Shown one piece after another: positions 1 through 64,000 of a stretch of DNA of 64,000 nt. The DNA lies in NCBI GenBank assembly GCA_965229605.1, contig OZ245892.1:1608102-1672101 (forward strand). The letters are read 5' to 3'. Under the pieces are notes generated by a model. It made no database searches, was not told the DNA's origin, and saw nothing but the letters and a program-made list of their open reading frames with translations. The first letter of the stretch is position 1. Each line of letters starts with the position of its first letter. This stretch comes from Alphaproteobacteria bacterium. Its GTDB lineage: Bacteria; Pseudomonadota; Alphaproteobacteria; CBDDJK01. The position numbers were made by a program, and so were the translations under genes.

Positions 1-2598
1 AATCTTATTCTTTCGACTTTGCGGACCAATTACTACCAGAAGGATGAAAACGGCAATCCGTCAGACTGTCTGGCCTTTAAATTTGCCAGCCAGGATATTG
101 AAGAATTGCCAAAGCCCGTGCCTTTGCGCGAGATTTTTGTCTATTCCCCGCGTTTTGAAGCGGTGCATTTGCGCTTTGGGCTGGTGGCCCGTGGCGGGCT
201 GCGCTGGTCAGACCGGCGCGAAGATTTCCGCACAGAAATTCTTGGTCTGGTTAAAGCCCAACAGGTTAAAAATGCGGTGATTGTGCCCGTGGGATCGAAA
301 GGCGGCTTTGTCTTGAAGCAACCACCGCCAGCCAGTGATCGTGCTGCTTTTATGGAAGAAGGGATCACCTGTTACAAAAGATTTATTGGCTCGATGCTGG
401 ATATCACTGATAATCTGGTTAAAGGCGCGGTTGTTCCGCCCAATGATCTGGTGCGCTATGATGCGGATGATCCCTATCTGGTGGTTGCGGCCGATAAAGG
501 CACGGCCAGCTTTTCCGACTATGCCAACGGGGTTGCCATTGAAAAAGGCTTTTGGCTGGGCGATGCCTTTGCGTCTGGCGGGTCGGTTGGCTATGACCAC
601 AAGCAGATGGGGATCACAGCCCGTGGGGGCTGGGAGGCCGTAAAGCGGCATTTCCGTGAACGTGGCAAAGACATTCAGAACGAAGATTTCACCGTGATCG
701 GGGTTGGCGATATGTCGGGAGATGTCTTTGGCAACGGGATGCTTTTATCGAAACATATTCGTTTGCAGGCGGCCTTTAACCATTTGCATATATTCCTGGA
801 CCCTGACCCGGATGCGGCGAGCAGCTTTAAAGAGCGCGAACGGCTGTTCGAGGATGTCAAGGGCTGGGGCGATTATAATCAAAAACTTTTATCGAAAGGC
901 GGTGGCATTTTTGAGCGCAGTGCCAAGTCGATTTCCCTTACCCCTGAAATCAAGGCCATGCTGGGTCTGTCGGAAGATCAGCTGCCACCGGCAACGCTTT
1001 TGAAGCATATTCTTAGAATGGATGCTGAATTGCTGTGGTTTGGCGGGATTGGCACCTATGTGAAGTCGGCGCAGGAAAGCCATGCCGATGTCGGGGATCG
1101 TGCCAATGATTCAATCCGCGTTGATGCGAATGAGCTAAATTGTCATGTGATCGGCGAAGGGGCCAATCTTGGGGTAACCCAGCAAGCACGGGTTGATTTT
1201 GCCCGGCACGGCGGGGCGGTTAATTCTGATGCCATTGACAATTCGGCGGGGGTTGATTGTTCGGACCATGAGGTCAATATCAAGATTCTGCTGAATGCGG
1301 CGATTGAAGGCGGGAGCTTGCCCGATGCAAAGCGCAATCCCTTGCTGGAGGATATGACCGATGAAGTCGCTGATCTGGTCTTGCGCAATAATTATCAGCA
1401 AACCGGCAGCCTGTCGGTGACCATGAGTGTTGCCAGCCAGAATCTGGACCGCCACCAGCGTTTGATGCGCGCTTTGGAGCGTCATGGCGGCCTTGATCGC
1501 GCTATCGAATTTTTACCCAATGAGGAAGAAATTCAGGAACGGATGCAACATAAGGAAGGCCTGACCCGTCCTGAACTGGCGGTGCTTCTGGCCTATGCCA
1601 AGAACTCGACCTATCAGATTATTCTGGATAGCACCCTTCCTGATGATTCCTATATGATGGATGATCTGGTCAATTATTTCCCGACTCCTTTACGCAAGGA
1701 TCATCTGAAAACCATTGAACAGCATAAACTGCGGCGCGAAATCACCGCAACCCAGATCACCAACTCCATGCTTAACCGCGCCGGACCAGATTTTATCAAT
1801 GAAACCGAACGGCTTACCGGGGCCTCCCCCGATGCGATTGCAAGGGCCTATGTCATTGTCCGGGATGCGTTTGACCTGCGGGCTTTCTGGAAAGCGATAG
1901 AAGAAACCGACAATCAGATGCCAGCCCAGCTACAATCGCGCATGTTCCATGAATCGCGCCGCACCCTGGAGCGCATGAGCGTCTGGTTCCTTAACCAATA
2001 CGGGCATGATCTCAATATGACCGATATGGTCCAGCGGTTTCATTCCACCTTGAAAACCTTTGCCGATAACCTGCCAAAGATTTTGCCTCCACCTGTTAAA
2101 AAGGAACTCGAAGACCGCCAGAAAAGCTTTGAAGGCCCAGGTAAAGGAGGACAAGGCGCACCTGCGGCTTTGTCACAACGTGCGGGCCAGCTGAAACTGC
2201 TTTCAACCGGCTGTGATGTTATAAGGCTTAATGAAGCAGCCCCCGACTGGTCTGTCATTAAACTCGGTCAGGTCTATACAAAAATCGGCAATCGTTTCTC
2301 CCTTGACCGGTTGCGCACAGCCGCCGATACCTTGCAGCGCGGGGAAAGCAACTGGAACCGCCTGGCCCTTTCAGCCCTGATTGATGATTTATGGGCCCTG
2401 CAATTCAGCTTTACCAAAATTGTCCTTGATCAGGCAAAACCCGATGAAGCTGATCCTTTGAAAAAATGGGAAGAAAGCAACGTCACGGCCTATACCCGGA
2501 TTGATCATTTGCTCAGCGATCTTGATGCGCTGGCAACGCTTGATCTGGCAATGCTGTCGGTTGCCAGCCGCGAGTTGCGGACCCTTATTCGGGATTAG
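1..2598 (+). CDS. NAD-specific glutamate dehydrogenase, large (about 1600-aa) class; C-terminal about 865 aa. The 5' end lies beyond the window start.
   Basis: The reading frame is open from base 1 with no stop; the ORF track 'start' at 19 is only a TTG. The translation matches the NAD-GDH large-family catalytic region (…PVGSKGGFV…, …ITARGGWEAV…GVGDMSGDVFGNG…). Confidence 0.85.
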   Translation, partial: NLILSTLRTNYYQKDENGNPSDCLAFKFASQDIEELPKPVPLREIFVYSPRFEAVHLRFGLVARGGLRWSDRREDFRTEILGLVKAQQVKNAVIVPVGSKGGFVLKQPPPASDRAAFMEEGITCYKRFIGSMLDITDNLVKGAVVPPNDLVRYDADDPYLVVAADKGTASFSDYANGVAIEKGFWLGDAFASGGSVGYDHKQMGITARGGWEAVKRHFRERGKDIQNEDFTVIGVGDMSGDVFGNGMLLSKHIRLQAAFNHLHIFLDPDPDAASSFKERERLFEDVKGWGDYNQKLLSKGGGIFERSAKSISLTPEIKAMLGLSEDQLPPATLLKHILRMDAELLWFGGIGTYVKSAQESHADVGDRANDSIRVDANELNCHVIGEGANLGVTQQARVDFARHGGAVNSDAIDNSAGVDCSDHEVNIKILLNAAIEGGSLPDAKRNPLLEDMTDEVADLVLRNNYQQTGSLSVTMSVASQNLDRHQRLMRALERHGGLDRAIEFLPNEEEIQERMQHKEGLTRPELAVLLAYAKNSTYQIILDSTLPDDSYMMDDLVNYFPTPLRKDHLKTIEQHKLRREITATQITNSMLNRAGPDFINETERLTGASPDAIARAYVIVRDAFDLRAFWKAIEETDNQMPAQLQSRMFHESRRTLERMSVWFLNQYGHDLNMTDMVQRFHSTLKTFADNLPKILPPPVKKELEDRQKSFEGPGKGGQGAPAALSQRAGQLKLLSTGCDVIRLNEAAPDWSVIKLGQVYTKIGNRFSLDRLRTAADTLQRGESNWNRLALSALIDDLWALQFSFTKIVLDQAKPDEADPLKKWEESNVTAYTRIDHLLSDLDALATLDLAMLSVASRELRTLIRD

Positions 2599-2620
2599 GC
2601 CGCTTCTTGTCCACCAGTCT

Positions 2621-3241
2621 ATGAGCGCAGAATCCAGAAATGACCGCCATCAGGAAAAGGCGGCAAAGATCAAGGCGGTCAAAGATAAAGTCTATGCCAC
2701 AAAAACCCAGGAAAAAGGCCTGATCATCGTCCATACCGGACCGGGGAAAGGCAAATCGTCGGCGGCATTTGGCATGGTGATGCGTGCGATTGCACACGGG
2801 ATGAAAGTCGGCGTTGTGCAATTTATCAAAGGGGCGGCCGATCAGGACAGCGGAGAGCGCAGACTGCTTGAAAAGCATTTTTCTAACTCCTGTGCGTTTC
2901 ATGTGGCGGGCGAAGGCTTTACCTGGGAGACTCAAGACCGCGCCCGTGATATTGAAAAAGCCGAAGCAGGCTGGGCAACCGCGCAGCAGCTTATTCTCGA
3001 GCCTTCTGTGCAACTGGTTGTGCTTGATGAAATCAATATCGCGCTGCGCTATGATTATTTAGATATCAATGCTGTCCTTGAATTTCTGCGCGAGAAAAAA
3101 CCGGCGATGACGCATGTGGTTTTAACCGGGCGCAATGCCAAGCCTGAACTGATTGAAATGGCTGATCTGGTCACTGAAATGACTCTGGTCAAACATCCTT
3201 TCCGTGGCGGGGTCAAGGCCCAGCCCGGCATTGAATTTTAG
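2621..3241 (+). CDS. cobO: cob(I)yrinic acid a,c-diamide adenosyltransferase (CobO/BtuR family)
   Basis: The ATG at 2621 gives MSAESRNDRHQE…IIVHTGPGKGKSSAAFGMVMRAIAHGMKVGVVQFIKG, which carries the P-loop and CobA/CobO signature. The longer ORF from 2501 overlaps the GDH 3' end and I rejected it. Confidence 0.85.
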   Translation: MSAESRNDRHQEKAAKIKAVKDKVYATKTQEKGLIIVHTGPGKGKSSAAFGMVMRAIAHGMKVGVVQFIKGAADQDSGERRLLEKHFSNSCAFHVAGEGFTWETQDRARDIEKAEAGWATAQQLILEPSVQLVVLDEINIALRYDYLDINAVLEFLREKKPAMTHVVLTGRNAKPELIEMADLVTEMTLVKHPFRGGVKAQPGIEF

Positions 3242-3255
3242 TTTAACGCCAGACC

Positions 3256-4758
3256 ATGCCAGGCTTGATGATTCAAGGAACCGGCTCCAATGTCGGGAAG
3301 TCGATGATTGTTGCCGGACTTTGCCGGGCCGCCGTGCGGCGCGGGATCAAAGTGGCCCCGTTCAAACCCCAGAATATGTCCAATAATGCGGCGGTTACCG
3401 TTGATGGCGGTGAAATAGGCCGTGCCCAGGCCTTGCAAGCCCTGGCCTGTCATCTACCGACCTCGGTTGATATGAATCCGGTATTGCTCAAACCGGAAGG
3501 CCAGCAATCGTCTCAGGTTATTGTGCAGGGAAAACGCCTGGAAACCGTTTCTGCCCGGGCCTATTCTGCATTGAAACCCCGGCTTTTACCAGCTGTGCTT
3601 GAAAGCTATCAGCGGCTGGAGCGAACCCATGGGTTGGTGCTGGTTGAAGGGGCTGGCAGCCCGGCTGAAGTGAACCTGCGGGCCAATGACATTGCCAATA
3701 TGGGCTTTGCCCATGCCGCAAATCTTCCGGTTGTGCTGGCCGGGGACATTGACCGGGGCGGCGTCATCGCCCAGCTGGTTGGCACCCATGCAATTTTACC
3801 GGCAGAAGATGAATCACGGATTAAAGGCTTTTTGATCAATAAATTCCGGGGCGATCCCCGGCTCTTCGATGATGGCTATCAGATGATTGAAGAACATACC
3901 GGCTGGCGCGGCTTCGGGGTTGTTCCCTATTTTGCCGAGGCCTGGAAACTGCCAGCCGAAGACGGGCAAGACCTGCTGCGCTATAATGACCATCATGATT
4001 CTAAAAAGAATCATTTTCATATTGTCTGTCTGGGTCTGCCGCATATTGCCAATTTTGATGATCTTGACCCGTTGGCACAAGAACCCGGCGTGAGCCTGAC
4101 CATGCTTAAATCAGGCGAAAGCCTGCCCGCAACCTGTGATCTGGTGATTATTCCAGGCAGCAAGGCCACCCGCCAAGACCTGATTTTCCTGAAAGACCAG
4201 GGCTGGGACATTGACCTGATGGCCCATATGCGGCGTGGCGGGAAAATTCTGGGGTTATGCGGGGGCTATCAAATGCTGGGAAGCGTGATCCGCGACCCGA
4301 AAGGATTGGAGCGTTTCACCCCAACCAACGCGCAATCCTCAAAAGACGAAACAGCCGGATTGAATCTGCTCCGGGTCGAAACCATCCTCAGCGCACAAAA
4401 GCACCTGACCCGCGTGCAAGCCCGACATAGCGAATCAGGGCTGACGATTGATGGCTATGAAATACATCTTGGAAAAACCAAGGGGCCGGATTGCGCCCGC
4501 CCCTTTGCCACGATCATTGAGGGCGATAAAACGCAGACAGAAGGGGCCTGTTCAGAAAATGGACAGATTCAAGGCACCTATCTGCACGGGCTTTTTACCA
4601 ATGATGATTTCCGGGCGCATTTCTTACGCGAACTTGGCGTGACGCAAGCCGGATCAACCCGTTACGAACAAACGCTTGATGAAACTTTGAATGCGCTTGC
4701 CGATCATCTGGAAGCGCATCTGGACTTGACGGGATTATTTGAACTGGCGGGAGGTTAG
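3256..4758 (+). CDS. cobQ: cobyric acid synthase
   Basis: The protein is 500 aa with the CobQ N-terminus ([20 protein letters not shown]), a dethiobiotin-synthase-like domain and a C-terminal GATase domain. It follows cobO. Confidence 0.9.
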
Positions 4759-5194
4759 GGCCAGGACTCATAAAATTCATCCATTCTGTTGGTCAAGAAA
4801 GGTAAAGATACAATGAAAACAAGCGAAAGCATAGTTTTAGCTACGGTGAGCTTGTTTGAAGCTGTAGATTTGCCTTTATTGACCAACCTTGTAAAGGCGC
4901 GGCAAATTTTTGTATCTGAACTTTCAAACCGCTTGCAATTAGCGATGGCTAGTGTACCGTTTCACTGATTTTCCGTCTCTTGCGGCTAGTCCGTTTGAAA
5001 ATCAGTGAAACATAAGGTGCACTAGCAAACTAACTTGCTAGTACTGCTTAATTTCAATAATTTGCTTATCGTAACTTGCGGACAGATTCGGCAAATTATT
5101 GAAATGCAGTACTAGTCACTGCACGCTTTTCAAGCCCATCTATCAAAAATTTGACACGCGCAGAACGGATGAATCTTATGGGTCCTGACCCTAA
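4755..5194. mobile_element. 440-bp structured non-coding element with imperfect 23-bp terminal inverted repeats (MITE-like). It lies between the convergent cobQ and nrdR.
   Basis: The left end TTAGGGCCAGGACTCATAAAATT (4755-4777) matches the reverse complement of the right end AATCTTATGGGTCCTGACCCTAA (5172-5194) at 20 of 23 positions. The interior is AT-richer than its surroundings. It holds two long imperfect hairpins (about 4949-5028 and 5038-5115) and a short hairpin between them, ctagcaaactaacttgctag. No ORF of 60 aa or more is present. Confidence 0.45.
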
Positions 5195-5652
5195 TTCTCT
5201 TTTGCGCTCAAGTCGCGGGCGACAAAATCAAGAAAATCCGTGGCCTCGCTAAAATCACGATAAACAGACGCAAAGCGGATATAGGCCACCTGATCAAGTT
5301 TCTGCAATTCCTCCATCACACATTCCCCGATAGAGGCCACCGGGACTTCCTGCTCGCCAACCGATTCCAGACGCCGGACAATCTCGTTGGCCACCATCTC
5401 GATCTTCTGCTGATCAATATTGCGCTTGCGCAAGGCGGTGCGCATGGAACGCACGATCTTTTCGCGCTCAAGCTGTTCGCGAGTCCCATCCTTTTTGATC
5501 ACCAGAAGCTCGCGCATCTGCACCCGCTCAAAGGTCGTGAAACGGGCACCACAACTGTTGCACTGGCGGCGGCGGCGGATGGCTCCACCGTCCTCGGTCG
5601 GGCGCGAATCACGCACCTGTGTATCATCATGTGAACAAAACGGACATTTCAT
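5191..5652 (-). CDS. nrdR: transcriptional repressor NrdR
   Basis: [42 protein letters not shown] shows the zinc ribbon and ATP-cone. Confidence 0.9.
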
Positions 5653-5715
5653 CTTGCTATCTCTGCGCCCGGTTTATGTCAGCGCATATCCTCCCGATTC
5701 AACCAAACGCCCATT

Positions 5716-7026
5716 TTAACCAAATGCCTGGTCATAAAGCGGGAAATTCCTGGTCAGAGAAATCACCTTTGCCCGGACAGCAGCTTCAACCTGGCTGTTG
5801 TCTTCCGGGTTGTCTTGCAAACCGCGCAGGACTTCCAGAATCAACTGCCCGGTCTGTTTAAATTCGGCTTCGCCAAAGCCCCGGGTGGTTGCTGCCGGAG
5901 TGCCAAGACGAATCCCGCTGGTTACCGTCGGCTTTTCAGGGTCGCCCGGAACCGCGTTTTTATTGCAGGTAATCAGGGCGCGCTCCAGGCTTTTATCGGC
6001 AGCAACACCGGTTAATCCCATCGGGCGCAAATCAACCAGCAGCAAATGGGTATCCGTGCCACCTGAAACAATATCCAGTCCGCCAGCCGATAATTCGCGG
6101 GCCAGAATATCCGCATTATGACAGACTGCCTTGATATAGGTTTTAAATGCGGGTTCCAGAGCTTCGCCAAAACCAACCGCCTTGCCAGCAATCGCATGCA
6201 TCAAAGGCCCGCCTTGCAGGCCGGGAAAGATCGCACTGTTGATTTTTTTCGCCACATCCTCGCGGTTGGTTAAAATCAGCCCGCCCCGGCTGCAACGCAG
6301 GGTTTTATGGGTTGTCGAGGTCACAACATCAGCAAACGGCAGGGGGTCGGGATGTTCGCCTGCTGCAACCAGGCCTGAAATATGGGCCATATCAACCAGC
6401 AAATACGCCCCGACCTCATCGGCAATCGCGCGGAATTTTTCAAAGTCAATCACCCGTGGATAGGCCGATCCGCCAGCAATAATCATTTTGGGTTTTTGGC
6501 GATGCGCCATCTCGGCCACCTGATCATAATCAAGATAACCATCTTGCACGCGTACCCCGTAGCCTTCGGCCTTAAACCATTTGCCAGACTGATTGGGCGG
6601 GGCCCCGTGGGTTAAATGCCCGCCATGGGCCAGCGACATGCCCAGAATCGGGTCTCCCGGTTGCAGCAGGCTCATGAAAACTGCCTGATTGGCCTGTGAT
6701 CCCGAATGTGGCTGAACATTGACAAATTCGGCCCCGAACAATTTCTTTGCCCGCGCAATCGCCAGCATTTCAATTTCATCAGCATGAACACAGCCACCAT
6801 AATAACGCCGCCCGGAATAGCCTTCGGCATATTTATTGGTGAAGACAGACCCGCTGGCCTGCATGACGGCTCTCGAAACAATGTTTTCAGAGGCGATCAG
6901 CTCAATCCCCTCGTGCTGGCGTGCCAGTTCACGCGATAGAATAGCCGCAGCCTCCTGATCAGAAGCATCAACCGCTTGGTCAAAAAATTCAGCCCAGTTC
7001 GGGGACTTGTTAAGCATAATCGCCAA
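5716..7026 (-). CDS. glyA: serine hydroxymethyltransferase
   Basis: The protein is 436 aa with the SHMT PLP motif region (…[15 protein letters not shown]-like '[15 protein letters not shown]'). Confidence 0.95.
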
Positions 7027-7046
7027 TCTCCATTTTGAGGAAAATA

Positions 7047-7487
7047 TTAAAGGGGGGCTGCCAGCTTGTCGATCCGCCGCTGGTGGCGGCCACCTTCAAA
7101 TGAACCCTTACAAAAGGCTTTAAAGATATCGATGGCTTGTTGTTGATCAAGAAACCTTGCCCCCAGAACCAGAACATTCGCATCATTATGGGACCTTGAA
7201 AGCTCGGCAATCTCAGGCGAATGACAAAGGGCCGCACGAATATGATGATGCCGGTTTGCTGCAATCGTCATGCCAATCCCGCTGCCGCAAATCAGGACCC
7301 CCGATCCTTCAGGGTCGTTTGCCAATGCATCCACAAGTTTATGCGCATAATCGGGATAATCAACCGATTCACCGCTATCCGGGCCAAGATCAATGACTGT
7401 TATCGCCTGTTGCTGCGCAACAGCGCCTAACGCCTGCTTAAGCCCGACACCCGCATGATCAGAGGCAAAATAAATAACCCTTGGCAT
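7047..7487 (-). CDS. rpiB: ribose-5-phosphate isomerase B
   Basis: The protein is 146 aa; [17 protein letters not shown]… and …[15 protein letters not shown] match the RpiB/LacAB family. Confidence 0.85.
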
Positions 7488-7498
7488 ATATTGTTTCT

Positions 7499-8017
7499 TT
7501 AAAACGGAATGTCGTCATCAAGCTCGTCAGCCCGACTGGCACTATCCCTGTCTGAGTTCCCGGCTGAATGACTCATGCCACTTGCCGGATTGCGCGCCGA
7601 CTCCGTCCCGCCATAACCCGGCTCATAGCTGGCCATACCACTACCTGCACCTCCTCCCGCATTATCTCCACGCCGGTCAAGCAACGTCAACTCTCCACGA
7701 TACCGCTGAAGAACAACCTCCGTCGAATAACGATCCGCTCCCGACTGATCCTGCCACTTGCGAGTCTGTAACTGACCCTCCAGATAAACCTTCGAACCCT
7801 TCTTCAAATATTGCTCGGCAATTTCGCCAAGCCTCTCGTTGAAAATAACAACACGATGCCACTCCGTCCGCTCCTGCGGGTTGCCGTCCCGATCCTTCCA
7901 GTTCTCAGACGTCGCAATGCTCAAATTAACTATACGACCCCCGCTCTGCATCGTCCGTACCTCCGGATCGCGACCCAGATTGCCAACCAAAATAACCTTG
8001 TTAACACTCGCTGCCAT
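7499..8017 (-). CDS. ssb: single-stranded DNA-binding protein
   Basis: The start at [21 protein letters not shown] gives an OB fold, a Gly-rich linker and the acidic C-terminal tail DDDIPF. Confidence 0.9.
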
Positions 8018-8137
8018 GGTCCACTCCTCAAAGCTCGGCAAAATTATACGCTCCGCCAGTTATCTCACCTCAGCACGGATCAGACAAGTTGATTCTCCCG
8101 ATCAGAGGAATTTCTAATCGCTGAAATGCAAATTTTC

Positions 8138-8166
8138 TTGACCTTCACCTATTGGCTACCTAGATT
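8138..8166 (+). promoter_or_regulatory. candidate sigma70-type promoter for trxA (TTGACC, 17 nt, TAGATT)
   Basis: The -35 and -10 hexamers show near-consensus spacing about 85 nt upstream of the trxA ATG. Confidence 0.35.
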
Positions 8167-8251
8167 GAATCAACAGACCAAACAGGACAATCCAGTCCCG
8201 AAAATACGTCCACCAAAATCTATCCACTCGCAACATATCAGGAGCCTCCGC

Positions 8252-8581
8252 ATGGCAACAAAAACTGTAACCGACGCCAGCTTTCAACAAGATGTTCTCC
8301 AATCACCCCATCCAGTCCTGGTCGACTATTGGGCCGAATGGTGCGCGCCATGCAAGATGATCGCTCCAGCACTTGAAGAACTCTCCAGCGATATGACCGG
8401 GAAACTCACCGTCGCAAAAATCAATATCGACGAAAACCCCGACACGCCAAGCAAATATGGAGTCCGGGGCATTCCAACCCTCATGCTGTTCAAAAACGGC
8501 GAAATTGTTGATATGAAAGTCGGTGCCATGTCCAAAAATCAGCTACAACGCTGGATCGAAGAAGAAGTTGAATCCGTATAA
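8252..8581 (+). CDS. trxA: thioredoxin
   Basis: [16 protein letters not shown]…[13 protein letters not shown] contains the WCxPC active site. A GGAG RBS precedes the ATG at 8252. Confidence 0.9.
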
Positions 8582-8623
8582 CATATAACGGAATCACTTT
8601 AAAAATCTCTCCAGAGAGTCATC

Positions 8624-9073
8624 ATGGCTGCGCAACATTCTGTCTGGCTGATCAATGGCCCTAATCTCAATCTGACGGGATACCGCCAGCCCGAGATTTA
8701 TGGCGCACGCACTTTGCCAGAAATTGATGAAGATGCCCGTGAATTTGCAAAGTCACTGGGCATTGCGCTAACCTGCAAACAATCCAATCATGAAGGGACC
8801 CTGATTGACTGGCTGCATGAGGCCAGATCCTCTGCCAACGGGGTTATTCTGAATGCCGGAGGCTATAGCCATACATCGGTTGCTCTGGCTGATGCGGTTG
8901 GTGCCTTTGACGGGCCAACGATTGAACTGCATTTGTCTAATATTCATGCCCGCGAGACTTTTCGCCAGCATTCGATGATTTCACGCGTTGCCGTCGGGCT
9001 GATTTGCGGGTTTGGGGCTGATGGCTACCGCCTGGCAATCAGCGCCATGCAGGTAATTTTAAACAAAAGCTGA
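8624..9073 (+). CDS. aroQ: 3-dehydroquinate dehydratase, type II
   Basis: The protein is 149 aa; …LINGPNLNLTGYRQPEIYG… and HLSNIHARE are AroQ signatures. Confidence 0.9.
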   Translation: MAAQHSVWLINGPNLNLTGYRQPEIYGARTLPEIDEDAREFAKSLGIALTCKQSNHEGTLIDWLHEARSSANGVILNAGGYSHTSVALADAVGAFDGPTIELHLSNIHARETFRQHSMISRVAVGLICGFGADGYRLAISAMQVILNKS

Positions 9074-9125
9074 TTTGGGGTATCAGCGGTAGTGTGATCG
9101 CACGAAAGGGATTACGAAAGGGATA

Positions 9126-9647
9126 TTGATGAATAAAGATACGGTTGACCTCAAATTCCTCAATGGGCTGGCCAGCCTGATGACAAAACACGGCATTGCC
9201 GAATTGCGGATTCGTGATGGCGAGCAGGAAATTGATCTTTCCCGTGATGGGGCGAGCAGCCCGTGGGAAAATCCTGACCCGCTTGTCAGCAGCTTGCAGG
9301 GACAAACCTTCCAAAATAATTATCAACACCCGCAGACAGATGAAAGGCCACCTGTCCAGCCTTCTTCAAACGCGTCTCCTGCCACCAATCAAGCGCCTGC
9401 AAGTCAGCCGCCTGCGGGAGCACTCACCTCCCCGATGGTTGGGACTGTCTATCTGGCGCCACAACCCGGTGCCCCCCGCTTTGTCGAGGTCGGTCAATCG
9501 GTCACACAAGGCCAGATTGTGCTGCTGATCGAGGCCATGAAAGTGATGAATCAAATTCAGGCCGCACAGGCCGGAACCGTGACAGAAATTCTGGTACAGG
9601 ATGGTCAGCCGGTTGAATATGGACAACCGCTTCTTGTGATCAGCTGA
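9126..9647 (+). CDS. accB: acetyl-CoA carboxylase biotin carboxyl carrier protein
   Basis: It has a Pro/Ala-rich linker and the biotinyl-lysine motif EAMKVMN. Confidence 0.9.
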   Translation: MMNKDTVDLKFLNGLASLMTKHGIAELRIRDGEQEIDLSRDGASSPWENPDPLVSSLQGQTFQNNYQHPQTDERPPVQPSSNASPATNQAPASQPPAGALTSPMVGTVYLAPQPGAPRFVEVGQSVTQGQIVLLIEAMKVMNQIQAAQAGTVTEILVQDGQPVEYGQPLLVIS

Positions 9648-9656
9648 TGGCTCATC

Positions 9657-11003
9657 ATGTTTGAAAAAATCCTTATTGCAAATCGTGGAGAAATCGCGCT
9701 GCGTATTCACCGCGCTTGCAAGGAGCTTGGCATAAATACTGTTGCAATCCATTCAACAGCCGATATGGATGCCATGCATGTAAGGCTTGCCGATGAGTCG
9801 GTCTGCATTGGGCCGCCACCGCCAAGGGATTCCTATTTAAATATGCAAGCCATCCTGTCTGCTGCCTTATTGACCGGGGCAGATGCGATCCATCCCGGCG
9901 TCGGGTTTTTATCTGAAAACGCCCGCTTTGCTGAAATGATTGAAGAACATGGCATGGTCTTTATTGGCCCGTCGGCTGAACATATCCGCTTGATGGGAGA
10001 TAAAATTCAGGCCAAGCAAGTGGCCAAGGAGCTTGGCCTGCCGGTGGTGCCCGGAAGTGACGGGGCTGTCAAAAGCAGCGAGGAAGCACAGGCGATTGCC
10101 AAGGAGATTGGTTTTCCGCTGATTATCAAGGCGGCTGCCGGAGGAGGAGGACGCGGCATGAAAGTCGCAACCCATCCTGACCAGCTGGCAGAGGCGATGG
10201 CTTTGTGCCAGGCCGAGGCCAAAGCCGCTTTTGGGGATGATGCGGTTTATCTTGAGCGTTATCTGGCCACCCCGCGCCATATTGAAATTCAGGTGCTTGG
10301 AGACGGGGCTGGACAATGTATCCATCTGGGAGAGCGCGATTGTTCCATTCAGCGTCGCCATCAAAAAATTATTGAGGAAACCCCGTCCCCTGGTCTGAAT
10401 GACGAGGTCCGCGATTCTATTGGGCAGATTGCGGCGGATGCTATGGCGCGCTTTAATTATCGCGGGGCCGGAACTATCGAGTTTTTATACGAAGAGAATG
10501 TGTTCGCCTTTATTGAAATGAATACCCGCCTTCAGGTTGAACATCCGATCACCGAGATGGTCACCGGCATTGATCTTGTGCGCGAACAAATCAAGATTGC
10601 AGCCGGGCATCCTTTATGTCTGACGCAAAAAGATGTCACCTTTAATGGCTGTGCGATTGAATGCCGGATCACGGCTGAACATCCCCGGACCTTTATGCCC
10701 TCGCCGGGGCGTATCGGCGATTATCACGCCGCAGGGGGGCCGGGTGTGCGTGTTGATAGCCATATTTATAGTGGTTATACAATCCCGCCATTTTATGATA
10801 GTCTGATTGCCAAACTGATTGTGCATGGTCATACGCGCAATGAATGTTTGCATCGCTTGAATCGTTCGCTAAATGAATATGCAATTAGCGGGATTGATAC
10901 GACTATTCCGCTTCACCGGGATATTATCGCACAAAAGGAATTTATTGACGGGATCTATAATATTCATTGGCTGGAGCAATGGATGTCTCAAAGCCAGAAT
11001 TAA
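9657..11003 (+). CDS. accC: acetyl-CoA carboxylase biotin carboxylase subunit
   Basis: The protein is 448 aa with an ATP-grasp fold. MFEKILIANRGEIALRI… is the canonical AccC N-terminus, and the gene follows accB. Confidence 0.95.
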   Translation: MFEKILIANRGEIALRIHRACKELGINTVAIHSTADMDAMHVRLADESVCIGPPPPRDSYLNMQAILSAALLTGADAIHPGVGFLSENARFAEMIEEHGMVFIGPSAEHIRLMGDKIQAKQVAKELGLPVVPGSDGAVKSSEEAQAIAKEIGFPLIIKAAAGGGGRGMKVATHPDQLAEAMALCQAEAKAAFGDDAVYLERYLATPRHIEIQVLGDGAGQCIHLGERDCSIQRRHQKIIEETPSPGLNDEVRDSIGQIAADAMARFNYRGAGTIEFLYEENVFAFIEMNTRLQVEHPITEMVTGIDLVREQIKIAAGHPLCLTQKDVTFNGCAIECRITAEHPRTFMPSPGRIGDYHAAGGPGVRVDSHIYSGYTIPPFYDSLIAKLIVHGHTRNECLHRLNRSLNEYAISGIDTTIPLHRDIIAQKEFIDGIYNIHWLEQWMSQSQN

Positions 11004-11187
11004 CAGCCGGAATTAAGGGGCAAAATCAGAATATGGCAGTATCAATAATCAGACTCAATATAGAGCAAGTATTAAAATCTCTATTTGAGTAGTTTTTCTA
11101 TTGAATATTTGCCAATGCTATGCTAAAAGAAACTGTTTGCTGCAGCGAACAAGGATATCAAGAGGTTCACATGAGGCCATATAAATC

Positions 11188-11264
11188 TAAATATTCAATG
11201 CGCCGTGCGACGGGTAAATATTCAATGCGCCGTGCGACGGGTAAATATTCAATGCGCCGCACGG
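11188..11264 (+). repeat. 27-bp tandem direct repeat, 2.8 copies (TAAATATTCAATGCGCCGTGCGACGGG)
   Basis: Two copies are exact and the third is partial. Each copy contains an in-frame ATG followed by CGCCG. Confidence 0.9.
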
Positions 11265-12889
11265 TCAGGCATTCGTTCTGGCTGGCCGCAGGTATTACGG
11301 TTGCGCTGAATCTGCCAAATGGCGCATTAAACTGGAATGCTGGTAACGACTATTCCGGCGCATATTCTTATGGCGCACACTCACATGGCCAGGCACAGCA
11401 CGGTCAGGCACAGGCAGCCTCCCTCTCAACTGAATTGCGTCTGATGCTGATGACGCATCCAGAACTCAAGGCCGCTGCCAAGCGCGTTGACATCGCGGAT
11501 CAAGCCGTGCGCGAAGCCCAGAGCAGCTTTTTTCCTGAAATCACCGTTTCCGGCGAAGTTGGCCCCAACACGGTCTCAACCCCGGGGGGACGCACCAACG
11601 AAACAGTCGAAGAACTGGACGGGCGCGTAGGCTCGTTGGAAGCCCGACAGATGCTTCTGGATTGGGGGGCCACCTGGAATGCGGTTGATGCCTCTAAAAT
11701 GGAAGCCGATGCAGCGCGGATCGGATTGAATCTGGCACGTCAGGAAGCACTTTTCACCGCCTCGCGGGCCTATATGGAAGTCATGCGCAACCGCGAGCTT
11801 ATTTCGGTGAACAACCGGAGAGAAGAAAGCATCCGCACCCAGACCCGCCTTGAGGACGAACGGGTGCGCAGCGGAGCCGGGGTTTCGATAGATGTCTTGC
11901 AAGCCAAGAAACGTCTGCAACGGGCCATCAATGAGCGGCTGGGAACCAAGCGTCGGCTTGAACGGGCCTCTGCAGCTTATAACAAGATTTTTGGTATTCC
12001 TGTTGAGGCAGGACCGCTTGAGGATGATGTGACCAACCAGCTGCTGATTCCGGCAACGATGGAACAGGCTCTGGAAATTGCCCGCGCCAATGCCCCTGAT
12101 TATCTGCGCGCCCTTCTGGCAGCGGATACTGCAAAGGAGCGTATCAACGAAGCCTGGGCCGATTTTCTTCCGACACTGGAACTGGTGGGGTCGATTGATT
12201 ATTCAGAAAATGATGGCAGCCGCGGGATTACCCGTGACACCCGTGGCTATCTTGAAATGAACTGGGATTTATTCAGTGGTTTCGGGACGGTTGCCGCCGT
12301 TGAGCGATTGACCGGAACATGGGGGGAAGCCCTTAGTCAGTCGGATGTTCAGCGGTTGAATGTCGATGAGAATGTTCGCGCGGCCTGGGGAAAGCTTGAA
12401 AATGCTCGGGAGCGTCAAGACCTTTATCGAAACGGGCAAACGCTTGCTGAGGAATTGCTGATTGCGCGCCAGAAACTGCGTGATTCGGGTAAAGAGACCG
12501 CGCTTGGTGTCCTTGATGCGGAAATTGAGGTCTTTCAGTCTGAAGTTGATTTGATCAATGCCAATTATGATGCCCGCGCTGCTGCGGTTGAGTTGGTCCG
12601 CTCGACGGGAATTTTAACACCTGCATCGCTTGGGATTGTCCTGACGGATGAAGACCTGAGCCGTTCTGATGCAGAAGAAATGGAGAGCGTTCTGCCTGAA
12701 GCCGTTCCGACGGTTTCGGCAGATCAGGAGCAAGAAGCCATGATGGGCGATGAAGGCTCCGATATGTCGATGACGCAAGAACAGGCTCAGGATGAAGCAG
12801 AGCCTTATTCCAGCCGCAGCGAGCTGGAATCGATGTTGGAGTTGTCGCCGGATTCGCCTTTTGCACCGACGGGTTCTGACGGGGTTTAA
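11252..12889 (+). CDS. TolC-family outer-membrane efflux protein with an acidic C-terminal tail
   Basis: Starting at 11252 gives MRRTVRHSFWLAAGITVALN, a signal-peptide-like N-terminus. TolC-like helical repeats follow (…HPELKAAAKRVDIADQAVREAQSSFFPEITVSG…). Upstream in-frame ATGs at 11171, 11198 and 11225 cannot be excluded. Confidence 0.6.
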   Translation: MRRTVRHSFWLAAGITVALNLPNGALNWNAGNDYSGAYSYGAHSHGQAQHGQAQAASLSTELRLMLMTHPELKAAAKRVDIADQAVREAQSSFFPEITVSGEVGPNTVSTPGGRTNETVEELDGRVGSLEARQMLLDWGATWNAVDASKMEADAARIGLNLARQEALFTASRAYMEVMRNRELISVNNRREESIRTQTRLEDERVRSGAGVSIDVLQAKKRLQRAINERLGTKRRLERASAAYNKIFGIPVEAGPLEDDVTNQLLIPATMEQALEIARANAPDYLRALLAADTAKERINEAWADFLPTLELVGSIDYSENDGSRGITRDTRGYLEMNWDLFSGFGTVAAVERLTGTWGEALSQSDVQRLNVDENVRAAWGKLENARERQDLYRNGQTLAEELLIARQKLRDSGKETALGVLDAEIEVFQSEVDLINANYDARAAAVELVRSTGILTPASLGIVLTDEDLSRSDAEEMESVLPEAVPTVSADQEQEAMMGDEGSDMSMTQEQAQDEAEPYSSRSELESMLELSPDSPFAPTGSDGV

Positions 12890-12970
12890 TTTTCCGGCTG
12901 AGTGTTGCCGCTGGAGTCTTTAAAGCGGTATTCCCTTAACTTCGCATGTCCTTAATTGCGCGTTTTTGGC

Positions 12971-13348
12971 TCAAGCAGCAGCACCTGTGGCGAGTTCAGT
13001 GACAGCCGCGATGATATCGGCATTGGCAAAAGGCTTGGTGATAAATTTATTGGCCCCGCATTCAAGCGCCGTGCGCCGGTCTTCGCGTTGCCCCTTGGCT
13101 GTAAGCATTAAAACAGGCACATGCGCGGTCTTTTCATCAGCACGGAGTCGACGCAGGATTTCATAGCCATCCAGGCCCGGCATCATCACATCCAGCACCA
13201 TGACATCGGGTGGACGCTCCAGCACAGCGGCCCAGGCCTGCTGACCATCAGACTGCACGCCGACTTCAAAGCCTGCGCGCTCCAGCACGAAGGACAAGGA
13301 TGTCACGATATTCGGTTCATCTTCAGCCAATAAAACATAGGCGGTCAT
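12971..13348 (-). CDS. single-domain (CheY-like) response regulator receiver protein
   Basis: MTAYVLLAEDEPNIV…VLDVMMPGLDGYEIL…VPVLMLTAKG shows the receiver aspartate context. There is no output domain and no adjacent kinase. Confidence 0.7.
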   Translation of the reverse strand: MTAYVLLAEDEPNIVTSLSFVLERAGFEVGVQSDGQQAWAAVLERPPDVMVLDVMMPGLDGYEILRRLRADEKTAHVPVLMLTAKGQREDRRTALECGANKFITKPFANADIIAAVTELATGAAA

Positions 13349-13370
13349 TTGCCCCTCCATCCCGTGCTTT

Positions 13371-13390
13371 TAGGGTCCTGACCCTAAGCC
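13371..13390. repeat. palindrome TTAGGGTC-CT-GACCCTAA, a solo copy of the TIR core of the 4755-5194 element
   Basis: GGGTCCTGACCCTAA is identical to 5180-5194. It lies upstream of the response-regulator start. Confidence 0.6.
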
Positions 13391-13553
13391 TTTCTTGCCT
13401 ATACAATAACAAAACAATAGCCAAAAACCGCGACAGGGGCAAATTGAATTATCTGGCAGATGAAAAGCGACTTGAAACAGATCGGGCGAATCACGCTAAT
13501 AGGCATATAAAATTATGCGGATCGCGTATAGAGAATAGAAAGGTGGTCAGTTT

Positions 13554-15338
13554 ATGCATGTTTATCGCACGCATCATTGTGCAGAATTACGCGCACAGGA
13601 TGCAGGTTCGAAGGCTCGTCTGTCCGGGTGGGTTCATCGCAAGCGCAACCACGGGCAGCTTCTTTTTATCGACCTGCGCGACCATCACGGATTGACGCAG
13701 TCTGTTGTTGATACGGAGAGCCCGCTGTTTGAAGAACTTGAGGCCTTGAGTCTGGAATCTGTGATCACTGTGACGGGTCAGGTGATTGACCGCACGCCGG
13801 AGACGGTGAATCCTGCCCTGCCGACGGGGGCTGTTGAGTTGCGGATTGAAGGTTTTGAGGTTCAGTCCCGGGCCAATCCCCTGCCGATGCCGGTTAATCA
13901 GGATGCGGGCTATCCTGAGGATATCCGGCTGCGTTACCGGTTTCTTGATTTAAGGCGGCCAGATTTGCATGACCAGATTGTGTTGCGCTCCAGGGTTATT
14001 GGCTATTTGCGCCAGCGCATGGGAGAGGCCGGATTTCTGGAGTATCAAACCCCGATCCTGACAGCTTCCAGCCCGGAAGGGGCGCGCGATTTTCTAGTGC
14101 CAAGCCGCATACATCCCGGGCAGTTTTATGCCCTGCCGCAGGCCCCGCAGCAATTCAAGCAATTATTGATGATTGCCGGTTTTGACCGTTATTTTCAGAT
14201 TGCGCCTTGTTTTCGTGATGAGGATTCGCGGGCAGACCGCAGCCCCGGGGAGTTTTACCAGCTTGACTTTGAAATGAGTTTTGTCACGCAGGACGATGTT
14301 TTTGAAGCGATTGAGCCGGTTCTGTATGATACATTTTCAACCTTTGCCAATGGCCGCACGGTTAGTCCGGCACCTTTTGTCCGCATTCCCTACCGGGAGG
14401 CCCTGGCCCGCTATGGAAGTGACAAGCCTGATTTGCGCAATCCCCTGACCCTTTGCGATGTCAGTGAAGTCTTTAAGGACAGCAGCTTCAAGGTTTTTGC
14501 GGGCATTGTTGCCAAAGGCGGGGAGGTTCAGGCGGTTCTGGCCAAAGGGGCTGGCGAGCAACCACGCAAATTCTTTGATGATCTGAACAGCTGGGCCAGA
14601 ACGCTGGAGCAGCCGGGCCTTGGCTATATTGCCTGGAAAGCAGACGGGACTGCAGCCGGGCCGATTGCCAAAAACCTTTCCGAAGACTCGCTGAAATCAC
14701 TTGAAAAAACCCTTGGAGCCACCCCCGGTGATGCCGTTTTCTTTGCCGCCGGTCCAAAACAGGGAGACGCCACCAAGCTCTTTGCCGGGCAAATTCGCAC
14801 ACGGCTTGGCACTTTGCTTGACCTGATTGATCCAGAACATTTTGCCTTTTGCTGGATTGTTGATTTCCCGATGTTTGAATGGGACGAAACCGCCCAAAAG
14901 ATTGATTTTTCGCATAATCCCTTTTCCATGCCGCAAGGCGGGCTGAAAGCCCTGCAAGAGCAAGACCCGCTGGATATTCTGGCCTATCAATATGACATTG
15001 TGTGTAACGGCATTGAACTTTCCTCCGGGGCTATTCGGAACCATTTGCCCGAGGTCATGTATAAAGCCTTTGAAATTGCCGGGCATGACCCGGCGGTTGT
15101 GGACACACGATTTGGCGGCATGATTAATGCTCTCAAACTTGGGGCCCCGCCGCATGGCGGCTCGGCTCCCGGGATTGACCGGATTGTCATGCTGCTGGCC
15201 GGAGCCTCCAATATCCGCGAGATTATTGCCTTCCCGATGAATCAGACGGCGCAGGATTTAATGATGGGGGCCCCTGCGCCAGTGTCAGAGCGTCAGTTGC
15301 GCGATGTCCATATTTCGCTTGATATCAAGGACACATGA
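13554..15338 (+). CDS. aspS: aspartate--tRNA ligase
   Basis: The protein is 594 aa with a class II aaRS fold and an AspRS N-terminal OB domain ([13 protein letters not shown]…[19 protein letters not shown]). Confidence 0.95.
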
Positions 15339-18010
15339 GCCCGCTTCCTTCCCCCAGCCCCGTTATCACCCAGATTGAAGGCATGATCCGTAAAGGGGAG
15401 ATGCAGCAGGCTATTCAGGCTGGCAGCGCAGCCCTTAAAGCGGTTTCACAGCCAAAGCGCACTAAAGCGTCTTCCAACCGGGTCCCGCCACGGCGAAAAA
15501 TACCCAAGGGCGGGCGCAAGAAAAATCCGCAAGCCCCTCAAAACCAAGCCAGTCAGCCAGAGGTCAGGCTGGATAAAGATCAACGCCAGCATGTCGCCTT
15601 TCTGGTGGCGGTTGCACAAGCCAATCTTGATGGCGGCAAGAAGACTCCAAAGGGAATCGAGGCTCTGCATGAACTGGTTGATATAGAATCGCCCTACCCG
15701 CCAGCCGCCGAGGCTCTGGGGCAATATTATTATAAAACCAGCGATCACGAGAAGACCATACGCTATTATGAAATAGCCATCAGCCAAGCGAAGAAAGTAA
15801 CTGAATCGCATTTCCATCTTGCAAGTGCCTATTTTAACAGCGGGAATGCAACGCAGGCTCTGAAGTGGCTGGCCCCTTATCTGGAGAAAAATCCTGATAA
15901 AATCGATGCCTGTATCCTGAAAGGGCAAGCGCATAACTTGCTTGGCCAGTCGGCCGAGGCCCTTGCCGCTTTTGAAAATGTCTTGAAGCAAGCCCCAAAA
16001 AATCAGCGCGCGCTCTATCTTCATGCGCTGGTTGCGCAAAAAATGGACAAGTCGGAACTGGTCATACAAAGCTGCCGGACGGCTCTAGCACTATCGCCCG
16101 GCAATGCTCAGATGTGGATGATGTTGGGCCTCGCCCTGCATAATCTGAACGATCAAAAAGCCGCCTATCTTGCAAATAATAAAGTCCGAAAGCTCACACG
16201 CAAAGACAACCGGACAGTCTATAATCAGGCCCGCCTGAATTGTGTGCGATTGCTTAACCTTATCGGAAAGCCAAAATTGGGACTGGCCATCTTCCTGCGC
16301 CAGGCCCGACTTGAACCGGTGACCAATAAATCGACCATGGATTTGGCCTATCAGGCCTATCGGGCCTCCAGCCGCGATATCGCGCTTGGCAGCTTGCAGG
16401 AAAAAATTGATCAGGGCAGTGACTACCCGGAATTTTTCCTCTTGCTGGGACGTTTGCAAAATCAGTCTGGCGATTTCACGGATGCTCAAAAAACCCTTGA
16501 AGCCGGGTTAAAAATACACCCGAAACATGCTCTGATGCGGATCAGGCTGGTAGAATCTTTCCTTGGCCGCAAGATGAATGAAGAAGCCGCACAGATTCTT
16601 GATGGATTTTCTAAAGACGATATCGCCGCTCTGGAGCCAGATGTGCGGATTCATTATTTTCTGCGCCGACGCACGCTGCTGTCACGCTATCCCGATAAAA
16701 AAGCCGAAGCCGCTGATATGCTCGATCATGCCCTTGGCACCGACCCGCAGGCAATGGATGCCTGGTTCGGGCGGGCCTTTGCCTATGATGCCGAACGCCG
16801 CTATGGCGCAAGCTTGGCGGTCTGTGATGAAAATGCCCGCCGCTTCCCCAATCAGGTTGAAACCTATGTTGCGCGTGGTCATGCTTTAAGCCACCTCAAT
16901 TTAGCCTCGGTATCCGTGCGTGACCTTGATCGCGGGCTGGCCCTTGACCCCAATTCAGTCAATGTCCATCGCAATATGTCGATCAGTAAATTGATGCTGC
17001 AAGACTATCCGCAGGGATTTTACGAATTTGACTGGCGGTGGAAAATGACAAACGATGGCAACTCAAATGCCATCAACACTCGCCAGCGACTTAAAGCCCC
17101 GCCCCTGACCAACCCGGAAGACGCACGCGGCAAGATTGTGCTGCTTTATGGCGAACAGGGCAACGGCGATGTCATCCAGTTTCTACGCTATGTGCCTGTC
17201 CTCGCCAGTTACGGGGCCACCATATGGATGATGGTTCAAAAAGTATATACCGGGATTTTACCGCTTCTTAAAAATTTCCCCGGCATAAAAGTCGTCTTGA
17301 AAGGTGAAACCCCCACCGATGATTTACGCTATGATTATCATGCCTCCCTGATGGACCTGCCGGGGCTTTTTGCAACCACACTGGACAATATCCCGCCGCC
17401 TGTTCCCTTTTACATTGACCCGGAGCGAAAAGAAAAATGGCGCAGCCGACTAAGCAGCTTGCCTGATCTTGGACCAAGAGTCGGGCTGGTCTGTGAAAGC
17501 GGGAAAGGATTTCTCAATAATATGCTGCGCTCCATCGGATTTGAGAATTTTCGCCCTCTTTTCGATATGCCGGTTCACTATATCTGTCTGCAAAAAGACA
17601 TCGCGCCAGAAGACCGCGAATGGCTGGATAAAATTCCAAACCTTTCCATTATCGGACCGGAATTTGAAAATTTTGCCGATACAGCTGCCGTCATCGAAGA
17701 ATTAAATCTGGTGATTTCAACCTGCACCTCAACCGCGCATCTTGCCATGACTCAAGGGGTCGCAACCATGACCATGCAGCCCTGGCGTGGCGACTGGCGC
17801 TGGGGCCTGCAAAGCCAAAAAAGTCTATGGTATGAAAGTGCCACGCTTGTCCGTCAACATCGCTCCCGCGACTGGTCAGCCGTCCTTGATCTCTTGCGCG
17901 GCAAGCTCTGGCGATGGATCGATGCAGGCTGCCCAAAGACACTGCCCGACCCCTTTGCTGTCAAGAGCGTACACATAGACGCCACCCTGCCTGACAATCA
18001 ACATGCCTGA
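15335..18010 (+). CDS. TPR-repeat protein with a C-terminal glycosyltransferase family 9 (heptosyltransferase-like) domain
   Basis: The ATG overlaps the aspS stop (ATGA). It has a Lys/Arg-rich N-terminal region and multiple TPR-like helices. The C-terminal …[24 protein letters not shown]… matches the GT9 -SNDSGPMHLAAAxGTPxVAL- signature. Confidence 0.55.
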
Positions 18011-18706
18011 TTGAAACTATTAAAAAAATTGCCTGTTCTATGGAAGCGCATTACTTGCTCTATTGCATCTTTTGCGTAAAAAAACTTAAAAATCAATAGC
18101 TTTACCCATGCCATAAAATTTCTTTTTCTTGCCCAAAAATCGATTTTGCTTTATTTCCAATAGACTGGACAGGTGAGTCAAATGAGACAATATCTGTCAA
18201 CAGTAATTATTACTGATTCCACAAAATATGATCCTTGATCGATTCAGCCCCCCCTTTTATATATGACCTATTGCAGTCAGATGGTGTCGAACAAAAGCAG
18301 ATGCAGAGCAAAAGCAAAGCAAATGCGGGGGTCGAACAAAGACGCAAATAGTGTATAGGCAACGCCCAATCTTGCAAGAAATGATGCACAGACGGGCCAT
18401 GGACCTGACACGAAAAAACTATACTATGTATTCAATATATGCGCGGTATTCAACGTGCATAGCAAGACATGTGGGGTGTCTGAGATAGAGATTATAAGTC
18501 ATGCGGGCTAATCACCTGCATTGCACAGGTTTAGTTTGCTTATAATATATTAATGCACCCGGGTTTTGCTGGTCTGATATTTAATGCCGCAAAGCAGGTG
18601 CTGACACACGATAACACATAAAGGGGCAACACCCGTTTGGCCGGTTTTTACCGGTGATCGGGAAGGGCGAAGCTGTATCGCTCGTTTAGGAAGGGATGGT
18701 GACGCA
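18011..18706 (+). promoter_or_regulatory. about 700-bp AT-rich non-coding region upstream of dnaA (dnaA promoter; possible origin-proximal region)
   Basis: It has no ORF and low GC. Two GANTC (GATTC) sites lie at 18215-18219 and 18241-18245. TGATTCCACAAA (18214-18225) is DnaA-box-like, and gtcgaacaaa occurs as a direct repeat. Confidence 0.35.
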
Positions 18707-20566
18707 ATGTCTCCAGAAAACAGACAAATGCTCAGGACTCATGTTCACACTGAAACAGGAGACACGGGTTCACCTGTCAATCTGTCTGCCGACCCGCCTG
18801 TTCCGCCTTCTTCAATTCCTTACCAACCCCTTGATCCTGCTAACCCAGCCCAAAAAACTTCTCTCCCTAACATCGAATATACTAACATTGAATATAAAGG
18901 CATCAACGATAAAGAGATCGAAGACGTTGCCTCTATTCGTGAAAAAATTTCTGCCGGAAAGAACAAGTTCTCACCTGATCCTATATCGCCGGGCGACTTA
19001 TTAGGCGCCTGGAAGCTTGCGGCCTATAAACTGAGCGGAGAATTCAGCCGTGCCACCGTAGACCGGGTTTTCTCCCAGCTCCAGCTACGCGACTATCGTG
19101 ATGGAATTGTCATTCTGGAAACCCGGAACGAGCTGGCCTTGCGCAGTGCCCGCGATGTCCATCTTGAAACCATTGAATCGGCACTTCAAGATGCCTTTCC
19201 CGGCACGCACCCTGTCAAGGGCGTGGACATTATCCTGGCCCCTCCGCGGCAGGCTGACGCAAATAACCCGGATGCACAGCTTATTCGGGCAGAAAATGCA
19301 GGCAAAGTCTTTACATTTCCTCCACATGGCGGGATGAATAACGGCTATGCGGCTCCGGCAGCAAACCTGCCCGGATCAGCGCGTGCAAAAACCCGCCGCT
19401 CCAGTCGCTTCTATATGCCGTCGCCTTTTTCTGAAGAAGACCCGCTTTATGCCGTCTATGCCCCGCTGGCGCACCCTCTTTTGCCGCGTCACCGGTTTGA
19501 TCACTTCATTATTGATGATACAAATCTGCTCCCCCATACAGTCGCCAAGCGTGCCGCTCTGGACAGTGAAAGCGATGACTTCAGCCCCCTGATTTTTCAT
19601 GGCGCCTCCGGTGTCGGGAAAACCCACCTGTTGCAGGCCATTGCCTATGAATTGGGAACCCACCATCCCGATGTCCCGACCATCTGTTTTCAAGCAAATA
19701 TCTTCAAGCACCAGTTCTATATGGCCATAAAAAACCGCGATACCGTCAGTTTCCGCGAAATGTTGCGCCAATTTGAAGTCTTGATCATTGATGATCTGCA
19801 CCGAATGCGCGGACAGCATCGGGCCCTTGAAGAAATTATGAATATTCTCGATGAATTTAAAACAATGGGTAAAAGAGTTTATCTTGCACTCAACCAGCCC
19901 CTGCACGAATTACAGGATTTTCCAGAAGCCCTGCTGACTCGTCTGGCCGGAGGGATGACCCTTGAAATTAAAGCCCCGGGCCATGCCTTGAAGCTCAAGG
20001 CGTTAAAACTTGAAGCCGAACGGCTTGGGCTTGCTTCAGTAATCCGGCCCGAAATCTATGATATGATCGTTCAGGAAACACAAGGCGGCGTGCGGGAACT
20101 CTATTGTATCGCCGTGCGGATGCAGGGAATGCAGGACTACCTGACACAGATCAGTGGAAAAAGCCCCTATGATGCAAATCCTGCTCAAGATTCTGCTTCT
20201 GCCTACTGGACAAAAGAACGAGTCCTCTCCCTGATACAAGAACAGCAAGGCGAGGCAAGGCGGGTCAAAATGTCCGATATTCTTGCCTTATGTTCGCAAC
20301 GCTTTGGGGTGACCCGTCAGGCTTTATTCTCTCGCCAGCGGTCCAGAAATATTTCGCGCTGCCGCCATGTTGCTGCCTATCTGGCAAAAAATATGACCAG
20401 TAAATCCTTGCCGGAAATCGGGCGTGATCTTGGCGGGCTTGATCATACCAGCGTGCTTTATGCCTTGCGCCAGATGGCCAGGAAGATGGAAGACGATGCA
20501 AGTTTTCGCGACGAGGTCGAAGACCTTGCAAGACGGCTGCGCTACGGCATAAAATACGAAGAATAG
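18707..20566 (+). CDS. dnaA: chromosomal replication initiator DnaA family protein (619 aa, with extended N-terminus and linker)
   Basis: Domain I-like …LGAWKLAAYKLSGEFSRATVDRVFSQLQLRDYRDGIVILETRNELALRS… is present. The AAA+ domain has Walker A GASGVGKTHLL and Walker B VLIIDDLH. Domain IV reads …ISRCRHVAAYLAKNMTSKSLPEIGRDLGGLDHTSVLYAL…. Confidence 0.8.
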   Translation: MSPENRQMLRTHVHTETGDTGSPVNLSADPPVPPSSIPYQPLDPANPAQKTSLPNIEYTNIEYKGINDKEIEDVASIREKISAGKNKFSPDPISPGDLLGAWKLAAYKLSGEFSRATVDRVFSQLQLRDYRDGIVILETRNELALRSARDVHLETIESALQDAFPGTHPVKGVDIILAPPRQADANNPDAQLIRAENAGKVFTFPPHGGMNNGYAAPAANLPGSARAKTRRSSRFYMPSPFSEEDPLYAVYAPLAHPLLPRHRFDHFIIDDTNLLPHTVAKRAALDSESDDFSPLIFHGASGVGKTHLLQAIAYELGTHHPDVPTICFQANIFKHQFYMAIKNRDTVSFREMLRQFEVLIIDDLHRMRGQHRALEEIMNILDEFKTMGKRVYLALNQPLHELQDFPEALLTRLAGGMTLEIKAPGHALKLKALKLEAERLGLASVIRPEIYDMIVQETQGGVRELYCIAVRMQGMQDYLTQISGKSPYDANPAQDSASAYWTKERVLSLIQEQQGEARRVKMSDILALCSQRFGVTRQALFSRQRSRNISRCRHVAAYLAKNMTSKSLPEIGRDLGGLDHTSVLYALRQMARKMEDDASFRDEVEDLARRLRYGIKYEE

Positions 20567-20577
20567 AGTCCTCTGCC

Positions 20578-21570
20578 ATGGCTTTGATGATGCTTGCCTT
20601 TCCGGGGCAGGGTTCGCAGGTTCCGGGGATGGCCCAGGCCTTTGCCGATGAATTTCAGGCTGCCCGCGAGGTGCTGCAGGAAGTTGATGATGCGCTGGAT
20701 CAGCACCTCAGTCGGCTTATGCACGATGGCCCGATGGAGGAATTGACCTTGACCGAGAATGCCCAGCCAGCCTTGATGGCGGCCTCGCTGGCGGCGGTGC
20801 GGGTTATTGAGTCTGAAACTTCAAGCCCGCTTTCACAATTTGCGCAATGTGCGGCCGGGCATAGTCTGGGGGAATATAGTGCCTATGCCGCGCTTGGAAC
20901 CTTTAGCATCGGGGATACGGCGCGACTTTTGCGCCAGCGTGGACAAGCCATGCAACAGGCGGTTCCGCCCGGAGAAGGGGCAATGGCTGCGCTGATCGGG
21001 CTTTCGCCGGATCAGGTTGACGCGGTTGTTGCAGAGGTTATGGACGGGTCTGACAGCGGCGAAGTCCTGGCCTTTGCCAATGATAATGGCGGCGGACAAG
21101 CGGTGGTGAGCGGAACGGCCAAGGCGGTCGAGCGCGCGATGGCTCTGGCAAAGGAACAAGGGGCCAAGCGCGCCTTGCCGCTTAGCGTATCGGCGCCTTT
21201 TCACTGTGCATTGATGCAACCGGCAGCGCATATTATGGAGGAAGCCCTGGCACAAACGGCGATAGCAAATCCTTCTTTACCTGTTTACAGCAATGTGACG
21301 GCTTCCCCGGTTAAAAAAACAGAGGATATTCCGCCCTTGCTGGTTGAGCAGGTGACAGGCCGTGTGCGCTGGCGAGAGTCTGTGTTGGCCATGACCGACC
21401 ATCTAAAGCAGCAAGCAGAAGAAGCGGATGAGGAAGCCAGCCCGCTTCTGGCCGAGTTGGGTACTGGCAAGGTTTTATCTGGCCTTGCCCGCCGGATTGC
21501 GCCGGAGCTCACAGGCTTTTCTGTGAGTGACCCGGAGGGGTTAAAGGTTTTCCTGAACCATATCGGCTGA
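20578..21570 (+). CDS. fabD: malonyl CoA-ACP transacylase
   Basis: MALMMLAFPGQGSQVPGM… is followed by the GHSLGEYSA active-site serine motif. Confidence 0.85.
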   Translation: MALMMLAFPGQGSQVPGMAQAFADEFQAAREVLQEVDDALDQHLSRLMHDGPMEELTLTENAQPALMAASLAAVRVIESETSSPLSQFAQCAAGHSLGEYSAYAALGTFSIGDTARLLRQRGQAMQQAVPPGEGAMAALIGLSPDQVDAVVAEVMDGSDSGEVLAFANDNGGGQAVVSGTAKAVERAMALAKEQGAKRALPLSVSAPFHCALMQPAAHIMEEALAQTAIANPSLPVYSNVTASPVKKTEDIPPLLVEQVTGRVRWRESVLAMTDHLKQQAEEADEEASPLLAELGTGKVLSGLARRIAPELTGFSVSDPEGLKVFLNHIG

Positions 21571-21617
21571 CCTGGTGCGCCCAACATGCGTGAATCTTAT
21601 AGCCCTGACCCCGGATT

Positions 21618-22121
21618 ATGGATATCCGTATAATCGCCATTGGCAAGTTCAAGCGCGGGCCCGAGCGCGATCTTTTCACCCATTATGCCACCCGAATTGG
21701 CCATAAATCCGCAGGCGGACCAAACTGGTCCTGCACCTTGATCGAATGTCCAGAGCCTCAGGTTGCAGACAGTGAACGCCGATTCCGCGAAGCCGGGTTG
21801 ATTGCTGACAAGCGGCGGCCTGTCACGCAACGCCCGGGCAAGCAGCGACCCCTTATGCCGCTTCTGGCCCTGGACGAGGGCGGAAAACAGGTCACCAGTA
21901 TCCAGCTGGCCAATCATCTGGAGCAATGGATGGAGTCTGGCGGCGTTGATATTGTGATTGGCGGGGCAGACGGGCTGGACCCGGCACTTGTTGAAAAAGC
22001 CGATCTGGTGATGGCTTTTGGGCGGGTGACCTGGCCGCATCTGCTGGTGCGCGGATTAATCGCCGAACAGCTTTATCGGGCCCGCATGATTCTGGCCAAT
22101 CACCCCTATCATCGGGCCTGA
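21618..22121 (+). CDS. rlmH: 23S rRNA (pseudouridine1915-N3)-methyltransferase RlmH
   Basis: The protein is 167 aa with a SPOUT fold, beginning MDIRIIAIGKFKRGP…. Confidence 0.8.
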   Translation: MDIRIIAIGKFKRGPERDLFTHYATRIGHKSAGGPNWSCTLIECPEPQVADSERRFREAGLIADKRRPVTQRPGKQRPLMPLLALDEGGKQVTSIQLANHLEQWMESGGVDIVIGGADGLDPALVEKADLVMAFGRVTWPHLLVRGLIAEQLYRARMILANHPYHRA

Positions 22122-22138
22122 TATCAGCCTCCTGAATA

Positions 22139-23407
22139 TTAGGCCCCTCTGGCCCGCAGACGACGTTCAAGGTCAAAAATCATCGGCAGCGCAAGCAATG
22201 TAACCGCACATGCAAGCAGCCCGACCAGCGCAATATTCTGAAGCTGTCCATCCCGCTCAACCAGTATAAACGAAGACATATAGGCCCCAAGCGCCATGGC
22301 CAGGCTCATCATGGTTGAATGTAGGGACATAAAGGCGCCGCGCTCCTCGGCTTTGGGGACGCGGGTTGCCGTTGCCTGCGCCGGAACCGTGCGCCCGGTC
22401 ATCGACACCATAAAGAGCACAAAGGGAATTGGTACCAGCAGGGAAGGCGATATTTCCACAAAATCTGTCCATAAGAATCCAAGCGTGATCGAGATAAAAT
22501 AGACAAAAGTGCCAAAAAGCAGCACGCTGGTTGCAGAGTATTTATCAGCAAAATTACCAGCAAGCCGCATGGTAAAGAAACTGGCAAATCCCCCGGCAAG
22601 ATAGAGGATTCCCAGCTGTTCGCGCGGATAGTCAAGATTCAACTGCAAATGGGCAGAAATATTTGGAATAACCAGAAAACCGGAGAAAAGCAGGATAAAA
22701 CTGACACCATAGGCCAGCATTGAATCAATATTTCTGGCCATCACCAGAATTCGCCGCACCCGCACCAGCAAGCTGCCCGGTTGACCAAGGGCCGCTTTCC
22801 ACGGCAAAAACCACCAGGTCATCAATAGAGCAAAGAGTGCCAAAGCCGCGATTGCAAAGAAAGACGCTTGCCAGCCCAGCCATTTGGAAATTTCAAGCCC
22901 GATAGGCACGCCCAGCACCGAAGCCGCCGCAAAAGCCCCGGATAATTTTCCCATGGCCTGACCCCGTCGTTCTGGCGGGACATAATCGGCGACAAGCGCA
23001 AGGGCAAGGGCCCCAATCGGGCCGCCAAAAATGCCTGCCGCAATACGCGCCGCAATCATGGTGCCTTTGTCAACAGCAAGCCCGCAGGCAAATGTTGCGA
23101 CTGCCAGCCCGCAAAGACAAAAAATAATCGCCTGACGGCGGGTATAATGATCAAGATAGAGGGCCGCAGCCAAAGCGGTTGCTGCCGAGGCAAAACTGTA
23201 AACCCCGGCAATCATGCCAATGTCCTGCATCGGGATGAAAAGATGTTTTGAAAAATCCGGCCCAAGCGGCAGGACGATCATGAAATCAACAATATTCACA
23301 AACTGGATCAGAGCCGCGATAAAAATGATCCGCTCCTCAGATATATTTGGGGCTGATATGTTTTTGGCTGGCATGTTTTTGTGGCGATCAGCCGCCTGCT
23401 CGCTCAT
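22139..23407 (-). CDS. MFS transporter
   Basis: The protein is 422 aa with about 12 predicted TM helices and typical MFS loops (…GGPIGALALALVADYVPPERRGQAMG…). Confidence 0.7.
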   Translation of the reverse strand: MSEQAADRHKNMPAKNISAPNISEERIIFIAALIQFVNIVDFMIVLPLGPDFSKHLFIPMQDIGMIAGVYSFASAATALAAALYLDHYTRRQAIIFCLCGLAVATFACGLAVDKGTMIAARIAAGIFGGPIGALALALVADYVPPERRGQAMGKLSGAFAAASVLGVPIGLEISKWLGWQASFFAIAALALFALLMTWWFLPWKAALGQPGSLLVRVRRILVMARNIDSMLAYGVSFILLFSGFLVIPNISAHLQLNLDYPREQLGILYLAGGFASFFTMRLAGNFADKYSATSVLLFGTFVYFISITLGFLWTDFVEISPSLLVPIPFVLFMVSMTGRTVPAQATATRVPKAEERGAFMSLHSTMMSLAMALGAYMSSFILVERDGQLQNIALVGLLACAVTLLALPMIFDLERRLRARGA

Positions 23408-23416
23408 GGTATCTTC

Positions 23417-23917
23417 TCATAAGCTCGCGGCAAATTGATCAAGCCGGGCATTGACCAGACCAACCGCGCCCGGGTCAAAAAAAGACGCCGCCAGACTGAC
23501 ATATTCGTTGATGATCACCGCCTGATCAAGGCCAGCCGGGGTACTCAATTCTTCAATCGCCAAAAGGATCAAGGCATCCAGCAAGGGCTCCGGGGCCGAC
23601 TTCCCAAGCGGGGTCAAAGATTCCAAAGCCGCCGTATGGGCCGGATGATTTTCACTCACCCCGCGCAGCAAACGCAAAAACAGGCTTTTATTGGCTTTTA
23701 AGTCATCGGCAAGCGCAAGCGCGCGGTGCTCATCCGGGAATAAACTGATCTGGGCACGGTAGTGGTCCTCGGCGGCCTGTTCCTCAAGCTGCGCCAGCGT
23801 CACGCCCGTCAAACGCATCTGGTAGAAACTTTGCAGGGCCAGCAGCCGTGCGGCCCGAAAAGCAGACGCAGCCTGCCCCCCCTTGACTGAACGGGCCGAA
23901 CGGGCGGAACTGGTCAT
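23417..23917 (-). CDS. nusB: transcription antitermination factor NusB
   Basis: The protein is 166 aa; …RAARLLALQSFYQM… is a NusB-family motif. Confidence 0.7.
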   Translation of the reverse strand: MTSSARSARSVKGGQAASAFRAARLLALQSFYQMRLTGVTLAQLEEQAAEDHYRAQISLFPDEHRALALADDLKANKSLFLRLLRGVSENHPAHTAALESLTPLGKSAPEPLLDALILLAIEELSTPAGLDQAVIINEYVSLAASFFDPGAVGLVNARLDQFAASL

Positions 23918-23931
23918 AAAATATTACAAAA

Positions 23932-25725
23932 TCAATAGACCCGCGCTTTAGGCGGGATGGGCGCAATATCGTTGCTCAGCGGCAGACTGTTGACCGGACG
24001 ATAATCAAACATAACCTCGCCTTTTTCATTGCACCAGGCCAGCGTATGTTTCATCCAGTTTTCATCATCGCGGTCCTGGAAATCTTCGCGGGCATGCGCC
24101 CCGCGCGATTCAGTCCGGTTCGCCGCACTTTTAACGGTTACCATCGCTTGCGGGATCAGATTTTCAAACTCCAGCGTTTCCATTAAATCCGTATTCCAGA
24201 TCATGGAGCGGTCATTGACCCGGATATCACCACGCTGCGCCCATATTTCTTCCAGCTTCTTTGCCCCTTCGTCCAATGTGTCGCCTGTTCGGAAGACAGC
24301 ACAATTTTCCTGCATGACCTTCTGCATGGCCAGGCGCATTTGTGCGGTCCCGACCTCCCCTTTTGCATGGCGCAGATCATCAAAGCGGGACAGGACGAAA
24401 TCAGTGCTAAAGGAAGCCGGTTCATGCACGGGCCCGCCGGGTTTCACCGTTTCTGCACAGCGATTGGCAACCGCTCGCCCGAATACGACAAGATCAAGCA
24501 GCGAATTTGACCCCAGACGATTGGCCCCATGCACCGACACACAGGCCGATTCCCCGGCTGCCATCAGGCCAGCAACCCGCGTGTTGGGATCACCGTCTTT
24601 CATTGTGATCACTTCGCCATGATAATTGGTCTGCAGCCCGCCCATATTATAATGACAGGTCGGCAAAACCGGAATTGGCTCACGCGTCACATCAACGCCA
24701 GCAAAAATATTGGCTGTTTCAGCAATTCCGGGCAACCGCTCGTTAATGACATCGGCATCCAGATGCTCCAGATGCAAATGAATATGGTCCTGATTTTTGC
24801 CAACGCCCCGGCCTTCGCGCACTTCAATCGTCATCGAACGCGAGACCACATCACGCGAAGCCAGATCCTTTGCCGACGGCGCATAGCGTTCCATGAAACG
24901 TTCACCCGCCTGATTGGTCAGATAGCCGCCTTCCCCGCGCACCCCTTCGGTGATCAGACAGCCTGCGCCGTAAATACCGGTCGGGTGGAACTGGACAAAT
25001 TCCATATCCTGCATTGGAATGCCAGCCCGCAAGGCCATGCCGCCGCCGTCTCCGGTGCAGCTATGGGCCGAGGTTGCCGAGAAATAGGCCCGTCCATAGC
25101 CCCCGGTTGCCAGCACCGTTTCTTTGGCCATAAAGCGATGCAGGGACCCGTCATCCAGGCACCAGGCCAGAACCCCGCAGACCTCTCCATCAGACGACAT
25201 CAAGAGATCAATGGCAAAATATTCGATATAAAATTCTGCCTGATGCTTTAACGACTGCTGATAGAGGGTATGCAAGATTGCATGTCCTGTCCGGTCGGCT
25301 GCGGCGCAAGTCCGCATGGCAGGGGGGCCTTCGCCATATTCGGTTGTCATACCGCCAAAGGGACGCTGATAGATTTTGCCTTCTTCGGTGCGGCTGAACG
25401 GAACCCCGTAATGTTCCAGCTCGATAATCGCCGGAGAGGCTTCGCGCACCATATATTCGATTGAATCCTGATCGCCCAGCCAGTCAGAGCCTTTTACCGT
25501 ATCATACATATGCCAGCGCCAGTCATCGGGTCCCATATTGCCAAGGGCGGCAGAGATTCCACCTTGTGCGGCAACGGTATGGCTACGGGTTGGAAATAAT
25601 TTGGTGATACAGGCAGTCCGCAATCCCTTTTGGGCGAGGCCAAAAGTCGCGCGCAAGCCCGCTCCTCCGGCACCGACAACAATGACATCATAGTAATGGT
25701 CTGTAAGAGGATAGGATTCAGCCAT
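23932..25725 (-). CDS. sdhA: succinate dehydrogenase flavoprotein subunit
   Basis: The protein is 597 aa, with FAD-binding …[15 protein letters not shown]… and FAD-His …[10 protein letters not shown]…. Confidence 0.95.
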
Positions 25726-25749
25726 AGCGCACCCTGTTTTTCATACTGA

Positions 25750-26145
25750 TTAAAGAAGAACAAGCAGCAAGGCCCAGAGACCCGCCGCCGCAAAAGCCAC
25801 GGACAGAAGTTTGACGCCATAGACCAGCGCGATTTTAACCGCTGGCTGATGGACGTAATCCTCAATCACGACTTGCAAGCCAAGTTGGGCATGATGAAAT
25901 CCGGCGATCAGGAACAGGGCAACAACAAGCCCGTTAAATGGAACCTCTATCCATGCAGACAAGGTTGCATAATCGGCTCTGGACAGCGCACTCAAGCAAA
26001 CCACCAGATAGAATGTCAGCGGAACCAGCGCAACGGCTGTCACGCGCTGAATGATAAAATGATGTGTGCCTGACTTGCCACTACCCAGCCCGCGTACGCG
26101 GGCGAGTGCAGATTGTTGATTAGCTTGATCGGTTTCGCTGCTCAT
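25750..26145 (-). CDS. sdhD: succinate dehydrogenase hydrophobic membrane anchor subunit
   Basis: The product is small and hydrophobic and sits between sdhC and sdhA. I chose the start at MSSETDQ, 4 nt after the sdhC stop; the alternative is 26184. Confidence 0.6.
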   Translation of the reverse strand: MSSETDQANQQSALARVRGLGSGKSGTHHFIIQRVTAVALVPLTFYLVVCLSALSRADYATLSAWIEVPFNGLVVALFLIAGFHHAQLGLQVVIEDYVHQPAVKIALVYGVKLLSVAFAAAGLWALLLVLL

Positions 26146-26149
26146 CGCT

Positions 26150-26536
26150 TTATCCAAAAACCCCATAGCCCACAAGCCAGGCAATCAAGGTGAGAACAGC
26201 TGCCACAATCACGCTTGCATGACCACTACGCCGGGACTGGATCAAGCCAAAGCCAAGGCCGAAATCCCACGCCAGATGGCGAATGCCATTGCACAGATGA
26301 TAGAATAAAGAAAAGCTCCAGCCCAGCAGGAAGAACTGCCCGACCCAGTGCCCCAGAATGGCCTGCGCCAGTGCAAAATTCTCAGGTCCCGATCCTAATG
26401 CCAGCAACCAGGCCACCATAGCAATCAATCCACCAGAAAGGGCAATGCCTGTTGCCCGGTGGAGGATCGAATAGATCATCGTCCATTCTCGCCGATAAAT
26501 ACCGAGATGGGGCGAAAGAGGTCTGGTATGGCTCAT
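26150..26536 (-). CDS. sdhC: succinate dehydrogenase cytochrome b556 subunit
   Basis: MSHTRPLSPHLGIYRREWTMIYSILHRATGIAL is the canonical SdhC N-terminus. Confidence 0.75.
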   Translation of the reverse strand: MSHTRPLSPHLGIYRREWTMIYSILHRATGIALSGGLIAMVAWLLALGSGPENFALAQAILGHWVGQFFLLGWSFSLFYHLCNGIRHLAWDFGLGFGLIQSRRSGHASVIVAAVLTLIAWLVGYGVFG

Positions 26537-26658
26537 TGGATATTCCAAGGATTAAAAGACTGGTTTCTATAGCATGATATGCTGAAAATTCAAATTACTA
26601 TGACCCGCCTCACCCTTTAATGCAAGTCCTCTTTAATGCGATTCCTCTGCGAAAAACC

Positions 26659-27621
26659 CTAGCCGGGGTTATAGACCCGGTCGGCCTCTGGATCGCCCGT
26701 TTCATAGCCTAAGCCCTTGATTTGCTGCCATGCCGCATCGGGAATATCCAGGGTTGCCCAGGCCAGAGTCTGGTCTATACGCTCCGGCTTGGTGATGCCA
26801 ATCAGCGTAGAGGTAATGCGCGGGTCCTTCATGGAAAATTGCAAAGCCGCCGCACCGGTTGGAACATTGTGATTGGCGCATATGGCCTCCAAAGCCTTGA
26901 CCGGGGCAAGCTTTTCTTCATTGGCATCCTGATAGGTAACCCGTGGCATAACCGCGCTGCCCTTGGCCAAAACACCCCCCGCAAAAGGGGCCGCATTCAA
27001 GATCGCAATGTTCTTTTCTGCCGCATAGTCAAACATTTCACCCGCCGAACGATTGAGCAGACTATAGCGGTTATGGCTGATCAGCGCATCAAAATCATAG
27101 GACTTCAAAAGAGGAAACATGATATCAATCCGCCCCATCGCCAGACCAACCGCCTTGGCAAGCCCTTCTTCTTTCAGTTTTAAAAGCTCTTCAATCGCGC
27201 CGCCGTCGCAGGTAATTTCTTCAAGATCACGCGCATGCTCGGGGTCATGAAAATGCAACAAGGGCACCCGATCAAGGCCAAGCCGCCCCAGACTTTCTTC
27301 AAGCGACTGGCGCACCCGGGCTTTATCAAAACGGCCTGTTGCCATCTCGCGGTCAAGCTTGGTGGCCAGCACAAATCCTTCCGGCAAACCACCATATTCA
27401 CGAATGGCCTTGCCAATCCGTTCCTCGCTGCGACCAAACCCGTAATTATTGGACGTATCAAGGAAATTAACCGGCCCGTCCAAAATCTTCAAAATCGTGT
27501 CAATCGCTTGGCGCTCCGACACTTCATAGCCATAGGTCTCTGGCATGTCGCCAAGACTGGAGGTGCCAAAACAAAGCGGGGTAACCTGCAATCCAGTCTG
27601 ACCAATGCGTCGCTGTTCCAT
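26659..27621 (-). CDS. aldo/keto reductase family oxidoreductase
   Basis: The protein is 320 aa; MEQRRIGQTGLQVTPLCFGTSSLG… is an AKR fold signature. Confidence 0.8.
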   Translation of the reverse strand: MEQRRIGQTGLQVTPLCFGTSSLGDMPETYGYEVSERQAIDTILKILDGPVNFLDTSNNYGFGRSEERIGKAIREYGGLPEGFVLATKLDREMATGRFDKARVRQSLEESLGRLGLDRVPLLHFHDPEHARDLEEITCDGGAIEELLKLKEEGLAKAVGLAMGRIDIMFPLLKSYDFDALISHNRYSLLNRSAGEMFDYAAEKNIAILNAAPFAGGVLAKGSAVMPRVTYQDANEEKLAPVKALEAICANHNVPTGAAALQFSMKDPRITSTLIGITKPERIDQTLAWATLDIPDAAWQQIKGLGYETGDPEADRVYNPG

Positions 27622-27667
27622 TTCCTTAATCCTTATGATGATTATATGCTGTCAATGCCGCTCTTTT

Positions 27668-28804
27668 TCACTTTTCCACCAGAGCCTGTTCAACAAATTG
27701 ATTGAACTTGTCCAATGCCCCTTCAAATCGCCCAAAAGTGAGGTGTTGATTGACCATGCTGCTTAATCCGGCTTGTATATTCTCTCCAATATCAAAATCC
27801 TCGCGCAGGGTTGTGGTGGTAATCGCATGGTTGCGCGCCCAATGATCATCCGATGAGTCCTGCGAATGAGGCACCAGCGTGCGCAGACAAACCTCTGTCT
27901 GGCTTTCACTTAACGGGCTGAAATTGAGCCAGGCGATATGGTCCTGCATCACCAAAAACTGATTGCAGGGAAAGATTGTATACAAAATATTGGCATGGTC
28001 CCGCAGTGACCAGCTTTCCCGGGGTTGATCTGCCAGTTTGGAAAGCGTTTCGCGTGGCAAGATAGAGCGCAAATGCCAGTCAAAAACCTGATAACTTGAC
28101 AGATTATCAATAAAATGCGGGCCAATCGTCTGGCGGTGCGCAACTTTGAAATGATAGGCTTCAAGCCCGCCTTCAATCAAAATTTTCCAGTTTGCGCCGT
28201 AAGTCCAGGATGTTTTTGCCGCAACACGATAATCATTAAGGGAAAGCCAGCCCAGCAAATCCTCTATCGGATCAAAGAAACCGCGATCAATCGGCAGAGC
28301 TTCCCGGTTTGGCGCAACCCATATAAGACCAAGTTTTTCAACCACCGCCAAAGGATGCAAGCCATAACGGGTCTGGTCAAGCGTTGGAAACCCGGTTGCG
28401 CCATGCGGCACCCGGCGCAGTGTTCCATCGGTTTCATAGGTCCAGGCGTGATAGGGGCAGGAAAAGAGTTTTTTCTGCCCGGTCTGTTCCGCCACCAGTT
28501 TGGAGCCGCGATGGCGACAGACATTTAGAAAAGCCCGTACAACCCCGTCTTTACCGCGTGATATAAGCACGGGAAGCCCGGCGAGTTGGCAGGTGACAAA
28601 ATCATAGGCACGGGCAAGTTCACTGGCATGGAAGCAGGCAAGCGGATATGTGCGAAAAACAAGGTCCTGTTCGGCCTGAAACCGCTCTGGCGAGATATAG
28701 CGTTCAACGGGTGAAAGCGCGACCTCACTATCAACAAAGGGCGATTTCTGCGCTTGCAAATCAATCAGTTCAGCCAGCAGGTCTTGCCTGGTTTTTTTGT
28801 CCAT
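27668..28804 (-). CDS. Rieske [2Fe-2S] non-heme-iron oxygenase alpha-subunit-like protein
   Basis: The Rieske motif CRHRGSKL…CPYHAW is present. At 378 aa it matches the size of the GbcA/CntA/Stc2-like monooxygenase clade. Confidence 0.75.
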   Translation of the reverse strand: MDKKTRQDLLAELIDLQAQKSPFVDSEVALSPVERYISPERFQAEQDLVFRTYPLACFHASELARAYDFVTCQLAGLPVLISRGKDGVVRAFLNVCRHRGSKLVAEQTGQKKLFSCPYHAWTYETDGTLRRVPHGATGFPTLDQTRYGLHPLAVVEKLGLIWVAPNREALPIDRGFFDPIEDLLGWLSLNDYRVAAKTSWTYGANWKILIEGGLEAYHFKVAHRQTIGPHFIDNLSSYQVFDWHLRSILPRETLSKLADQPRESWSLRDHANILYTIFPCNQFLVMQDHIAWLNFSPLSESQTEVCLRTLVPHSQDSSDDHWARNHAITTTTLREDFDIGENIQAGLSSMVNQHLTFGRFEGALDKFNQFVEQALVEK

Positions 28805-28818
28805 TCTCGTGCTGCCAG

Positions 28819-30348
28819 CTATTCGGATTCTTTAAGGCGGGCTTCCAGAAGATGTCGCTGCACTTTGCCGCTGGTTGAGCGCGGAAATTCACCGAAGCCA
28901 ATAAAATGGATGTCACGCGGATGTTTATAGCGGGCAAGCGATTGATCGCATAATTTGCGCAAGCGGGCTTCCGTGACAGTGGAATCCTCCCGCGCGACAA
29001 AGGCCACCGGCGTTTCCCCCCATTTGGGATCAGGGGCCTTGACAACGCCAGCTTCCAAAACACCAGGATCAGACAGCAAGATACGTTCTATTTCAGCCGG
29101 ATAGACATTTTCGCCCCCGGTCTTGATCAGATATTTGGCCCGGTCAACAAAATCCAGTGTGCCATCGGCGTGACGTTTGAATACATCACCCATATGAAAC
29201 CAGCCGCCGGAAAAAGCCTCTTCATTAACGGCAGGCGCATTCCAATAGCCTGAAAAGACGGTTGGCCCCCTGATCAAAAGCTCGCCGGGTTCCTCTAAAG
29301 CCGCTGATTCACCATCTGCATTTTCCAGCCGGATTTCGCAAAAGCTGCTTTGAATTTTGGACAGGCTTTGTGGCACCACGCCGGGTGCAATAATCCCCCG
29401 GCTGGCAGGCGGGATACCGGTTTCGGTGGCCCCGAATGTATTGCGATAGGGCGCATTCAATAGTTTGGTGACGGCAGCAAGCTGGTGCGGTGGCACCAAA
29501 TCAGCCATCGCCCCGCAAGCGGTCACCCCGGCAAGCCGGAAGCTTGGTCGTGCCAGGGCGCCTTCCAGGGCCGCAGTGAAACCTTCGATCATACCGGGGA
29601 TAAGGACGAGCCAGCCGATTTGATAATGTTTCAAGGCGGTCAAAATCGCCTGCACATCATAGCCATCAATAACAATCACCGCCCCGCCACGCAGCAGGGT
29701 CGCCAGTCCCTGATCGGTTGAGACCATATGAAAGAAAGGAGCCCAGGCGATAAAATGCCGGTCTGCGGGAATGTTAAATTCGGACCCGAAGACTTGGGCG
29801 CGGGCAATCATGGCGCGATGGCTAATTACTGCCCCTTTAGGCAGCCCGGTTGTGCCGCTGGTATAAAGGATGACCAGCCCGCTTTCCGGGTCAATCGGGC
29901 GCGGGCGAAAATCCACCGGATCACAGGCGGCAATCTTTTTGTCCAGTGCTGCGTCAATGAGAAGGACAGGCCGGTCAACCGCTGTGCTTAGAACCGGGGC
30001 CAGTTCCGGCTGGCTGATCAAGAGGGTCGGGTCAACCAGTTCAACACAATGGTGCAGTTCCGGGCCGGAAAGCCGCCAGTTGAGACAAGCGACAATGGCC
30101 CCTATCGCCCCGGCTGCCAGGAGCATTTCAACATAAAACGGGGAATTATGGGATAAAAGGGCGATGCGGTCGCCGGGCTTGACGTTGCGGGCTTCAAGGA
30201 AAAGGGCCAGCTTTTGAACCCGTTGCAAAAGATCAGCGTAGCTGGTTTGCTGATCCCCATAAATAAGAGCAGGTCGGTCCGGCACGCTGGCAGCCTGCGC
30301 CGAAAACAGGTCAAAGAGACTGGTCTTTCCAACTGTGTCTATGGACAA
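28819..30348 (-). CDS. AMP-dependent synthetase/ligase (acyl-CoA synthetase family)
   Basis: …ILYTSGTTGLPKGAVISHRA… is the adenylate-forming motif I. The protein is 509 aa. Confidence 0.8.
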   Translation of the reverse strand: MSIDTVGKTSLFDLFSAQAASVPDRPALIYGDQQTSYADLLQRVQKLALFLEARNVKPGDRIALLSHNSPFYVEMLLAAGAIGAIVACLNWRLSGPELHHCVELVDPTLLISQPELAPVLSTAVDRPVLLIDAALDKKIAACDPVDFRPRPIDPESGLVILYTSGTTGLPKGAVISHRAMIARAQVFGSEFNIPADRHFIAWAPFFHMVSTDQGLATLLRGGAVIVIDGYDVQAILTALKHYQIGWLVLIPGMIEGFTAALEGALARPSFRLAGVTACGAMADLVPPHQLAAVTKLLNAPYRNTFGATETGIPPASRGIIAPGVVPQSLSKIQSSFCEIRLENADGESAALEEPGELLIRGPTVFSGYWNAPAVNEEAFSGGWFHMGDVFKRHADGTLDFVDRAKYLIKTGGENVYPAEIERILLSDPGVLEAGVVKAPDPKWGETPVAFVAREDSTVTEARLRKLCDQSLARYKHPRDIHFIGFGEFPRSTSGKVQRHLLEARLKESE

Positions 30349-30408
30349 AACCGGACCCTCTCCTGCAAATGCTGTTTACTATATACCACACGCCTTTTTA
30401 TCGGCGCG

Positions 30409-30741
30409 TTATCTAATAGGGCCATCCCCTCCAGAGGGTGGGGGCAGACCAATCAAAATATCGCGCGGATCAGACAGGCCTTGCTGCCGTGCCAGTTCTT
30501 CCAGCAGATCAAGGTCCAGGGCCTTGCCATCAAGGCTGCGGACCTGAAATTCAAGCTGCTGGCGTTCGGCCTCCAGCCCGGTTAAATGGCTGCGGGCCAC
30601 GCCCACCTCGTCCTTCAACCGCTGCATCGATAAAAACCCGTAATTCCCTTGCAGGGTATGATACAGCATATAGCCGCAGATACACAACCCGATAAAAGGA
30701 AAGGCGGCAGTCCGGCAGATTTTTCGCAGTCTATACAGCAT
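30409..30741 (-). CDS. septum formation initiator (FtsB/DivIC-like) family protein
   Basis: The protein is 110 aa with an N-terminal TM segment followed by a coiled coil (…LKDEVGVARSHLTGLEAERQQLEFQVRSL…). Confidence 0.4.
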   Translation of the reverse strand: MLYRLRKICRTAAFPFIGLCICGYMLYHTLQGNYGFLSMQRLKDEVGVARSHLTGLEAERQQLEFQVRSLDGKALDLDLLEELARQQGLSDPRDILIGLPPPSGGDGPIR

Positions 30742-30803
30742 AACTCTGTATGCTGAAGTTTTAAACGCAAGTCAATATAAATAAAAAGCACGAATATTTA
30801 AAA

Positions 30804-31487
30804 TTACTTGGATTGAGCTCCCTCCACCTGGCTGGCCAGGGCTTTCATCTGCAGATCAAAGCCATCTTGAATATGGTCAATAAAGGCTTCAAGGGCTGCT
30901 GTCTTGTCTCCGGTCGCAACGATATCAACCAGTTCCATATGCGAACCAAGTGAGTCCTCTAAATTCACATTCTCGATAGCTGCAAAAAGACAAAAGGCCA
31001 TTGCCTTTCCCCAGATCATATCGAACATCTCCAGCAAGAACCGGTTGCCCGCCAACTCAATAAAGGCGCGATGAATGTTGCGATTGGCATCAAAATAGGC
31101 TTTGGCTGTTTTGTCTTTGACGGCTTCTTCGCGCTGTACGGTTGCCCTTAGAAAGTCGATGTCTTTTTGGGTATGATTGACGGCTACAATGCGGGCGCAC
31201 TGCCCCTCAATCGCGGCTCTTGACTGGTAGAGCTCGCGTATTTCCTGCGCATCCATCTGATAGAGGCGAAAGCTGCCTCTGGAGGAAACCTCCAGCACAC
31301 CTTCTTGCTCAAGACGCAGAAGGGCTTCGCGCACAGGGGTGCGGCTTATATGCATGTCAGCGGCGATTTTCTCTTGAATCAGGCTATCGGCAGGCCCGAT
31401 TTCCTGATTCATAATGGCATTAATCAGCTGATGATAGACTTCGTCGGCAAGGCGTGTGCGCTGTGGCTGGACAGTTTTGAATTTCAT
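30804..31487 (-). CDS. GntR-family transcriptional regulator (FadR/FCD C-terminal domain)
   Basis: The start MKFKTVQPQRTRLADEVYHQLINAIM… leads into a wHTH (…ISRTPVREALLRLEQEGVL…) and an FCD domain. It is divergent from the amine-catabolic operon. Confidence 0.8.
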   Translation of the reverse strand: MKFKTVQPQRTRLADEVYHQLINAIMNQEIGPADSLIQEKIAADMHISRTPVREALLRLEQEGVLEVSSRGSFRLYQMDAQEIRELYQSRAAIEGQCARIVAVNHTQKDIDFLRATVQREEAVKDKTAKAYFDANRNIHRAFIELAGNRFLLEMFDMIWGKAMAFCLFAAIENVNLEDSLGSHMELVDIVATGDKTAALEAFIDHIQDGFDLQMKALASQVEGAQSK

Positions 31488-31579
31488 AGCAAACCGGCTT
31501 TCGTTGAGTTTTCTGTCGTATACAGTATCCAGAGATACAATCGCAAGCATAATTCAAAATAGAGCTTGAAGATTTGCGC

Positions 31580-31595
31580 ATACTGTATACAGTAT
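31580..31595. promoter_or_regulatory. perfect 16-bp palindrome ATACTGTATACAGTAT, a candidate GntR-family operator
   Basis: It carries a GT-N-AC FadR/GntR-type core, lies in the divergent gntR / mgsA-like intergenic region, and overlaps the promoter and RBS region. Confidence 0.55.
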
Positions 31596-31615
31596 ACAAG
31601 AAAGGAGAATTTACG

Positions 31616-32575
31616 ATGTGCGGAATTGCAGGACGGATCCTCAATAGTCCCGGTAAAGCAGGTCAGGGCAAGGTGGGCCATGACCTGGTTGAATTGATGG
31701 ATGCGCAGGAGCATCGCGGTGCAGACAGCACCGGCTTTGCCATTTACGGTCCGGTGCGCGAGAGCGGTTATGTGCTGCGCGGGATGGGTTTTGCGAAGTC
31801 TTTGATGGAGTCGGACCTTGATGATTTCAAGCATGTCCTTCGCGACCATGGTTCGGACTTTCTTTCGGAGCCCGAGATTCTGGTTGATGAGAACAAACAC
31901 TATTGCTTTCGGATGGAGATTTCTGATCCAAGGAATTTGGCGGGCTGGATTGAGGATGCAGATACTTTGAGCCATCGGATCGAGGTGCAAAGTTGCGGCA
32001 GAAGCTTGGAGATCATCAAGGATATTGGCGGGGCCCGGCAGGTGGCAGACAAACATGGCGTGCGCGAGATGACGGGGACTCACGGGCTTGGACATGCCAG
32101 GCTTGCGACTGAAAGTTCGGTGCTTCCCAATGCGTCGCATCCTTTCTGGGCGAGGCCTTTTTCGGATGTTGCCATCGTTCACAACGGCCAGATAACTGAT
32201 TATTTTACCTGGCGGGAAAAGCTGGAAAGAGCGGGCTATCGTTTCTTGACGGCCAATGATTCAGAGTTGATAGCGGTGTGGGTTTCCGACCAGATGAAGG
32301 CGGGTTTGACCATGGAGCAGGCGCTTAAAAAGTCGATCACGTCGATTGACGGCGTGTTCACCTATATGATTGCGACGACGCAGGGGATTGGCTTTGCAAA
32401 GGACCGTTTTGCGATGAAGCCTCTTGTGGCTATTGACCGGGACGGCGATCTTTCCATGGCGACCGAGGAGCAAGCCGTCCGGCGCATAATCAACGAAGAG
32501 GCAGAGGTAATCAACTATGACGGCCCGTCGCTTACTGGCCTGTGGAGCATTGGAGACTGGAGGCTTGCCGCATGA
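31616..32575 (+). CDS. class II (Ntn) glutamine amidotransferase-like protein (GlxB / MgsA-like)
   Basis: The start MCGIAG has the N-terminal nucleophile Cys. At about 320 aa it is the first of a GlxBCD-like trio. An AAGGAG RBS precedes it. Confidence 0.7.
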   Translation: MCGIAGRILNSPGKAGQGKVGHDLVELMDAQEHRGADSTGFAIYGPVRESGYVLRGMGFAKSLMESDLDDFKHVLRDHGSDFLSEPEILVDENKHYCFRMEISDPRNLAGWIEDADTLSHRIEVQSCGRSLEIIKDIGGARQVADKHGVREMTGTHGLGHARLATESSVLPNASHPFWARPFSDVAIVHNGQITDYFTWREKLERAGYRFLTANDSELIAVWVSDQMKAGLTMEQALKKSITSIDGVFTYMIATTQGIGFAKDRFAMKPLVAIDRDGDLSMATEEQAVRRIINEEAEVINYDGPSLTGLWSIGDWRLAA

Positions 32576-33264
32576 GTAAAGTGGTTATTGACATTGGCAA
32601 TCGCCCGGTCAGGCAAGTCAATGAAGAGATCCTTGAGGCGGTATCTGGGGGGCAGGAAGTCCGGGTTGTGAATACTTTGTCCCGGCATAATCTGGGCGTA
32701 GGCTTGCCGGACAAGGCCAGGATCAGTTTTGAGGGATCGGTTGGCTATTATTGTGGAGGCCTGAATACAGGGGCTGAAATTTCGATAGAGCGCAACTGCG
32801 GGTGGGCGGTTGGCGAGGGGATGTCGAAGGGTCATATCACGGTTGGCGGGCGTGCTGGCATGTCGTGCGGTGCGGCGATGATGGGGGGGACAATCCACGT
32901 TAAGGGGGATACGGGTCCGCGCTGTGGTGTTGCGATGAAAGGCGGGAATATAATTGTTGAAGGCAAGATAGGCTACCAGTCGGGTTTTATGGCACATTCG
33001 GGCAAGATCATTGCGCTTGGCGGCGGCGGAGAAAGCTGCGCCGATGCGCTGTGGCAAGGTGAAGTCTGGGTTGCTGGCGAGGTAGAGAGCTTTGGCGTTG
33101 ATGTTAATGTGGTTGAGCCGACTGCAGAGGAGGTGGCCGAGGTTGATGCACTTCTGGAGCCACTTGGCCTGGTTGACAGCCGTCGTAACTGGCGCAAACT
33201 GGTTTCGGCACAGAGGCTTTGGTATTTTGAATCGAGGGATGCAAGCGCATGGCTGATGATCTGA
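32572..33264 (+). CDS. GXGXG-motif protein (glutamate synthase alpha C-terminal-domain-like; GlxC / MgsB-like)
   Basis: It contains repeated G-x-G motifs (…VGGRAGMSCGAAMMGGTIHVKGDTGPRCGVAMKGGNIIVEGKIG…). The ATG overlaps the upstream stop (ATGA). Confidence 0.7.
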   Translation: MSKVVIDIGNRPVRQVNEEILEAVSGGQEVRVVNTLSRHNLGVGLPDKARISFEGSVGYYCGGLNTGAEISIERNCGWAVGEGMSKGHITVGGRAGMSCGAAMMGGTIHVKGDTGPRCGVAMKGGNIIVEGKIGYQSGFMAHSGKIIALGGGGESCADALWQGEVWVAGEVESFGVDVNVVEPTAEEVAEVDALLEPLGLVDSRRNWRKLVSAQRLWYFESRDASAWLMI

Positions 33265-34679
33265 AAAAATCTTATGACTATCCCTTTGAGTTACCGGATG
33301 AGGAAGAAATCCGCTTTAATGATGCTGGGGCCATTGAAGGCCGTCCGGCAGGTGTTCCAAGTTCGTATGATGAAGGGGGCTCGACCCGCTGGACGCCGGA
33401 GGCAATATCCGAAGTCCATGCGCTGGCACAGCTTGGCCGTTATCAGGTGCGCGGTTACAATACGTTCAATAAAAGGATGCCGACCTTTGATGACCTGACG
33501 TTCGTTCCGGCAACCATGACACGCTTGCCGCTGGAAGGATACCGGGAAAGCTGCGACACCACGACCATTCTGGGAGGCGGTCGCGGACCGGATGTGGTGG
33601 CAAGGCCGCTTGAATTGAAAATACCGATCTATATCGCCTCTATGTCCTTTGGCGCATTGTCGGCCTCGGCAAAGGCGTCACTTGGCTTTGGCGCCTCGAA
33701 AGTCGGCACGATGACCTGTACGGGCGAAGGCGGCATGCTGGAAGAAGAGCGTGAAGCGTCACAAAAACTGGTCTATCAGATGTCACCTGCCCGCTATGGC
33801 ATTGACCTTGATCACCTTAGAAGGGCCGATGGTCTTGAAATCGTTGTCGGACAAGGGGCCAAGCCGGGGACAGGCGGCTTATTGCTTGGCATGAAGGTCA
33901 GTCCCCGTGTCTCGCAGATGCGCACTTTGCCAGAAGGCGTAGACCAACGCTCGACAATTCGACATCCTGATTTCCTGGGTGCCGATGATCTTTCTGTCAA
34001 AATTGAAGAACTTCGGATCGCGACAAATTATCAGGTGCCGATTTCCCTCAAGATGGGCGCGACACGTCCACGCTATGATGTGGCGATTGCTGCCAAGGCC
34101 GGGGCAGATATTATCGTTGTCGACGGGGCCGAGGGGGGAACCGGAGCCTCACCAGAATTATTACTCAATCACACAGGCATTCCCAATATGAGTGCTATTC
34201 GGGCCGCACGCGAAAGCCTTGATGAATGTGGCATGTCCGGCAAGGTCAGCCTTGTGGCTGCGGGCGGTATTCGCTCGGGCGTTGATGCAGCCAAATGTCT
34301 GGCTCTGGGGGCTGATGCTGTGATGATTGGCAATGCCGCAATGATCGCCATGGGCTGTAACTCCCCCCGCTATATTGAGGATTATAAGAAACTCGGCACC
34401 TCGCCGGGGGCCTGTCATCATTGTCATACCGGCATGTGTCCGGTCGGGGTGGCAACTCAGGACCCTGAACTGGAGAAACGCATGAATCCAAAAGCGGGGG
34501 CAGAGCGTGTGGCGCGTTATTTGACAGCGATGACGATGGAAATCACGGCGCTGGCCAAAGCCTGCGGGAAATCATCGGTCCATAATCTTGAAGTTGAGGA
34601 TCTTCGCGCCTTGAGTTTTGAGGCTTCTGCCTTTACCGGGGTGAAGATGGCAGGCATTGATCGAGCCTTTGAGTGGTGA
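33249..34679 (+). CDS. FMN-binding glutamate synthase domain-2 family protein (GlxD / MgsC-like)
   Basis: The protein is 476 aa; …IVVGQGAKPGTGGLLLGMKVS… is a GltB domain-2 signature. It overlaps the upstream gene by 16 nt. Confidence 0.75.
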   Translation: MADDLKKSYDYPFELPDEEEIRFNDAGAIEGRPAGVPSSYDEGGSTRWTPEAISEVHALAQLGRYQVRGYNTFNKRMPTFDDLTFVPATMTRLPLEGYRESCDTTTILGGGRGPDVVARPLELKIPIYIASMSFGALSASAKASLGFGASKVGTMTCTGEGGMLEEEREASQKLVYQMSPARYGIDLDHLRRADGLEIVVGQGAKPGTGGLLLGMKVSPRVSQMRTLPEGVDQRSTIRHPDFLGADDLSVKIEELRIATNYQVPISLKMGATRPRYDVAIAAKAGADIIVVDGAEGGTGASPELLLNHTGIPNMSAIRAARESLDECGMSGKVSLVAAGGIRSGVDAAKCLALGADAVMIGNAAMIAMGCNSPRYIEDYKKLGTSPGACHHCHTGMCPVGVATQDPELEKRMNPKAGAERVARYLTAMTMEITALAKACGKSSVHNLEVEDLRALSFEASAFTGVKMAGIDRAFEW

Positions 34680-34686
34680 TCAAATC

Positions 34687-35379
34687 ATGAAAATTGCTGT
34701 CCTTGATCTGACAACCCATCCCGAGAAATATTTAGGTGGCCTGCCCCGGATTTACACGCAGATTGACCGCTGGCTTTCGCCCTGTCTGCCGGAGGCTGAA
34801 TTGGTGGCCTATGATATTGCGGAAGGCGGTCAAAAACTTCCTTCAACCGCCGACTTTGACGGGCTTGTGGTGAGCGGTTCTGAACTTGGAGTCTATGATG
34901 AAGCGGTCTGGATGCAGCCGCTTCGACGATTATTAAAAGATGCAAAAGCAGCCAAAAAGCCTGTATTCGGCATTTGTTTTGGTCATCAGATCATGGCAGA
35001 CACCTTTGGCGGAAAAGCAGAAAAGGCAGAAGTGGGCAGCCAGCTGGGCGCAAGGTCATTCACAGATTCAAACGGCAGTAAAATTGATGCCTATGTCTGG
35101 CATCAGGATCAGGTGACAAAAGTGCCACCGGGGGCCAGCGTTGTTGCCTCTGCCAGCTATTGTCCAGTCGCCGCCCTTGACTATGATTTTCCGGCAATGT
35201 CTGTTCAGTTTCACCCTGAATATAGCGAAACTCACCTTCGGGAGCTTTATGACCGGCTCCCTGAAACCATCCTCTCTGAGGAATCGCGCAAGAAAGCCGT
35301 GGAGTCTTTTAAAGGGGTCACCGTTCCCGCTGATCTTCATGCGCAGGAAGTCGCGGCTTTTTTCAGAAAACATATCTAG
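34687..35379 (+). CDS. class I glutamine amidotransferase-like protein (PuuD/IpuF-like gamma-glutamyl-amide hydrolase candidate)
   Basis: …KPVFGICFGHQIMAD… contains the Cys nucleophile of the GATase1 / peptidase C26 fold, and a C-terminal His/Glu region follows. Confidence 0.6.
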   Translation: MKIAVLDLTTHPEKYLGGLPRIYTQIDRWLSPCLPEAELVAYDIAEGGQKLPSTADFDGLVVSGSELGVYDEAVWMQPLRRLLKDAKAAKKPVFGICFGHQIMADTFGGKAEKAEVGSQLGARSFTDSNGSKIDAYVWHQDQVTKVPPGASVVASASYCPVAALDYDFPAMSVQFHPEYSETHLRELYDRLPETILSEESRKKAVESFKGVTVPADLHAQEVAAFFRKHI

Positions 35380-35388
35380 GATCAGGAG

Positions 35389-36531
35389 CTAACGACCGCT
35401 TGGACTTTCCTTCGGGCTTAATTTGCGGCGACCCTTCACCTTGAAACGCTCCGCCGTGCCATAATCTTTCAGCGCGACACCGGCCACAAAATCGCCGAAC
35501 ACTGGACCATGTTTGAACAGATGCCCGGAGCATCCACCCGCAAACAGAACATTTTTATGCTCAGGATGCCAGTCAACAATGAAATGTGTGTCCGGGGTCA
35601 GGATCACCTGATTAAACTTGGAATCAACCACGCGCTGGCCAATCAGACCCGGCAAACGATGCTGGATATAGCTTCTGGTTTTGTTAAGCGCGTTCTTTTC
35701 AATCAAACGCTCGTCATTATTGATATCAATCGGCGTATGGGGAATGACAACCGCTGCCTTGACCCCCGACCCTTCTGATGACGGAATACCAAAGGACCCC
35801 TGCCCGTGATCAATCCAGCACGGCATATTTTCCATATCAAACTGGTCTGACCCGTCCGGCGTTGACGTATAAAGAACATTAATGCCCATGATAACTGAAA
35901 TTGGCGCGATGGTTTTACGAAACATTTCTGCCATCCAGGCCCCGGTTGCAATCACGATGATATCGGCTTCAAGGGGTTTGCCATCCAGCATCGGGCGTTC
36001 GTTCACATCGGTGGTGACGGTGCCGCGCAGGACCTTTCCACCCTCTTTCTTAAAAAGCGCAAGCGTGGTTATGACACAGCGATGCGCCATCAAAAGTCCC
36101 GCCTCCGGCTCAAACAGCGCATATTGAATTTCATCAACCTTGAACTGAGGAAACCGCGCACGGATATCGGCCTGCGAAAACCGGTAATAGGGGACTCCAA
36201 CCTTGTCAAACGTCTGCGAGGTTGCATCCTCCCAGTCGCAATGCCCCCCGGTCGCAAGGATCAGGGCCCCGCATTCATACATCAGGTTCTGGCCGGTTTC
36301 GGCCTGCAATTCCAGCCAGCGAGACCGGCTTTCACGCGCCCAGCGTGTGTAGAATTCATCGCGCCCGGAAATCGCCCGGATAACCCGGTTATAGTCGCTG
36401 GAGGCGGCTCTTGCATGGCCGGGCTCCCAACGGTCGATCAAGGTCACCTGCGCGCCCCGGCGCTGAAGATGAAGGGCCGTCATGGTGCCAGCAATGCCGC
36501 CACCGACAACATAAACTTTTTCTCTTAGCAT
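35389..36531 (-). CDS. FAD-dependent oxidoreductase (DadA / PuuB / sarcosine-oxidase-beta family)
   Basis: The start MLREKVYVVGGGIAGTMTALHL gives a GxGxxG dinucleotide fold. The longer ORF to 36597 reads through the operator palindrome and I rejected it. Confidence 0.7.
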   Translation of the reverse strand: MLREKVYVVGGGIAGTMTALHLQRRGAQVTLIDRWEPGHARAASSDYNRVIRAISGRDEFYTRWARESRSRWLELQAETGQNLMYECGALILATGGHCDWEDATSQTFDKVGVPYYRFSQADIRARFPQFKVDEIQYALFEPEAGLLMAHRCVITTLALFKKEGGKVLRGTVTTDVNERPMLDGKPLEADIIVIATGAWMAEMFRKTIAPISVIMGINVLYTSTPDGSDQFDMENMPCWIDHGQGSFGIPSSEGSGVKAAVVIPHTPIDINNDERLIEKNALNKTRSYIQHRLPGLIGQRVVDSKFNQVILTPDTHFIVDWHPEHKNVLFAGGCSGHLFKHGPVFGDFVAGVALKDYGTAERFKVKGRRKLSPKESPSGR

Positions 36532-36549
36532 GCTAAAATCACCCTTGCC

Positions 36550-36577
36550 GTATACTGTATAATTGTATACAGTATAC
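36550..36577. promoter_or_regulatory. inverted repeat GTATACTGTATA-ATTG-TATACAGTATAC, the same operator motif, between the FAD oxidoreductase (-) and the GS-like/BMC operon (+)
   Basis: The 12-bp arms are reverse complements of each other and share ACTGTATAC with the 31580 site. A weaker copy, cgtatacagtatcc, lies at 31517-31530. Confidence 0.55.
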
Positions 36578-36684
36578 AAAATGCAGCTTATTGGCAAGCC
36601 CTGTGCCAGAGTATAATAAAGAGATGATAGCGCATAATAAAGGCATCATAGGGCGCAATAACGAGCTAAAAAGGGAGGACTAAC

Positions 36685-37992
36685 ATGCCAGATCAAGATT
36701 TTTCACTGCCAGAAGGGACACATACCGTTGTTCTGGGTTTAGGCGATCTTAACGGGATCATGCGCGGCAAGCGCATACCTTCAAGCCATTGGGACACCAT
36801 CTGCAAAAACGGCAATGCCTTGTCTATTGCGCTTTTTGCATTGGATATGACGTGTGATGTCTGGGATACGCCCTATGTCAATTTTGATAACGGCTATCCT
36901 GACATGCATATGTTCCCGTCAACCAAGCCGATTGCGCTGCCCTGGGAGCCCGGGGTTGCCATGGCATTTGCCCGCGTTGAGGGCATGGACCATAAGCCTG
37001 TTCCGATTGACCCGCGCAATGCGCTTGTTTCTCAGGTGGAGCGTGCAGAAAAGATGGGATTTACGCTTCAGGTCGGGACCGAGCTGGAGTTTCATCTGCT
37101 TGACCCGGAAACGCTGGAGCCAAGAGATCAGGGCATTCAGGTGTACGGTCTGGAACGGGCAGCCGAGCTTGAGCATGTTCTTGGCCCCATCAGACGCCAG
37201 ATCAACGAATGCGGGATTCCGATTGAACAATCGAACCCGGAATATGCGCCGGGCCAGGTTGAGGTGAATATCCGCTATGCGGATGCGCTGCTTGCGGCTG
37301 ACCGGGTTGTGATGTTCCGCACGCTGGTCAAGCAGTTGGCGGCTGCCCATGGCTACAAGGCGACATTTATGGCCAAACCGTTTTTTGAACATTCCGGCAA
37401 TGGTTTCCATGCCCATTATTCTCTCTGGAAAGACGGCAAGAATACTTTTGCCAATGGGGGGAAGCTGAGCGACACGGGTCGTCATTTCCTTGGTGGTATG
37501 CAAAGCCGGATGGCTGAAAATGCGGTCTGTGGCTCTGCCACGGTCAATGGCTATCGCCGCCGCCAGCCTTTCAGTTTCTGCCCGATTAACACAAGCTGGG
37601 GCATCGACAACCGCACGGTCGGCCTGCGCGTGATTGAAGGCAGTGACAGTGCGGTGCGGGTTGAAAAGCGTGATGCGGGGGCGGATTGCAATCCCTATTA
37701 TCTGCTGGCAGCCGATATTGCTGCGGGTCTTGATGGCATAGAGAAATCTATCGAGCCCGGCCCGATATGTGAAGGCAACGGGTATGAACTGGAAGATGAA
37801 CCGCCGATTCCGACTGATCTTGGCACGGCCATCAAGCTGGCCCGGGAGTCGGACTGGTTAAAGAATGTGATGGGCGAGATGCGCTGGGAGCTTTACCTGC
37901 AACAAAGTGAAAGGGAGCTGGCGTTTTTCAACGATTATCTTGCCAATCAGGTGACATCGCATGAGCGCGCGCGGTATTTGAGTAATTTCTGA
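36685..37992 (+). CDS. glutamine synthetase family protein (GmaS/PuuA-like gamma-glutamyl-amide synthetase candidate)
   Basis: The protein is 435 aa with a GS catalytic-domain region (…NPEYAPGQVEVNIRYADAL…FMAKPFFEHSGNGFHAHYSLW…). Its size matches GmaS-type GS-III-like enzymes. Confidence 0.8.
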   Translation: MPDQDFSLPEGTHTVVLGLGDLNGIMRGKRIPSSHWDTICKNGNALSIALFALDMTCDVWDTPYVNFDNGYPDMHMFPSTKPIALPWEPGVAMAFARVEGMDHKPVPIDPRNALVSQVERAEKMGFTLQVGTELEFHLLDPETLEPRDQGIQVYGLERAAELEHVLGPIRRQINECGIPIEQSNPEYAPGQVEVNIRYADALLAADRVVMFRTLVKQLAAAHGYKATFMAKPFFEHSGNGFHAHYSLWKDGKNTFANGGKLSDTGRHFLGGMQSRMAENAVCGSATVNGYRRRQPFSFCPINTSWGIDNRTVGLRVIEGSDSAVRVEKRDAGADCNPYYLLAADIAAGLDGIEKSIEPGPICEGNGYELEDEPPIPTDLGTAIKLARESDWLKNVMGEMRWELYLQQSERELAFFNDYLANQVTSHERARYLSNF

Positions 37993-38264
37993 TGAAGCTT
38001 GCGATTGTCACAGGAACGGTTACGGCAACGGCGAAAGACCCGCAGCTTGTGGGTCAGAAGCTGCTGGTTTGCGACTGCATTGATGCGTCGGGAAAGGTGA
38101 CGGAGCCTGCCCTGGTTGCAACCGATTCACTTGGTGCTGGTGTTGGCAACAAGGTCCTGGTTGTTACAGGCTCTGCTGCCAGAATGCTGAGCGGCACGTC
38201 TGGTGTGCCGGTGGATGCGGCGATATGCGGAATTATTGATCAGGTTGAAGTAAAATCTAAATAG
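37992..38264 (+). CDS. bacterial microcompartment vertex (pentamer) protein, EutN/CcmL/PduN family (BMC-P)
   Basis: [29 protein letters not shown]…[22 protein letters not shown] is the classic PF03319 pattern. The ATG overlaps the GS-like stop (TGATG). Confidence 0.85.
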
Positions 38265-38284
38265 TTAACCAAAGGAGAAATAAA

Positions 38285-38581
38285 ATGGCTAAACCAACCC
38301 CCGGGCAAGCAGCCCTTGGTATGATTGAGACTCGCGGTCTTGTAGCTTCGATGGAAGCGGCGGATGCGATGGTGAAGGCTGCGAGTGTAAATATTGTGGC
38401 CCAGCATAGAGCGGGCGGCGGTCTTGTTGCGACGCTGGTGCGTGGAGAGGTCGGCGCGGTTAAAGCGGCGACTGATGCGGGCGCGACGGCTGCCAACAAG
38501 GTTGGCGAGGTTGTATCGGTTCATGTGATTGCCCGCCCGCATGACGAGCTTGAGGCGATTATAGACGGTCTTTCCGGCTAG
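38285..38581 (+). CDS. bacterial microcompartment shell hexamer protein, PduA/EutM/CcmK type (BMC-H)
   Basis: …[29 protein letters not shown]…[15 protein letters not shown]…[10 protein letters not shown] is the PF00936 signature. A strong AAGGAG RBS precedes it. Confidence 0.9.
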
Positions 38582-38613
38582 GCATCAAGTGACAAGCAAT
38601 CGCGGCCCCCATA

Positions 38614-39816
38614 ATGAGTTCGGGCATGAGTTCGGAATTTATTGAGTTTGCTGAAGCCGCCGCAGCGGGTCGGAAGGGCGCAGAAGCCGCTCCCCGGCTC
38701 AATTTGCAAAAAGTGGCTGTTTTGGGCGGGCAGGCTGATGCCCGGCTTTTTGCCGGACTTTGCCTTTCAGAAGGGGCAGAGGTCACGCTTTTTTCGGCTT
38801 ACGGCAGCGAGCTTTCTGCACTGCGTAGCGGGTCCGGTATAAGCCTGCGCGGAGCCGGACCGGTCGGGGTTTATCAGGTTGACCGCAAAGACAGCCCGTC
38901 GGTTCGCTTGACGGCCGAGCTTGATGTGGCGGTAAATGATGCGGACCTCATCTTTCTGACCGGCCCCATTCATAAACAGCGCACCTATGCGATGGTGCTG
39001 GCCGATCACCTTAAAGACGGTCAGGTGCTTGTCCTTTGCCCCGGCAGATCATTGGGGGCTTTAGAAACCGCCTGGATGCTGCGCATTGGGGGGTGTCGTG
39101 CGGACATTACCATTGTTGAAATTCAGGGACTTCCCTACTGGATTGCTCAGGAAGGGTCGGTGCTGCATTTAAGCGAACGCGGAAAGCTGCAAACTGCCAC
39201 CCTGCCCAGAAACCGCCCCGCTGTTGTTGAGGCACTCAACCGCTTCTTTCCTCATCTTCACCCCGTGGACAATGTGCTTGCATCAGGCTTTTCAGACGGC
39301 TCTGCACTGGTCGAATTTCCAGCCCTGCTTTTAGGTGGCCCGGCCATGGGGTCCGGTGCCTTGAAAATCCCGATGGGCGGAACACCACTTGAAGAGAACA
39401 CGAATTTTGCCAATCTGATTGGTTCTGAACAACGCACTTTAATTGAAAAGCTGGCAGCCGAACGCATCGCCGTTGCCGAAAGGTTCGGGGTGCGCATAAT
39501 GCCTGACGTTGATTCATGGATAGACTCATACGCCGGGGCCAGCAAAGGAAGCGGCTGCCGACCGGTGCCGGGTGCAGAAGAAGCAAAAGCGATTTTGCGG
39601 GATGGCGTGATCGGTTCACTGGTGCCTTTGATTTCTGCGGCAGAGCTTGCCGGGGTCGATGTTCCACTCACGCGCTCCATGGTCACAATCGCGTCAAACC
39701 TGTTGGGCGCAGATATCGCTTCTGCCGGGCGGCGGCTGGATACGATTGGCATTCGCGACAATGAACTGGACAGTGCCAGGCTGCGGATGGATGAAATTGC
39801 GACAGGAAATGCATAA
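38614..39816 (+). CDS. NAD(P)-binding opine-dehydrogenase-like / ApbA-N-like protein of unknown function
   Basis: The Rossmann N-terminus is KVAVLGGQADARLFAG, and the 400-aa size and pattern recall octopine/nopaline dehydrogenase-like proteins. The N-terminal SEFIEFAEAAAAGRKG looks like an amphipathic helix followed by a linker. Confidence 0.35.
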   Translation: MSSGMSSEFIEFAEAAAAGRKGAEAAPRLNLQKVAVLGGQADARLFAGLCLSEGAEVTLFSAYGSELSALRSGSGISLRGAGPVGVYQVDRKDSPSVRLTAELDVAVNDADLIFLTGPIHKQRTYAMVLADHLKDGQVLVLCPGRSLGALETAWMLRIGGCRADITIVEIQGLPYWIAQEGSVLHLSERGKLQTATLPRNRPAVVEALNRFFPHLHPVDNVLASGFSDGSALVEFPALLLGGPAMGSGALKIPMGGTPLEENTNFANLIGSEQRTLIEKLAAERIAVAERFGVRIMPDVDSWIDSYAGASKGSGCRPVPGAEEAKAILRDGVIGSLVPLISAAELAGVDVPLTRSMVTIASNLLGADIASAGRRLDTIGIRDNELDSARLRMDEIATGNA

Positions 39817-41195
39817 TGGATGCTGACCTGAAATCAATCGCTGCCGCCAGACATTGTGCGGAAACGGCTTTCCAGGCCTATCAGCAGTTTCTTGGGACAG
39901 AGGTATCGCAGGTTGATGCGATTGTTCAGGCCATGGCCGAGGCGATTGACCCGGAAGCCGCACGGCTTGGGAAAATGGCGGCAGATGAAACCGGCTACGG
40001 TAATGCCGAACATAAGCGGATCAAGGACCTGATGAATGCCAGAGGCACCGCAAGCTGGCTAAGAGAAGTTAAAACGCTGGGGCTTTTGTGGCGGGACGAT
40101 GCCACCAAAGTCGCTGCTTTTGGTGAACCGATGGGGGTTGTCGCCGCCTTGATTCCGGTGACCAACCCGACCTCGACCATCATCTTCAAGGTCTTGTCTG
40201 CGGTGAAGGCAGGCAATGCTATCGTCTGCGCCCCGCATCCACGTGCGGTGAAATGCGGAATTGAAGTCATTAAAATCATGTCCACCGTCGCAGAACAGAT
40301 GGGCGCCCCGAAAGGGCTTATCCAATGTCTGGATCAGGTAACCATTCAGGGCACAGCGGAACTCATGAGCCACCGCAGAACATCGGTTGTGATGGCAACC
40401 GGTGGACCCGCCATGGTGAAAGCGGCCTATTCAAGCGGCAAACCGACGCTGGCAGTGGGGGCAGGCAATGTGCCCTGTTATGTTCATAAATCCATGCGCG
40501 GTGAACTCGCAGAAGTCGCGGCACAGATCGTCGCGTCAAAATCATTCGACTATGGCACCGCTTGCGTGGCGGAACAGGCCGTCATTGCGGACCCTGAAAT
40601 CGCACGCGACCTGCGCCATGAACTCAAACTGGCCGGGGCTTATTTCTGCACGCCGGGCGAAGCGGACCGGCTGGCAAAAGTTATTTTCACCGGCAAACAG
40701 ACCATGGACCCTGCCCGTGTCGGTCAGTCTCCATTCGTGCTCGCCGAATGTGCAGGATTTTCCATCCCGCCAAAAACCACCTGTCTTGTCAGCAACGAAA
40801 CCGAAATTGGCTGGAACCGGCCTTTGTCTGCTGAAAAACTCAATCCGGTGCTGGCCTTCTATGAAGCCCGAGACGGTGATCATGGCGTCGAACTGGCGAA
40901 CAAAATTGCAAAATTCGGCGGGTGGGGACATTCATCTGTCGTCCATACGCATGATCCTCAAATTATTGCAAAATTTTCCCGTATTCCGACCGCCCGCGTG
41001 CTGGTCAATGTGCCCGCCCTTCATGGCGGGGCGGGCTATGCAACCGACCTGGAACCCTCCTTTATGCTGGGAACGGGGACCTGGTCCGGGTCCATGACAT
41101 CAGACAATGTCACCGCTTTGCACCTGATCAATATCAAACGGGTCGCCTATGGAAATCGACCCTGGCGAGACATTTATGAGGAGTACGGGGTTTGA
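39816..41195 (+). CDS. CoA-acylating aldehyde dehydrogenase (EutE/PduP family)
   Basis: The protein is 459 aa. …VVMATGGPAMVKAAYSSGKPTLAVGAGNVP… and the catalytic Cys context (…DYGTACVAEQAV…) are typical of BMC-associated acylating ALDH. The start overlaps the upstream stop (TAATG). Confidence 0.8.
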   Translation: MDADLKSIAAARHCAETAFQAYQQFLGTEVSQVDAIVQAMAEAIDPEAARLGKMAADETGYGNAEHKRIKDLMNARGTASWLREVKTLGLLWRDDATKVAAFGEPMGVVAALIPVTNPTSTIIFKVLSAVKAGNAIVCAPHPRAVKCGIEVIKIMSTVAEQMGAPKGLIQCLDQVTIQGTAELMSHRRTSVVMATGGPAMVKAAYSSGKPTLAVGAGNVPCYVHKSMRGELAEVAAQIVASKSFDYGTACVAEQAVIADPEIARDLRHELKLAGAYFCTPGEADRLAKVIFTGKQTMDPARVGQSPFVLAECAGFSIPPKTTCLVSNETEIGWNRPLSAEKLNPVLAFYEARDGDHGVELANKIAKFGGWGHSSVVHTHDPQIIAKFSRIPTARVLVNVPALHGGAGYATDLEPSFMLGTGTWSGSMTSDNVTALHLINIKRVAYGNRPWRDIYEEYGV

Positions 41196-41815
41196 GCAAT
41201 ATAACCATCCGCGCCATGATGCAGATTGACAATCTGCAACCAAAATTTGCTGCCTATAACGGGGCAACGGTTCAAGGGTCCATTCCGCTTTCAGGCGACA
41301 CCGTCCTTATCGGTGAACTGGCCCCGGGCAACGGCGTTTTTGGCCTGATTGACCGGGCCTTGAAAGCCTCGGCGGTTGAAGCCACCTCCCAGATCGTTGA
41401 ACGGGAATTTGGCTTTTTCATCCTGCGCTCGCCGTCCAATGCCGAAGTCAGCATGGCCAGAGATTCTATCCTGTCCGAACTTGGCGCGACCCTGTCTGAT
41501 CGCCTTAAACCTGAAATCAGCTCAACCCAGATTATCACCTCGGTTGAACCCCATCAGGCACAGCTTCTCAACAAATGGCGAAAAGGGTCGCTTCTGGTTC
41601 CCGGACAAACCCTCGGCATTATCGAATGTGCGCCTGCGGCCTATATTTCGATTGCGGCAAACGAGGCCGAAAAAGCCGCAGAAATAGATATGGTCGAAAT
41701 CCGTGCGGTTGGACGCTTTGGTCGGCTTTTTATCTCGGGGTCGGAAAATTCGGTAAAGACCGCCGTTGAGGCCGCCATTAAAGCCATTGATGCCGTTGAT
41801 GGAAAATCCGGCTAA
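41192..41815 (+). CDS. tandem-BMC-domain shell protein (BMC-T)
   Basis: The protein is 207 aa with two BMC-like halves. The second half, …GIIECAPAAYISIAANEAEKAAEIDMVEIRAVGRFGRLFISGSENSVKTAVEAAI…, fits the BMC fold. The start is a TTG overlapping the ALDH stop (or the ATG at 41216). Confidence 0.65.
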   Translation: MSNITIRAMMQIDNLQPKFAAYNGATVQGSIPLSGDTVLIGELAPGNGVFGLIDRALKASAVEATSQIVEREFGFFILRSPSNAEVSMARDSILSELGATLSDRLKPEISSTQIITSVEPHQAQLLNKWRKGSLLVPGQTLGIIECAPAAYISIAANEAEKAAEIDMVEIRAVGRFGRLFISGSENSVKTAVEAAIKAIDAVDGKSG

Positions 41816-43002
41816 TGGCAGGACGAATTGTCGGATCGGAACTGATTGAGGATGCCCGCCAGCGCGGACGGATCGTCTTTGAAGTGCTGCCTGATGATAT
41901 CATCACCGCGCTTGCCCGGGAAACTGCCGAGCGTCTTGGCATAAAGCTGGTAAACGGGCCCATCGAAAAACCCGCCGCTGTCAGGACAGATGGACAGTCT
42001 GCAATGCGGCGTGGATTATATCGGCGCGGCGCAAAATGGGTGGCCCCACGCAGATCGCTTTCTGCGACAACCAGACGCTTTACAAAAATCGGCCTGATCG
42101 GGGCTGGAGGCGTTGGCACCAACATTGCCCATCTGGCCGCCATGAGCGATATGGCAGACGAAATCACGCTGGTTGATATTGCACCGGGCATTGCGGCGGC
42201 AACCGCGCTTGATCTCAATCACGCCAGCGGCATCACCCGAAGCCGCGCCCGCTGCATCGGCAGTGAAGACCTGAGTGCTATTTCCGGGTCAGATGTTGTC
42301 GTTGTAACGGCTGGAAGGGCGCGCACGCCTGGCATGAGTCGCAGTGATTTAATTGAAACAAATGCACGGGTCATTCGTTCTGCTGGCGAGGCGATAAAAA
42401 CGGTCGCCCCCCATGCCATCGCCCTTGTTGTCACCAATCCGCTTGATGAAATGACTGTCGAGATGTTGCGGGCAACCGGTTTTCCACGAGAACGGGTGCT
42501 TGGCATGGCTGGCACACTTGATTCCAGCCGCTTCAGACATGCGCTTGCCCGGGCAGCCGGAGTCACGCCAGCAGATGTTGAAGCGATTACGCTTGGCAGC
42601 CATGGCGAGGAAATGGCCCCCATCCCTTCCCTGGCCCGGATCAAAGGACGTGCGCTCACAACCTGTTTGAGCGAGGATCAGATTAACGCCTGTGTTCAAG
42701 AGGCGGTGACAGGTGGCGGACAGGTTGTTGCGTTGAAAAAATCCGGTTCCGCCACAATCGCGCCCGCCCATGCAACCATCGAGATTATGAATCATCTGCG
42801 GGGTGCCCTTAGTGGATCTGTGCCTGTATCGGTGATGCTCAAGGGGGAATATGGGATTTCCGATGTCGTTTTGGGGGTACCAGCGCATCTTGGGCAGAGT
42901 GGCTTGCTGGAAGTTGAAGAATTGCGCCTTTCTGAACAGGAATTGACCGCACTCAGAAAAGCGGCAGGTGCGATCAAAGAACGTATCGGGATAAACGGAT
43001 GA
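41815..43002 (+). CDS. L-lactate/malate dehydrogenase family protein with an about 95-aa N-terminal extension
   Basis: The LDH/MDH core runs from KIGLIGAGGVGTNIA…ITLVDI…VVVTAGRARTPGMSRSDL…LDSSRFRHAL. The N-terminal about 95 aa (MAGRIVGSELIEDARQRGRIVFEVLPDDIITALARETAERLGIKLV…) is not part of the LDH fold. The start overlaps the BMC-T stop (TAATG). Confidence 0.75.
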   Translation: MAGRIVGSELIEDARQRGRIVFEVLPDDIITALARETAERLGIKLVNGPIEKPAAVRTDGQSAMRRGLYRRGAKWVAPRRSLSATTRRFTKIGLIGAGGVGTNIAHLAAMSDMADEITLVDIAPGIAAATALDLNHASGITRSRARCIGSEDLSAISGSDVVVVTAGRARTPGMSRSDLIETNARVIRSAGEAIKTVAPHAIALVVTNPLDEMTVEMLRATGFPRERVLGMAGTLDSSRFRHALARAAGVTPADVEAITLGSHGEEMAPIPSLARIKGRALTTCLSEDQINACVQEAVTGGGQVVALKKSGSATIAPAHATIEIMNHLRGALSGSVPVSVMLKGEYGISDVVLGVPAHLGQSGLLEVEELRLSEQELTALRKAAGAIKERIGING

Positions 43003-43403
43003 TTATCAAACACCGAGCCGGTGGACGGTTTGAGGAAATCGGGTCCTATTCGCGGGCAAAGCGGGTTGGCCCCTTTGTTTATGTGGCTGGCACGACTGCC
43101 ATCGAACCAAGCGGGAAACTGCATGCCCCCGGCGATACCTATGCGCAATCAATCTTTATTCTGGGACGCATTGAAAATGCCTTAAAGGAAGTTGGCGCAA
43201 ATCTGACCCATGTGGTCCGCACCCGCGCCTATTTGACGGATATGTCGCAGGCTGGTGGCTTTGTTCGTGCGCATGGCGAGGTTTTTAAATATATTGATCC
43301 GGTGCTGACAGGCGTTGAAGCCGGACTGACCCAGCCCGGCATGATGGTCGAAATTGATGTCGATGCCATCATTCATAATGCCGATGGCGTGATCGACTAT
43401 TAG
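42999..43403 (+). CDS. ridA: RidA family (YjgF/L-PSP) reactive enamine/imine deaminase
   Basis: The protein is 134 aa; …VYVAGTTAIEP…AQSIFILGRIENALKEVGANLTHVVRTRAYLTDM… is the RidA signature. The ATG overlaps the upstream stop (ATGA). Confidence 0.8.
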   Translation: MIIKHRAGGRFEEIGSYSRAKRVGPFVYVAGTTAIEPSGKLHAPGDTYAQSIFILGRIENALKEVGANLTHVVRTRAYLTDMSQAGGFVRAHGEVFKYIDPVLTGVEAGLTQPGMMVEIDVDAIIHNADGVIDY

Positions 43404-43418
43404 GGACCCAAACCTGGT

Positions 43419-44126
43419 TCACGCCCCAAAATAACTTTTTGCCAGCATATCATCTTTGGACAATTCTGCCGCCGTTCCACTCGCCGTTATATGTCCGCTT
43501 TCCAGCACATATAATCTCTGGGCAAGCGAAAGGGCAAAATTCGCATTTTGCTCGGTCACAATAACCGTCAGGCCAAACTCGGCACTCAATCGCTTTAAAA
43601 CCTCGGCAATCTCCAGACAGATTTTTGGCGCAAGACCTATCGTCGGCTCGTCAACCAGAAGAATCCTCGGCGAGGTCATCATGGCCCGGCCCAGCGAAAC
43701 CATCTGACGCTCTCCACCAGACTGGGTTGAGGTCTCCTGATTTTTGCGCTCCGCAAGACGCGGAAACAACTGCTCAACGGCTGCAAGATTTTTCGCGATA
43801 TCGTCTCTTGCGCTATAGGCTCCGACAAGCAAATTATCGCGCACCGACATATGGGGAAAGAGATTAAAACGCTCCGGCGCATAGCCAAGACCCTGCTCAA
43901 CCATATATTTTGGCTTCTTGCCTGTGACATCAATACCCTCCAGCTTGATCGTCCCACGGCACGAAACCAGCCCCATGATACTATCCAGAAGCGTCGATTT
44001 GCCAGCCCCGTTTGCGCCAACAATCGCAATGGTTTCCCCCTCCTCAACATGCAAATTAATATCCGTGAGGGCTTGAGCCTTGCCGTAAAAAGCACTCAGA
44101 TTTTCAATCTCGAGCAATGACATCAA
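43419..44126 (-). CDS. ABC transporter ATP-binding protein, LivF-type (branched-chain amino acid/amide family)
   Basis: Walker A GANGAGKSTLL and the LSGGERQ signature are present. The protein is 235 aa. Confidence 0.8.
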   Translation of the reverse strand: MMSLLEIENLSAFYGKAQALTDINLHVEEGETIAIVGANGAGKSTLLDSIMGLVSCRGTIKLEGIDVTGKKPKYMVEQGLGYAPERFNLFPHMSVRDNLLVGAYSARDDIAKNLAAVEQLFPRLAERKNQETSTQSGGERQMVSLGRAMMTSPRILLVDEPTIGLAPKICLEIAEVLKRLSAEFGLTVIVTEQNANFALSLAQRLYVLESGHITASGTAAELSKDDMLAKSYFGA

Positions 44127-44854
44127 GCGGCTCCCAGGTAAGAGGAACGCACAGATTCATCCGCAAGAACATCCTTGAAGCTGCCTTGTGCCAGCAAGCT
44201 GCCGCGCTCAATCGCAAGGGCACGGTCCACAAGCGGCTCCATCGCCGGAAGATCATGACTGACCATCAAAAAGGTGAAACCGTCCTTGCGCAGCTTTTGA
44301 ATGACCTCTGATATCATGGAAATTTCACCCCGGGTGAGACCGGCAAACACCTCGTCCAGCAAGAGTATTTTTGCCCCCGTCGCCAATGTACGCGCAAATT
44401 CAAGTTTGCGCAGATCCCCCATCGCAAGCTCAGAAACCTGCCGCTCAAGGTCTGTGGGCGAAAAACCAACAGCTTCAGCAAGTTCCTGTTCTTTATTGAG
44501 ATCGCTTTTGGCAAAAATCATCCGCAAAATACTGTCCGGCATAAGACCCACCCGAATATTCTCCCGAACCGTCAGGTCCCCAAAAGGCTTGGGTACCTGA
44601 TAGGTGCGGCTCACCCCTTTTGAAATCCTCTGCGCCGTGCCAAGCTTTGAAATCTCCTTGCCAAACAATTTGATCGACCCGCTGGTCTGAATATGCTCCC
44701 CCATAATCAAGGAGAAAATCGTGGTCTTGCCTGCACCATTCGGGCCAATCAGACCCAGCGACTCGCCTTCAAACAGATCAAAACTCAGATCATTGGTAGC
44801 AACCAGCCCGCCAAACTTCTTGACCAGATTGCGCACCTCAATGACAGCACTCAT
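44123..44854 (-). CDS. ABC transporter ATP-binding protein, LivG-type
   Basis: The start MSAVIEVRNLVKKFGG follows a GAGGGG RBS, and Walker A GPNGAGKTT is present. I rejected the longer ORF to 44992. Confidence 0.8.
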   Translation of the reverse strand: MSAVIEVRNLVKKFGGLVATNDLSFDLFEGESLGLIGPNGAGKTTIFSLIMGEHIQTSGSIKLFGKEISKLGTAQRISKGVSRTYQVPKPFGDLTVRENIRVGLMPDSILRMIFAKSDLNKEQELAEAVGFSPTDLERQVSELAMGDLRKLEFARTLATGAKILLLDEVFAGLTRGEISMISEVIQKLRKDGFTFLMVSHDLPAMEPLVDRALAIERGSLLAQGSFKDVLADESVRSSYLGAA

Positions 44855-45795
44855 CAAGCTTTTCCCCTCAACCGTGTAATGGCAGTTTCCACAATCGCCA
44901 CAATGCCTTTCGGCTGATACATATATAAAACCAGCGCAATCCCGCCATAGACGAAATAACGCTCGGCTCCTGGCAGAAAAGGCCGCAGCCACTCCAATAG
45001 AAATACAAGGAAAAAAGCCCCGAAGATTGGGCCGATAATGGTCCCGGCCCCGCCAATCAGGGCCGCAACCAGAATTGTGAACAGGAAATTGATGTCAAAC
45101 AATGCACGCGGGGCAAGCGACCCCAGATAGTGAACATAAAATGCACCCGACACACCGGCAACAAAAGCAGAAACCAGAAAGGCAAAAGCTTTCAGCCTGG
45201 TCGTGGACAAGCCGGACCCCGCAACACTCTCTTCATTCATGCCGATGGCCCAAAGGGCGGTGCCAACCCGGGTCCGCATAAGCAACCAGGCCCCGATGGA
45301 CAAAACCAGCAAAACGGAAACGGCAAGATAATAGCCGTTTTCAGCCCCCCGCGTAAGGGTTTGAATGCCAGACATTCCGCGTGTGCCGCCGGTCAGATCA
45401 GGGCGGATAACCTGAACCAGCTGATACATCAATTCCATGAAGGCAAGGGTAACCAAAGCAAAATAGGAGCCTTTGATGCGCAGTGCGGGCATTAAAATAA
45501 TCAGCCCGGCGATCATGGTGACAATGACCGCGATTGGAATGGAAAACTCCACAGGGACATCAAAACGCTTGCTGAGAATGGCGGTTGTATAAGCGGCGAT
45601 CCCGATCAGGAACGGATGACCAAAACTTATATAGCCTGTTCGCCCGGACAGAATGTCCCAGGAAACCGCAAAAGCTGCAAGATAACAGGCAAATATCATG
45701 GTTCTTAATGTGCCTTTTGAAACCAGTTCCGGCAGCAGCAGCAGCCCCAGAATAAAGGCCCCCCAAAGGGCGATATGATGGAATCGCAAATTCAT
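44854..45795 (-). CDS. ABC transporter permease, LivM-type
   Basis: It is a 313-aa polytopic membrane protein whose stop overlaps the livG-type start. Confidence 0.75.
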   Translation of the reverse strand: MNLRFHHIALWGAFILGLLLLPELVSKGTLRTMIFACYLAAFAVSWDILSGRTGYISFGHPFLIGIAAYTTAILSKRFDVPVEFSIPIAVIVTMIAGLIILMPALRIKGSYFALVTLAFMELMYQLVQVIRPDLTGGTRGMSGIQTLTRGAENGYYLAVSVLLVLSIGAWLLMRTRVGTALWAIGMNEESVAGSGLSTTRLKAFAFLVSAFVAGVSGAFYVHYLGSLAPRALFDINFLFTILVAALIGGAGTIIGPIFGAFFLVFLLEWLRPFLPGAERYFVYGGIALVLYMYQPKGIVAIVETAITRLRGKA

Positions 45796-45807
45796 TTAAT
45801 TTTCTGC

Positions 45808-46659
45808 TTAGCTTTCCGCGCGGCCAAAGATTCCTTGCGGGCGCAAAACAAGCACACCGATAATCAGCAGCATGGTAAAGACGCCCCGAAGCTCGGGCGC
45901 CCAGAGCGAAACAACGATGACTTCAAGAAATCCGATGATATGGGCCACCAGCAAGGTGCCGATAATTGAACCAATACCGCCGACAATCACGACTGCAACC
46001 GATATAATCAGGGGGGCAACCCACATCCCCGGGTAAAGCTGGGTGTATGATGCGAAGAAAACCCCGCCCAGCGCACCAAGCCCACCAGAAATTCCCCAGG
46101 TAATCAGGTTGATGCGATCTGGATCAACCCCGGAAATAGCCGCCCCCTTCGGGTCCATGGACACGGCTTGCATGGCCCGCCCCGTATGGGTGCGACTGAT
46201 ATAGAAGTAAAGGGCGATAATCACGGCCCAGCTGATCAGTGCTGCAACCAGAATATTAAAGGTAACTTGCGCGCCAGCAACGGTGATAACGCCTGGAATG
46301 ATCGGCAAAAGAATCTTCGAGCTGTCTCCGAACAACAGAATAATGCCTGCCTGAATGATAACAGCGACGATCAGTGTTGAAATTTCAACCGCAACATGAT
46401 TGCCTTTAAGCGGTTTGACAATGAACCGATGCTTCAGGCAGCCGATCAGAATGCCGATAAAGACTGCTCCCAGGATACCGATAAACTGCGGCATTCCAAG
46501 CAGCTGAGAAAGCCAGAAATAGCCATAGCCGCCTGCCATAATATATGCACCATAGGCAAGATTGAGTGTTCGCCCGACAGAAAATATCAACATAAATCCC
46601 ATCGATATCAGGGCATATAATCCACTCAAGAGCATACCCTGAATAATGATTTGCATCAT
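45808..46659 (-). CDS. ABC transporter permease, LivH-type
   Basis: It is a 283-aa polytopic membrane protein. Confidence 0.75.
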   Translation of the reverse strand: MMQIIIQGMLLSGLYALISMGFMLIFSVGRTLNLAYGAYIMAGGYGYFWLSQLLGMPQFIGILGAVFIGILIGCLKHRFIVKPLKGNHVAVEISTLIVAVIIQAGIILLFGDSSKILLPIIPGVITVAGAQVTFNILVAALISWAVIIALYFYISRTHTGRAMQAVSMDPKGAAISGVDPDRINLITWGISGGLGALGGVFFASYTQLYPGMWVAPLIISVAVVIVGGIGSIIGTLLVAHIIGFLEVIVVSLWAPELRGVFTMLLIIGVLVLRPQGIFGRAES

Positions 46660-46733
46660 TGATTTTAAACCTGTTGATAGATAAGGGCGATCATTTGACC
46701 GCCCTTATCTTGCACATATAGGTCTTGCACAGG

Positions 46734-48020
46734 TTAGTTTGACGGCACCCAGCTTGGCAGGTCAAACGTGGTGTTGGCATATTCAAACGGATAGACCACG
46801 CCGACAGAACCGTCTTCTTTCCATTGAATAACAACCATTGAAGGCTGTGCATCCTCATACGGTGCACTCAAATCAAAAAGCGCATTTTGCGGATAGGTCC
46901 GATTGGTCACTTCTTCAACCTCGCCATGCTGCCAGAATCCATAACGCAGCCAGAGTTTACCGTCTTTCTCCAGTTTGAGGTCTTGCTTCAGCATAGCCTT
47001 GTTCCAGGCCTTTGCTTCAAAGCCGCCTGCTTCTTCCGCAGCGGCCATCGCCTGCTTGAGTCCGTAATAGGCGTTAAAGCCGTTGAAATGAGGAATCTCC
47101 GGACGCGAAGTATATTTGGCCTGATAGGTATCGATAAATTTCTGGCTGACAGGATCAAGCTCAAACCCGACCGAAGGAACCGGGCTCAAGGTGGAAATGC
47201 CGCCACCGGCACCGCCTGTATCCCCCCAATATTCCAGACCCAAGGCAGAAACATTGATGCCGGTCATCGCCATTGGCACTTGCAGTTTCACATATTGTGA
47301 CGACATCACCTGCGAATTAACCGAAGAAATCTGATAGATGAAGTCTGCGCCCGTTTCCTGTGCTTTTGAAAAGATCGGCGCAAAGTCTACCGTGTTCACA
47401 TCATATTTGATGATATCCTTGACTTCAATGCCGGCAACAGGTGACAGCGCATCAGTGACCAGACCCGTGATGGCTTCACCAAAGGCCGTGTCTTCAGCAA
47501 GGACAACGACACTGTCAAACCCCATTTGTTTCTTGAGCACGTCCGCGCCAAACTGAATATAAAGCGTTGCAAGGGCCTCATCAGACGCAATATTCATAAA
47601 GTACGGAGCCATTAAATCAGGGTCTTCAACCACCATATCAATGATGCCGATATAAGAGGTCCAGGTGTCCAGAGTCGGGATTTGATATTCCTGCATACGC
47701 GGCAACCACCCCAATGACACATCGTCGATTGAACCAGAGATAATAAAGTCTACCTCTTCGGTTTCAGCAAGATATTCATAAGCCTTCACGCCTTCAGTGG
47801 GGTCTTCACCGGTATCTGCCTTGACCAGGGTTATTTTTTGCCCGCCGAGCACGCCGCCTCCGGCGTTTAGCTCTTCGATAGCAATTTCAGCCCCCCGCAA
47901 GGTGGAAAGCCCCGTATCAGAACTCAAAGAGCCGATAAAGCCGACTTTGATATCTGCTGATGCGGATGTCGCAATCAGGGCTGCCGAGACACCAGCAGCC
48001 AGCGTTTTCAATAGTTTCAT
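46734..48020 (-). CDS. ABC transporter periplasmic substrate-binding protein (LivK/amide-urea PBP1 family)
   Basis: The start MKLLKTLAAGVSAALIATSASA is a signal peptide after a GAGGAG RBS, followed by …DIKVGFIGSLSSDTGLSTLRGAEIAIEELN…. Confidence 0.7.
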   Translation of the reverse strand: MKLLKTLAAGVSAALIATSASADIKVGFIGSLSSDTGLSTLRGAEIAIEELNAGGGVLGGQKITLVKADTGEDPTEGVKAYEYLAETEEVDFIISGSIDDVSLGWLPRMQEYQIPTLDTWTSYIGIIDMVVEDPDLMAPYFMNIASDEALATLYIQFGADVLKKQMGFDSVVVLAEDTAFGEAITGLVTDALSPVAGIEVKDIIKYDVNTVDFAPIFSKAQETGADFIYQISSVNSQVMSSQYVKLQVPMAMTGINVSALGLEYWGDTGGAGGGISTLSPVPSVGFELDPVSQKFIDTYQAKYTSRPEIPHFNGFNAYYGLKQAMAAAEEAGGFEAKAWNKAMLKQDLKLEKDGKLWLRYGFWQHGEVEEVTNRTYPQNALFDLSAPYEDAQPSMVVIQWKEDGSVGVVYPFEYANTTFDLPSWVPSN

Positions 48021-48111
48021 TCTTTCACTCCTCTTTTTATATATGAATGATGTTTGTGTACATGGATACAATATATGATATAAGCAAACTCTAACCGAAA
48101 AAGACAGCCTT

Positions 48112-48921
48112 TTATTGATCAAAAGAATGTCTAAAGAAAACCCGAAGCTGATCGGTTACAATTTCCGGGTTTTCCAGATTAGAAATATGCCCGGCGTCTG
48201 GAATAACAGACAAGCTCCCTCTTTGAACACGCGCAGCAATCTCTGCCGAATAAGCGATAGGTGTTTCGTTGTCCTCCGCCCCGACCATGGCAAGAACCGG
48301 GCAGGCAATGTCCGGGAGCTTGTCCAGAGCATTATGGGCCCCGACCAGTCGGACAGAATGTTCAAGGCCGCTGCGTCGTGCCCTTGACATAGCACTTATA
48401 CAGGCAACCAAAGCGTCTTTGGAACAGGCCGGACCCGTCATCGCCGCACATAGCTCGGCACTCAATTCTTCTATCTTCACGCCAGCCGCAAGCCTGGCCA
48501 GTAGCGGATCAACAAATTCCTCAGGCTTCATGTCGCCGCTAAAGCCAAACTTCGGCGAACTGTCGAGGATGGCAACAGACGTGCAGATTTCCGGGTGTAC
48601 CTCTACAAAATGCTGCAAAATCATACCGCCCAGCGACAGTCCTGCAAAATGAGCCTTTTGCAGTCCCAGCTGTTGCGTGACGAAACGATGCAGTATCGCG
48701 ACAATTTCATCCATGTCAGAATCCGGGGAAACGTCTGAACTCTCGCCAAAGCCGGGCATGTCCCAGGCAATGCAGCGGAATTCATCTGAAAGATCAGTCA
48801 GTTGCGGCTCCCAAGAAGTCGCAGAGCCAACCAATGCATGGAGGAAAATAATCGGGGGGCCCGAAGTGCCTGCCTCCAGAAAAGAGATACCCCCCGCCAT
48901 GTGTTTTGAAATTGAGGTCAT
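48112..48921 (-). CDS. alpha/beta-fold hydrolase
   Basis: …PPIIFLHALVGSATSWEPQ… is followed by the nucleophile elbow GLSLGG. The start at MTSISKH is inferred. Confidence 0.7.
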   Translation of the reverse strand: MTSISKHMAGGISFLEAGTSGPPIIFLHALVGSATSWEPQLTDLSDEFRCIAWDMPGFGESSDVSPDSDMDEIVAILHRFVTQQLGLQKAHFAGLSLGGMILQHFVEVHPEICTSVAILDSSPKFGFSGDMKPEEFVDPLLARLAAGVKIEELSAELCAAMTGPACSKDALVACISAMSRARRSGLEHSVRLVGAHNALDKLPDIACPVLAMVGAEDNETPIAYSAEIAARVQRGSLSVIPDAGHISNLENPEIVTDQLRVFFRHSFDQ

Positions 48922-49037
48922 CTCGCAAGCCGTTTTATTTTTATTGCATTTGGAGCCGCAGAATGTATGAATAGGCTTATGTATACATGGATACATGCCC
49001 GTGTAAAGCCCCGGAATAAAGCCCTTGTGTAACGCCG

Positions 49038-50258
49038 ATGCCTAAACAATCTAAAGAACCCCTTCATGGTCCTTTACATGGTCTTAGAGTGCTTGATCTA
49101 AGCCGCGTTCTGGCGGGGCCGACTGCAACCCAGCTTTTGGGAGATTACGGGGCCGAGGTCTTGAAAATTGAACGCCCGGAGGTTGGAGATGACACCCGCA
49201 GCTGGGGCCCGCCGTTTTTGCCGGACGAGAGCGGGAAGCCAAGCCGTGAAAGCGGCTATTATCTATGTGCCAACCGCAATAAACGATCAATCGCCGTTGA
49301 TATCGCATCGGGGCGCGGGCAAAAAATCATCTATGCCCTGCTTGGCAAGTGCGATGTCCTGATTGAAAATTTCAAGCCTGGCGGGCTGGCAAAATACGGT
49401 CTTGCCTATGAGGATGTGAAGGACAAATTTCCCGAACTGATCTATTGCTCGATTTCAGGCTTTGGACAGACGGGACCGAATGCACATAAGGCCGGTTATG
49501 ATCTTATGGCACAGGCTTATGGCGGTATAATGAGCTTGACGGGGGAGCCAGAGGGACCGCCGATGAAAGTCGCTGTGGCAATCGCCGACGTGATGACCGG
49601 CATGTATGCGGCAACCGCTATTCTGGCTGCTATTCAGCATAAGAGGCAGACGGGCGAAGGCCAGCATATAGATATTGCGCTTGTGGATTGTCAGATGGCC
49701 TGGCTGATCAATCAAGGCACCAATTATCTGATGAATGGGGAGGTGCCGAAGCGACGCGGCAACGACCATCCTAATATTGTGCCTTATCAGGTGTTCGAGG
49801 TGGCAGATGGTTATGCGGTGGTTGCGGTTGGCAACGACAGCCAGTTTGAGCGGTTTTGTAATGTTATTGGCTGTCCTGACCTTGCCAGCGATCCGCGCTA
49901 TCAAACAAATGCGTCCCGTCTTGAAAACCGCGAAGAACTTATTACGCTTTTATCGCAGCGGTTGCGGACAATCAGTCGTGACGGGTTGATTGAAGGCATG
50001 GAAGCCAACGGGATTCCTGGCGGGCCAATCAATGATCTTGCAGATGTTTTTAACAGTGATCAGGTCAAGGCGCGGGATATGAAACTGACCATGAAGCATC
50101 CGGCGTCGGCGAATGGAACCGTTGACTTGATCGGCAACCCGGTTAAATTTTCTAAAACCCCTGTGACCTACCGGACGCCGCCGCCGCTCTGTGGAGCCGA
50201 TACCAAAGCTGTTTTGTCAGAACTGGCGCCAGAGTTTCTGGAAGATGATATGCAATGA
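49038..50258 (+). CDS. CaiB/BaiF family III CoA-transferase (formyl-CoA-transferase-like)
   Basis: …LHGLRVLDLSRVLAGPTATQLLGDYGAEVLKIERP… is the canonical family-III N-terminus. The protein is 406 aa. Confidence 0.8.
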   Translation: MPKQSKEPLHGPLHGLRVLDLSRVLAGPTATQLLGDYGAEVLKIERPEVGDDTRSWGPPFLPDESGKPSRESGYYLCANRNKRSIAVDIASGRGQKIIYALLGKCDVLIENFKPGGLAKYGLAYEDVKDKFPELIYCSISGFGQTGPNAHKAGYDLMAQAYGGIMSLTGEPEGPPMKVAVAIADVMTGMYAATAILAAIQHKRQTGEGQHIDIALVDCQMAWLINQGTNYLMNGEVPKRRGNDHPNIVPYQVFEVADGYAVVAVGNDSQFERFCNVIGCPDLASDPRYQTNASRLENREELITLLSQRLRTISRDGLIEGMEANGIPGGPINDLADVFNSDQVKARDMKLTMKHPASANGTVDLIGNPVKFSKTPVTYRTPPPLCGADTKAVLSELAPEFLEDDMQ

Positions 50259-51619
50259 GCCAGTCGAGCAAGCGCGATCTTTTTGGTGCCCCGGTATCGC
50301 ACCCGGATAATGCAGATATCGCCACCTTTGGGGAAGCGGCAGAACGGATGCTGGCCTATCGGCCTGACCCGGTTGGTATCCTTAAAGAGCTTTTGGAAAA
50401 ATCGCCGGATTTTATCATGGCCCGCTGCTTTCTTGCGGGGATATATCTGACTGCCAGTGATATGCGGCGCAGGCCTGCCCTGCTGGAGCAGCTTTTGATC
50501 TTGAAAGAACAGGTCGGGCAGGCGAATGAACGCGAGCGGCAACATATCACCGCCCTTTCGCTATGGGCCGAAGGAAATTTTTTCGCCGCAAGCCGGGCTT
50601 ATGCTGATATTCTTGCCGATTATCCGCGTGATCTTGTCGCCTTGCAGATTGGTCATCAGACCGACTTTCTGCTGGGGCAAGTGACCTCCACCCGCGACCG
50701 GCCAGCACGGGTGCGCCCGCATTGGACCAGCGAGGATTCCCAACTCAGCTTTATTCTCGGGATGCAGGCTTTTGGCATGGAAGAAGCCGGACATTATGCC
50801 GCCGCACAAACCTTGGCCGAACAGGCAGTTGCGCTTAACCCGAGCGATAGCTGGTCGGTTCATGCGCTGGCCCATTGCTTTGAAATGCAGGGCAAAACCG
50901 AAGAGGGCATTAAATTTATGACAGGCTGCGAGGCGCATTGGGGGCAGGATAGCTATATGTCTATTCATAATCGCTGGCACCTGATGCTCTATCATATGGA
51001 ACGCTGCGAATTTGACTCTGTTCTGGAAGCGCATGGCAGATTTATGACGATAACGGCTGACAATGAACTGATGGATGCGCATGATTCTGTTGCGCTGCTC
51101 CAGCGTTTGCGGATTGCCGGGGTGGATGTCGGTTCACGCTGGAACGCGGTGGCAGATTATTATGCGCAGGTGCGCGATCAGGCCTATATGGCGTTTAACG
51201 ATATTCATGGCATGATGGCCTTTACGGCTGCGGGTCGCCTGGACGATGCTCGGGCGCAAATTGCAGCCCTTGAAACCCATGTTGCCAATCATCAGGATGA
51301 TCGCGCCACCATTATTGAAATGGTCGGACTGCCGCTTGTGCGCGGATTTTTTGCCCATGGGACCGGGGACTATAAAGGGGCAAAGACCTGGCTTGGACAG
51401 GCCAGACATTCAAGCCGCGCCATCGGCGGGTCAGACGCCCAACGCGATATTATCAGTCAAACGCTTCTTGATGCCGCCGTGAAAGACGGAGATAGCGGGC
51501 TTGCTGCCGCCCTGATCGCCGAACGCCGAGCCTCAAAACCCCACTCCCCACTGCTAAATCATTTTGAACGCGCACAACATCCTCAAGGAAATCGAGTCTC
51601 ATTCAATATGAACGAGTGA
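50255..51619 (+). CDS. TPR-like helical repeat protein of unknown function
   Basis: The ATG overlaps the CoA-transferase stop (ATGA). The protein is helical and repeat-rich with no catalytic motifs. Its C-terminal coding segment is duplicated at 52804-52879. Confidence 0.4.
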   Translation: MSQSSKRDLFGAPVSHPDNADIATFGEAAERMLAYRPDPVGILKELLEKSPDFIMARCFLAGIYLTASDMRRRPALLEQLLILKEQVGQANERERQHITALSLWAEGNFFAASRAYADILADYPRDLVALQIGHQTDFLLGQVTSTRDRPARVRPHWTSEDSQLSFILGMQAFGMEEAGHYAAAQTLAEQAVALNPSDSWSVHALAHCFEMQGKTEEGIKFMTGCEAHWGQDSYMSIHNRWHLMLYHMERCEFDSVLEAHGRFMTITADNELMDAHDSVALLQRLRIAGVDVGSRWNAVADYYAQVRDQAYMAFNDIHGMMAFTAAGRLDDARAQIAALETHVANHQDDRATIIEMVGLPLVRGFFAHGTGDYKGAKTWLGQARHSSRAIGGSDAQRDIISQTLLDAAVKDGDSGLAAALIAERRASKPHSPLLNHFERAQHPQGNRVSFNMNE

Positions 51620-51657
51620 ACTTGAAAACCATCACGTTATGGTTTACCATTTAATGC

Positions 51658-52632
51658 ATGAAACTTGATAAGCTCACTGATAAAAAAAAGCACCTCGACG
51701 GCTTTCGCCCGTTACCGGATACGCTTGTCCGGAACCTCGATGATTGGTTCCGGGTAGAGCTCACTTATACAAGCAACGCGATTGAGGGAAATACGCTCAC
51801 ACGCAGGGAAACGGCCTTAGTCGTTGAAAAAGGGCTTGCCGTCGGCGGTAAATCCCTTACCGAGCATTTGGAAGCAACAAACCATGCTCATGCACTGGAC
51901 TGGGTGAAAGAACAAGTGAAGCGCAAGCCCACTAGCCTGACAGAGAAAGACATCTTGCATATCCATGATGTGATCTTGAAAGGCATTGATGATGCGAATG
52001 CAGGGCATTACCGCTCTGTACCCGTCAGGATTTCTGGTTCAGCCGTTGTTTTTCCTAACCCACGCAAGGTGCCTGATTTAATGCAGGATTTTGCGGAGTG
52101 GCTTTCACGTGATCAGGGTCTTCACCCGGTTGAGTTAGCGGCTGAGGCCCATTATCGCCTTGTCACCATTCACCCTTTTGTTGATGGTAATGGCCGTAGC
52201 GCACGTTTACTGATGAACATGATTTTACTGATGAGCGGATACCCTGCAGCCATTATTAGAAAGCGTGACCGCTTGGCGTATATTGGCTCATTGGAAAAAG
52301 CGCAGCTTGGTGGCTCCAAAGACGACTATTTCAAAATCATTGCCAAGGCGGCTGACAGGTCTCTGGATATTTATTTGAAAGCTGCTGCTGGTGAAGAGGC
52401 AGAGCCTGCCGACAGTGACCAACTGCTTAAAATCGGTGAGCTGGCCAAGCGGGTTGGTGAGAGAAATTCCACCATCAGGCACTGGACCAAAGAAGGCTTG
52501 CTGCAAGTGGCTGAGGTAACGGAAGCAGGATACCAACTTTACGCGTCCGAGATGATCGAACGCATAAAACAAATCCACGCACTCAAAGAGCAGCGCTTTA
52601 CATTGCAGGAAATCAAAGAAAAGCTCTCTTGA
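51658..52632 (+). CDS. Fic family protein with a C-terminal MerR-type HTH domain
   Basis: The Fic motif HPFVDGNGRSARLLMN is present. The C-terminus …LLKIGELAKRVGERNSTIRHWTKEGLL…, followed by a coiled coil, is a MerR-family HTH. Confidence 0.8.
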   Translation: MKLDKLTDKKKHLDGFRPLPDTLVRNLDDWFRVELTYTSNAIEGNTLTRRETALVVEKGLAVGGKSLTEHLEATNHAHALDWVKEQVKRKPTSLTEKDILHIHDVILKGIDDANAGHYRSVPVRISGSAVVFPNPRKVPDLMQDFAEWLSRDQGLHPVELAAEAHYRLVTIHPFVDGNGRSARLLMNMILLMSGYPAAIIRKRDRLAYIGSLEKAQLGGSKDDYFKIIAKAADRSLDIYLKAAAGEEAEPADSDQLLKIGELAKRVGERNSTIRHWTKEGLLQVAEVTEAGYQLYASEMIERIKQIHALKEQRFTLQEIKEKLS

Positions 52633-52666
52633 TCAACAAACCCACTGCTAAAAATTGAAAATTCTG

Positions 52667-52803
52667 CATGGTAATCCCCCTAAAATTTAGAGTTGCTTTG
52701 CAGTAGAATTTTCTATCGTTAAGACGAAGGAGATTTTACGATAAAACAGAAACGCTTTAGCGAAATCCAGATCATGCAGATATTGAAACAGGCCGAGGGT
52801 GGT
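52667..52803 (+). mobile_element. IS3-family (IS407-group-like) left-end remnant: putative IR, RBS and the first about 22 codons of OrfA with a degenerate ATA start
   Basis: AAGGAGATTTTACG-ATA-AAACAGAAACGCTTTAGCGAAATCCAGATCATGCAGATATTGAAACAGGCCGAGGGTGGT encodes (M/I)KQKRFSEIQIMQILKQAEGG, matching the IS407-group OrfA N-terminus MKKRFT(D/E)EQII..LKEAEAG. It then fuses to a duplicated host segment. Confidence 0.45.
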
Positions 52804-52879
52804 GGGCTTGCGGCGGCCCTGATCGCCGAATGCCGCGCGTCAAAACCCCATTCGCCACTGCTCAACCATTTTGCACGAA
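52804..52879 (+). repeat. 76-bp imperfect direct duplicate of 51495-51570 (the 3' coding end of the 50255-51619 gene)
   Basis: gggcttgc[gt]gc[cg]gccctgatcgccgaa[ct]gccg…tcaaaacccca[ct]tc[cg]ccactgct[ac]aa[ct]cattttg[ac]acg is about 85% identical, and the two copies flank the Fic-MerR gene. Confidence 0.7.
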
Positions 52880-52915
52880 AACCCCTATAAATCAAAAGCC
52901 TGAACAGTTAAAAAA

Positions 52916-54790
52916 TCACTTGTGCTGATCAAGCATTCCTAAAACAGCTTTATAGTTTGTGATCTGGTCTGCGGTTAAAAGACCTTTTTCATAGGGTCCG
53001 ACCAGAATATCTTTGGCTTTTAGTAAATGCTCTTTAGCCGACTCTTTATCAACAAATGACATTGCTATATAGGAATAGGCGAGGTCTCCTTGCCATTGCA
53101 TATTGCTGGAGTCCTGGCTGGCAAGTTCTTTTCGTATCGCTAACCCGTCTTGATAAGAGTTCAAGGCCTCCGCAAGGTCACCCTGCGCCTGCTGAATATT
53201 CCCAATATTATCATAAGAAATAGATAAATCGCGCTGCCATTGCTTATTACCCGGGTCCTCTTTGACCAGCTCTTTGGCTATCCTCAAAGCGTCTTGATAG
53301 GATTTTAATGCCCCTGCAAGGTCACCCTGCGCCTCTTCAATTTTCCCAATTTTCATATACGAAACCAATAAATCGCGCTGCCATTGCTTATTGCTGGGGT
53401 CTTCTCTGACAAGGTCTTGGGCTATCTTCAAATCCTGTTTATATGACTTCAACGCCCCTTCAAGGTCGCCCTGCGCCTTTTGAATATCCCCAATCTTATT
53501 AAAAGAAACCGATAAATCGCGCTGCCATTCCTTATTGGTTGGGTCCTCTTTGGCCAGTTCTTTAGCTATCTTCAAATCCTGTTTATACGACTTCAACGCC
53601 CCCGCAAGGTCACCCTGCGCCTGCTGAATATTCCCAATATTATCATAAGAAATAGATAAATCACGCTGCCATTCCTTATTGCCAGGGTCCTTTCTGGCAA
53701 GGTCTTTTCGTATTGCTAACCCGTCTTGATAAGAGTTCAAGGCCTCCGCAAGGTCACCCTGCGCCTGCTGAATATTCCCAATATTATCATAAGAAATAGA
53801 TAAATCACGCTGCCATTCCTTATTGGTTGGGTCTTCTTTGGCAAGGTCTTTTCGTATTGCTAACCCGTCTTGATAGGATTTTAACGCCGCCGCAAGGTCA
53901 CCCTGCGCCTTTTGAATATCCCCAATTTTATTATAGGAAACCGATAAATCGCGCTGCAATTCCTTATTGCTCGGGTCCTCTCTGGCAAGTTTTTGGGCAA
54001 TGTTTAACCCGTCTTGATATGATCTTAGTGCTGCCTCAAGGTCACCCTGCACCTCTTGAATCCTGCCAATATCATCTTTTGCCCAGGCAATATTTCTTTG
54101 GTTATTTTCCGATTCTGCGACCTTTAATGCATTCATAAAAATTTCTTTGGCTTTCTCACTCTGGCCCGTTACTTCCAGATCACGACCATAGGTGATGAGA
54201 TAGATAAAATTATCGGGGGCCAGGGTTGCGGCTTCTTCAAGATATGGGCGGGCGCGGACTGGATCATTGGCAAAAATAAGGGTGGCGGTGACAAAAGCCA
54301 GCCTTGCCAGTTCACGATCAGCCGTATCTTTTGTGCTTTGATATTTGCTACGCAAAGGCTCCAGGATACGCACCGATTGCTCAGGGTCGCCCTTATTCGC
54401 TGCCTTCAATGCGCGATTTAAAACATCTTCTGCATCTTTAATTGCTTTATCAGCTGCCAGTTGTCTTAAATCCTCAGCAGCCCGTTCAATTTTTTGTGGA
54501 TCAATGCTCCGGGGCGATTGCTCGTCTGCCCTGTCTATTTGGGACGTGTTATATCTTCCAATGGCTTGAAAATATTCGTCAAGTATCGCGGGGCTCGTAT
54601 CCTGTGGCATCGAAACTTCCATGCCATCAGGCGTTTTTATAGAGATTTTTTGATCACCCGATTGATCTGAATTATTTCTTGAATTAGCTTGCCTGAATAG
54701 AAAACCGCCAATTACTTTTAACAATCCACGAAATAAACCCATCTCATTCGCTGTAAGGGTGTTCAACCATTCCCGAAAATCTGTCAGCAT
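52916..54790 (-). CDS. TPR/Sel1-like repeat protein with about 7.5 near-identical 48-aa (144-bp) tandem repeats
   Basis: The unit NKEWQRDLSISYDNIGNIQQAQGDLAEALNSYQDGLAIRKDLAKEDPT is repeated. The DNA period of 144 bp was measured between cgcgctgcc anchors at 53230, 53374, 53518, about 53663, 53807 and 53950. The N-terminal region is non-repetitive. Confidence 0.6.
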   Translation of the reverse strand: MLTDFREWLNTLTANEMGLFRGLLKVIGGFLFRQANSRNNSDQSGDQKISIKTPDGMEVSMPQDTSPAILDEYFQAIGRYNTSQIDRADEQSPRSIDPQKIERAAEDLRQLAADKAIKDAEDVLNRALKAANKGDPEQSVRILEPLRSKYQSTKDTADRELARLAFVTATLIFANDPVRARPYLEEAATLAPDNFIYLITYGRDLEVTGQSEKAKEIFMNALKVAESENNQRNIAWAKDDIGRIQEVQGDLEAALRSYQDGLNIAQKLAREDPSNKELQRDLSVSYNKIGDIQKAQGDLAAALKSYQDGLAIRKDLAKEDPTNKEWQRDLSISYDNIGNIQQAQGDLAEALNSYQDGLAIRKDLARKDPGNKEWQRDLSISYDNIGNIQQAQGDLAGALKSYKQDLKIAKELAKEDPTNKEWQRDLSVSFNKIGDIQKAQGDLEGALKSYKQDLKIAQDLVREDPSNKQWQRDLLVSYMKIGKIEEAQGDLAGALKSYQDALRIAKELVKEDPGNKQWQRDLSISYDNIGNIQQAQGDLAEALNSYQDGLAIRKELASQDSSNMQWQGDLAYSYIAMSFVDKESAKEHLLKAKDILVGPYEKGLLTADQITNYKAVLGMLDQHK

Positions 54791-54889
54791 TATATTCCCT
54801 GATATCCAATATAAGCGGCCCTTATTAAGGGTTTATCTGTATATATGAACGTTCGCAAGTCTATTATGATAAACAGAAAAAAAGGGGGA

Positions 54890-54966
54890 TGGTGGGCCTG
54901 GCAGGATTTGAACCCGCGACCAAACCGTTATGAGCGGTTCGCTCTGACCAACTGAGCTACAGGCCC
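54890..54966 (-). tRNA. tRNA with anticodon CAU (Met, or Ile2 if lysidine-modified), with encoded CCA
   Basis: The reverse complement is GGGCCTGTAGCTCAGTTGGTCAGAGCGAACCGCTCATAACGGTTTGGTCGCGGGTTCAAATCCTGCCAGGCCCACCA. It forms a cloverleaf with a CU-CAU-AA anticodon loop and a T-arm GGTTCAAATCC. Confidence 0.85.
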
Positions 54967-55005
54967 TTTATCAGGGAAAAACAGTCTATACAGGAAAATA
55001 GCGGT

Positions 55006-57258
55006 TTAGTAATCCAGAAAACTGCGCAATTTCCGTGACCGGGAAGGATGTTTCAGCTTGCGCAGAGCCTTGGCTTCGATCTGGCGAATACGCTCCCGTG
55101 TAACAGAAAACTGCTGGCCGACTTCTTCAAGCGTATGGTCGGTATTCATCCCGATGCCAAAACGCATGCGCAAGACCCGCTCTTCCCGCGGGGTCAGGGT
55201 GGCCAGCACCCGGGTGGTGGTTTCGCGCAAATTGGAATGGGTCGCCTTGTCGGCTGGCAAAAGCGCGTTTTTATCTTCGATAAAATCACCCAGATAGGAA
55301 TCATCCTCATCGCCGACCGGGGTTTCCAGCGATATCGGCTCTTTGGCAATTTTCATCACCTTGCGGACTTTTTCAAGCGGCATCAGCAGCCGCACCGCCA
55401 GTTCCTCCGGCGTGGGTTCGCGGCCAATTTCATGCTGCATCAGGCGCGACGTGCGCACCAGCTTGTTGATGGTTTCAATCATATGGACTGGAATACGAAT
55501 AGTCCGGGCCTGATCAGCTATCGAGCGGGTAATGGCCTGACGAATCCACCAGGTGGCATAGGTTGAAAATTTATAGCCGCGCCGATATTCAAATTTATCA
55601 ACCGCTTTCATCAGGCCAATATTGCCTTCCTGAATCAAATCAAGAAACTGCAAGCCGCGATTGGTGTATTTTTTGGCTATCGAAATCACCAGCCGCAGAT
55701 TGGCTTCAACCATTTCTTTCTTGGCGCGGGCCGATTCACGCTCGCCCTGCTGCACCGCCTTGCAAATCCGGCGAAACTCGCCAATCGGCATCAAAGCCCG
55801 CTCGGCCTGTTCAGCAATCTCGGCCCGGGTCTTTTCAATCGCCTCCCCATGGGTTTCCGCAAATTTGGCAAAAGCCTTCGATTTCTTCGCAATATCCTCC
55901 AGCCAGCCGGGATAATGCTCCCGCCCGTAATAAGCCGCAAGAAAATCTGGACGACTCACCCCGCAATCTACTGCCAGCCGCATCAATTTACCCTCACGGA
56001 CAACCAGCTCTTTATTGATGTTGTAAAGCTCATCCATCAAATCAACAATCCGGGCATCATTCAACCGAACCGCCTGCATCAAGGTGATCAGGGTCCGGCG
56101 ATGACGGTCATAACTGCGCTCGGTCGCCCGATTCGGACTGCGCCCCTGCTGCAAAGACAGAAACCTCTTGTCCTGAACCTGTTGCAACTTCCGATACGCC
56201 GCTGCAATCTGTTCAAAAAGATCCAGCACCTCTGGCTTCAAATGAGTCTCCATCGCCTGCATGGACATGCCGGGCTCGTTAAATTCATCGCCCTCGCTAT
56301 CTTCTTCTGACGCCTCGTCAGAATCATCGCTCTTGTCCGCCAACTCCGACTCATTCGCCCCCGAATTGTCATTGGCCGGGGCCTCCATATCAAGATCATC
56401 CCCGCGATCCGACTCCTCCGCGCTCTCTTCCTCATCAATCTCCGGCCCGTTGTTCATCGTCGCATCAAGATCAATCACATCACGAAGCAAATACTCCCCA
56501 CTTTGCAACTGATCATGCCATTGGGCTATCGCACGCATCGTCAATGGACTCTCGCACAAAGCCCCGATCATATTCTCCCGCCCGCGCTCAATACGCTTGG
56601 CAATCGCAATCTCCCCCTCACGCGAAAGCAACTCAACCGACCCCATATCGCGCAAATACATCCGAACCGGATCATCCGTGCGACCCGCATCGCTGGTCTG
56701 AACATTGCCAGACGTTTCACTCTCACTGTCAGAGTCGCTGCCCTCCCCCTCTTGCGGCTGGTCCGCAGACTTTTGCTCTGCCGCGCTGACCTCGTCCCCC
56801 TCCATCACCGAAATGCCCATGTCAGACAAAGCCGTCATCGTGTCTTCAATCTGCTCCGAATTCACATGCTCCGGCGGAAGGGCCTTGTTCAATTCATCTA
56901 TCGTAATATAACCCCGCGCCTTGCCCTGACGAATCAATTTCTTCAAGGCACTGCGGACATCCGCACTGATATCCGTCCCGGAATCCGTCGTGGTCTCCTT
57001 GGAATCAACATTGGCAGAATCAGCATTTGCAGGGTTGGCTTCATTGGCAGAATTGGCTTCACTGGCCGGAGAAGATTTTTCTTCCTTCACGTCAGACTTG
57101 GCAGCACTGGCCTTAGCAGATTTGCTCTTTGCAGAACCGGTTTTAGAAGTACTCTTGGCCCCGCTCTTGGAAGCACTCGCTTTCACAGGTGTAGCGACTT
57201 CTTCTTCTTCAACAGCTTTGGCAGCAGATTTTGCGCGCGCTCGGCTTCTTTCGGTCAT
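55006..57258 (-). CDS. rpoD: RNA polymerase primary sigma factor
   Basis: The protein is 750 aa with an acidic N-terminal region 1.1 and the conserved 2.x-4.x regions (…[58 protein letters not shown]…). Confidence 0.95.
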
Positions 57259-57387
57259 GGGTCACCTTCTGTCTCGACCAGCAAAGGTCTGTTTTCCTGT
57301 TGTTCGTACATCGTGAAAAAAACACGCTATATCATCGGTTTTACGATTATACTCCCGTCTATTTCACGCAAATCCTGTTCCACGCAA

Positions 57388-57434
57388 ATCCCCAATTTTT
57401 TTAACCCCAATTTCTTTAACCCCAATTTCTTTAA
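57388..57434. repeat. three tandem copies of a 15-bp unit CCCCAATTTCTTTAA (the first degenerate), in the dnaG-rpoD intergenic region
   Basis: Exact copies lie at 57405-57419 and 57420-57434. An adjacent direct repeat cacgcaaatcc occurs twice at about 57366-57390. Confidence 0.7.
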
Positions 57435-57454
57435 CATGGTCTCTTTAATATGGG

Positions 57455-59545
57455 CTAATCAAATAAATCAGCAATCGAATCAGCCTCAATAACCGTTAGA
57501 TCAAATTGCTCCTTCAAAGCATTCAGCTTGCCAGCTCTGTCTGCAAGGTCACTCGATACAGAGCCACTGTTTGCAGATGCACCATTTGCAGACTCCCGGG
57601 CATAACGCTGCGCATCCTCGGCCAACTGCCGTTGACGCTGGCCAATCAGCAACCGCATCACCAGATCGCGCGCCTGCCGGGTTAATTCATAGTCATCCAC
57701 CGGGCCAAATGTATCACTTGCATCCGGCTTATTCATCATACTTCTATCGCCGTCAAGAGACTTTGATATTTGCGAACGCCTCAAGGCTTTGGGGATCAGC
57801 CGTTGAACGCTTTCATCCTCCATCTGATCCAGCAAGGCTTGATGACCATTCGCACGCATTTTCTGAATGATCGTTTCTTGAGAGGGCATGTCTTGAGCAA
57901 GCGTCTGCGTCATATGCACATCCCCTGTTGTTCGATCAGTTGGTGTTGGATCAGATGATAAAGCGGCTGCTTCATCATAGATATCTGCACTTGCTATTTG
58001 TAAATCAATTCGGAATTTGTCAAGGTCTGCATCGAAAGGAAATTGCGCCAATTCCTCATCCAGGCTCAAGGCAAGGCGGGGCTGGGAAAGAAGAACATGC
58101 AAAATAATCAGTTGAATCAAGCGGTCCATGCCTTTGACTTTACCCCGCAGCTTTTGACCCAGAGCCTGCCCGACGATTGAATTATGGCGACCGGCTGAAT
58201 AGCCACCGCCTATGCCTGCTCTTGCAGATTTTGGAGTCCAGGTCCTCTGGGCACGAACAAGGTCCCAGAACTTTCCTTTTATGGCAGAGCCAAAATGACG
58301 GCGCGTGGTCGGATCGGCAATAAGCGCAATCAGGCGATCAAGGTTTTTCTCCAGCCGGGCTTTATGATCGGGAGTTGCAAGATCAAGTCCTTCGGCCTGT
58401 GCGCGGGTGAGCATATCTTCAAGCGGGATAGACTGGTCAATCAACCGTTGAATTTGGCGTACCGCTTCTGAACGATCAGCACTGTTCTGGATAAGGCTGT
58501 CCGGGTCTTCTCCGGCGGGCAAGAGCATAAAGGCCAGTGATTTCCCGGGGCTTAAAACAGGCAAGGATCGCTCGGCAGCGCGGGCTGCAGCCTTTAGCCC
58601 GGCACTATCGCCATCCAGACAAAAGCATGGCCGGTCAGAAAGCCGCCAGGCCAGTGTCAGTTGATCCTCGGTCACCGCAGTTCCAAGCGGAGCCATCGAC
58701 CCGGCAAACCCGGCCTGCCACAAAGCAATCACATCGGTATAGCCTTCAACCAGCAACACGGCCTGACCAGACCGCGCCGCCACCTGTGCGCCGGGGTAAT
58801 TATACAGCGTACGGCCTTTATCAAATAAAGCGGTCTCTGGAGAATTGATATATTTCCCGACCCGTGCAGCCTTGGCATCGCCCAGAAAACGCCCGCCAAA
58901 AGCAATCACCCGTCCCTTTGGATCAAAAATAGGAAACATCAGCCGATTCCTGAATAAAGGATAGGGATCGCCATGACCCTCTGGTTTGCGCAAAAGACCG
59001 GCCTCGACAAGCTGTGCAGACTCAATTCCGGCCTTTTCGGCTGCGCTCAAAAAGCGTGACCTCTCTTCGTCCGCAAAACCAAGCCGGAAATGATGCCGGG
59101 CCTCCGCCCCAATCGCACGATCCTCAAAATAGGCCCGCGCCCCCGAACCTTCCGGGCTGTTCAGCCTTTCTTGAAAATAGCCACAGGCAAACTCCATGAC
59201 CGCATGCAAATCAGCGGCTTTATGCTCTTTCTGTCTGGATTCAGGATCAGGGCTTGGCAAGCTGACTCCAGCAATATCTGCCAACCTGCGCACGGCTTCA
59301 TGAAATTCAACTCCGTCCTGACGCATGATCCAGGTGAAATGACTGCCATGCTCCCCTGATGAAAAACAATGGTAATAGCCCTCGTCATCGCGGACATGAA
59401 AGGAAGGAGTCTTCTCCTGAATAAAAGGCGACAGGCCCCACCAGTCGTTTGGTCGCCGTTGCTTTAGCTGGACATCACGCCCCACCAGCTCGGAGAGCGG
59501 AATCCGCATTTTGATCTGTTCAAGCAGTGAGTCTGAAAAATACAT
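57455..59545 (-). CDS. dnaG: DNA primase
   Basis: It has a CHC2 zinc finger (…YHCFSSGEHGSHFTWIM…), a TOPRIM domain (…LVEGYTDVIAL…) and a C-terminal helicase-binding domain. The start may be the internal MRIPLSEL at 59509. Confidence 0.9.
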   Translation of the reverse strand: MYFSDSLLEQIKMRIPLSELVGRDVQLKQRRPNDWWGLSPFIQEKTPSFHVRDDEGYYHCFSSGEHGSHFTWIMRQDGVEFHEAVRRLADIAGVSLPSPDPESRQKEHKAADLHAVMEFACGYFQERLNSPEGSGARAYFEDRAIGAEARHHFRLGFADEERSRFLSAAEKAGIESAQLVEAGLLRKPEGHGDPYPLFRNRLMFPIFDPKGRVIAFGGRFLGDAKAARVGKYINSPETALFDKGRTLYNYPGAQVAARSGQAVLLVEGYTDVIALWQAGFAGSMAPLGTAVTEDQLTLAWRLSDRPCFCLDGDSAGLKAAARAAERSLPVLSPGKSLAFMLLPAGEDPDSLIQNSADRSEAVRQIQRLIDQSIPLEDMLTRAQAEGLDLATPDHKARLEKNLDRLIALIADPTTRRHFGSAIKGKFWDLVRAQRTWTPKSARAGIGGGYSAGRHNSIVGQALGQKLRGKVKGMDRLIQLIILHVLLSQPRLALSLDEELAQFPFDADLDKFRIDLQIASADIYDEAAALSSDPTPTDRTTGDVHMTQTLAQDMPSQETIIQKMRANGHQALLDQMEDESVQRLIPKALRRSQISKSLDGDRSMMNKPDASDTFGPVDDYELTRQARDLVMRLLIGQRQRQLAEDAQRYARESANGASANSGSVSSDLADRAGKLNALKEQFDLTVIEADSIADLFD

Positions 59546-59575
59546 TCCCTTTTCTAGCTTGCGATAGTCACAAAC

Positions 59576-60958
59576 TCAACAGGCCTCATCAAGAGCAGAG
59601 GCTAGCCGATCCATCATCATTTCTATTTCTTCATGGGTGATGATCAGGGGCGGGCAAACCGCAACAATATCGCCAGCCAGAGCCCGCACAATCAACCCGT
59701 GCTTTTCGCATAAGGCCCCGACCTTTGCCCCCATGCCCTGTGCGGGATCAAAACTCTGGCGAGTCTTTTTGTCAGCCACCAGCTCAAGCGCACCGATCAG
59801 GCCAAGCCCGCGGGCTTCTCCAACCAGAGGATGATCTGAAAATTCTTTCAGCCTTGACTGAAAATAAGGAGAGATACTTTTCACATGATCAAGAATGGAG
59901 CGTTCTTCATAGATTTTCAGGACCTCGCTGGCAATCGCAGTCCCGACCGGATGACCGCTATAGGTATAGCCCATCCCGAAAGCCCCGTGGCGACCAGAGT
60001 TTTCGATCACAGCTTCCGAGATTTCCCGGTTCAGCATAGTGGCCGAAAGCGGAAAATAGGCCGAGGTCAGTTGCTTGGCCACGGTCACAATATCGGGGTC
60101 AATCGACAGGGTTTCGCTGCCAAACATATTACCCGTGCGGCCAAAGCCACAGATCACTTCGTCTGCAACCATCAAGATATTATGGCGGCGCAAAACAGCC
60201 TGTATGGCTTCAAAATAACCATCAGGCGGCACAATCACCCCGCCTGCACCCATCACGGGCTCGGCAATAAAGGCCGCAATCGTCTCTGGCCCTTCCCGCT
60301 CGATCAATTCCTCAAGCTGGCGCACCAGATCAGCACAAAATTCCTTTTCACTCATATCCGGGTCCGGTGCCCGGTAATGGTGCGGACAGGCCGTATGCAG
60401 CACACCCTCCATCGGCAAATCAAAATCAGCATGAAGGATCGGCAAACCGGTCAGGCTGGCAGACGCAAGCGTCACCCCGTGATAGCCTTTCAATCGGGAA
60501 ATAATTTTCTTCTTTTTAGGCTTGCCAATCGCATTCATATAATAGCGGATGACCTTGATGGCTGTGTCATTGGCCTCGGACCCTGAATTGGCAAAAAGCA
60601 CCTTGTCCATCGCCCGTTCACTGCCTGCCCCGGCACTGCCTGCGCCCGGCGCGAGTGCACAAAGCTGCCCGGCAAGTTCAATTGCAGGCGGGTGCGACTT
60701 ATGGGCAAAAACATGGCTAAAAGATAGCTTCTGCATCTGTGTGCTGGCAGTTTTCACCAGCCGCTCTTCCCCATAGCCAAGCCCGCAGCACCATAAGCCA
60801 GCCAGCCCTTCAATATAGCGATTACCGGCGTGATCGGTGATCCAGACCCCTTTTGCCGATTCCATCACCATCGGGCCTTTGTCGCGATGCTTAACCAAAT
60901 TTGTATAAGGATGGATCATATGCGCGATATCGCGCGCTTCAAGCGAATTTGGGATCAT
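59576..60958 (-). CDS. class III PLP-dependent aminotransferase (omega-amino acid:pyruvate aminotransferase-like)
   Basis: The start MIPNSLEARDIAHMIHPYTN… fits the family. The conserved …FIAEPVMGAGGVIVPPDGYF… and …LMVADEVICGFGRTG… carry the PLP lysine context. I rejected the longer ORF from 61129. Confidence 0.8.
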   Translation of the reverse strand: MIPNSLEARDIAHMIHPYTNLVKHRDKGPMVMESAKGVWITDHAGNRYIEGLAGLWCCGLGYGEERLVKTASTQMQKLSFSHVFAHKSHPPAIELAGQLCALAPGAGSAGAGSERAMDKVLFANSGSEANDTAIKVIRYYMNAIGKPKKKKIISRLKGYHGVTLASASLTGLPILHADFDLPMEGVLHTACPHHYRAPDPDMSEKEFCADLVRQLEELIEREGPETIAAFIAEPVMGAGGVIVPPDGYFEAIQAVLRRHNILMVADEVICGFGRTGNMFGSETLSIDPDIVTVAKQLTSAYFPLSATMLNREISEAVIENSGRHGAFGMGYTYSGHPVGTAIASEVLKIYEERSILDHVKSISPYFQSRLKEFSDHPLVGEARGLGLIGALELVADKKTRQSFDPAQGMGAKVGALCEKHGLIVRALAGDIVAVCPPLIITHEEIEMMMDRLASALDEAC

Positions 60959-61127
60959 GAGTCTGCCCGCCAAAATTTTGGTTAAACGAATTCTATATGA
61001 AACAAAACCATATCTTTCAAGATACAGTGAGACAGGCCAACGTGCCAGAAGATTATTTTCTCCCCCTATTTTTGACTGAATATTTGAACAAACGTATTTC
61101 AAGTAATCAATATTTAATTTACTTGAC

Positions 61128-61156
61128 ATTTTTGCATAAAATAAATATTCATAAAG
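61128..61156 (+). promoter_or_regulatory. candidate promoter for ccrM (TTGACA, 17 nt, TATTCA)
   Basis: A consensus -35 sits in the AT-rich 220-bp upstream region. The -10 is weaker. Confidence 0.3.
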
Positions 61157-61179
61157 TAATCAAGGTCAGGAGATTATCC

Positions 61180-62286
61180 ATGAAAGCCAATTCTTCCTCT
61201 GTCATTTCGCTGCCCGTCAATCAGGTGATGGAAGGCGATTCAATATCCCTGCTGCGCCAGTTCCCGGAAGCGTCGGTTGATATGATCTTTGCCGACCCGC
61301 CGTATAACCTGCAGCTTTCGCAAACGGACTTGCGCCGCCCGGACAATAGCAAGGTTGATGGAGTTACCGCCGACTGGGACCGGTTTGATGATTTTGATGA
61401 ATATGACCGCTTTTCCCGGGACTGGCTGGCAGCCGCCCGGCGGGTGCTGAAACCGGATGGTACCTTATGGGTGATTGGCAGCTATCATAATATCTTCCGG
61501 CTTGGCACAGCCTTGCAGAATATGGGATTCTGGATTTTGAATGATGTAATCTGGACAAAATCCAATCCGATGCCAAATTTCAGAGGCCGCCGCTTTACCA
61601 ATGCCCATGAAACATTGATCTGGGCGGCCCGTGATCAGGACAGCAAATATTGTTTTAATTATGCGGCAATGAAATCTTTAAACGATGCCTTGCAGATGCG
61701 CAGTGACTGGCATCTTCCGATTTGCACCGGCGGGGAACGGCTGAAAAAAGCTGATGGATCAAAGGCCCATCCCACGCAAAAGCCTGAATCGCTTTTACAC
61801 AGAATTATTCTTTCTTCGAGCGAGGCCGGAGATATTGTGCTTGATCCTTTTGGTGGCACCGGGACAACCGCTGCTGTCGCCAAAAGGTTAGGGCGACGCT
61901 ATGTGGTGATCGAGCGCGATCCGGCCTATGCTGCCTTGATCAAGGAACGGTTGCATAAGACCCCGATGGCGGTTGACAAGGAGGCCATAAGTCACACCGA
62001 TGCCCGCAAAAAGGAATTGCGTGTGCCGTTCGGGCATTTGGTAGAGCGCGGCCTTCTGGAGGCCGGGACAATTCTGGTCAGCCCTTGCGGGCGGCATACG
62101 GCGAAGGTCCGGGCGGACGGGTCCTTGATTTCGGATAAATATAAAGGCTCCATCCATCAGGTCGGGGCGCAGGTGCAAGGCGCACCGACGTGCAACGGCT
62201 GGACCTATTGGATGATTGACAGTCGGGATTCGCCGGTTTCGATTGATCTTCTGCGCCAGCAAGTGCGGGCAGAACTGGCCGGATAG
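61180..62286 (+). CDS. ccrM: N6-adenine DNA methyltransferase, CcrM-like (GANTC-specific family)
   Basis: The start MKANSSSVISLPVNQVMEGDSISLLRQFPEASVDMIFADPPYNLQL contains the DPPY motif. Long stretches match the CcrM pattern (RPDNSKVD…WVIGSYHNIFR…WILNDVIWTKSNPMPNFRGRRF…AHPTQKPESLL…GDIVLDPFGGTGTT). An AGGAG RBS is at 61166. Confidence 0.85.
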   Translation: MKANSSSVISLPVNQVMEGDSISLLRQFPEASVDMIFADPPYNLQLSQTDLRRPDNSKVDGVTADWDRFDDFDEYDRFSRDWLAAARRVLKPDGTLWVIGSYHNIFRLGTALQNMGFWILNDVIWTKSNPMPNFRGRRFTNAHETLIWAARDQDSKYCFNYAAMKSLNDALQMRSDWHLPICTGGERLKKADGSKAHPTQKPESLLHRIILSSSEAGDIVLDPFGGTGTTAAVAKRLGRRYVVIERDPAYAALIKERLHKTPMAVDKEAISHTDARKKELRVPFGHLVERGLLEAGTILVSPCGRHTAKVRADGSLISDKYKGSIHQVGAQVQGAPTCNGWTYWMIDSRDSPVSIDLLRQQVRAELAG

Positions 62287-62295
62287 CAACGACTA

Positions 62296-63495
62296 TTAAA
62301 GACTCTGGCTGGACCAGTCAGCCAGCCGCACAAGAGCCTCTTGCAGGCGTTCCGTGCTGGCCGCAAAAGAAAAGCGGATATGGCCTTCACCCGCCCCGCC
62401 AAAGCCGGGACCGCCGACAATAGCAATGCCTGCTTCTTCAAGCAGTCGCTTTTCAACAAGATCGGCAGAAAGGCCGGTTGCCTGAATATCGGCAAAGGCA
62501 TAAAAGGCCCCGCCCGGATTATTGCAGGCAAAACCCGGGATATCATTAAGCCCTTTGACAAAAAGATTGCGGCGTTCTTCAAAGGCCTGACGCATGGTAG
62601 CAACAGAATCCTGCGGGCCTTGTAAAGCAGCAATGGCTGCCTGTTGAGCCACCGCATTGACGCAGGAATGGCTATTGACACAAAATCGTTCGGCCAGAGA
62701 AATCAGATGTTCTGGCCAGACCGCAAAGCCCAGCCGCCAGCCGGTCATGGCATAGCGTTTCGACCAGCCATCAAGCAGGATAAGCTGATTTTTCAACTTG
62801 GGAAAACGCAGGAAACTATGATGTTCATGGCCATCAAATAAGAGGCCTTCATAGATTTCATCACTCAAGAGCGCACAATCAGGATGATCGGCCAGAATAT
62901 CAGCAATCTTTGTGGCTTGCGCCGAAGACAAGATGCCGCCGGTTGGATTGCCCGGACTATTGATAATTACCAGCGATGTTTTGTCCGTGATCAGATCGGC
63001 CAGATCAGAAGGCTGTGGCGCAAAATCATGGCGTGAAGACAAGCGCAATGGCACCGCCTTTGCCCCGGTATAATCAATCAGGGAGCGATAGATCGGGAAT
63101 CCCGGATCAGGGTAAATAATCTCTCGCCCCGGCGCACCAAACATCAAAATTGCCTGAAACATGGTGACTTTGCCGCCAGGCACAACGAGAACACGCGCCG
63201 GGTCTATATCAACGCCATGTCGGCGTTGCAGGTCCTGCGAAGCCGCCTGACGCAAAGCCGAGATACCCGGGGCCGGGGTATAGCCATGATGACCGGCGGC
63301 AATCGCTTCTTTGGCAGCTTCCAGAATATGATCAGGCGGCGAAAAATCGGGCTGCCCGATACCAAGATTGATAATATCCTTTCCTTCGGCACGTAGAGCC
63401 TCTGCCCGGGCGAGAACCCCGAATGCGCTTTCTGTTCCAAGTCGTGAAAAAGCAGGAACCGGCTGTGGACCCATGGTGGACAATTTCACCTCCAT
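62296..63495 (-). CDS. class I/II PLP-dependent aminotransferase (aspartate/aromatic aminotransferase-like)
   Basis: The protein is 399 aa with a fold-type I aminotransferase pattern (…NLGIGQPDF…, …SKRYAMTGWRLGF…). Confidence 0.75.
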   Translation of the reverse strand: MEVKLSTMGPQPVPAFSRLGTESAFGVLARAEALRAEGKDIINLGIGQPDFSPPDHILEAAKEAIAAGHHGYTPAPGISALRQAASQDLQRRHGVDIDPARVLVVPGGKVTMFQAILMFGAPGREIIYPDPGFPIYRSLIDYTGAKAVPLRLSSRHDFAPQPSDLADLITDKTSLVIINSPGNPTGGILSSAQATKIADILADHPDCALLSDEIYEGLLFDGHEHHSFLRFPKLKNQLILLDGWSKRYAMTGWRLGFAVWPEHLISLAERFCVNSHSCVNAVAQQAAIAALQGPQDSVATMRQAFEERRNLFVKGLNDIPGFACNNPGGAFYAFADIQATGLSADLVEKRLLEEAGIAIVGGPGFGGAGEGHIRFSFAASTERLQEALVRLADWSSQSL

Positions 63496-63512
63496 TTTTA
63501 TGTAGTGGCGTT

Positions 63513-64000
63513 TTATGCGGGCGGCGTTCCGGGACCCGGGGCGGCAATTCCTTCAATCGCCACATCAATACAGGCAGGCTTGCCACTTTCTATGGCCCGG
63601 GTCAGGGCGGCATCAAAATCACCCAGATCAGTGACATATTCCCCGTGCGCACCAAGGGCTGCCGCCGCCAGATCATAACGTGCCGCGCTTAAATCACATC
63701 CGGTCAGGCGTTTAGCCCCATATTCGCGTAATTGAAGCTGGTTTTCTGCATTCCAGCAACGATCATTGCCAATAATCAAAATGAGCGGCAAATCCTCACG
63801 CACCGCCGTTTCAAATTCACTCAGATGGAACCCGGCACTTCCATCGCCACTCAGTGCAAAAACCGGAGCCGTCTTGTCATGGGCGCGGGCTGCCATCCCA
63901 TAGGGAAGCGCGCAGCCAATCACCCCGCCTGACCCGCAAATCACCCGCCGTTTAGACTGCAAAACCGCTTGCGCCCATTGACCAAATTCACCGCCATCAC
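63513..64000 (-). CDS. thiamine-pyrophosphate enzyme (acetolactate-synthase-like) C-terminal TPP-binding domain. The N-terminus lies beyond the window end.
   Basis: …GDGSAGFHLSEFETAVREDLPLILIIGNDRCW… is the TPP GDG-(x)n-NN motif. The frame is open to base 64000. Confidence 0.6.
   Translation of the reverse strand, partial: DGGEFGQWAQAVLQSKRRVICGSGGVIGCALPYGMAARAHDKTAPVFALSGDGSAGFHLSEFETAVREDLPLILIIGNDRCWNAENQLQLREYGAKRLTGCDLSAARYDLAAAALGAHGEYVTDLGDFDAALTRAIESGKPACIDVAIEGIAAPGPGTPPA

Follow-up and report, generated by a model that had tools for sequence, protein, structure and literature searches.

Our data suggest that the MDH-like protein of an MIC2-type BMC locus is an NAD-dependent malate dehydrogenase (MDH)-type enzyme that acts on 2-oxo/2-hydroxy dicarboxylates, is a fixed part of MIC2, is held at the shell by an EutQ-type anchor and recycles NADH, a reading to which we give slightly better than an even chance. 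The gene lies in the window, i.e., the 64,000-nucleotide stretch of DNA analysed here (Table 1). The protein is another member of the catalogued MIC1/MIC2 pfam02866 family, which is already known, and nothing substantive sets it apart. The MIC2 locus type, the MDH-like protein, its BMC-specific extension and the EutQ-like similarity all appear in Sutter et al. 2021 (Nat Commun 12:3809, Supplementary Data 2), and the preliminary description of a novel module is therefore not supported. Our analysis adds a 48-aa fold homologous to EutQ, a linker with a second conserved motif (motif 2), a distribution restricted to BMC loci, an invariant catalytic set and an inactive sister clade.

Table 1. Features of the BMC operon and its surroundings, with positions in the window
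Feature	Positions	Strand	Basis or remark
N-methylglutamate-synthase-like trio (GATase-II-like, GXGXG, Glu_synthase) and class I GATase / Peptidase_C26 hydrolase	31574-35379	+	Pfam
FAD amine oxidase (sarcosine / N-methyltryptophan oxidase-like), divergent	35389-36597	-	Pfam DAO; NCBIfam SolA/MSOX-like
Glutamine-synthetase (GS)-like gamma-glutamyl-amine ligase candidate	36685-37992	+	Pfam Gln-synt_C
BMC-P shell gene	37992-38264	+	Pfam EutN_CcmL
BMC-H shell gene	38285-38581	+	Pfam BMC
Opine-dehydrogenase (ODH)-like protein (6PGDH-like superfamily)	38614-39816	+	Pfam Octopine_DH
CoA-acylating aldehyde dehydrogenase (AldDH), metabolosome NADH producer	39816-41195	+	Pfam Aldedh
BMC-T, 207 aa, double-stacking Tdp type, coupled to MDH-like gene	41192-41815	+	Pfam BMC
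LDH/MDH-family protein with N-terminal extension (MDH-like)	41815-43002	+	ATG start, 395 aa plus stop; Pfam Ldh_1_N and Ldh_1_C
Small folded module, EutQ H1/H2-like, candidate shell-binding	41815-41958	+	aa 1-48; AF2 and HMM
Flexible basic linker with conserved motif 2	41959-42081	+	aa 49-89; AF2 low confidence
LDH-like MDH catalytic core	42082-42999	+	aa 90-395; catalytic set, closest structures MDHs
RidA/Rid-family deaminase, coupled downstream of MDH-like gene	42999-43403	+	Pfam Ribonuc_L-PSP
Liv-type ABC transporter, adjoining BMC operon	43419-48122	-	2 ATPases, 2 permeases, Peripla_BP_6 binding protein

The open reading frame, its Pfam domains and the neighboring shell genes confirm the earlier claim that an LDH/MDH-family protein with an N-terminal extension is encoded in a BMC operon. 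Both domains of the superfamily scored above their gathering cut-offs, namely Ldh_1_N (PF00056; aa 90-230, E 3e-35, 121.7 bits against a cut-off of 27) and Ldh_1_C (PF02866; aa 234-391, E 3.5e-25, 89.4 bits against 22.6), and a GxGxxG motif lies at aa 96-101. Since the Pfam domains begin at residue 90, the extension is 89 aa long, which corrects the earlier figure of about 95 aa; searched alone against Pfam, it had no match at E up to 10. The gene is coupled between BMC-T and RidA, as had been described, with 1 nt shared between the BMC-T stop and the MDH-like start (TAATG) and 4 nt between the MDH-like stop and the RidA start (ATGA). The BMC-T stop and MDH start overlapped or lay no more than 2 nt apart in 64 of 68 loci. 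Pairwise differences at codon positions 1/2/3 were 0.31/0.18/0.63 for aa 4-47 of the extension and 0.26/0.13/0.60 for motif 2 (aa 63-78), with 0.24/0.17/0.61 in the Rossmann domain for comparison; judging by these differences, the extension is a translated sequence on which purifying selection acts.

The exact protein of the window has no record in the contig index, and the database annotation is a plain 'malate dehydrogenase'. That annotation would suit a standard malate dehydrogenase of the cytosol whose start was mis-called or whose lineage-specific tail has no function, a reading that we regard as very improbable. The extension has been conserved in Alphaproteobacteria, Gammaproteobacteria and Actinobacteria, its substitutions follow a coding pattern, and its start codon is coupled to the stop codon of BMC-T. 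On this conservation and coupling we rejected a mis-called start. Furthermore, among 71 genome loci the extension never occurred without BMC genes where the flank sufficed, and wherever the flank allowed a reading, each of these loci had the gene order GS, BMC-P, BMC-H, ODH-like, AldDH, BMC-T, MDH.

When a profile of the extension was run against 1.84 billion proteins, only 48 matches were returned. Most of these, including all of the best-scoring ones, matched the whole extension, whether short or full-length, and were read as members of the MDH-like family. Three were module proteins of a non-MDH kind, two of them encoded beside BMC shell genes and one beside an EutQ-type cupin ORF. Two library-search matches, to a eukaryotic LRR protein (P0160) and an ABC substrate-binding protein (P0165), were judged from their sequences to be spurious and local. 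The preliminary description had reasoned that an extension common among free-living LDH/MDH homologs would speak against a BMC role; we found it only in LDH/MDH-like proteins of BMC loci and in a handful of further proteins linked to BMCs, an occurrence in BMC-associated proteins only that is as expected of an EutQ-type module. MIC2-type loci were seen in several marine bacterial families (Rhodobacterales, Granulosicoccaceae).

Structure prediction, proposed earlier as a check, gave a folded module at aa 1-48 and then a low-confidence linker. The AF2 model used, built from a 32-sequence alignment, has a pLDDT of 81-96 over aa 1-48 (elements H8-16, E21-24, H32-41, E44-47), while an earlier model from 15 close homologues reached only 52. 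We found that an HMM of 91 extensions, run against 18,413 ORFs, had E. coli EutQ residues 1-49 as its top non-family match (28.2 bits, E 1.3e-6, with noise at or below 9 bits). A 15-bit match to L079 ORF +1397 appeared to be a chance hit within a membrane protein. The NCBIfam EutQ model was matched by 11 of 12 extensions at positions 4-63, BLASTP aligned the extension with EutQ 1-49 at E 1e-3, and a bridging protein, P0167, which additionally matches the EutQ, TIGR02536 and PduM models, was aligned by hhalign with 94% probability. A 12-sequence extension profile matched the single E. coli EutQ sequence weakly in hhalign (E 0.0096, 4% probability), and EutQ itself fell below the E 1e-3 threshold in the library-wide profile search. 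What carries the case for EutQ homology is the broader HMM, together with the curated EutQ model and the bridging protein. By sequence, the module (aa 1-48) is homologous to EutQ 1-49, the non-cupin region that includes H1/H2 (residues ~1-45); the similarity is modest.

The H1/H2 helices of EutQ have been reported to bind the Eut shell, and a fragment comprising EutQ residues 1-99 was enough to direct GFP to Eut BMCs (2025; PMC12487888). The earlier suggestion that the extension could be a targeting domain thus gains support from its likeness to this shell-binding region, and homology is what supports a shell-targeting role for the module. Among the window proteins, only the MDH-like protein has an EutQ-type module. 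From this homology and from the gene coupling, we infer that the module may anchor the enzyme to the inner shell face, where its partner may be the co-translated BMC-T/BMC-H surface. A BMC-T homologue carries CsoS1D_N plus BMC domains, and 207-aa MIC2 proteins of such type are labelled 'Tdp_bluish_MIC2' in the tree of Sutter et al. 2021. A caveat is that EutQ shell binding was demonstrated on shells of BMC-H and BMC-Tsp, whereas the MIC2 shell here has BMC-Tdp.

The same catalogue describes the extension as 'EutQ/cupin-like, possibly interacting with a ligand' (Sutter et al. 2021, Supplementary Data 2), and a ligand-binding or regulatory domain would accord with that wording. We consider such a domain improbable. 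The similarity covers EutQ 1-49 and stops short of the cupin domain (PF06249; residues 84-231 only), the matched EutQ region is a shell-binding element (PMC12487888), and a module of ~48 residues is small for a ligand pocket. The MDH-like protein had no cupin or EutQ match in Pfam and falls outside the EutQ family proper (PF06249).

Downstream of the module, the linker is predicted with a pLDDT below 50 for aa 57-81, and means over 10-residue blocks range from 45 to 72 across aa 51-90. Within it lies motif 2 (aa 63-78, nt 42001-42048; consensus RRxLYRRxxKWVAP), which is kept from Proteobacteria to Actinobacteria with a coding-type substitution pattern.

The core retains what an active LDH/MDH needs. 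The equivalents of Arg102, Arg109, Asn140, Asp168, Arg171 and His195 are R170, R176, N208, D236, R239 and H263, and all six, together with the NAD-type Asp (D121, the Asp53 equivalent), are invariant in 67 of 67 family members. With these residues and the GxGxxG motif present, the protein is, as far as its residues tell, a catalytically intact enzyme, and their invariance argues for maintained enzymatic activity. In the LDH superfamily, Arg at position 102 selects for dicarboxylates while LDH has Gln, and LDH-like MDHs are usually tetramers. The nearest solved structures are the MDHs 4plh and 1uxh/1guy (E 3e-68 to 2e-66), and in the alignment R170 falls on the Arg of the PRKPGMSR stretch of both 4plh and 1uxh, as in an MDH. 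Arg102 in all 67 members speaks for an oxaloacetate-like dicarboxylate and against pyruvate. The protein passed the NCBIfam MDH subfamily model PRK06223 (315.9 bits against a cut-off of 283) and scored below the MDH equivalog TIGR01763 (263.7 against 351.85). In addition, 63 of the 67 members carry an unusual extra Arg two residues ahead of Arg102. Given the sub-equivalog score and this Arg, the true substrate may not be oxaloacetate.

An actinobacterial sister clade of about 18 clusters, with Leucobacter, Nocardioides and Nocardioidaceae as named members, has lost Arg102, Arg109, Asn140, Asp168 and usually His195. The clade keeps the extension, motif 2, GxGxxG and the NAD-type Asp, and its locus is of the same type with an otherwise unchanged architecture. 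Since the extension outlasts the catalytic residues there, the family must have kept some role besides catalysis, and NAD+ recycling is not the role conserved in all of its members. These observations favor a mainly structural linker between shell and cargo, the MIC1/MIC2 counterpart of EutQ/PduM, in which an oligomeric Rossmann protein would display modules and motifs and its chemistry would be secondary or dispensable. Such a linker would fit with the MDH-like protein being the sole carrier of an EutQ-type module in the window, and both EutQ and PduM join core to shell. Furthermore, since the MIC2 AldDH is listed without an encapsulation peptide (Sutter et al. 2021, Supplementary Data 2), its recruitment must depend on something else. 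The catalytic and substrate-binding residues, however, are invariant in the lineage of the window and in 67 of 67 genome relatives, and we hold a mainly structural protein to be possible but doubtful. Structural and catalytic roles are compatible, as EutQ has both.

We hypothesized further that the MDH-like oligomer might be an organizing hub whose modules grip the BMC-H/BMC-Tdp shell while motif 2 captures cargo, filling in MIC1/MIC2 the place that EutQ has in Eut, with only the structural role left in the inactive clade; we advance this tentatively, leaning against it. Cargo for motif 2 could be, e.g., the acidic N-terminal helix of the ODH-like enzyme, which has a conserved FxEFAEAA and whose short acidic helix is a candidate encapsulation peptide; a helical encapsulation peptide of about 10 aa is listed for it in the supplementary data of Sutter et al. 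2021. Leucobacter, Nocardioides and their relatives would then retain the structural role and possibly NAD(H) binding, with a Rossmann pseudoenzyme as the linker. The sister clade is a natural experiment that separates structural from enzymatic roles.

On gene content, the locus is of the MIC2 type as defined by Sutter et al. 2021. The AldDH scored 474 bits against the NCBIfam model for acetylating acetaldehyde dehydrogenase and 294 bits against a SauS-like model. The scanned genes of the operon and the larger window ORFs that were scanned included neither an Fe-ADH nor a PTAC. The MDH-like protein had been described as the only additional NAD-dependent enzyme, which does not hold because the operon also encodes the ODH-like protein, a second candidate NAD(P) enzyme (nearest PDB entry 1BG6, an opine dehydrogenase, E 2e-18). 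The GS-like protein fell under the cut-off of both the NCBIfam type III GS and the gamma-glutamylputrescine synthetase-like models. The FAD amine oxidase is conserved in position across loci, the N-methylglutamate-synthase-like trio lies upstream in most, and the Liv-type transporter, of which only the binding protein has a Pfam basis and the ATPases and permeases are named from sequence, sits beside the BMC operon in 45-48 loci. A CoA-transferase III, an alpha/beta hydrolase, a Rieske oxygenase, an aldo-keto reductase and an AMP-ligase were rejected as parts of the system because they are absent from other loci.

How NAD+ is regenerated in MIC2 has been stated as an open question (2024; PMC11626177). 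Because the active site is intact with Arg102 in place and other recycling enzymes are lacking, we infer that NADH made by AldDH may be re-oxidised within the shell by the MDH-like enzyme reducing an oxaloacetate-like acceptor, which would replace the missing alcohol dehydrogenase. Cofactor recycling by this enzyme is plausible on its sequence, and like EutQ the protein may also help to tie cargo to the shell. Against a recycler, the ODH-like enzyme could equally be the NADH sink. Alternatively, the MDH-like enzyme could be a pathway step that interconverts a 2-hydroxy/2-oxo dicarboxylate derived from the BMC substrate, e.g., a 2-oxo acid that the FAD amine oxidase and RidA would free from an imine. 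The gene is translationally coupled to that of RidA in Proteobacteria, imines and 2-oxo acids are produced or consumed by the conserved FAD amine oxidase and the ODH-like enzyme encoded nearby, and both the sub-equivalog score and the extra Arg would fit. However, RidA, present in proteobacterial loci, is missing from actinobacterial loci that have a catalytic MDH-like protein, a particular substrate cannot be put forward, and the inactive clade would be without the step. We therefore regard a pathway step as rather unlikely.

Several metabolosome types, MIC2 among them, have an aldehyde dehydrogenase without a known means of NAD+ regeneration in the shell. If the MDH-like enzyme is the recycler, the private-cofactor problem would have a second solution, in which 2-oxo and 2-hydroxy acids shuttle across the shell. 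Homology to EutQ also suggests a portable shell anchor of roughly 45 residues, naturally grafted onto different enzymes; such an anchor would be unlike classical encapsulation peptides and could serve for loading engineered compartments. The MIC2 substrate is probably a small amine; it may matter for marine nitrogen and carbon cycling, since the locus is found in several marine families.

Our literature search found no functional study of a BMC with malate dehydrogenase, N-methylglutamate or Ruegeria. Within the MIC2 catalogue, the proteins of Ruegeria sp. ANG-R and Ca. Rhodobacter oscarellae match that of the window at 72-76% identity; the catalogue gives the extension about 70 aa and the 'EutQ/cupin-like' ligand idea, whereas we describe 89 aa made up of module and linker. 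The MDH-like protein and EutQ align N-terminus to N-terminus (aa 1-48 with EutQ 1-49), and in both a flexible region follows the module, an oligomeric enzyme domain is fused to it and the setting is a metabolosome. The two differ in the fused enzyme, a cupin acetate kinase in EutQ and an LDH/MDH fold here, in the cargo-binding helices H3/H4, which have no detectable counterpart here and in whose place stands the basic RRxLYRRxxKWVAP, and in the shell partner, EutL for EutQ and a putative BMC-Tdp here.

Classical encapsulation peptides (PduP, PduD, EutC, EutE) consist of an amphipathic helix of about 15-20 residues (~18) and a linker. As in those proteins, the addition to the MDH-like enzyme is an N-terminal, BMC-specific one on an ordinary enzyme and has a poorly conserved linker. 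It departs from the classical form in being, according to AF2, a two-helix, multi-strand module spanning aa 5-47, i.e., a 48-residue alpha/beta unit that by homology would contact shell and not cargo. LDH-like (type 3) MDHs such as that of Chloroflexus aurantiacus (1GUY/1UXH; E about 2e-66, identity about 42% as read off the alignment) share the fold, Arg102, the catalytic set and the NAD-type Asp. Their loop reads G(I/A)PRKPGMSR compared to GRARTPGMSR in the MDH-like protein, and the 89-aa extension, the sub-equivalog score and the location in a BMC operon are particular to the latter. Finally, the iron-containing alcohol dehydrogenases PduQ/EutG have the same role as that proposed here, re-oxidation of NADH in the lumen, with an unrelated fold and with a pathway aldehyde as the acceptor in place of a putative imported 2-oxo acid.

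The MDH-like ORF encodes a member of the LDH/MDH family, in which Pfam places the NAD-binding domain at residues 90-230 (E 3e-35) and the C-terminal domain at residues 234-391 (E 3.5e-25). The first 89 residues therefore constitute an extension, which had no Pfam family match even at E up to 10. The protein and extension reported in the preliminary description are thus real, while the length proposed there (about 95 residues) becomes 89 by the Pfam boundary. The + strand operon starts with an N-methylglutamate-synthase-like (Mgs-like) trio, a class I amidotransferase, a GS-like ligase, BMC-P, and BMC-H, followed by an opine-dehydrogenase-like protein, an acylating aldehyde dehydrogenase, BMC-T, the MDH-like gene, and RidA. 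An FAD amine oxidase gene lies divergently on the − strand between amidotransferase and ligase. The ATG of the MDH-like gene shares one base with the BMC-T stop (TAATG), and the RidA start overlaps the MDH-like stop (ATGA). Within the window we found neither a second LDH/MDH gene nor a second copy of the extension module. The MDH-like protein had been described as the only additional NAD-dependent enzyme, but the opine-dehydrogenase-like protein is a second candidate. At residues ~38-44 the latter reads GGQADA, versus GGGxDA in most of ~60 homologues compared; given that Gln replaces the second glycine of this dinucleotide-binding motif, NAD(P) binding may be altered. Elsewhere, the lowest GC content in the window's first half (0.477 at 18-20 kb) falls on a DnaA-family ORF with Bac_DnaA and DnaA_C domains, which seems long for a DnaA.

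Coordinates of the features discussed (in the window, or in fetched loci where an L-handle is given)
Feature	Coordinates	Strand	Remarks
MDH-like protein, LDH/MDH family	41815-43002	+	ORF, 395 aa
Opine-dehydrogenase-like protein	38614-39816	+	closest solved structure 1BG6, E 2e-18
RidA	42999-43403		
Alpha/beta hydrolase and family III CoA-transferase	48112-50258		just past the transporter
DnaA-family ORF	18707-20566		619 aa
Actinobacterial clade loci	L073:10001-11188, L074:7658-8845, L079:10001-11179		proteins P0159, P0169-P0186
Pro/Ala/Gly-rich ORF, Solirubrobacteraceae genome	L064, start about 19196	+	338 codons

More than 100 database homologues of the MDH-like protein, mainly from marine Rhodobacteraceae, share 72-99% identity and are all 390-396 aa long. 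Within the extension, conservation is strong at residues 4-51 and in a second motif around residues 63-78 (RRxLYRRxxKWVAP). Across 67 full-length family members, pairwise differences at codon positions 1/2/3 were 0.31/0.18/0.63 for residues 4-47 and 0.26/0.13/0.60 for residues 63-78, compared to 0.24/0.17/0.61 for the Rossmann domain. These data indicate that the extension is a real feature, translated and under purifying selection. One metagenomic protein (P0136, 456 aa) looks like a fusion of MDH-like and RidA sequences, but in its C-terminal half a frame-shifted stretch of low complexity precedes a return to RidA sequence, and we read it as a probable assembly or frameshift artefact.

Scanning one genome per species with a 12-sequence alignment, we found 71 loci with the extension, spanning Rhodobacterales, Hyphomicrobiales, Geminicoccaceae, Granulosicoccaceae, Chromatiales, Solirubrobacterales, and other Actinomycetes. 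The gene order GS, BMC-P, BMC-H, opine-DH-like, aldehyde dehydrogenase, BMC-T, MDH-like is constant in all loci with enough flank, the FAD oxidase is divergent, and most have the Mgs-like trio upstream. The BMC-T stop and MDH-like start overlap or are no more than 2 nt apart in 64 of 68 loci, and a Liv-type ABC transporter is present in 45-48 loci. RidA is restricted to Proteobacteria and missing from every actinobacterial locus, which marks it as accessory to the system, not part of its core. Across the window and loci L063-L072, those from Proteobacteria have RidA in translational coupling with the MDH-like gene. The alpha/beta hydrolase and CoA-transferase pair is conserved beside the locus in one of the 71 genomes; the CoA-transferase could recycle CoA for a PTAC-less metabolosome, but it is not conserved beside the locus.

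An extension profile searched against 1.84 billion representative proteins (E up to 1e-3) returned just 48 matches. Most, including all top-scoring ones, are short or full-length proteins covering the whole extension, which we read as members or fragments of the MDH-like family; two further matches were judged spurious from their sequences. Together with the 71 loci, this argues against the extension being a common domain of free-living LDH/MDH homologues unrelated to BMCs, a possibility raised at the outset. Three matches are small module-only proteins: P0167 adjoins a tandem-BMC protein, P0164 adjoins a EutQ-type cupin ORF, and P0168 lies between aldehyde dehydrogenase and BMC-H/BMC-P genes. 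Each contains two or three tandem module copies, in unrelated metagenomic BMC loci (L075, L076, and L077/L078, respectively). The module has no Pfam family and looks like a building block used in BMCs generally. A Solirubrobacteraceae genome encodes, some 9 kb downstream from its BMC locus, a Pro/Ala/Gly-rich, apparently disordered protein that ends in one EutQ-type module copy (18.8 bits and E 8.7e-4 in the search of 18,413 ORFs described below) and may be another shell-linker protein.

We next considered what the extension resembles. Residues 4-65 align with residues 2-70 of E. coli EutQ (pairwise BLASTP, E 1e-3). Since Pfam confines the EutQ/cupin domain to EutQ residues 84-231, the extension resembles the non-cupin N-terminus. 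Among 18,950 models, the curated NCBIfam EutQ model was the sole consistent match, found at positions 4-63 in 11 of 12 extensions (best E 5.6e-4). A broader HMM of 91 extensions, actinobacterial ones included, scored EutQ residues 1-49 at 28.2 bits, the best non-family match (E 1.3e-6), against a noise ceiling of ~9 bits in 18,413 six-frame ORFs from all fetched DNA. By hhalign, P0167 matched the extension with 94% probability, and the single EutQ sequence gave a weaker result (E 0.0096, low probability). In NCBIfam model searches, P0167 also matched the EutQ N-terminus and the C-termini of TIGR02536 Eut proteins and PduM. A confident AlphaFold2 model built from a 32-sequence alignment (mean pLDDT 89, pTM 0.80) has a well-defined dehydrogenase core. 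In it, a small alpha/beta unit (pLDDT 81-96) spans residues 1-50, with helices at 8-16 and 32-41 and strands at 21-24 and 44-47, and residues 51-88 are of low confidence with a short helix at 60-67. Pfam E3_binding, the model for the E2 peripheral-subunit-binding domain in 2-oxoacid dehydrogenases, matches the second module helix (TPLAxxxAxxxGVxI; P0168 residues 144-162, P0167 residues 55-72), with P0168 at 25.3 bits against a cut-off of 23.7; the two could be distant homologues or could have converged on a protein-protein interaction motif.

In the Salmonella Eut compartment, GFP is reported to be targeted by EutQ residues 1-99 alone, and without these residues shell and cargo come apart; the shell proteins EutM/EutL are bound by helices H1/H2 (residues 9-41) and cargo encapsulation peptides by H3/H4 (residues 62-99) (PMC12487888, 2025). 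Given shell binding by H1/H2, residues 1-48 of the MDH-like protein are by homology most likely a putative shell-binding anchor, which lends support to the earlier suggestion of a targeting domain. Loss of PduM partially separates core and shell (PMC12108088), and the indirect P0167 evidence suggests that the PduM C-terminus carries a related module.

Among solved structures, the LDH-like malate dehydrogenases 4plh and 1uxh/1guy come nearest (E 3e-68 to 2e-66). The substrate loop reads TAGRARTPGMSR, versus TAGIPRKPGMSR in 4plh, and contains the equivalent of Arg102, which selects dicarboxylates in MDH and is Gln in LDH. Equivalents of Arg102, Arg109, Asn140, Asp168, Arg171, and His195, and the NAD-type Asp, are invariant in 67 of 67 members, and 63 have an extra Arg two residues ahead of Arg102. 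Of the NCBIfam MDH models, the protein reaches the cut-off of the subfamily but not that of the equivalog. It is a divergent paralogue whose substrate need not be oxaloacetate, with pyruvate unlikely. The conserved partners, namely a gamma-glutamyl-amine-ligase-like GS, the Mgs-like trio, a sarcosine-oxidase-like FAD enzyme, RidA, an opine-dehydrogenase-like enzyme whose N-terminus bears a short acidic helix (FxEFAEAA), and an acetaldehyde-dehydrogenase-like acylating enzyme, point to a pathway that would break down a small primary amine, by way of gamma-glutamyl and N-alkyl-glutamate intermediates, to an aldehyde, which would be oxidised to acyl-CoA within the shell. The operon and those larger ORFs of the window that were scanned yielded neither an Fe-alcohol dehydrogenase nor a phosphotransacylase, and MIC2 is listed among the metabolosomes whose NAD+ regeneration is yet to be determined (PMC11626177, 2024). 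Given the intact dicarboxylate-type active site, the Fe-alcohol dehydrogenase result, and this gap, an in-lumen 2-oxo-acid reductase is a reasonable reading; cofactor recycling by this protein is plausible and would fill the acknowledged gap.

A search with the divergent match P0159 revealed an actinobacterial clade of ~18 clusters (including Leucobacter, Nocardioides, and Nocardioidaceae) with the locus architecture of the window. Its members retain the module, the second motif (RTLYRRHPGFVP), GxGxxG, the NAD-type Asp, and Arg171, and lack Arg102, Arg109, Asn140, Asp168, and usually His195. Judged on these residues, canonical LDH/MDH chemistry would be impossible and the protein is a probable pseudoenzyme. 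This loss argues that the family has a conserved role independent of catalysis, for which a structural, multivalent shell-cargo linker like EutQ would be the obvious candidate. In the lineage of the window itself, where active-site conservation is complete, a dual role is favoured.

Shell proteins of Ruegeria sp. ANG-R, Ca. Rhodobacter oscarellae, and other Rhodobacteraceae were classified as MIC2 (Sutter et al. 2021, Nat Commun 12:3809), a type listed without known function. Its enzymes include a 6-phosphogluconate-dehydrogenase-like protein, a pfam00120 glutamine synthetase, an aldehyde dehydrogenase without an encapsulation peptide, and a pfam02866 protein with an N-terminal extension of ~70 aa confined to BMC loci (Supplementary Data 2). 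The catalogue reports detectable homology between that extension and the EutQ/cupin-like superfamily, and also lists the extension for MIC1, a type that it places in Actinobacteria; the actinobacterial clade loci are probably MIC1. The MDH-like protein is the catalogued MIC2 lactate/malate dehydrogenase. The novelty proposed at the outset is therefore not supported, and our finding re-discovers a catalogued feature. New here are the coupling of BMC-T to the MDH-like gene in nearly all loci, the catalytically dead sister clade that retains the extension, the two-part extension with a folded module followed by a linker with a second conserved motif, and homology to the EutQ N-terminal shell-binding region, not the cupin domain. 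A putative shell anchor would thus refine the catalogue's "cupin-like, ligand-binding" suggestion.
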